Positions 1 through 28,901 are shown, numbered from the stretch's first letter. The stretch is DNA of 28,901 bases from Bacteroidales bacterium (GCA_038330665.1 JBBQOG010000001.1:1-28901); one strand, 5' to 3'. Notes: generated from the sequence alone by a model not told the origin. Translations and numbers: made by a program.

Positions 1-492
1 CTGGTGATGATAACAGGTAAGGAAGTACAGTATGGTTCTTACGAACAGATGGGTGTCGAAATTAAGGTTACCGAGGCCCAGGCAAAGGTCCAGAATCAAC
101 TTACAGGGACGAATCAATTTATGGCGAAGGTTAGTGCTAAAAGCGACCTGGGTGCGATCAATTCTGTGATGGTATATGACAAGGCTAACCTGAATTTTTA
201 TGTTGGCAGCATTGGCGACCTGCAGGCGGTGATGTCGACAGATCAACTGTCACGTATTCTTATGAGCTCCGGTGGGTTCGGTTCCACTGTGTTGGGGATC
301 GCATACATGGCCAAAGATGGACTTAATATGGTTGCTTCGCAATATGACCTGTTGGGTGACTTTATGGCCCGCGAACTAGGTTCTGTATTCAATGCAAGTC
401 AGCTAAATATCTTTTACAGTTCAGAACAAAATCTTGGAGGAACTGTCTGGTCCGCCACTCTCCAGCAAACCATAAACTTTATCGGGTTGTAA
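1..492 (+). CDS. 5'-truncated C-terminal repeat tail of a membrane-anchored protein family member (related to 710-1810 and 1875-3092)
   Basis: The frame is open from base 1 (CTG GTG ATG...) to TAA at 490-492. It shares VMVYDKANL(N/S)F..(G/A)...DLQ with 1875-3092 and has the same short x-L-[G/N/Q/S] unit structure. The N-terminal region lies outside the window, so paralogy rests on the tail only. Confidence 0.8.
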   Translation: MVMITGKEVQYGSYEQMGVEIKVTEAQAKVQNQLTGTNQFMAKVSAKSDLGAINSVMVYDKANLNFYVGSIGDLQAVMSTDQLSRILMSSGGFGSTVLGIAYMAKDGLNMVASQYDLLGDFMARELGSVFNASQLNIFYSSEQNLGGTVWSATLQQTINFIGL

Positions 493-513
493 AACATCTC
501 GGAACGAATGGGG

Positions 514-546
514 AAAAGGGTGAGTCAATGGATTCACCCTTTTTTG
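514..546 (+). terminator. Rho-independent terminator (possibly bidirectional)
   Basis: AAAAGGGTGAGTC-AATG-GATTCACCCTTTTTT: a stem with one G-U pair followed by a T-run, about 20 nt after the stop at 492. Confidence 0.85.
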
Positions 547-709
547 TTGTGCCCATTGGATGAAGTGTGTCATTCGTCAAATAGCTTGCTCCCAAACCTG
601 TACCCGCCATCGATTTTTCTTACCTTCCGCCAACTTTTTCAAATTTAGTGGTAATTAAAGCAAGCATACAAAACCAAGTTTAACCAATTGTTTAAAGACC
701 TTTTACATC

Positions 710-1810
710 ATGAAAAAACAAACGAAAATAATCCTCGGCGCACTGGTCGTCGTGGTAATTGCCATTGTCGCCATCTCCCTGGGTTTTCCACCGGTACAAA
801 AGGGCGAATCTTCCGGAACATTCGGGAAAGCCGATAAGTACCACAAAAGTCAATTAACCGAAAAGGATGTTCAGTTAAGGAGCAAACTCACCGCCGATAC
901 CGCCCAGTTAAAGCAGATGATACAGGGATTGGCCTATTTTGCTGTTTTCACCAACGACGTGAGCAATAAAATTGACAGTTGCTTTGTGATGTTTCAGGAA
1001 AAGGGCCTCAACAGTCAGGACCTCGGATATTCCGATATGATGGCCCTCAAGGATTATTCCGCTTTTATCCGGAACAACAATAAAATACTGGTTAATACGA
1101 CCAATCTGCTGAGTGGGTTTTACTATCCCGAAACGGCTGATCAGTCGGTTGATGTGGAACAAAGTATGAGAGAGTTTGGCAATTATGTAAAAAATCTGAA
1201 CCAGAAAGATAAAGTCATTGAGCCAGCACTAAAGAGCATGGACCGCTTTATCAGTACCAACAAAATCCTGCAGGAACGGAAAGAGGAAATGCGGAAACTG
1301 AAAGGCATCCGCGACCAGCTGCTGATCAAAGGGGTACAACTCGGAGGGATGGTAGGCGATAAAAGCCTGATAAGCGGATTAAGTAGTCTTGCACTTCAAG
1401 CACAGCTGGGTTCCATCGGATCGCAGGAAAATAATCTTGGCATAATAAAAGCCCAGGGTAATTTGCAGGTTAATCTAATGAATTCGAAAGAGGCCTTGGG
1501 CCAGGTTAGTTTCATCAATTCACAGGTTTTAGGATATAACAGCACCATTCAGTCTTTCGAAATCAAAGCGGTTAATGCCGCTGCCGATTTGAATGGTATT
1601 TCTATCATCGCAGGCTTTGGCGGAATGGGTGTTGTCGTTATTTGCGCGAATTATAACATGAACTCCGCTACCGTCCAACAGGCATTCGGCAACGCACTGA
1701 ATGTAAATCTCATGAATGCAAACGGCCCATTAGGCGTTGGCTTTACCGCAAGCACTAACCTGGCGGGGATGGCACTATCTTTTAGCGGTCTTTGTTCCAC
1801 TTTATTGTAA
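710..1810 (+). CDS. Hypothetical membrane-anchored protein: N-terminal TM helix, conserved helical region, divergent repeat tail (paralog 2)
   Basis: 366-aa ORF. MKKQTK is followed by the hydrophobic IILGALVVVVIAIVAISLGFPP and then SSGTFGKADKY. It is colinear with 1875-3092 for ~229 aa; about 67 of the first 91 residues are identical by manual ungapped alignment. Confidence 0.9.
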   Translation: MKKQTKIILGALVVVVIAIVAISLGFPPVQKGESSGTFGKADKYHKSQLTEKDVQLRSKLTADTAQLKQMIQGLAYFAVFTNDVSNKIDSCFVMFQEKGLNSQDLGYSDMMALKDYSAFIRNNNKILVNTTNLLSGFYYPETADQSVDVEQSMREFGNYVKNLNQKDKVIEPALKSMDRFISTNKILQERKEEMRKLKGIRDQLLIKGVQLGGMVGDKSLISGLSSLALQAQLGSIGSQENNLGIIKAQGNLQVNLMNSKEALGQVSFINSQVLGYNSTIQSFEIKAVNAAADLNGISIIAGFGGMGVVVICANYNMNSATVQQAFGNALNVNLMNANGPLGVGFTASTNLAGMALSFSGLCSTLL

Positions 1811-1874
1811 TAAGTAAGAACCTTACGAGGAATTAAGCAACCACTTACTCACCTGAGAACCAATTTATATTCTG

Positions 1875-3092
1875 ATGAAATCAAGGAAAAAAATCATTTT
1901 TGGCGCGTTGATCGTTCTGGCGATAGCCATACTAGCTGTCTCCCTCGGATTTCCGCCGGCATTAAAGGGAATCAGTTCCGGAACATTCGGAAAGGCCGAT
2001 AAGTACCGCAAGAGTCAAATGACCGAAAAAGATATTCAGCTTAGGAGTGAACTCACTGCCGATACTGCAAAACTGAGATCTATGATTCAAGGTCTCGTTT
2101 ATTTCACCGTTTTCACCGAAGATCTGAGCAATAAAATGGATTCCTGTGTGAGCGAATTCCAACTGAAAGGAATGACCAGCCAGGATGCGGGCTATGCCAA
2201 AGTCATGCTTCTAAAGGATTATGTTGATTATATGAGGAACAGCAACGTAACCCTCGGAAGCACCATCAACCTGTTGGCCGGTTTTTACGGAAATAACCAG
2301 GCCGACCAATCGGTTGATGTGGATAAAACCCTTCGGGATTTCGGAAATTATGTTAAAACCCTGCTTGAAAAGGATTCGATACTGGAACCGGCTTTGGTAA
2401 GTATGGATCATTTTATGCTGACGAGTAGCCTCGTGAAAGATAGAAAGGAGGAACTGATAAGTCTGAAATCTATCCGCGACCAACTCCTCATCCAGGGAAT
2501 TGAGCTTTGCGGCCTGATTGGTGCCCCGTCGCTCTGTGCTAATCTGACGAGTTATGGGATTGATTCTCAGGCCAACTTCAACAGCGTCTTGCTCTTCTCC
2601 AGGGAAAAGGATTTATCGGCTGTTCTGGGCGGGGGTGCCCTGTTGTTCAGCCAGGAAAAAATTGAAGCCATTGCCAGCGTAGGCATGCTTTTTGCGAATC
2701 CGGGATCTTTAGGAGGGATCAAATCAATTCATATCAATGCTAAAGAGGACCTGCAAATTCACTTAACAGGCGTCATGGTTTATGATAAGGCAAACCTGTC
2801 ATTTCATTTTGCAAGACCATCTGATCTTCAGCGTGTAATTGCAAGTTCAAATAGCCTCGATGTGAGGAGCGTGTTGGGTTTGTCGTCGAGCGGCCTTCAA
2901 ATTGAACTTTCGAATTTCAACCCGGCACTGATGGCGTGGTCTTCGGAACACTCAATAGGAAATGTGCTGAAATACAATCAGCTGTATGGCGTGTCGGCAG
3001 TAGCCCTCAATGTGGCTGACTTGCAGAACCTGATTCGTTCTGTTTCGTTGGTCAATGCGAGTGCGGAGCTCAAAACGGGTTATGGTGAGTGA
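1875..3092 (+). CDS. Hypothetical membrane-anchored protein: N-terminal TM helix, conserved helical region, divergent repeat tail (paralog 3)
   Basis: 405-aa ORF with the same N-terminal architecture as 710-1810. The tail starts at about 2562 and cannot be aligned to the paralog 2 tail except in unit pattern. Confidence 0.9.
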   Translation: MKSRKKIIFGALIVLAIAILAVSLGFPPALKGISSGTFGKADKYRKSQMTEKDIQLRSELTADTAKLRSMIQGLVYFTVFTEDLSNKMDSCVSEFQLKGMTSQDAGYAKVMLLKDYVDYMRNSNVTLGSTINLLAGFYGNNQADQSVDVDKTLRDFGNYVKTLLEKDSILEPALVSMDHFMLTSSLVKDRKEELISLKSIRDQLLIQGIELCGLIGAPSLCANLTSYGIDSQANFNSVLLFSREKDLSAVLGGGALLFSQEKIEAIASVGMLFANPGSLGGIKSIHINAKEDLQIHLTGVMVYDKANLSFHFARPSDLQRVIASSNSLDVRSVLGLSSSGLQIELSNFNPALMAWSSEHSIGNVLKYNQLYGVSAVALNVADLQNLIRSVSLVNASAELKTGYGE

Positions 3093-3134
3093 AGACCAAA
3101 TAAATGATGTAAATTGGATCCTAAACCAAACCCT

Positions 3135-6086
3135 ATGAAATTCAAATTATTTTGCCCGGGATTCCTGCTCCTTTGCGTGGTTGCTCTTCCCGGGTTTGCT
3201 CAGCAAAAAATTGTGCTGCAGCAATACCAGACGGACCATGTGAAGCTGATGTTCATGGATAAAAACACGTCCTACCTGGTGCCTCATACGGTACGCTCCT
3301 TCGAGAATGCACTGGCTTTTCATCAACAATTCTGGGATTATACCCCCTCCGGACCCACAAATATTTTGTTCAACGATTTTTCGGATGTCGGAAACGGCGG
3401 AACCATGGTCATCCCCTGGAACTTCCTGAATATTGGCGTATCCCCGTTTGATTACACCTACTCAGTTGTTCCCTCCAATGAGCGCATGCAATGGCTGATG
3501 AGCCACGAACTCGCCCACCAGGTGATGTGCGATAAAAATTCAAAATCCGACCGGATTTTTCAGAAAATTCTCGGCGGGAAAGTGATGCCCGATAACCGTG
3601 ATCCCCTTTCCCTGGTTTACAGCTACTTTACTACCCCGCGCTGGTACTCCCCGCGCTGGTACCACGAGGGCATCGCTGTGTTTATGGAAACCTGGATGTC
3701 GGGTGGGGTGGGCCGCGTAATGGGCGGATATGACGAGATGGTTTTCCGGACCATGGTGCGCGACAGCAGCTATTTCTATCATGTAATCGGACTGGAGACC
3801 GAAGGAACTACCGTTGACTTTCAGGTGGGCGTTAATTCCTATCTGTATGGAACCCGGTTCGATGCCTATCTGGCCCACCAGTATGGCCCCGATAAGCTGA
3901 AGGAGTTTTATTCAAGAACCGATACCAGCAAGAGATTCTATGCCAGCCAGTTTAAGGAGGTGTATAAAATACCCGTTGAACAGGAGTGGAAAAAATGGAT
4001 CGGCTGGGAGAAAAGCTTTCAGCAGGCCAACCTGGCACAGATCGCCGAACAACCTGTAAGCACCTACCGGAAGATTGTAGATAAACCACTGGGATCAGTC
4101 TCAAGGCCCTGGGTCGACAAAGCATCGGGCAAAGTGTATGTGGCCGTGAACTATCCCGGTAAACTGGCGCATATCGCCCGAATCGATGTGAAAACCGGTG
4201 CCATGGAAAAAGTGGCGGCCGTACCCAGCCCGAGTCTCTATTACGTAACCAGTCTCACCTACGACGATTCCACCAAAACCCTCTTTGCCTCCACCCATAA
4301 CAACGACTGGAGGGGGCTCGAGTCGATCAATGCCGAAACGGGCCGGGTAACTAAACTGATTCCTTTTGACCGGGCCGGCGGCCTGGTGTTTAACAATAAA
4401 GACCGCGCTATTTACGGGGTCCAGAGCATGAGCGGCCGATCAACCCTCATCCGCATCCTTCCACCATATAAAAAATGGGACGATCTGTACACCCTTCCTT
4501 TCGGTAAGGATTTTTCCGATCTGGATATATCCCCCGATGGGCAACTGCTCACCGGTACCCTGTCGGATATCCAGGGCCGCCAAAAACTGGTGCTGTTCCG
4601 TATTGCCGACCTCCTGGCCGGGAATACCGGTTTTAAGGAGATCTATGAATTTGAAGATAACCCGGCGGCTAATTTTGTGTTTTCCCCCGATGGCAAATTT
4701 CTTTACGGAACCTCTTATTATACAGGAGTTTCGAACGTATTCAGGATTTCCCTGGAAACCCTGACCCCCGAAATTCTTACCAATGCCACCAGCGGATTCT
4801 TCCGACCGATCCCGGTTTCGAAAGATTCTATGCTGATCATGGAATATACCCCCGCAGGGATGATAGCCGGGATGATGAAGATTAATCCCCTGGCCGACGT
4901 GAATGCCATCGAATACCTGGGACAAAAAATATTCAACAAATACCCGCAAGTGGAATCCTGGATTCTGCAACCCCCGTCGAAGATCAACCTCGATTCCCTG
5001 AAGGTGACCGAAAAGGTTTATCATCCGATGAAAGAGATGAAACTGGCCAATGCCTATCCCATCATTCAGGGCTATAAAAATTATGTGGCCGGCGGATACC
5101 GGCTGAATTTTATGGATCCGATCGGACTCAACGCACTGAATCTGAAATTGTCTGTTTCACCCTACGATTCATTGCCCAATAAGCAAAAGGTTCACCTGTC
5201 AGTGGATTACAATTATTGGAGCTGGACCTTTTCAGCTACCTATAACTATGCCGACTTCTATGATCTTTTCGGACCTACCAAATTCAGTCGCGCCGGCTAC
5301 TCCTTTACCGCCAAATATTATAAAATGTTTAACCGGATGGCCCCCTCCAAAACAGAACTGCACGTGAGGCTGAGCGCATACGGTGATCTGGAAACCCTGC
5401 CATCGTACCAGAATATTGCGTCGGATTTTAAAAACATGTATATCGGCGTGGTCAATTACCATAAAAGCTATTTACGGAAATCCCTTGGTGCCATCGAGCC
5501 GGAACAGGGCTACGACTGGAATGTTTATGCCTATACCAGCTTCGCCACCAGTCCGACCGAACAAGCATTCTATCCGCAGCTGATCAATAATTTTGATTTC
5601 GGGTTCCTGCTCCCGATGCGGAATTCAGCCATCTGGTTCCGGACTTCCGCCGGTCAGAGTTTTGGCGCATCCGATAAATCAAACTCGATGTTCTATTTCG
5701 GCGGATTCGGCAACAATTTCGTCGATTACCGCTCGGTTCAGCAATACCGCGATATGTCGAGCTTTCCGGGTGTGGAGATCGATCAGCTTTCCGCAATGAA
5801 TTATGGCAAACTCACCACCGAAATCAACTTAACCCCCATCCGTTTTCGCAAACTGGGATTCCTGGGTTTCTACTCCACCTATGCCCGGCTGTCGCTGTTC
5901 GGAATGGGCCTGATCACCGATGTCGCAAACACCCGCGATCAAAGGAATTACTTTGCCTCAGGGGTTCAGCTCGACTTCGAACTGGTCATGTTTTCACTGC
6001 TGAAATCGACCCTTTCATTTGGCTACTCCAGAGCCTACATTCCGGGAACCCCCGCCGACCAATTCATGGTATCGCTGAAGCTGTAA
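3135..6086 (+). CDS. Outer-membrane protein: gluzincin (MA-like) metallopeptidase + beta-propeller (TolB/PD40-like) + Omp85-like beta-barrel
   Basis: Signal peptide MKFKLF...PGFA|QQ from ATG 3135. HELAH at 3504-3518 and downstream WYHEGIA give the gluzincin HExxH...E pattern. Propeller-like repeats (DISPDG, FSPDGKFLY) follow. The C-terminal ~350 aa has alternating aromatic/hydrophobic strands and FYFGG...SFPG, resembling Omp85 loop 6. Confidence 0.75.
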   Translation: MKFKLFCPGFLLLCVVALPGFAQQKIVLQQYQTDHVKLMFMDKNTSYLVPHTVRSFENALAFHQQFWDYTPSGPTNILFNDFSDVGNGGTMVIPWNFLNIGVSPFDYTYSVVPSNERMQWLMSHELAHQVMCDKNSKSDRIFQKILGGKVMPDNRDPLSLVYSYFTTPRWYSPRWYHEGIAVFMETWMSGGVGRVMGGYDEMVFRTMVRDSSYFYHVIGLETEGTTVDFQVGVNSYLYGTRFDAYLAHQYGPDKLKEFYSRTDTSKRFYASQFKEVYKIPVEQEWKKWIGWEKSFQQANLAQIAEQPVSTYRKIVDKPLGSVSRPWVDKASGKVYVAVNYPGKLAHIARIDVKTGAMEKVAAVPSPSLYYVTSLTYDDSTKTLFASTHNNDWRGLESINAETGRVTKLIPFDRAGGLVFNNKDRAIYGVQSMSGRSTLIRILPPYKKWDDLYTLPFGKDFSDLDISPDGQLLTGTLSDIQGRQKLVLFRIADLLAGNTGFKEIYEFEDNPAANFVFSPDGKFLYGTSYYTGVSNVFRISLETLTPEILTNATSGFFRPIPVSKDSMLIMEYTPAGMIAGMMKINPLADVNAIEYLGQKIFNKYPQVESWILQPPSKINLDSLKVTEKVYHPMKEMKLANAYPIIQGYKNYVAGGYRLNFMDPIGLNALNLKLSVSPYDSLPNKQKVHLSVDYNYWSWTFSATYNYADFYDLFGPTKFSRAGYSFTAKYYKMFNRMAPSKTELHVRLSAYGDLETLPSYQNIASDFKNMYIGVVNYHKSYLRKSLGAIEPEQGYDWNVYAYTSFATSPTEQAFYPQLINNFDFGFLLPMRNSAIWFRTSAGQSFGASDKSNSMFYFGGFGNNFVDYRSVQQYRDMSSFPGVEIDQLSAMNYGKLTTEINLTPIRFRKLGFLGFYSTYARLSLFGMGLITDVANTRDQRNYFASGVQLDFELVMFSLLKSTLSFGYSRAYIPGTPADQFMVSLKL

Positions 6087-6117
6087 ATTCAAATTTTTGC
6101 CTTTTGTCCCAGCCCCT

Positions 6118-6150
6118 TAATGGCCTTACCCACTGAACATTATGGCCTTT
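6118..6150 (+). promoter_or_regulatory. Direct repeat ATGGCCTT with 22-bp period, candidate activator site
   Basis: ATGGCCTT at 6120-6127 and 6142-6149, plus a partial GCCTT at 6099-6103, all upstream of the putative -7 box at 6185. Confidence 0.4.
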
Positions 6151-6184
6151 AGGTCCCATGCGAATTTCATCTGCAAAAGTTTTG

Positions 6185-6192
6185 TACATTTA
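6185..6192 (+). promoter_or_regulatory. Putative Bacteroidota sigma-A -7 element (TACATTTA)
   Basis: One mismatch to TAnnTTTG, about 22 nt upstream of ATG 6215. Confidence 0.45.
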
Positions 6193-6214
6193 TGCAGAAT
6201 TCTTTACCACTCCT

Positions 6215-6736
6215 ATGCAACCTAAACTATCTTTTCCCTTACTCCTGTTATGTTTCCTGGGCATTCTTGCCGGTTGTGCAAAAAGTGACGATGAATCAGT
6301 GCTGAAAGCGGCCGAACTGGCAAAAAACAAAGAAATTGCCCTGGCAGTGGTCCACGCCTCCGCTGTGGGTCTGGGCGAAACACTGAAAAACTTTCCGGAT
6401 TCCGCCAGTGGCGTGCTGTATATCAGGACCTACATCGATTCCATCCGATTTTACCCCGATAAATCCGGATATTTCTATGTATATGACTATCAGTGCATTA
6501 ACATCGCGCATGCTACACAAAAGAATCTCCAGGGGACCAACCTGTATAATCACCAGGATACCAAGGGTAAATATGTGGTGCGCGAACTATCCGCAGCCGC
6601 AAGAGCAGGCGGTGGATTTGTCGAATTTTACTGGATCAAACCTGGTGAAACAGGTGAAAAGCTCAAGATCGGATACGTGGAGCCAATCCCCGGTACCAAC
6701 TACTGGATCGGATCCGGAGTTTATGTTCCGGAATAA
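6215..6736 (+). CDS. Stand-alone single-Cache (sCache_2-type) lipoprotein
   Basis: From ATG 6215: MQPKLSFPLLLLCFLGILAG-C is a lipobox. GYFYVYD...HAT..NLQGTNL....DTKGKY, GGGFVEFYWIKPG, KIGYV and WIGSGVY match the sCache_2 pattern. There is no TM helix or output domain. Confidence 0.85.
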   Translation: MQPKLSFPLLLLCFLGILAGCAKSDDESVLKAAELAKNKEIALAVVHASAVGLGETLKNFPDSASGVLYIRTYIDSIRFYPDKSGYFYVYDYQCINIAHATQKNLQGTNLYNHQDTKGKYVVRELSAAARAGGGFVEFYWIKPGETGEKLKIGYVEPIPGTNYWIGSGVYVPE

Positions 6737-6792
6737 TACGGGCCCCAGGAGTACCATGCAAAAATGAACTGAAACCATTAAAAGATTTAGGA

Positions 6793-7848
6793 ATGAAACG
6801 GATCTTGATTATTGTAGGGATTGCAGTGGTAATAGGCATTCTGATCTGGTTAAAGATATCTGTTTTCACGACTAAAACGGAAAAAGCTGCCCCATCGAAT
6901 ATCGTTCCTGCCATCCCCGTGGAATGCTTTGTGGTTAAGGATACCGCGGTGAACTATCAGCTGGAAACCGTCGGCACCCTCACCGCACGTGAGCACGTGG
7001 ATATTGTGAGCGAAATCTCGCGGAAAGTGGTCAAAATCCCGATGAAGGAGGGTGCCCGGGTACAGGCCGGACAACTCCTGTTCCAGTTGGATGATGCCGA
7101 TATCGTGACCCGGATCAACAAACTGAAAATTGAACTCGAACTGGCCGAAGCCAATGAAGGCCGCGAAAAAATCCTGCTCGGAAAAGGGGGAATCAGCCAG
7201 GAACGTTTCGAAGAAGTCTCCAGCCGGCGAAAAACCCTTCAGGCCGAAATCGAAGTGCTTAAGGTCGACCTGTCGAAAACCAGCATCCGGGCACCGTTCA
7301 ACGGACAGATCGGATTGCGTTCGGTGAGCGAGGGTGCGCTGGTCAATCCCGGTACCATCCTGGCCAATCTTCAGGATATCAGCCGAATGAAAATTGATTT
7401 TTCGATACCGGAACGATACTCCCACGATCTGAAAGCCGGTGATCCGGTGCGGTTCCGCACCGACTATCTTCCGGATATTCTTACCGCTACCGTAGAGGCG
7501 ATTGAACCGTCGGTGGATACCCGAACCCGGACCCTCCTGATTCGCGCGGAGGCAGATAACCGAAGCAGCGGACTGGTTCCCGGAACTTCTGCAAAGGTTA
7601 TGCTTACCCTAAAGGAACAAACCCCCGGGCTTTACGTGCCCACCTCTGCACTCATGCCATCAATTAAAGGGTACACCGCATTTCTTATCAAAAACAGTCA
7701 GGCCCTTATGGTAACGGTAAAAACCGGAGTCAGGAACGATGAATATGTGGAAGTGCTGGAGGGTGTCGGTCGTGGCGATTCGCTGGTGACCACCAACCTG
7801 CTCCGAGTGAAAAACGGATCGCCGCTCAAAGCGGTAAAAAACCATTGA
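6793..7848 (+). CDS. RND efflux periplasmic adaptor (membrane fusion protein)
   Basis: N-terminal TM, biotinyl-lipoyl-like halves (EGARVQAGQLLFQLD; IRAPFNGQIG) flanking a coiled coil, and IEPSVDTRTRT. First gene of an MFP-RND-TolC operon. Confidence 0.93.
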   Translation: MKRILIIVGIAVVIGILIWLKISVFTTKTEKAAPSNIVPAIPVECFVVKDTAVNYQLETVGTLTAREHVDIVSEISRKVVKIPMKEGARVQAGQLLFQLDDADIVTRINKLKIELELAEANEGREKILLGKGGISQERFEEVSSRRKTLQAEIEVLKVDLSKTSIRAPFNGQIGLRSVSEGALVNPGTILANLQDISRMKIDFSIPERYSHDLKAGDPVRFRTDYLPDILTATVEAIEPSVDTRTRTLLIRAEADNRSSGLVPGTSAKVMLTLKEQTPGLYVPTSALMPSIKGYTAFLIKNSQALMVTVKTGVRNDEYVEVLEGVGRGDSLVTTNLLRVKNGSPLKAVKNH

Positions 7849-7849
7849 G

Positions 7850-10800
7850 ATGAGCCTTTCATCCACCAGCATAAACAAGCCGGTACTGGCAATCGTCTTT
7901 ACCCTGCTGATTCTCATTTTTGGCATCGTCAGCTTCTTTTACCTGGGTATCCGCGAATATCCCGAAATGGATCCACCGGTTGTTACGGTCACCACCACCT
8001 ATTCCGGTGCCAACCCCGAGATCATCCAGGCCCAGATTACCGAGCCCCTCGAAGATGCCCTCAACGGCATCGAAGGCATCCGCGTGGTGTCGTCGGTATC
8101 GAACGACCAGTCGAGCCTGATCACCGTGGAATTCAACCTGGGCAAGGAGATGGAGTCGGCGGCAAATGACGTCCGCGACCGCGTTTCCAAAGCCATCAAG
8201 TTGCTGCCCAAGGATGTGGATCCGCCGATCGTGGAGAAACTCAGCGCCAACGCCAATCCCATCATCTTCATGATAGTACGCAGTTTTGAGCACAATATCA
8301 TGGAGGTGAACGACTTGGTCGAAAACACGATCAAACCCCGACTGCAAACCATCCCCGGGGTGGGGGATATCAAGTTATTCGGCGAAAAGAAGTACTCCAT
8401 GCGCCTATGGCTCGATCCTTTTAAAATGTCGTCCGCCGGAATCACCGCCCTCGATGTGGAGCGTGCTGTGAGCCGCGAAAATATTGAGCTGCCCTCCGGT
8501 CGTATCGAAGGGTCGCTTACCGAGCTCACGATACGCACGCTGGGATTGCTAACCACCCCGGAACAGTTTAATAATGTGATTATTAAGCAGGAAAATGGCA
8601 ATATCGTACGGATTTCAGATATCGGGAATGCCGAGTTGTATCCCGAAAACGACCGTTCCGCGGTCATGGTCGACCACCTGCCCGTAGTGGCCATCGGTGT
8701 GATTCCGCAAACCGGAGCCAATAATATCGCCATCTCCAATGAATTTTATAAAAGGATGGAAACCCTCAGCAAAGAGATTCCTTCCACCTATGAAGTTAAG
8801 ATCGGCTACGATTTTACCCGTTTTGAGCGGGGAGCCGTAAAAGAGGTGCAGCAAACCATGCTGTTATCCTTGCTCCTGGTGGTGCTGATCATTTTCATTT
8901 TCCTGCGCGACTGGCGGTCGACCGTCATTCCCGTAGTGGCCATCCCGGTTTCCATCATCGGCTCCTTCATCATCATGGCCCTCATGGGGCTCACCATTAA
9001 TGTGCTCACCCTCCTGGCTATTGTACTGGCCATCGGGCTCGTTTGTGACGATGCCATCGTGGTACTCGAAAATATCTATACCAAGATTGATACGGGTATC
9101 CATCCGATAGTGGCGGCCCATAAGGGGATGAAGGAGATCTTTTTTGCCGTGATCTCCACCACCATCACCCTGGCCGCAGTGTTCCTTCCGGTGATGTTCC
9201 TGCAGGGACTCATCGGCCGGCTGTTCAAGGAATTTGCCATCGTGGTGGCTGGCTCGGTGCTGATCTCCGCCTTCGTGGCCCTCACCCTCACCCCGATGAT
9301 GTGTTCACGTATCCTTAAACGACAACGCCACCTGAATTCAAGCTGGCTGATGGAGAAAACGGAACCGTTTTTCCTCTCCCTGAACCGCGGATACCGCTAT
9401 TCGCTCAAAGCTTTCATGAGTCAACGATGGCTGGTATTCCCGATTTTTGTGGTACTGATATTCCTCATCGGTCTGTTTTATAAATCACTGCATTCGGAAC
9501 TGGCCCCGTTCGAAGATCGCTCCAATATCCGGATACCGGTGCTGGCTCCCGAAGGTTCATCATACGAATTCATGACCCACTACCTCGGTCAGCTGGATCA
9601 ATATGTCACCGATTCCTTTCCTGAAAAATCGGTAGCCTTTTCATGGATCTCCCCCGGAATGGGAACCATCGAAAATCCGAACAAGGCCCAGGAAATCATT
9701 TATTTGGTCGATCCCGACCAGCGAAAGCGCACCCAGCACGAGATGTTCAATAAGATGACCCGTGAATTGCCCGGCATCACCGGCATCCGGTCGTTCCCGT
9801 TTGAACCCCCCACTATTGGCGACCGTTTTGCCGGGCAGCCCGTTCAATATGTGCTGCTCGCAAACAGTCTGAAGGAACTCACCGACGTGCTTCCGAAATT
9901 TCTTGAGGAGGCCCGGAAAATTAAATCCCTGCAGTTCGTGGATGCGAACCTGAAAGTGAATAAACCGGAGCTCCGGATTACCATCGATCGCGAAAAAGCG
10001 GCGCAGCTGCAGGTTTCCACACAGGATATCGCCCGCACCATGCAACTGTCGATGAGTGATCAGCGCTACGGCTATTTCGTGATGGACGGCAAACAATATG
10101 AGATCATCGGACAGGTGATGCGCAATGACCGCGATAAACCCGCCGCCCTGAAAAACCTCTATGTCCGGAATACTTCGGGGGAGCTCATCTCGCTCGATAA
10201 CCTGATCCGGATAGAGGAGTCGGTCAACCCGGCGTCGATCTATTCGTTCAACCGGTATATTTCGGCCACCGTCACTGCTGGGCTCACCCCTGGCGCCACG
10301 CTGGGCGATGGTGTAAAGGCACTCAACTGGGTATCGAAAAAAGTGCTGCCCGCCACCATGAGCACCGCCCTCGCCGGTCAGTCGCGCGACTATGAGGAAA
10401 GCTCCTCGAGCCTGATATTCATCTTTCTGCTGGCTGTGGTGATGATCTTCCTGGTGCTGGCGGCACAGTTCGAAAGTTTTATCGATCCGCTCACCATCCT
10501 CTTTACCGTGCCGCTGGCCATTGCCGGAACCCTGTTTTCACTCTGGTATTTTAACCAGACACTCAACATATTCAGCGAGATCGGTATCATTATGCTGATC
10601 GGTCTCGTAACCAAAAATGGCATCCTGATCGTAGAGTTTGCCAACCAGCGTAAGGCTACCGGGATCGACAAAAATGAGGCGGTCCAGCGGGCGGCTATTT
10701 CCCGTTTCCGGCCCATCCTGATGACCTCATCTGCCATGGTGCTTGGCATTCTGCCGATCGCCCTCAGCCTGGGCTCCTCCTCCGAAAGCCGGCAGTCGCT

Positions 10801-10963
10801 GGGGATCGCCGTGGTGGGCGGACTGATCTTCGCAACTTTCCTGACCCTCTATATGATACCGGCCATCTATTCCTTTCTCTCCAGGAATCCGAAACTGGAC
10901 GTGATCGACTATACGCAGATGACCGTAGAAGCCGATTCCAATCAAACTGAGGAGGACTTTTAA
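7850..10963 (+). CDS. RND efflux permease, AcrB/MdtB-like (HAE1)
   Basis: 1037 aa with GIREYPEMDPPVVTV and the proton-relay residues LVCDDAIVVLEN, GLVTKNGILIVEFAN and RFRPILMT. Confidence 0.95.
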   Translation: MSLSSTSINKPVLAIVFTLLILIFGIVSFFYLGIREYPEMDPPVVTVTTTYSGANPEIIQAQITEPLEDALNGIEGIRVVSSVSNDQSSLITVEFNLGKEMESAANDVRDRVSKAIKLLPKDVDPPIVEKLSANANPIIFMIVRSFEHNIMEVNDLVENTIKPRLQTIPGVGDIKLFGEKKYSMRLWLDPFKMSSAGITALDVERAVSRENIELPSGRIEGSLTELTIRTLGLLTTPEQFNNVIIKQENGNIVRISDIGNAELYPENDRSAVMVDHLPVVAIGVIPQTGANNIAISNEFYKRMETLSKEIPSTYEVKIGYDFTRFERGAVKEVQQTMLLSLLLVVLIIFIFLRDWRSTVIPVVAIPVSIIGSFIIMALMGLTINVLTLLAIVLAIGLVCDDAIVVLENIYTKIDTGIHPIVAAHKGMKEIFFAVISTTITLAAVFLPVMFLQGLIGRLFKEFAIVVAGSVLISAFVALTLTPMMCSRILKRQRHLNSSWLMEKTEPFFLSLNRGYRYSLKAFMSQRWLVFPIFVVLIFLIGLFYKSLHSELAPFEDRSNIRIPVLAPEGSSYEFMTHYLGQLDQYVTDSFPEKSVAFSWISPGMGTIENPNKAQEIIYLVDPDQRKRTQHEMFNKMTRELPGITGIRSFPFEPPTIGDRFAGQPVQYVLLANSLKELTDVLPKFLEEARKIKSLQFVDANLKVNKPELRITIDREKAAQLQVSTQDIARTMQLSMSDQRYGYFVMDGKQYEIIGQVMRNDRDKPAALKNLYVRNTSGELISLDNLIRIEESVNPASIYSFNRYISATVTAGLTPGATLGDGVKALNWVSKKVLPATMSTALAGQSRDYEESSSSLIFIFLLAVVMIFLVLAAQFESFIDPLTILFTVPLAIAGTLFSLWYFNQTLNIFSEIGIIMLIGLVTKNGILIVEFANQRKATGIDKNEAVQRAAISRFRPILMTSSAMVLGILPIALSLGSSSESRQSLGIAVVGGLIFATFLTLYMIPAIYSFLSRNPKLDVIDYTQMTVEADSNQTEEDF

Positions 10964-12268
10964 ATGAAAAAGGCAGCCGTTACCGGATTATTGATTTGCC
11001 TGCTCGGGGGCTGGGCCCACGGCCAGCAACTGATGACCCTCGAGGAGGCGCTGAGTATTGGCCTGACGAATAATTACGGAATCATCATCTCGCAGAACTC
11101 CCTGCAGGAGGCGAAAAATAATGCCACGCCCGGAAATGCCGGAATGTTGCCTGTTGTTGGCGTCAATGCTGGGATCTCGAAAGGACTGAGTAATGCCCGT
11201 GTGAAGGTGCTCACCGGCAGTGAGCTGAATAACCCGGCTGCACTTTCCGATTTAACCACCGCCGGCGTGGGCATGACCTGGAAAGTATTCGACGGGTTGA
11301 AAATGTTCATCTCTTTTGATAAACTGCGAAAGCTCGAGGAAATCAGCGACTTAAGTGCTAAAAATACGCTCGAAAACACCATTGCCCGGATAATTGCCGG
11401 ATATTATGAGATCGTTCGGCAAAACCGGATTCAGCAGTTCCTCTCGGAGCAGGTGGAGATATCTGGTCTTCGCACCGATCTGGCCAAAATGCGCTACGAA
11501 ACCGGTTCGGGGTCGGAAATGGAATACCTCAAATCCCGCGTGGAACAAAATGCAGATATTGCCAGGCTTTCGGCACAGAAAACCCTCTGCGAAAACGCAA
11601 AAACCAGTTTGAATGATTTGATGGCACGGGAGGTAACCACCACTTTCCAGGTTCCCGATACCATCCCGGTGTCGGTGGCCCTGAATCCCGATTCCCTGCA
11701 CTGGTTAGTCAGATCCGCCAACACCGACCTGCTGATGGCCATGCGCAACCGCGATGCCGGGGCCCTGGATGTAAAATCAGCCCGTGCCAGCCAGTGGCCC
11801 ACACTCGATTACTTTGCCGGATACAACTATTACCACTCCGATACCGAGGCTAACTTCATCCAGTACAACCGGAATTTCGGCCCTTCGATGGGACTCTCGC
11901 TGAACATGAAAATTTTCGACGGGCAGAATCTGAAGCGGCAGTACAAGAATGCAGCACTCTCCCTGCAATCATACGATCTGGCTGTTCAACAGATGGAAAG
12001 CCGGCTCGGGGCTCATCTGGAAAAACTTTACAGCGAATACCTGGACCATCTGGAGGTGGTTCGGTTTGAAGAGGAAAACCTTCAACTGGCCATCCGGAAC
12101 ATGGACCTGGCACGGGAGAGCTTCCGCATCGGGTCCATCTCTTCCATCCAGATGAAAGGCGTTCAGGAGGACCTTCTGACGGCCAGAACCCGTCAGGTAA
12201 ATGCCCAATATCAGGTGAAACTCACTGAAACCGAATTAATGCTCCTCAGTGGGAAGCTTTTGCACTGA
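10964..12268 (+). CDS. TolC-family outer-membrane efflux protein
   Basis: Signal peptide ...WAHG|QQ, LTLEEALSIGLTNN, two OEP-like halves, RYETGSGSEMEY and FRIGSISSIQ. The start abuts the RND stop (TAAATG). Confidence 0.92.
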   Translation: MKKAAVTGLLICLLGGWAHGQQLMTLEEALSIGLTNNYGIIISQNSLQEAKNNATPGNAGMLPVVGVNAGISKGLSNARVKVLTGSELNNPAALSDLTTAGVGMTWKVFDGLKMFISFDKLRKLEEISDLSAKNTLENTIARIIAGYYEIVRQNRIQQFLSEQVEISGLRTDLAKMRYETGSGSEMEYLKSRVEQNADIARLSAQKTLCENAKTSLNDLMAREVTTTFQVPDTIPVSVALNPDSLHWLVRSANTDLLMAMRNRDAGALDVKSARASQWPTLDYFAGYNYYHSDTEANFIQYNRNFGPSMGLSLNMKIFDGQNLKRQYKNAALSLQSYDLAVQQMESRLGAHLEKLYSEYLDHLEVVRFEEENLQLAIRNMDLARESFRIGSISSIQMKGVQEDLLTARTRQVNAQYQVKLTETELMLLSGKLLH

Positions 12269-12305
12269 ATACGCTTAAATGCGCCTTATATAAATCCATT
12301 TTATC

Positions 12306-12313
12306 TATATTTA
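12306..12313 (+). promoter_or_regulatory. Putative -7 element (TATATTTA) for the signalling cassette
   Basis: Near-match to TAnnTTTG in an AT-rich intergenic gap before the kinase. Confidence 0.4.
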
Positions 12314-12340
12314 CGGATACCAAAGCGGGATTAACAGAAA

Positions 12341-13228
12341 ATGTCAGTATTACCAAAAAGCCTGGAACAGGTTATAGAGGAACTCACCTCAGAGCTTAAG
12401 CTGAAGGATGCCCGGCTGGAGGAAACCCGGATGCAGCTTTTACAGGCTGAGAAAATGGCTTCGCTCGGGCAGCTCACTGCCGGTATTGCCCACGAAATAA
12501 AAAATCCGCTGAATTTTGTGAATAATTTCGCTGCTCTTACCGTCGACCTGACCGGTGAACTGGAGGAAGAACTTGAGAAGCTCACCGCTACCCTGTCGCC
12601 CGAGGATAGCGAGTACCTGAAGGAAATTGCCGGGGATATCCGGTCAAATGCACTCAAAATCCAGGACCATGGCAAACGTGCCGACAGTATCGTGAAAGGC
12701 ATGCTGCTGCATTCACGCGGTGATGCCGGAATCAAACAGCAGGCCGACATCAATGCCCTGCTGGCCGAATATGTGAGCCTCGGTTACCATGGAATGCGCG
12801 CACAGGATAACACCTTCAATATTAAGATAGAATCCCACTATGATGAAACCATCGGGATGGTCAATATCATCCCGCAGGATATCACGCGCGTTTTTCTGAA
12901 TATCATCAATAATGCCTGCTATTCCACGAATCTGAAAAAGAAGGATTTGCACGATGCCTATTCGCCAATCCTGGAGGTGCAGACCCGGAATCTGGGCGAA
13001 TCGGTCGAAGTACGGATTCGCGACAATGGAAAGGGAATTCCACAGGAAATCCTGGACAAGGTTTTTAACCCCTTTTTTACCACCAAGCCGGCTGGCGAAG
13101 GCACCGGGCTGGGACTCTCGCTGAGTTACGACATCATTGTAAAGGAGCATCAGGGCAGCATGAAGGTGGAATCGCGCGAGGGCGAATTTGCTGAATTCAT
13201 CCTGGAAATCCCAAAAAATCTTTTGTAA
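12341..13228 (+). CDS. Cytoplasmic histidine kinase without a sensor domain (HisKA + HATPase_c, NtrB-like)
   Basis: EKMASLGQLTAGIAHEIKNP (His codon 12491), N-box FLNIINNA, DNGKGI, FNPFFTTK and GEGTGLGLS. Only a ~35-aa coiled coil precedes the H-box, with no TM. Confidence 0.95.
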   Translation: MSVLPKSLEQVIEELTSELKLKDARLEETRMQLLQAEKMASLGQLTAGIAHEIKNPLNFVNNFAALTVDLTGELEEELEKLTATLSPEDSEYLKEIAGDIRSNALKIQDHGKRADSIVKGMLLHSRGDAGIKQQADINALLAEYVSLGYHGMRAQDNTFNIKIESHYDETIGMVNIIPQDITRVFLNIINNACYSTNLKKKDLHDAYSPILEVQTRNLGESVEVRIRDNGKGIPQEILDKVFNPFFTTKPAGEGTGLGLSLSYDIIVKEHQGSMKVESREGEFAEFILEIPKNLL

Positions 13229-13254
13229 AAATCATTCAAAAAGAGATCAACGAT

Positions 13255-14430
13255 ATGGATTATAATCAGAATGTAAAGGTCATGGTAGTCGACGATGAGG
13301 TCGACCTTGAACCTTTAATCCGGCAGAAATTCCGCCGCGAAATACGAAATGGACAATATGATTTTGTTTTTGCTCATAATGGTTTGGAAGCACTGGCCAG
13401 CCTGATCGAATATCCCGACATCGGAATTATTTTGTCCGATATCAACATGCCGGAGATGGATGGGCTCACCCTGCTCACCAAGCTGAAGGAGCTCAAGCAT
13501 CCCTCGCTGAAAACCGTCATCGTTTCCGCTTACGGCGATATGGAAAACATTCGTACTGCGATGAACCGGGGTGCTTTCGATTTTCTAACCAAGCCGATCA
13601 ATTTCGACGACCTGGAAATCACCATCAATAAAACCCTGGACGAAATCGTGGTCCAGCGAATGGCTATGCACGAGCACGACCAGCTGATTTCCATCCGCCA
13701 CGACCTGAATGTGGCCCGCGAAATTCAGCAGGGAATCCTTCCAAAGACTTTCCCGCCATTCCCCGGTCGGAATGATTTCGATCTGTTCGCCTCGATGACG
13801 GCAGCCAAGAGTGTGGGTGGCGATTTCTTCGACTTTTTCTTGATTGATCAGGACCGTCTCGGATTTGTGATCGGCGACGTATCCGGAAAAGGAATACCGG
13901 CCGCTATTTTTATGGCCGTCAGCCGCACGCTGATCCGCGCAACCGGTTTAAAGGGTATGCCGGCCGGCGAATGCCTGCAATATGCCAATAACCTGCTTTG
14001 CAATGAGAGCGTTTCTTGTATGTTCGTAACCGTGTTTTATGGCATCATGAACATGAAAACCGGAGAGCTGGAATATGCAAATGCCGGACATAACCCACCC
14101 TATATGATGCGGGGAGGAACCTCGATCGAAGTGCTCCAATCCACCGGCGATATCATTCTCGGTTGCTTCGAAGATCATCCTTACTCCACCAGTACGGTTC
14201 AGTTGAAACCCGGCGACGGGATATTGCTGTTCACCGATGGGGTAACCGAAGCGTTTAATAAGGCGGAAGAAGTATATGGCGAACCGCGGCTCGAAAGTCT
14301 GCTCACCGCTTCCCTGAAATTGAGCTCTGAACAGATTGTGAATGTGATTGTGGAGGATGTCAACCTTTATTCGACCGGTGTGCCTCAATCCGACGATATT
14401 ACCCTGCTTTCATTACGATACAATGGTTAA
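13255..14430 (+). CDS. Response regulator receiver + PP2C/SpoIIE phosphatase (RsbU/RsbP-like)
   Basis: Receiver motifs VVDDE, LSDINMP, SAYG and FLTKP. PP2C motifs VGGDFFD, IGDVSGKG, FTDGVTEA and SDDITLL. Confidence 0.95.
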   Translation: MDYNQNVKVMVVDDEVDLEPLIRQKFRREIRNGQYDFVFAHNGLEALASLIEYPDIGIILSDINMPEMDGLTLLTKLKELKHPSLKTVIVSAYGDMENIRTAMNRGAFDFLTKPINFDDLEITINKTLDEIVVQRMAMHEHDQLISIRHDLNVAREIQQGILPKTFPPFPGRNDFDLFASMTAAKSVGGDFFDFFLIDQDRLGFVIGDVSGKGIPAAIFMAVSRTLIRATGLKGMPAGECLQYANNLLCNESVSCMFVTVFYGIMNMKTGELEYANAGHNPPYMMRGGTSIEVLQSTGDIILGCFEDHPYSTSTVQLKPGDGILLFTDGVTEAFNKAEEVYGEPRLESLLTASLKLSSEQIVNVIVEDVNLYSTGVPQSDDITLLSLRYNG

Positions 14431-14436
14431 ACCGCA

Positions 14437-14444
14437 TAACTTTG
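14437..14444 (+). promoter_or_regulatory. Exact TAnnTTTG -7 element (TAACTTTG) just before the RsbW-like gene
   Basis: Lies in the 18-nt gap between the stop at 14430 and ATG 14449. No clear -33 TTTG at canonical spacing. Confidence 0.35.
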
Positions 14445-14448
14445 TACA

Positions 14449-14871
14449 ATGAGTGAGCATAACCTGTCTATTACTAACCAATTATCCCAATTGGATGTCG
14501 TTGCAGAAGCGATTGAAGCCCTGTCGGAAGAGTGGGGGATTCCCATGGCGCTCGCTCTGAACCTAAACCTGGTGCTGGAGGAGCTGATTACCAATATCAT
14601 CTTTTATGGTTATTCTGATCAGGAGGAGCATACGATTTCCATTGGCCTCTCATTCGACGGTAATAGGATCCAAATGCAGCTTGAAGATGATGCAAAGGAG
14701 TTTGATCCGACCCTTCGGGCCGATCCTAAAATCGATGAGTCTATCGAGGAGAGGAATATCGGAGGCCTGGGAATTTACTTCGTTCGTAAAATTATGGACG
14801 GGATGACTTACCGGCGCTCGGGAAATAAGAATATTTTAACGCTCACAAAAAAAATTGAGAAAACCAATTAA
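14449..14871 (+). CDS. Anti-sigma-factor-type Ser/Thr kinase (RsbW/SpoIIAB-like, HATPase_c_2)
   Basis: LVLEELITNIIFYGY, LEDDAKEFDP and GGLGIYFVRKIMD; located between the PP2C and STAS genes. Confidence 0.92.
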   Translation: MSEHNLSITNQLSQLDVVAEAIEALSEEWGIPMALALNLNLVLEELITNIIFYGYSDQEEHTISIGLSFDGNRIQMQLEDDAKEFDPTLRADPKIDESIEERNIGGLGIYFVRKIMDGMTYRRSGNKNILTLTKKIEKTN

Positions 14872-14882
14872 ACTGAAATAAT

Positions 14883-15209
14883 ATGGAAATTAATGAATCA
14901 AAAAAGGGCGATTTTTTCGTCATTCATCTGGCCGGTCGCCTCGACACCTCTAATTATGGTGAGCTGGAAAAGAAATTGATTAGCTTTATCGAAGGCGGTG
15001 AGAAACAAATCATTGTGGAATGCTCCGGTCTGGTGTACATCAGCAGCTCGGGATTAAGGGTTCTGTTGATGGCATTGAAAAAAATCACTGCTGCCGGTGG
15101 TAAGTTTCACCTTTGCAACCTCCAGGATAATATCCGCGAGATTTTTGAAATCGCCGGATTTACCTCCATATTCAAGGTGTTTGATACCCTTGAGGAAGCT
15201 GCGAAGTGA
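14883..15209 (+). CDS. STAS-domain anti-anti-sigma factor (RsbV/SpoIIAA-like)
   Basis: 108 aa with GRLD, the phosphoacceptor segment YISSSGLRVLL, and IFEIAGF. Confidence 0.95.
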   Translation: MEINESKKGDFFVIHLAGRLDTSNYGELEKKLISFIEGGEKQIIVECSGLVYISSSGLRVLLMALKKITAAGGKFHLCNLQDNIREIFEIAGFTSIFKVFDTLEEAAK

Positions 15210-15233
15210 CCTTTTCCCGCCTATCCTTATCCA

Positions 15234-16145
15234 ATGACACCTGATCCGGTCCATTTGCCCGATAAACTGATTCGGCACCTGAATACCCAGGCCAAGGCCA
15301 TATTCCGTGGCGAGTATTCCGGTGTCGACCAGATTTATCCCTTTATCGATAGCGGAGGTACACAGCCTGAAGTGGGTGAACTGGCGGAGAACTTCATTCT
15401 GATGACTACCAAGCTCGAGGCGCGCGAATTCGACCTCAATCGCAGAATCGAAGAGCTCAGCGAGAAAAATCAGGCGCTCACCGAGCTTTCACGACAACGT
15501 ACAGAGGGATCAGTCGTATTCTTTTCGCTGCTTTTCATCATGAGTCTCTTTACTTTTCTCATTGAGATTCTTCGGGTCGTGAGCCCTGCCAACAGCTCTA
15601 TTAAATTCATTGTTTTCCGCAGCACCGACCTGCTTTTTGTTCTCATCGGACTCTATTTCGTGTTTTTTACTAAACTTCCGTTCGCTAAATTTGGCCTGAA
15701 CCTGGATAGATGGAAAAAATCGCTCCTCGAAAGTTTAGCGGTAACCGGAGCTCTGGTGGTGCTGTTCGTAGGAATAAAATGGATGGCTGTTCGAATGGGC
15801 TGGATGGATGGCTCCAAAGGACTGGTGGATTTTAAAATCCTCGACTGGACCTTTATTCTTTACCTGCTGATCGCACCCCTGCAGGAATTCCTGGCCAGAG
15901 GAGTGTGCCTCACCTCTATCGAACGTAATATCACCGGAAGATTTGCCAAGCCGGGGGTCATCATTCTCTCCGCCCTGGTTTTTAGTTTACCCCACATGAC
16001 CTACTCACTCAGCTTTGCAGTTTGGACCCTCGGCGGAGGGATCATCTGGGGAATCCTGTATATGCGCCATCGAACGATTCTCGGCGTGAGCATCAGCCAT
16101 TACATCGCCGGAACACTGGCCTTTCTGTGCGGGTTTATCGGCTGA
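15234..16145 (+). CDS. N-terminal HAMP-like domain fused to a CPBP (CAAX/Abi) family membrane domain with degenerate motifs
   Basis: LIRHLNTQAKAIFRGEYS...EVGELAENFILMTTKLEARE reads as HAMP plus signalling helix. Several TM helices follow, with CPBP-like motifs QEFLARG, FSLPH and SHYIAG. Confidence 0.75.
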   Translation: MTPDPVHLPDKLIRHLNTQAKAIFRGEYSGVDQIYPFIDSGGTQPEVGELAENFILMTTKLEAREFDLNRRIEELSEKNQALTELSRQRTEGSVVFFSLLFIMSLFTFLIEILRVVSPANSSIKFIVFRSTDLLFVLIGLYFVFFTKLPFAKFGLNLDRWKKSLLESLAVTGALVVLFVGIKWMAVRMGWMDGSKGLVDFKILDWTFILYLLIAPLQEFLARGVCLTSIERNITGRFAKPGVIILSALVFSLPHMTYSLSFAVWTLGGGIIWGILYMRHRTILGVSISHYIAGTLAFLCGFIG

Positions 16146-16173
16146 CATCAGTCGCCCGAATGCTGAAACATAC

Positions 16174-16217
16174 GGATTTACCTCCAAAATTCCCCGGAAG
16201 TTTTGGGATTTAAATCC
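16174..16217. repeat. 44-bp imperfect inverted repeat, possible terminator or operator
   Basis: GGATTTA-cct-CCAAAATTCC-cc-GGAAGTTTTGG-gatt-TAAATCC. It also includes the perfect palindrome GGATTTAAATCC at 16206-16217. Confidence 0.55.
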
Positions 16218-16235
16218 GGGATTATCGTATCTTTA
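16202..16235 (+). promoter_or_regulatory. Putative sigma-A promoter (TTTG 16202-16205; TATCTTTA 16228-16235)
   Basis: Near-consensus -33/-7 pair upstream of ATG 16253. Confidence 0.45.
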
Positions 16236-16252
16236 AGAAAAACAACCCTGCC

Positions 16253-17047
16253 ATGAACAAATCAATCCTATTTGCCACCGCATTGCTGGTGGGACTCACC
16301 GCCTGCAAAAAAGACCCGCTTGACTCTATTCCTGCCGAGCTCACGAACGCCAGGGAAAGCCTGGCCGCCTCTTTCACCACACTCAACAACGACATGGCCG
16401 GCGCTGCAAGTTATGTGGCCTCCAACATCAACGATACAGCCGCCATCCGGACGAAAATGCTCGAGCTTTTTAATAAGTCGATATTCGCAGTAGAATTCGC
16501 CTTCATTTCCCCGCAGGGGATCATGCAGGTGATCGAACCCTCTGTGTATCATCCCAGCCAGGGCGCCGATATCAGCGGACAGGCACATGTGATAAAAGCC
16601 TTTCAAACCAAAGCACCGGTTCTGAGCTCCACCTTCCTTGCCGTCGAGGGATTTTATGCCGCGGTGGATATCCATCCGGTGATCGGTAACGGTCAGGTGC
16701 TCGGAGGCATTACCTGCCTGTTCCTTCCCGAAACCATTTTTAACAACATTATGATCCCCCTGCTCAAGGACCAGTCGTTCGAGCTCTGGGCCATGGAAAA
16801 GGGCGGAACCATGCTGTATAATCAGGATGCCGATGAGATTGGTCGCAACATCTTCACCGATGCGTTATACCAGCCCTTTCCGGAGCTGATCGCAGCAGCA
16901 AACAGGATAGCGGATGAGGCATACGGAGAAACTACCTATTCTTATTTCAAAACCGGAACGACCAACGTGGTGGTTAAAAAAACCTACTGGCTTACCTATT
17001 CCCTTTTTGGAATGGAATGGAAGCTCGTTTGGGTGAAACCGGAATAA
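16253..17047 (+). CDS. Stand-alone double-Cache (dCache-like) lipoprotein
   Basis: Lipobox GLTA-C; a long helix followed by two PAS-like subdomains (FAFISPQGIM...GADISGQAHV; LWAMEKGGTMLYNQDADEIGRNIF...WKLVW). There is no TM or output domain. Confidence 0.75.
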   Translation: MNKSILFATALLVGLTACKKDPLDSIPAELTNARESLAASFTTLNNDMAGAASYVASNINDTAAIRTKMLELFNKSIFAVEFAFISPQGIMQVIEPSVYHPSQGADISGQAHVIKAFQTKAPVLSSTFLAVEGFYAAVDIHPVIGNGQVLGGITCLFLPETIFNNIMIPLLKDQSFELWAMEKGGTMLYNQDADEIGRNIFTDALYQPFPELIAAANRIADEAYGETTYSYFKTGTTNVVVKKTYWLTYSLFGMEWKLVWVKPE

Positions 17048-17109
17048 TAAGGGCTCCCCGGTACCGAAATCCCAAAAACATCTTAATATTGCCTTCTTAA
17101 AAAAAATTT

Positions 17110-19593
17110 ATGAAGGCAAAAGGGATTTTCGTATCGATAAGTCTGCTGATCGCCGGAGCCACTTTATTCGGACAGCAGGCGCAGGAAAGTGTGATGACCG
17201 CGGATGATCAGGCGCTGGCCAATACCCCCAGGCTGATTCTTCCGGCTAGTTATGGCTCCCGGCCACTGCTCTACAAGAAGGATAATACCCGTACCATCTA
17301 TTTTTCCGGTATCTATAATCAATGGGTATGGAACTGCAATCAGGCCGGTTCCATTTGGACGATGTTCACCTATGAGATAAACTACCTGCGCAGCCTGGAT
17401 GCATCGCTACCGGCAAACAAGTATAGCCCCATGGCCGTTTATAATTTGCTGAATTACGGCAATTCCACTCAGGGCGTATCTTATTTTGACAGCTGGAGAC
17501 TCGTAAGAGCCAATGGAATTCCGGGTAATGCGGATTTTGACGCTCTCGACCAGAATTCCCAGGTATGGATGACCGGATATGATAAATATTACCGGGGGAT
17601 GAAGAACCGTGTGGATGAGGTTTTTGCCATCGACGTGGGAAGCCCCGAGGGTTTGCTTACGCTGAAACACTGGCTGAATGACCATCTCGACGGATCACAG
17701 GTTGGTGGACTGGCGAATTTCCAGATCGGCTCCGACCAGATGGTGATTCCTCAGATCCCTTTGAATAAGGGACTCGAAGAGGAAGGTCAGTATATCGTGA
17801 TCAAATACGGACCCGAAGTCGGGCACTGCATGACCTTCGCCGGCTGGAACGATTCCATAAGGTTTGATGTGAACGTCGACGGACGCTATACCAACAATAT
17901 TGATATCAACGGGGACCATGTGGTCGACATGAAGGACTGGGAAATAGGTGCCCTGCTCGTGGTGAACTCCTGGGGAACCGGGTTTGGTAATGCAGGCAAG
18001 CTGTGGGTTCAATACCGCCTGCTTGCCGAAAGCACCGAAACCGGTGGCATCTGGAATAATGACGTGATGGTCGTCAGGCCCAAGAAAACCTATAGCCCCC
18101 AACTGACCGTGAAGGCTCAGATCCGATATAATCATCGGAGCCGGCTTAAAATTCAAGTGGGCTTATCCACAGATGTAAATGCACTGGTTCCCGAGCGTGT
18201 GATCGATTTTCCATGCTTTAACTTCCAGGGCGATACGCTGCCTATGCAAGGCTTCAAGGGGCTCAATTCGGATCTGATTGAGATCGGATTGGATATCACG
18301 CCGCTGATGAATTACTTCCCGGCGAACGGGCAGGCAAGAATTTTCCTCGAAGTGGTGCAGAAATCATCCACCAACACCGATCATGGCTCGGTCGAGAGTT
18401 TTTCGGTGATGGATTATACCAACGGAACACACGAATTTTTCGGTACCCCCGCTAGTGCCCCAATCCTTTCCAATACGGTCACCCGCCTGTCGGCACAGGT
18501 CAATACCCGCCTAAATCGCCCAACCATTCTCACCGATCAGTTGCCTGAAGCGCCGGTTGGTTTTGAGTACCGTGCCCAGATTGAAGCCGATGGAACCGGG
18601 GGTCCGTATCGATTTACCAATCCGGCCGTTACCTATTTTGAAACACCTGTGGCATCCGACCTGAGTTTTACCGGTGGGGCGAGCGTGTTTTCAGAACCAC
18701 TGATTACCGCACGGGTCATGGACTTGCCCTTTATGTTTCCCTTCAACGGAGTAAATTATAACCAGATCACCATTCTGAAGGACGGCGGATTTGTCATGGG
18801 CCAGAGCCTGGTGACCTATCCCTATGTCATTGATAACCGTGTGAGGTTTTACCAGAATAACGGAGTATTCCCGTTCCTGAGCAAACTCTGGTACCCCGAT
18901 GCAAACAGCCAGGTGACTTTCGAGTCCTCGGCCACCGCCGTAATCATCCGCTGGCATGCGACCGCCGATGCAGCCGGAAAGCAACCGGTGGAATTTGCGG
19001 CTAACATCCAACCCGACGGTGGAATCCGCTTTTATTACGGAAGCATGACAGTAAGCCCCGATCTGGCCTGGATAGCGGGCTTATCGTCAGGGAACAATAT
19101 CGACTACTTTCTGCCCGAACAGAACACTGCCGGCATGAAACCGAACACCGCAATCAGCTTAAATCACCTGAACTGGCCATCCTGGTTAAGCCTGGGATCG
19201 AATGGCGATCTTCAGGGAACGCCTATGACTCCGGGGACTTATACCCTTCCATTGCGCGTGACGGACGGGGCCGGGATCAGCAATGATAAGGAACTGACCT
19301 TAAAGGTTACCAGTGGTAGTGGGGTGCCCTCCGAATCGGTCGGCGGAAAAATCAGCATTTACCCGAATCCGGCAACGGATCAGGTTTGGTTAAAAGGATT
19401 TTCCGATCAAGCAGGCGACTTACAATTCAGGCTGTACAACCTAACTGGAAGCCTCGTGGTTTCCACGCACTTCCAGCTGAATGCCGGAAATTTCCTGATA
19501 CCGGTTTCTGAAACGGCAACGCTTCCAACCGGTGTCTATCTCTATCGCTTAAACGGTGTGATCAGCGATACCGGTAAAATTATTCGACAATAA
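17110..19593 (+). CDS. T9SS-secreted papain-like (clan CA, C1-like) cysteine protease with Ig-like, NIDO-like and type A CTD regions
   Basis: Signal peptide ...TLFG|QQ. Gln in YNQ (17320), Cys in WNCNQA (17335), His in GHCMTFAGWND (17824) and Asn in VNSWG (17965). C-terminal IYPNPATDQ...GVYLYRL...KIIRQ. Confidence 0.85.
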   Translation: MKAKGIFVSISLLIAGATLFGQQAQESVMTADDQALANTPRLILPASYGSRPLLYKKDNTRTIYFSGIYNQWVWNCNQAGSIWTMFTYEINYLRSLDASLPANKYSPMAVYNLLNYGNSTQGVSYFDSWRLVRANGIPGNADFDALDQNSQVWMTGYDKYYRGMKNRVDEVFAIDVGSPEGLLTLKHWLNDHLDGSQVGGLANFQIGSDQMVIPQIPLNKGLEEEGQYIVIKYGPEVGHCMTFAGWNDSIRFDVNVDGRYTNNIDINGDHVVDMKDWEIGALLVVNSWGTGFGNAGKLWVQYRLLAESTETGGIWNNDVMVVRPKKTYSPQLTVKAQIRYNHRSRLKIQVGLSTDVNALVPERVIDFPCFNFQGDTLPMQGFKGLNSDLIEIGLDITPLMNYFPANGQARIFLEVVQKSSTNTDHGSVESFSVMDYTNGTHEFFGTPASAPILSNTVTRLSAQVNTRLNRPTILTDQLPEAPVGFEYRAQIEADGTGGPYRFTNPAVTYFETPVASDLSFTGGASVFSEPLITARVMDLPFMFPFNGVNYNQITILKDGGFVMGQSLVTYPYVIDNRVRFYQNNGVFPFLSKLWYPDANSQVTFESSATAVIIRWHATADAAGKQPVEFAANIQPDGGIRFYYGSMTVSPDLAWIAGLSSGNNIDYFLPEQNTAGMKPNTAISLNHLNWPSWLSLGSNGDLQGTPMTPGTYTLPLRVTDGAGISNDKELTLKVTSGSGVPSESVGGKISIYPNPATDQVWLKGFSDQAGDLQFRLYNLTGSLVVSTHFQLNAGNFLIPVSETATLPTGVYLYRLNGVISDTGKIIRQ

Positions 19594-22500
19594 GTTTCTG
19601 ATAGGTCACAGCTAGTCCGTCGATGACCCGGATCAGGTAAAATCCCTGTTTTGCGGCGGATAATTGTATGGGTTCGGTTAACCGGTAAATACTCCCCTCG
19701 TACCACCGGTCAAAGATCTCCCTCCCGGTCAGATCCAGGATCGATACCCGGATACGGTTGCTGCCGGAGGTGGTATAGTCGAGGGTAAAATTCCCGAGGT
19801 TGGGATTGGGATAGACCTGCAGCGTATTCATCACCGGATGATCATTCACGCCGCTTAAATCGTAACTCACCATGATCTGGTAATGGGCTATGGTAACCTG
19901 GTCTTCAGCGGTAACATTGATCTCAACAGTTGCCGGATAGGTACCAGGACAGATAATGTCCACCGATGCATTCGGATCTGAAAGGGTCACCTCAACCGCG
20001 GGTGGGCAAGTGGTTCCCCCAATTAGTACGAGGCTGTACACCAAATGGTCACTTTGAAATCCCGGAATGGAAGTCCCATTCACCCGGATATCGGTCAGCG
20101 CAGCATTGTCATCCTCATCCAGCTCAAAATAGATGGTGTAGGTCTTTGTTGCCGTCCCACTCTGGGAGGTGACCACAATCGTGGTATTTCCCGGCAGACT
20201 GGTGGCCGGGGTAATGACTTTGGTGGCAAAAGTACTGGTGGTAGCCGCCGTTATAGTGGGTACCAAATTTGTTTCATGCTCAAGTATGTCATCATATACC
20301 GTTACCTGGGGATTGAACCCTGCAAGCGCGAGCCCATTAATCCAGATATTCGACAGAGTGGCATCGGTGGATCCGGCTTCCACGGTGAAATTAATCGTAT
20401 AAATCCGGGTATTGGTGCCGTTTTCAGCGGTAACCAATATAGTGGTTGCTCCGGGCAGGGAGGAGGCCGGTGTGATAACCCTCGATGCATTTGCATCGGA
20501 TGTAGTGGCTGTAACAGTCGGAACAACCACCGTTCCGAAGGGCAGCATCTGGGTATAGGTCAATACCGTACTGGAAAATCCGGTGATGGTGGTACCTGAA
20601 ACTTTAAGATCGGACAGCGAGGCATCATTGTTTTTTGCTACCGTAAAGTTTAACGAGTAAATCTTTACCGTGATACCATCCTGTGCAGTCACCCTGACAA
20701 GGGTCGTCCCGGGCAAAGAAGCTGCAGAGGTGATCAGTTTGGTTGCGGAAGTGTGGGTGGTGGTGGCGGTCACGGTAGGAACCGCGACAGCTCCGAATGG
20801 CAATGAAATTTCGTAAGATAACGTGCCGGAGGCAAATCCGGTAACCGTTACCCCATTCACTTTCAGATCCGAAAGCGTGGCATCGTTGGATGCTGACTCT
20901 ACTGAAAAGTTAACGGTATAGGTTTGTGTGCTGGAGCCGTTTTCAGCGGTAACCAGAATGGTGGTGGCTCCAGGTAATGCGGAAGCCGCTGTGATTACCC
21001 TGGAGGCATTTGCATCGGTGGTGGTGGCCGTAACCGTTGGTACCGTTGAGGTTCCGTATGGAACCGTTACAGTATAGTTGAATACGGTTCTGGAGAATCC
21101 GCTAACGGTGGTTCCCGATACTTTCAGATCAGAAAGGGTGGCATCGTTGTTTTTGGCAACGGTAAAATTCACCGTGTACGTTTTGATGGTAGTTCCGTCT
21201 GCTGCAGTTACCCGCACAGTAGCTGACCCGGGTAATGCCAATGCCTGGGTGATCAGCTTGGCCGCGCCACTGTCGTTGGTGGTGGCCGTAACCACCGGCA
21301 AAGTCACCGTTCCAATCGGTAAAAGAATATCGTACGCGAGGGTCCCCGGGGCAAAACCGGTAACCGTAACTCCATTGACTTTCAGATCCGAGAGGGTGGC
21401 GTCGTTTGAAGCTGCCTGTACGGTAAAATTAATCGTATAGGTTTGTGTGGTGGTGCCATTTTCCGCAGTAACCAGAACGGTGGTGGAACCCGGAAGCGAG
21501 GAAGCCGGTGTGATCACCCGGGATGCATTTGCATCGGTGGTGGTAGCCGTAACCGTGGGTACTGCTGAAGTTCCGGATGGCAAAGTTATATTATAGGTGA
21601 ATACGGTTTTCGAGAATCCGCCGACGGTGGTACCTGCTATTTTCAGGTCCGAAAGCGTGGCGTCGTTGTTTCGGGTTACGGTAAAATTCAGTGTGTACGT
21701 TTTGATGGTGGTCCCGTCGGTGGCCGTCACCCTCACGGTGGCGGATCCCGGGAGCGCAACCGCCTGGGTGATCAGCTTGGTGGCACCGGCATCTGTCGTA
21801 GTAGCAGTAACTACGGGCATGGTGACCGTTCCAACCGGCAGGGTCACCGCATAAGTGAGTGTCGTCGGCGCAAATCCGGACACGGTGGTGCCATTCACTT
21901 TCAGATCCGAGAGCGTCGCATCGGCACTGCCGGTTTGCCCGGTATAGTCCTGGGCGGTGGCATCAGCTGCCTGATTGGTATAGGTTCGGCTGGCCGGAGT
22001 AAATGTATAGCCCGTTTTTGCAGGCGATACCGTGCCGCTCCAGCCCGAGGTAACATTGGCCGAATACAAACCGCTGATGTTGGTCGACGGGTTACCCGGC
22101 AAACCATTCAGAATAACATTTGAAATCGCCACTCCGGCCCCGGTCTTCACATAACCCGATATCAGGTAGGTGACGGCAGCTCCATAAATGTGAAGCATTC
22201 CGGCCGCATCATCATAATGTAGATTCCGCTTTTCCTGACCGTAGGAAATTAATCCGTACATGGCCTTACCCTGATCATATACGCCATCGCTGCTGGCACC
22301 GTATAAATCTCTCAGATTCAGCCAGTGACCGAACTCATGCAAGGCCACCGATTCTACGTCCATACCGGAAGCACCCGAGTTCCAGGATACCCCGGAATTG
22401 AAAACGATGTCGCATTCAACTAACGTATTCCCGGAAGACCACATCGAAGCCTGACCGATGGTCGACCCGTCAAGCGTTCCCCAGCAGATGTCGTTATTAC

Positions 22501-23944
22501 TGTTCAACGCGGGAGCGGTATTGGTTGTAGAGCCAACATAATTGTAATTCAGATTGGCCCCGGTAAGGTTCCAGCTGCTGGCTGCATTCATGATATCAGT
22601 GGCTTCCGTAGAAACGCTGCCTAAATTTTCGTTGATCCGGTAAGATACCACAGCCGTGCCCCATTTGGGCCCCCCTACGCTATAGGTGACCTTAAAGGGA
22701 TATTCATTACTCGTTTGGCCCGCATTGTTGGTTACCGTAACCGGACCGCTGCCGGCCGATGCCGAATACCCGTTCACGGTTCCGATCGGAACCGTGCACA
22801 CAATCTGCGTATCGCTCCAGCTGACGATGGTACCGGAAATCTTGGGCTGCCCCGATCGGTAAAAGAAGTTCACCTTGCCGGTTCCCTGGCTGGCACCAAA
22901 AGTATTTCCGGAAAGGGTCACCTGGCTGTTTGTGCCCGATGAAGCCATATCCGGAGAGATCGAAGTGATGGTAATGGAACCGGCAGTCGCCTCGTCCACC
23001 TTGATCGCATCCCCGCCGATCGAAGCATTGGTGGCTAAAACGTTGGATTGCGTATTATCCATCATATCGACCGTAAAATTCAGCTCCATGTTGCCCGTAA
23101 TCAGTCCGGCAAAATCCGCCTCACTAAAGGCAAAGTTTTTGTTGTCCACTTCCGTGCCCGTGATGATGAAACTATTCGAGGAAGTCCAAACCTGTCCGGT
23201 AGTGGTGCAGGTTATCCTGAAATACACGGTAACCGGACCCGGATCGGCATCGCCATTTACCCGGATCAGGAAGGTAAAGGAGGAAAAATATCCGTCGCCG
23301 TCGCCGTCGCTGCTGCCGGTAAAAGCGGCTTTTAACCCGGTAACGGTATACGTATCATTGATGCCGTTCGTGGAATTACCGCTCTTCAAACTTCGGCCAG
23401 CCGGGGCAAAAGGTTCGGTTTTCAGGCTGCGGAGCAGGGCCGGAATTGCAGTGGCATCGCGATTGGATTCCCTTAGGGCCTGAACGAACCGTTCGGTTTT
23501 AATTACCTGATTTTCAACAAATACCTTTCCATCGGTCACCGTATATTTACCCTGGAACCCGCCCGTTAGGGAAACCGCATTGTTCTGTAGGAAGAGAATG
23601 CACTCCTCACCCTGCGAAAATTCCACCGAGGAGGTCACGAACTGGGTGGTATCCCCAATGGTACCCCCCGGCATGGCCAGGTTGAACGGGCTGTTAACGG
23701 CCAGGTTACCCCGGATGCAGTCGAGCACCCGGAACCGCGTGGTGGTGATGATGTTTTTTCCTGCATTTCCATAAACCCAAACCGATTCGCCCGACTCGGC
23801 CTGCACATGCAGAATCACCCCTGATCTTTGGGCTACCTCAGGAAGGCTCATCTTTAATTGTTGGGAAAAAGCCGGACTGGCCAGCGTGACCCAAACAGTT
23901 GCCATAACGATGGTCCATAAAAATGACGTAAACACTTTTTTCAT
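19580..23944 (-). CDS. T9SS-secreted matrixin/M10-like metalloprotease with prodomain, IPT/TIG domain, eight cadherin-like beta-sandwich repeats and type A CTD
   Basis: Likely start MKKVF (23944) with signal peptide ...PAFS|QQ. ITITSISPD...SWSDTQIVCTVP is IPT-like. HEFGHWLNLRD (22339-22307) is followed by the Met-turn AMYG. Repeats begin DATLSDLKV; the CTD is VYPNPNLG...GFYLIRV...QKLIVE. Confidence 0.85.
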   Translation of the reverse strand: MKKVFTSFLWTIVMATVWVTLASPAFSQQLKMSLPEVAQRSGVILHVQAESGESVWVYGNAGKNIITTTRFRVLDCIRGNLAVNSPFNLAMPGGTIGDTTQFVTSSVEFSQGEECILFLQNNAVSLTGGFQGKYTVTDGKVFVENQVIKTERFVQALRESNRDATAIPALLRSLKTEPFAPAGRSLKSGNSTNGINDTYTVTGLKAAFTGSSDGDGDGYFSSFTFLIRVNGDADPGPVTVYFRITCTTTGQVWTSSNSFIITGTEVDNKNFAFSEADFAGLITGNMELNFTVDMMDNTQSNVLATNASIGGDAIKVDEATAGSITITSISPDMASSGTNSQVTLSGNTFGASQGTGKVNFFYRSGQPKISGTIVSWSDTQIVCTVPIGTVNGYSASAGSGPVTVTNNAGQTSNEYPFKVTYSVGGPKWGTAVVSYRINENLGSVSTEATDIMNAASSWNLTGANLNYNYVGSTTNTAPALNSNNDICWGTLDGSTIGQASMWSSGNTLVECDIVFNSGVSWNSGASGMDVESVALHEFGHWLNLRDLYGASSDGVYDQGKAMYGLISYGQEKRNLHYDDAAGMLHIYGAAVTYLISGYVKTGAGVAISNVILNGLPGNPSTNISGLYSANVTSGWSGTVSPAKTGYTFTPASRTYTNQAADATAQDYTGQTGSADATLSDLKVNGTTVSGFAPTTLTYAVTLPVGTVTMPVVTATTTDAGATKLITQAVALPGSATVRVTATDGTTIKTYTLNFTVTRNNDATLSDLKIAGTTVGGFSKTVFTYNITLPSGTSAVPTVTATTTDANASRVITPASSLPGSTTVLVTAENGTTTQTYTINFTVQAASNDATLSDLKVNGVTVTGFAPGTLAYDILLPIGTVTLPVVTATTNDSGAAKLITQALALPGSATVRVTAADGTTIKTYTVNFTVAKNNDATLSDLKVSGTTVSGFSRTVFNYTVTVPYGTSTVPTVTATTTDANASRVITAASALPGATTILVTAENGSSTQTYTVNFSVESASNDATLSDLKVNGVTVTGFASGTLSYEISLPFGAVAVPTVTATTTHTSATKLITSAASLPGTTLVRVTAQDGITVKIYSLNFTVAKNNDASLSDLKVSGTTITGFSSTVLTYTQMLPFGTVVVPTVTATTSDANASRVITPASSLPGATTILVTAENGTNTRIYTINFTVEAGSTDATLSNIWINGLALAGFNPQVTVYDDILEHETNLVPTITAATTSTFATKVITPATSLPGNTTIVVTSQSGTATKTYTIYFELDEDDNAALTDIRVNGTSIPGFQSDHLVYSLVLIGGTTCPPAVEVTLSDPNASVDIICPGTYPATVEINVTAEDQVTIAHYQIMVSYDLSGVNDHPVMNTLQVYPNPNLGNFTLDYTTSGSNRIRVSILDLTGREIFDRWYEGSIYRLTEPIQLSAAKQGFYLIRVIDGLAVTYQKLIVE
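19856..21925 (-). repeat. Eight tandem ~86-aa cadherin-like repeats in A/B pairs with 519-nt period
   Basis: The Asp codons of the DATLS motifs in repeats 1, 3, 5 and 7 end at 21922, 21403, 20884 and 20365, exactly 519 nt apart. Confidence 0.9.
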
Positions 23945-23969
23945 GTCTTGCATTTCCAAATGGTTATTC

Positions 23970-23997
23970 AGCCGACCCCCATGCGGAGGAGTCGTGG
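23970..23997 (-). promoter_or_regulatory. 5'-UTR RNA hairpin, copy 1 (CCACGACUCCU-CCGCAU-GGGGGUCGGCU)
   Basis: Lies between the promoter at 24026-24019 and the protease start; homologous to 28857-28887 with compensatory changes. Confidence 0.6.
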
Positions 23998-24018
23998 TTT
24001 TGGTTTGGTATTACCAAC

Positions 24019-24026
24019 CAAAGTTA
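24019..24026 (-). promoter_or_regulatory. Exact -7 element TAACTTTG driving the metalloprotease gene
   Basis: The reverse complement of caaagtta is TAACTTTG; a TTG lies 18 nt upstream (24047-24045). Confidence 0.6.
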
Positions 24027-24088
24027 TAGCGGAATTTATAAATTCAAGAAAATAAACAGATTAATTTACAAAGGGCCTCGAAAAGGAC

Positions 24089-25063
24089 CTAATCGATCGG
24101 TTGACCGAGGTTAATGGAAAATTGGATCATGTGGCTTACGAACTGGTTCGGAACATCGGCCGAGACCGGCAATATAAACAGGTAGCGGATGTACAGGTTA
24201 TCGAGTTTGATCCCGGTATACATCGAAAGTCCTTTTTTCCAGGCATAGGAAACCCCGGCATGGAAGCGGTCGAGCAAATGGACAGTAGTACCCGCATCGA
24301 ACCGAAAACCTGCGGCAGCATTGAGTTTCAGAACCACCATGGGTTCAAGTTTCAGTTTCAGATCGCGGTTCAATTCAAAGAAATAGCCTCCATAAGCGTA
24401 TGCCGATCGGGCGAGATCCTGGTTTTCAAGGGTATCCCGGTTATCGCGGAATTCGTTGTTCCCAAAATTAACTCTCGAGTTTAACAGCTGCACAACCGAA
24501 ATGCCTCCATAGCCATTCTTGTTAAAAAAATGCACCCCGGCATTGAGGTCCGCAAAAAAACCGTTCACCGGATTATTGAAATACTGATCGCTCGAGTCGG
24601 CGAGTATCACGCCGGTAGTGGCAATCTGATAAAGCATGGGGGCCAGGCCGAACGACCAGCGCCCACGGCTGGTATATACATGGTAAGCATAATCCAGATG
24701 AAGTCCGGTCAGCTGGAACACCCCGTTCGATTCATGAAAAAACCCGCCACCCGCACCCACATTGCTGAAGGTATTCTTTCCCTGGTTGACGAATCCGAGC
24801 GGATTAAAGCGATCCCTGGCTTTTGACCATTTGGTGTGAAAGGTCACACTCTGACTGGCAGGGGCGCCACTCCACCCGATCCATTGCTGTTTCGAATTGA
24901 ACGACAGGGTGCTGTACTGTCCGGTTCCGGCGATCGCCGGGTTAAGGAGGAAAAGGTTTCCCAGATACTGATCGGAAAAGGAATTAACCTGACTATACCC
25001 ACGCAGCACCGTGATCAGCAAGATCAGGGACAGAACCGTACGGTATGTGATTTTCCTTCTCAT
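24089..25063 (-). CDS. PorP/SprF-family T9SS membrane protein
   Basis: True start is probably MRRKITY at 25063 (ATGA overlap with the upstream stop), then a signal peptide, FSDQYLGNLFLLNPAIAG, QQWIGWSGAPASQ and beta-barrel strands. It sits immediately downstream of a type B CTD gene. Confidence 0.9.
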   Translation of the reverse strand: MRRKITYRTVLSLILLITVLRGYSQVNSFSDQYLGNLFLLNPAIAGTGQYSTLSFNSKQQWIGWSGAPASQSVTFHTKWSKARDRFNPLGFVNQGKNTFSNVGAGGGFFHESNGVFQLTGLHLDYAYHVYTSRGRWSFGLAPMLYQIATTGVILADSSDQYFNNPVNGFFADLNAGVHFFNKNGYGGISVVQLLNSRVNFGNNEFRDNRDTLENQDLARSAYAYGGYFFELNRDLKLKLEPMVVLKLNAAAGFRFDAGTTVHLLDRFHAGVSYAWKKGLSMYTGIKLDNLYIRYLFILPVSADVPNQFVSHMIQFSINLGQPID

Positions 25064-28000
25064 TTCAATATCGACACGCTTCCCTTGATGGGTTTCATGG
25101 TAGGGTCGAGCAAGAGAAGATAATAATAGGTTCCCACCGGTAAAACTCGCCCGGTTTTGTCGCGGCCGTCCCAGGGCACCGGGTAACCGGTTTCGGCCCA
25201 CCAGATCAGCTGGCCCGCCCGGTTGTAAATCTTCATTGCACACGACGGGAAATCACGTAGTGCGGCAATTTCCCAGGTTTCATTCACTGCGTCACCATTT
25301 GGGGTAAATGCATTGGGAATCTGGAATGTCGGATACCCCATGTTCAGGTCGATCAACGAATTCGTCCGGCATTTCTTGGAATCCGTAACCCATACGATAT
25401 ACTTTCCGAGTAACATGCGGGGAAGGTAGGTAGCGGTGTCATTGGTCGACCAAAGAACCGAATACGGGGGAGTACCCCCGTCGATCCGCAGGCGGATTTC
25501 GCCGTCGGGACAGGTTTCGCAACTCGGGCTTAAGAGCCGGTAATTGATTTTGATGCTGTCAGGCTCCTGAAAACTGATATCCTTGGGATAGCGAACCACA
25601 CAGGCTTTATCCTCCCTCACCAGGATCTGGAAGTTGTTGTCGCCGTATAATCCTGCGAAAATGGGACTGTCATACCAGTCGGCTCCATTGTTGATGCTGT
25701 ATTCATAGGTGAGCCCCGAGCCGTGCTTCACAATCCGCAGACTGCCGTCGCGGCTGCCCGGACAGGATACAGGATAAGCTTCTACCGAATCGATGATAAG
25801 CAGGGCCGGATCGTTGAACCGGATCTTGACGGTATCGGCATTCTGACAACCATCTTTGGTTAGGGTCAGTTCATAGGTCCCGGTTTCATTGATCAGGATC
25901 TGAGGGGTGGTGGCACCGGTGTTCCATGCATACGAGTCACCCGTTCCTCCGGATAGCGGTATCGGTGAAGCTTTGCAATATATGGTATCCGGACCGAGAT
26001 TAACTTCAGGCAATGGCTTGATATCCAAACCAATGCTATCCCTTTTCACACATCCGTCCAGATCAATGTCGAGCCAGTAAATACCGGATTGCTGGGTGGA
26101 TATCTCCTGTGTGGTCTCGCTCGTGCTCCAAAGATAGCTGTCGCCCCAGCCCCCGCTCAGCTTGACCGGCTTCGACAGGCAAAGTGTCGTATCGTTACCC
26201 AGGTCAACCTCCGGCAGCGGTTTGAGGGTTACTTTTACACTATCAGAATTGGCACACCCGTTTAACCAGATGGTTAGTTTGTAAGTACCGGACTCGGTTA
26301 CCCGGATCTCCGAGGTGGTATCCGGGGTGTTCCATAAATACGAATCGCCGGTTCCACCGGATAAATACAAGGGAGTACCTTCACATTGAATAATCTCGTT
26401 CCCGAGATGGACCTCCGGAAGCGGCTTCATCAAAATACCAAGGGTATCCGTAAAAATGCACTTGTTCTTATCTGTGGCGTATAATACCAGATTGGCCGTG
26501 GTTTCGGTAATGTTAACATATCGGGTGGAGCCACCGGTGCTCCAGGTCCATGCCGTAAATCCACTTCCGCCGTCCAGAGTGATGGTATCCCCTTCACAAT
26601 TGACCCGGTCGGCCCCCAATTGAGGGAGCGTATAAGGCAAAACGGTGATCGTGATTTCACCAAAAGCAGAACATTCACTTTGCGGATTGTTCGGGTCCTT
26701 GGAATATCCTTTTACACGGTAGGTGGTACTGGCCCAGGGGTAAACATCCACTATCCTGTCGATGCTCCCTTCGGGGTTTACCCAACTAAAATTCGAGGCG
26801 CCTTCGGCTGTGAGGGTAACTTTCTGCCCGGCACAAACCAAACCGGTTACATTGGCCACGATCTTTACATCCGGGGCATTTTCCTCATTCACGCTGAAGT
26901 CATGCACCAGCGAACAACCGGTGGAATCCTCGGTGATAGTCACTTTATACACCCCTCCGGGCAAGCCTGACGCCTGATTGGAGCTATTGCCGGGGAATTC
27001 TTTCCATAGGATATGATAGCGGTCCAGGGGCTTCTCCATTTCGAAATTGATCGAACCGTTGGTCCCACCGCACGCAGCCGGAGATGTGCTGAAGGTCTTG
27101 AAAGCCGGAACAGGCTTCTCGGTGACCACTGTGCTGTCGCTGGCCGAACATCCGTTGTAATGGGTAACCGTCACGAAGTAGATGCCGGGATTAATCACAT
27201 CGCGAACCCGGTAAACACTCAGGTTGTTGTTGTCGCGCCATAAATAAAAGGCTCCGTCGCCCGCATCGAGATGCGCCGGACTTCCCTTGCACAAACTCGT
27301 GGTATCCGAAAAATTAAGCTCCGGAAGCGGAAAAATGGTGATAATCTGATCCTGCGAAATTGTTGACCCGAACTGCGTGACTGAGAACCGGATCAAATAT
27401 TTTCCTGGCACGGTAAACCGGTAAGTACCCTCCAACGTAATGGGGTCCACATCTGCTTTGCTAACCGGAATGTGGCCAGTGGAGTCGTAAATGAGCCATT
27501 GCGGCAGTCCCTCCAGGGTTTGTTTGTTGGCTGATACATAGAACCGGGTCAGATCATTTTGACAAGTGCTCTCATAATAGAACTTGGCGGCCTGAAAAAA
27601 GTCAGAAAGGAAAGTGGGAAGTCCGTAATAGGATTTTCCGCCCAATTCGGTCGAATTGTCCAAAAGGGTGGTGCCGTGCTCAATATAATTGCAGTTTTTC
27701 TGTATTGGCGAGTTGATGACCCCCAAATAGGGCTGCCCACCAAGGGAAACATAGATTTTTCCATTCGGCCCGAGCTGCAGTGCACCAACCAGAGTGTTTT
27801 TATTGTCCCTGAGAATCTGCACACTGCGCTGAATGGTCAATTGATCAGCAGTGTTGATATCCCATTGGTAGATCAATCCGTTCTTTCGGGTGGATCCGTA
27901 CAGAAAATTACCGGTAGGTGAAAATTCCACCCCATAGGCATTGTTCAGTTCCGCATTGGGCGCTTCACTGCTGCCGGCTCCCAGTTTGGCAATCACCCGG

Positions 28001-28779
28001 ATCCGGCCGGTTCCGTTGTCGAAGCTGAACAATTCAAAAAAATGCTGTCCCTCTACCGCCAAAGCCAAAAAATCTCCTTTTGGGGAGGATTTGAGATAAC
28101 CGGTGGCCCCACGGTTGTTGCTGTCACTCGGGTCAAACAGGTGTGGAGTGCCTTCGGTAACCTGGGCTCCAAAGGTCAGTCCGTTCTCATCCAGCTTGAA
28201 TTCATCGAACGTTCCGTTCCCGAATTCATGGGCGATAATCCAGTACGACGTGCCGTCTTTATGCTTGACCGCCGCAATCTTTTCAGTGAATCGGATCCCG
28301 CTGGTTCCGGGAAGCGAAAGGTTTTTTTGTGTAGGGGGAATGTTACCGAGCCCCCCGTCGCCGGTCATCTCAACAACGGTATATTTCAGTCCGCTACCCG
28401 GATTCGATGGGGTACCTGCCTGATCCAGGGTAAAAAGAACATATTTGGTCGGGTTTTTCGGCCAGGGGACCACAATGGACGACTGAGTAGAAGACGTATT
28501 TCCCAAAAGACCGCCCCCGTTTTGCATCACCTGGTGATTGCGGTTGTAAACGGTCGTTCCGTCGGTATAAAACAGCAGCTTCCCGTTCTTGTCGCTGATG
28601 GAAGCCACCCCTTCCCGCGTGTTGAGCTGGCCATCGGTCAGTGGCCTTGGAAATTGCTGATTGAAATCCAGGCCCGCATGGTCGCCAAAATACCAGATCG
28701 CTCCCTCCTTCTGGGCAAGGAGAGTCGGTAAGCACAGTAACCACAGGCTGGCGATAATAAATAAGATCCTTTTTTGCAA
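25060..28779 (-). CDS. T9SS type B CTD (gliding-motility-associated C-terminal domain) surface protein with N-terminal propeller, Cys-paired Ig-like repeats and SprB-like repeats
   Basis: Likely TTG start at 28779 (LQKRILF...LLA|QKEGAIWYFGDHAGLDFN). C-terminal IPNAFTPNGDAVNETW...IYNRAGQL...WDG...GTYYY. SprB-like units CGGTNGSI, CPGSRDGSL and CPDGEIRLRIDGGTPPY. Confidence 0.9.
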   Translation of the reverse strand: MQKRILFIIASLWLLCLPTLLAQKEGAIWYFGDHAGLDFNQQFPRPLTDGQLNTREGVASISDKNGKLLFYTDGTTVYNRNHQVMQNGGGLLGNTSSTQSSIVVPWPKNPTKYVLFTLDQAGTPSNPGSGLKYTVVEMTGDGGLGNIPPTQKNLSLPGTSGIRFTEKIAAVKHKDGTSYWIIAHEFGNGTFDEFKLDENGLTFGAQVTEGTPHLFDPSDSNNRGATGYLKSSPKGDFLALAVEGQHFFELFSFDNGTGRIRVIAKLGAGSSEAPNAELNNAYGVEFSPTGNFLYGSTRKNGLIYQWDINTADQLTIQRSVQILRDNKNTLVGALQLGPNGKIYVSLGGQPYLGVINSPIQKNCNYIEHGTTLLDNSTELGGKSYYGLPTFLSDFFQAAKFYYESTCQNDLTRFYVSANKQTLEGLPQWLIYDSTGHIPVSKADVDPITLEGTYRFTVPGKYLIRFSVTQFGSTISQDQIITIFPLPELNFSDTTSLCKGSPAHLDAGDGAFYLWRDNNNLSVYRVRDVINPGIYFVTVTHYNGCSASDSTVVTEKPVPAFKTFSTSPAACGGTNGSINFEMEKPLDRYHILWKEFPGNSSNQASGLPGGVYKVTITEDSTGCSLVHDFSVNEENAPDVKIVANVTGLVCAGQKVTLTAEGASNFSWVNPEGSIDRIVDVYPWASTTYRVKGYSKDPNNPQSECSAFGEITITVLPYTLPQLGADRVNCEGDTITLDGGSGFTAWTWSTGGSTRYVNITETTANLVLYATDKNKCIFTDTLGILMKPLPEVHLGNEIIQCEGTPLYLSGGTGDSYLWNTPDTTSEIRVTESGTYKLTIWLNGCANSDSVKVTLKPLPEVDLGNDTTLCLSKPVKLSGGWGDSYLWSTSETTQEISTQQSGIYWLDIDLDGCVKRDSIGLDIKPLPEVNLGPDTIYCKASPIPLSGGTGDSYAWNTGATTPQILINETGTYELTLTKDGCQNADTVKIRFNDPALLIIDSVEAYPVSCPGSRDGSLRIVKHGSGLTYEYSINNGADWYDSPIFAGLYGDNNFQILVREDKACVVRYPKDISFQEPDSIKINYRLLSPSCETCPDGEIRLRIDGGTPPYSVLWSTNDTATYLPRMLLGKYIVWVTDSKKCRTNSLIDLNMGYPTFQIPNAFTPNGDAVNETWEIAALRDFPSCAMKIYNRAGQLIWWAETGYPVPWDGRDKTGRVLPVGTYYYLLLLDPTMKPIKGSVSILK
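25810..26421 (-). repeat. Three tandem 68-aa (204-nt) Ig-like repeats LPEV(H/D/N)LG...C...SGG.GDSY.W...GC
   Basis: LPEV starts at 26421, 26217 and 26013 (204-nt period); two more divergent copies lie upstream in the same protein. Confidence 0.85.
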
Positions 28780-28856
28780 AACTTCCGGTTTTGAACCGGC
28801 CAAAAATACATAATATGTTTTGCTATCAATAAAAAAAGGGATAAAACTCAGGATAG

Positions 28857-28887
28857 AGCCACCTCCGAACATTTGAGGAGGTCGTGG
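28857..28887 (-). promoter_or_regulatory. 5'-UTR RNA hairpin, copy 2 (CCACGACCUCC-UCAAAUGUUC-GGAGGUGGCU)
   Basis: Upstream of the type B CTD gene; same 5' arm and same stem register as 23970-23997. Confidence 0.6.
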
Positions 28888-28901
28888 CGTAATAAAATAA
28901 T

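Follow-up and report, generated by a model that had tools for sequence, protein, structure and literature searches.

Paralogous tail proteins beside an Omp85-type peptidase in a Bacteroidales bacterium look more like the sensing arm of a sigma/PrsW module than secretion cargo

Introduction

Why does a Bacteroidales bacterium encode a tandem array of related proteins, alike in their N-terminal parts and divergent in their tails, directly upstream of a gene that joins a zinc peptidase, a β-propeller and a predicted outer-membrane barrel? The array lies at the start of a 28,901-nucleotide stretch of DNA (GCA_038330665.1, JBBQOG010000001.1; hereafter the window). The original prediction, made from the sequence, was of a two-partner-like secretion route in which the array supplies the cargo and the barrel the exit. 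Omp85 proteins that combine a propeller with a peptidase were catalogued in 2014 and, as far as we know, have had no function assigned since, and to our knowledge the way in which outer-membrane trouble reaches transcription in double-membrane bacteria outside the Proteobacteria is largely unknown. Here we examine the array, its neighbour and their genomic context, and argue that the paralogs look more like the sensing arm of a signalling module than secretion cargo.

Results

The paralog array

The window opens with the end of one paralog and two complete ones (Table 1), in keeping with the expected minimum of three tandem related genes; the number of tandem copies per locus ranges from one to four. 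Paralogs 2 and 3 are 60% identical across residues 1–232 and unalignable beyond. In the AF2 model of paralog 3 a helix at residues 2–24 is followed by long helices at 51–239 and a poorly predicted tail, so that the proposed conserved helical region of ~200 residues is recovered as a 232-residue helical N-domain. The paralogs have no match in Pfam, NCBIfam or the protein atlas, and indeed belong to no named family that these hold; a Foldseek search of the paralog model against the PDB gave generic helical bundles only (best E 0.2). The N-terminal hydrophobic run of ~20 residues has a length that fits the uncleaved anchor first proposed, but in many family members an A/G-x-S/A triplet closes the run, and the N-terminus may therefore be cleaved instead. 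The free paralogs have only ~6 cytoplasmic residues and so cannot signal inward alone.

For paralog 1 the fragment in the window shares with paralog 3 only a 39-residue stretch of tail (46% identity). A third copy of the N-domain (67% identity) is truncated at one end of contig C117 of the same assembly (C117:1-753, minus strand) and is probably the missing 5' half of paralog 1. A search for overlap or shared k-mers between C117 and the start of the window found none; since the contig ends without overlap, we infer the join.

The tails carry little charge, abound in G, S, Q, N and L, and are almost free of Pro. They had been described as hypervariable repeats. Those of paralogs 2 and 3 are indeed unrelated, but BLAST finds relatives within the paralog family for two of the three (76 for paralog 1, 12 for paralog 3, none for paralog 2), and the repeat periodicity, 9–10 residues, is weak. 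Two further identities were rejected: polymorphic toxin cassettes, as the tails have low complexity and do not resemble enzymes and immunity genes are absent, and an energised tether of the TolA/TonB type, whose anchor motif contains a His that is missing from the paralog anchor helices in alignments judged by eye.

Table 1. Features of the window and of contig C117
Feature	Position	Strand	Remarks
Paralog 1, 3' part (163 aa of tail)	1..492	+	ORF open at 5' end
Terminator-like hairpin with U-tract, 3' of paralog 1	503..552	+	−20.8 kcal/mol, z −4.78; 0/200 shuffles fold as well
Second copy of ECF-type promoter box	624..656	+	16-nt extended box containing CCAACTTTTT, spacer, TAATT; ~55 nt before paralog 2
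Paralog 2, 366 aa	710..1810	+	N-terminal hydrophobic helix, juxtamembrane G-T-F motif, helical N-domain, orphan N/G/A-rich tail
Paralog 3, 405 aa	1875..3092	+	N-domain as in paralog 2; tail with small conserved YDKANL module
Large outer-membrane protein, 983 aa	3135..6086	+	Signal peptide, M1-like gluzincin domain, 6-bladed TolB-like propeller (~310–585), predicted 16-strand Omp85-type barrel (636–982)
Free sCache-domain protein	6158..6736	+	Also 3' of the large gene in 3/4 closest relatives examined
RND efflux cassette (adaptor, AcrB-type pump, outer-membrane factor)	6793..12268	+	Lineage-specific insert between large gene and phospho-switch genes
Histidine kinase core	12341..13228	+	HisKA + HATPase_c
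Response-regulator receiver fused to SpoIIE/PP2C phosphatase (RsbU-like)	13255..14430	+	
HATPase_c_2 kinase (RsbW-like)	14449..14871	+	
STAS-domain protein (RsbV-like), 108 aa	14883..15209	+	PF01740, E 3.5e-23
CPBP/Rce1-like membrane protease and free sensor-domain protein	15234..17047	+	
ECF sigma	C117:1548-2093		Sigma70_r2 and Sigma70_r4_2 matches
PrsW	C117:2189-3190		PF13367, 74.8 bits (cut-off 23.5); only copy in assembly; directly upstream of sigma
Anti-sigma, 286 aa	C117, downstream of sigma		One predicted TM (121–139)

The large peptidase-propeller-barrel protein

The metallopeptidase of the large protein is intact, as predicted: HELAH occupies residues 124–128, E178 lies within a W-Y-H-E-G-I-A motif, and the zinc ligands and catalytic-motif residues H124, E125, H128 and E178 do not vary among 28 homologues with identities down to 52%. 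A relationship to characterised MA-clan peptidases is possible. The HExxH-to-Glu spacing is 49 residues, compared with 18 in M1 enzymes, the Pfam Peptidase_M1 score is 13.4 bits against a cut-off of 27.7, and the AF2 model has low pLDDT in this domain. AFDB matches of the protein carry the name Peptidase MA-like. A profile search of the PDB gave a weak match to IRAP at the xEGxA motif (E 0.13), which together with noise was all that profiles of the N-domain and the barrel returned; phmmer against the PDB gave nothing useful. Whole-model VIA and Foldseek searches were dominated by propellers, and the predicted β-propeller is well matched by TolB (Foldseek E 3e-9; VIA Z 21.9, rmsd 2.9 across 245 residues).

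The C-terminal domain is predicted to be an Omp85-type barrel, and it is at the level of predicted fold that this part of the original assignment holds. The AF2 model has 16 strands within residues 636–982 (pLDDT mostly 70–90), and full-length predicted-fold matches in AFDB and the Atlas, from many phyla, have TM scores of 0.74–0.86 and annotations of PD40, Omp85/D15 and Peptidase MA-like. Pfam PF01103 finds no match in the protein at E ≤ 0.1, and a scan of the genome with this profile picks out five other genes; alignment of the barrel with two of these PF01103 barrels by hhalign was not significant (E 0.42 and 0.23). The loop-6 motif (V/L/I)RG(F/Y) is absent between strands 11 and 12. At the loop-6 position there is a long loop, residues 842–888, with invariant Y854, F855, G856, F858, N861, R872, F877, P878 and G879. 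The model contains neither POTRA domains nor a plug helix, and the barrel is preceded by the helical peptidase-like domain and the propeller.

Linkage of the paralogs and the large gene

Among 40 relatives, 14 genomes carry the paralog N-domain, and the large protein occurs in exactly these 14, apart from one additional fragment at a contig edge. The co-occurrence test first proposed, applied to 301 genomes of the order from ~150 families, was also positive: 20 genomes have both genes, one has the paralog alone and 280 have neither. In nearly all carriers the two genes are adjacent. In the phylum's other classes, 14 of 15 profile matches sit immediately before the large gene, and in 12 of them the match is limited to the first ~60 residues, that is, the TM and the juxtamembrane motif. 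This pattern of joint presence, joint absence and adjacency supports the proposal that paralogs and large protein are dedicated, tightly linked partners. A complex prediction for large protein 24–600 with paralog 3 25–405 scored 0.00, which speaks neither for nor against binding.

A PrsW, sigma and anti-sigma set beside the array

From C117 into the window the gene order is PrsW, ECF sigma, anti-sigma and paralog 1. The anti-sigma has no match in Pfam; its N-domain is conserved in all clusters. The cluster encodes no site-2 protease. Almost every locus inspected across the phylum has PrsW adjacent to the paralog and large-gene pair or a few genes away. Many loci (L006–L012, L016, L033 and L034) have PrsW, paralog and large gene and no adjacent sigma/anti-sigma pair; the core trio may therefore act in its own right, with the sigma merely reporting on it.

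A shared juxtamembrane motif, and fusions

The anti-sigma and the paralogs have in common an x-G-(T/S)-hydrophobic motif, 10–25 residues past the TM. Among 16 anti-sigmas drawn from across the phylum no column except its G is invariant, and the paralog N-domain has only four invariant columns, G36 and T37 among them. A 544-residue protein found on 12 contigs (P0080) consists of an anti-sigma N-domain (35% identity to that of the present genome, E 8e-25) followed by a complete paralog, and is encoded between sigma and large gene in a PrsW-sigma-fusion-large-RsbW-STAS cluster. The same N-terminal extension occurs in two more 50%-identity clusters and at loci L022, L023 and L027.

The active site of PrsW is located within its membrane-spanning helices. 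Because of this, and because the motif lies so close to the inner membrane, PrsW is a better candidate for cutting there than the outer-membrane-anchored peptidase to which cleavage of the paralogs had been ascribed. Signal peptidase, or some other protease, could recognise the motif just as well.

Transcription units and promoter boxes

A strong terminator-like hairpin separates paralogs 1 and 2, and the array therefore presumably forms two transcription units. It was spotted by eye and confirmed by folding; a consensus terminator scan did not detect it. Between paralog 3 and the large gene the 42-nt gap first noted is confirmed, as is its lack of a terminator-like site. The 3.38-Mb assembly contains just two copies of the extended promoter box, one upstream of paralog 2 and one on C117, 27 nt before the sigma ATG. 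Second copies also precede internal paralogs at L004 and L036. A search for RNA runs holding this stretch found sediment DNA runs only.

Downstream genes

The PP2C phosphatase, HATPase_c_2 kinase and STAS protein of the window together make up a partner-switching set of the RsbU/RsbV/RsbW type, and this trio, whole or in part, adjoins the pair in many loci; homologues of the receiver-phosphatase fusion do so at L006–L008, L012, L025–L028 and L030. The RND cassette is missing from the corresponding place in more distant loci. At L046 the same sensor-domain protein comes after STAS.

Discussion

Gene linkage, a common motif, fusions and a duplicated promoter box tie the paralogs and the large protein to PrsW, the sigma and the anti-sigma. 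That they are components of a conserved regulated-proteolysis signalling module is the explanation we favour, at about even strength. The paralogs are best read, from their sequences, as free-standing copies of the extracytoplasmic arm of the module's anti-sigma, because they carry the same G-T-hydrophobic motif and because whole paralogs are found fused behind the anti-sigma domain.

How might such a module work? PrsW would cut both anti-sigma and paralogs in or close to the G-T motif, as a site-1 cleavage. Anchored at the outer membrane through the barrel, the zinc peptidase and propeller in the periplasm may bind or trim the tails, and the state of these long, uncharged, flexible chains would set whether PrsW can act. 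The freed sigma would then transcribe its own operon and also, from the second promoter, paralogs 2 and 3 and the large protein. The barrel would be an anchor, perhaps a sensor of outer-membrane state, and not an export pore; several paralogs could provide alternative sensing arms or competing PrsW substrates. It is conjecture that the free paralogs serve as sensing arm, decoy or co-substrate. The full scheme would be a trans-envelope proteolytic relay of a so far undescribed kind, in which trimming of periplasm-spanning tails by the Omp85-anchored peptidase gates PrsW at the G-T motif, conditions in the outer membrane and periplasm are converted into ECF sigma activity, and the free paralogs act as tunable competing substrates. 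We offer this scheme tentatively, as a good deal less probable than the signalling reading in general.

The sigma, anti-sigma and PrsW might alternatively regulate expression under stress and do nothing more, with envelope maintenance as the output. The large protein would then be a protease for periplasmic quality control or the handling of outer-membrane proteins, a platform like BamA/BamB with a peptidase, and the paralogs inner-membrane-anchored adaptors or chaperone-like partners outside signalling. The pair does stand under the second sigma promoter copy, as a regulon output would, and the trio is present without an adjacent sigma in many loci. Heinz & Lithgow compare WD40-Omp85 proteins to a BamA-BamB fusion and, in the sections on a different subfamily, the Omp85-metalloproteases, propose a periplasmic quality-control role (PMC4104836). 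Such a division of labour leaves unexplained why the paralogs carry the anti-sigma motif and are fused to anti-sigma domains, and why PrsW persists beside the pair where the sigma is absent. We consider it unlikely, a little more so than the relay.

The secretion reading fares worse. It makes the paralogs dedicated cargo, tethered at the inner membrane, recognised through their N-region and cleaved in the periplasm by the zinc peptidase, with tails or peptides, perhaps fibre- or amyloid-like, leaving through the barrel. Strict co-occurrence and adjacency, intact zinc ligands, and a constant N-domain with diverging tails in variable copy number would all suit it, as would the tail composition, which is appropriate to extended or amyloid-like chains; some members of the Omp85 superfamily, FhaC and PlpD, do translocate proteins, according to the sections of the Omp85 survey that deal with them (PMC4104836). 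The paralogs, however, have no TPS (haemagglutination activity) domain that Pfam or NCBIfam can match, their N-domain being modelled as long helices, and the large protein lacks the POTRA domains and plug helix, so that exit of the tails through the barrel finds no support. The most conserved paralog segment, moreover, lies at the inner membrane, far from the outer-membrane peptidase and next to the PrsW active site, and is present in the anti-sigma too; in other lineages, paralog and anti-sigma domain are fused. Such an arrangement makes sense for signalling and not for cargo. With the promoter box added, this context speaks against a two-partner-like route, which we regard as improbable. That paralogs and large gene are functionally unlinked, their association being chance or mere synteny within one lineage, is scarcely credible given joint presence and absence across so many families and the retention of adjacency in other classes, in which no more than ~60 residues of the partner can be recognised.

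We conclude that a signalling module is the best explanation of the locus. The sigma/PrsW/Omp85-peptidase module is widespread, and appears to be undescribed in the literature searched, where a fixed pairing of the large protein with a tail protein and PrsW was not found. The original description of the system as undescribed thus stands for the module, but not for the architecture of the barrel protein, already known as WD40-Omp85 (PMC4104836, in its treatment of that subfamily). For experiment the module has a constant set of components, namely a sigma whose promoter box can be recognised, an anti-sigma, PrsW, tail proteins and an outer-membrane peptidase, as well as a sharply defined candidate cleavage motif and fusion variants that occur in nature. 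One of its carriers, G018, has a closed genome of 5.4 Mb in a single contig.

Comparison with known systems

Two-partner secretion (TpsA/TpsB, FhaB/FhaC) resembles the locus in placing an Omp85-superfamily barrel beside a dedicated partner with a conserved N-terminal part and a variable remainder. It differs in that POTRA domains and a plug helix are missing from the large protein, and the N-terminal part of the paralogs is, as modelled, an α-helical bundle behind a membrane helix rather than a β-helical TPS domain behind a signal peptide. The WD40-Omp85 subfamily, catalogued by Heinz & Lithgow in 2014, is closer, since the large protein appears from its model to share the C-terminal 16-strand barrel and the TolB-like propeller in place of POTRA domains. 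The present clade falls short of PF01103 and lacks the (V/L)RG(F/Y) loop-6 motif; the passages that describe the subfamily give it neither function nor partner genes (PMC4104836).

In Bacillus subtilis, PrsW carries out the site-1 cleavage of RsiW (PMC3482391). Like the sigma-W/RsiW/PrsW/RasP system, the module combines an ECF sigma, a single-pass anti-sigma encoded directly downstream and a PrsW-family protease encoded together with them, and its conserved membrane-near extracytoplasmic site is a plausible site-1 target. In the module this motif stands 10–25 residues outside the membrane and is present also in proteins that are not anti-sigmas. The module differs in that its host is a double-membrane organism, its cluster encodes no site-2 protease, tail proteins and an outer-membrane-anchored zinc peptidase are added as constant parts, and a partner-switching set often accompanies it.

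A functional analogy may be drawn, finally, with FecA/FecR/FecI, in which an outer-membrane protein with a periplasmic extension acts with a proteolysed single-pass anti-sigma and an ECF sigma that drives neighbouring genes. The module would likewise connect an outer-membrane protein with a periplasmic extension, a single-pass anti-sigma in the inner membrane and an ECF sigma. Its outer-membrane part is a predicted Omp85-type barrel with peptidase and propeller instead of a TonB-dependent transducer, and its anti-sigma is not FecR-like, with PrsW as the candidate site-1 protease.

Gene organisation and tail proteins

The first 6086 positions of the window are occupied by four open reading frames, all on the same strand: three tail proteins, here called paralogs 1 to 3, and a large protein that combines a peptidase, a propeller and a barrel. 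The assembly (484 contigs, 3.38 Mb, 82.6% complete) begins contig C1 with this window. Another copy of the paralog N-domain, with 67% identity, is truncated by the end of a second contig, C117, and is very probably the absent 5' half of the paralog 1 gene. We infer this join, since no sequence shared between the end of C117 and the start of the window was found.

Features of the window and of contig C117
Feature	Positions	Remarks
Paralog 1 fragment	1-492	ORF, 5'-open
Terminator-like hairpin with U-tract	503-552	
Extended promoter-like box, second copy	624-656	
Paralog 2	710-1810	ORF, 366 aa
Paralog 2, tail	1406-1810	
Paralog 3	1875-3092	ORF, 405 aa
Large protein	3135-6086	ORF, 983 aa counted from ATG; TTG at 3114 also open
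sCache gene and RND efflux set	6158-12268	
Histidine kinase core	12341-13228	phospho-switch set
RR-PP2C	13255-14430	phospho-switch set
RsbW-like kinase	14449-14871	phospho-switch set
STAS	14883-15209	phospho-switch set
CPBP/Rce1-like membrane protease	15234-16145	
Type IX secretion items	17110-28872	
Promoter-like box before sigma	C117:2094-2126	minus strand
966-aa ORF	C117:3187-6087	minus strand

Pairwise comparison of paralogs 2 and 3 shows 60% identity over residues 1-232 and an unalignable remainder, and the paralog 1 fragment shares with paralog 3 only one 39-residue stretch of the tail. Neither paralog 2 nor paralog 3 has a match in Pfam, NCBIfam or the protein atlas. The AF2 model, built with a 37-sequence alignment, predicts a helix at residues 2-24 and long helices from 51 to 239; the stretch 29-46 is predicted to be disordered and holds a near-invariant S-S-G-T-F-G-K-A-D-K-Y segment. 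The tail is poorly predicted, with one small sheet near a YDKANL motif, and a fold search with the model returned only generic helical bundles. Run against 1.84 billion representatives, the N-domain profile matches 502 clusters at 50% identity, and the family is therefore modest in size and unnamed.

Compared with the N-domain, the tails change much more rapidly, yet not randomly. Across the family they are rich in Gly (10%), Ser (13%), Gln (9.5%), Asn (8%) and Leu (13%), with about 11% Asp, Glu, Lys and Arg together and 1.2% Pro, and both the spacing of hydrophobic-[GNQS] dipeptides and the autocorrelation of hydrophobicity reveal a weak period of 9-10 residues. When 118 family tails were compared by BLAST, the tail of paralog 1 had 76 relatives, that of paralog 3 had 12 and that of paralog 2 had none. 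The paralog 2 tail lacks the YDKANL module, is 13% Asn and has almost no charged residues.

The large protein and its partnership with the tail proteins

The large protein has a signal peptide ending at A-Q|Q. Its HExxH...E residues, H124, E125, H128 and E178, are without variation in 28 homologues with identities down to 52%, and its second peptidase motif resembles the W-x-x-E-G-x-A box of the M1 peptidases; all matches to M1 lie below threshold (Pfam, 13.4 bits; IRAP in the PDB, E 0.13). Next in the chain comes a six-bladed TolB-like propeller (residues ∼310-585), matched by Foldseek at E 3e-9 and by VIA at Z 21.9 with an rmsd of 2.9 over 245 residues. The C-terminal part, residues 636-982, has 16 strands in the model, and the loop that joins strands 11 and 12 is long and conserved; sequence methods do not assign this barrel to PF01103. 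The whole protein superposes, with TM scores of 0.74-0.86, on predicted structures from many phyla annotated as PD40, Omp85/D15 and Peptidase MA-like. In passages of Heinz & Lithgow 2014 (PMC4104836) this architecture is named the WD40-Omp85 subfamily, with no function given there, and a 2024 paper (PMC11358297) likewise lists WD40 and peptidase domains in subfamilies of Omp85.

The original prediction, that the paralogs and the large protein are dedicated partners whose genes should occur side by side across genomes, is borne out, since the genes co-occur and adjoin. Among 40 relatives, 14 genomes have the N-domain, the same 14 have the large protein (found otherwise only as one contig-edge fragment), and 25 have neither. 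An even sampling of the order (301 genomes) gave 20 with both, one, a fragmentary genome, with the small protein alone, and 280 with neither; in nearly all carriers the two genes are neighbours, the small gene being present in 1-4 tandem copies. In a phylum sample of 401 genomes the full-length large protein occurs in ∼36, mainly of other classes. Fifteen genomes there have matches to the N-domain profile, 12 of them limited to the first ∼60 residues, which comprise the membrane helix and the juxtamembrane motif, and in 14 the match lies directly upstream of the large gene. The exception, G592, is the sole carrier in which two tail-protein genes (contig C2, 1457240-1459237) lie 334 kb from the large gene (1791798-1794713).

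A wider module with PrsW, sigma and anti-sigma factors

Read in the orientation of the window, C117 carries a PrsW protease gene (the only PF13367 gene of the assembly), then an ECF sigma factor, an anti-sigma factor and the 5' half of paralog 1. A 966-aa ORF, an odd fusion of a GPP34-like domain and a molybdopterin oxidoreductase, has a 4-nt overlap with the start of PrsW. Some 35 loci across the phylum, inspected with reference proteins and Pfam, show a recurrent set of RsbW-like kinase, STAS protein, ECF sigma, anti-sigma, one or more tail proteins, large protein and PrsW; a phosphatase of the RR-PP2C type is encoded close by. In 13 loci the PrsW gene comes directly 3' of the large gene, and in most of the rest it stands a short way upstream of the whole set. 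Certain loci retain PrsW, tail protein and large gene with no neighbouring sigma.

In the window, the large gene and the phospho-switch set are separated by an sCache gene and then a full RND efflux set, consisting of adaptor, AcrB-type pump and outer-membrane factor. Of the four closest relatives examined, three (L004, L005 and L014) have the sCache gene in the same place, and all four (these and L015) have the adaptor and pump; neither feature extends to more distant loci. In a fusion-type cluster (L046, 11676-12383; also L047) the position after the large gene, taken by sCache in this genome, is occupied by a protein of 235 aa that matches Gcw_chp weakly. The STAS gene of the window is followed by a CPBP/Rce1-like membrane protease, which may be a second intramembrane protease of the module, as its family is distantly related to PrsW according to a paper on polymorphic toxins (PMC3482391). 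Further along are items of type IX secretion. Two of the proteins carry a Por_Secre_tail: a He_PIG protein and a 1459-aa matrixin (M10), the latter also with TIG and cadherin-like domains. The others are a PorP/SprF gene and a 1270-aa SprB/CHU_C protein.

Three observations connect the tail proteins with the anti-sigma factors. The first comes from an alignment of 16 anti-sigma factors sampled across the phylum, with identities of 14-48%. Its sole invariant column is the Gly of a motif, x-G-(T/S)-hydrophobic, that lies 10-25 residues past the membrane helix; the tail-protein family has only four invariant columns, among them G36-T37, placed in the same way relative to its helix. Second, a 544-aa protein found on 12 contigs (P0080) consists of an anti-sigma N-domain, 35% identical to the anti-sigma of this genome (E 8e-25), and a complete tail protein, and is the only anti-sigma candidate of its PrsW-sigma-fusion-large-RsbW-STAS cluster. 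Similar fusions form two more 50% clusters and occur in three loci of other classes.

The third observation is a duplicated promoter-like box. This box, CCAACTTTTT-spacer-TAATT (consensus CCAAC-T/C-T/A, 15-16 nt, TA-A/T-TT), precedes both sigma and paralog 2, and the whole 3.38-Mb assembly has exactly two copies of its extended 16-nt form. That of paralog 2 lies just 3' of a strong terminator-like hairpin (-20.8 kcal/mol, z -4.8), which directly follows paralog 1 and is not listed by the consensus terminator scan. Two other genomes have additional copies before internal paralogs. From the start of the box to the sigma ATG is a constant 27 nt in this genome and several relatives; the end of the box abuts the ATG directly, so that the sigma mRNA may be leaderless, or the annotated start may be wrong.

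Comparison with known systems

The original prediction went beyond partnership, taking the paralogs as cargo that is cut by the periplasmic peptidase and whose tails leave through the Omp85-type barrel. The partnership stands, but this export route is less likely: the defining features of two-partner secretion are absent from the paralogs and the large protein, and the route leaves the anti-sigma connection of the tail proteins unexplained.

The most economical explanation is instead a signalling module controlled by regulated proteolysis. Its gene linkage, shared motif, fusions and promoter duplication are observed. The tail proteins would be its sensing arms, free-standing or fused, and the large protein a periplasmic peptidase, anchored in the outer membrane, that would engage the tails. 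Of the proteolytic steps, all of which we infer, that at the shared juxtamembrane site would probably be carried out by PrsW, and the sigma factor would feed back onto paralogs 2 and 3 and the large gene.

No paper found by full-text searching connects PrsW to an Omp85-family protein or to the tail proteins. PrsW is not mentioned in the ECF reclassification paper (PMC7826278), and in the passages of it that were found no ECF group is linked to PrsW, Omp85-family or tail proteins. The likeness is to the sigma-W/RsiW/PrsW system; the module proposed here would be of the same kind, differing in its extension to a double-membrane envelope.
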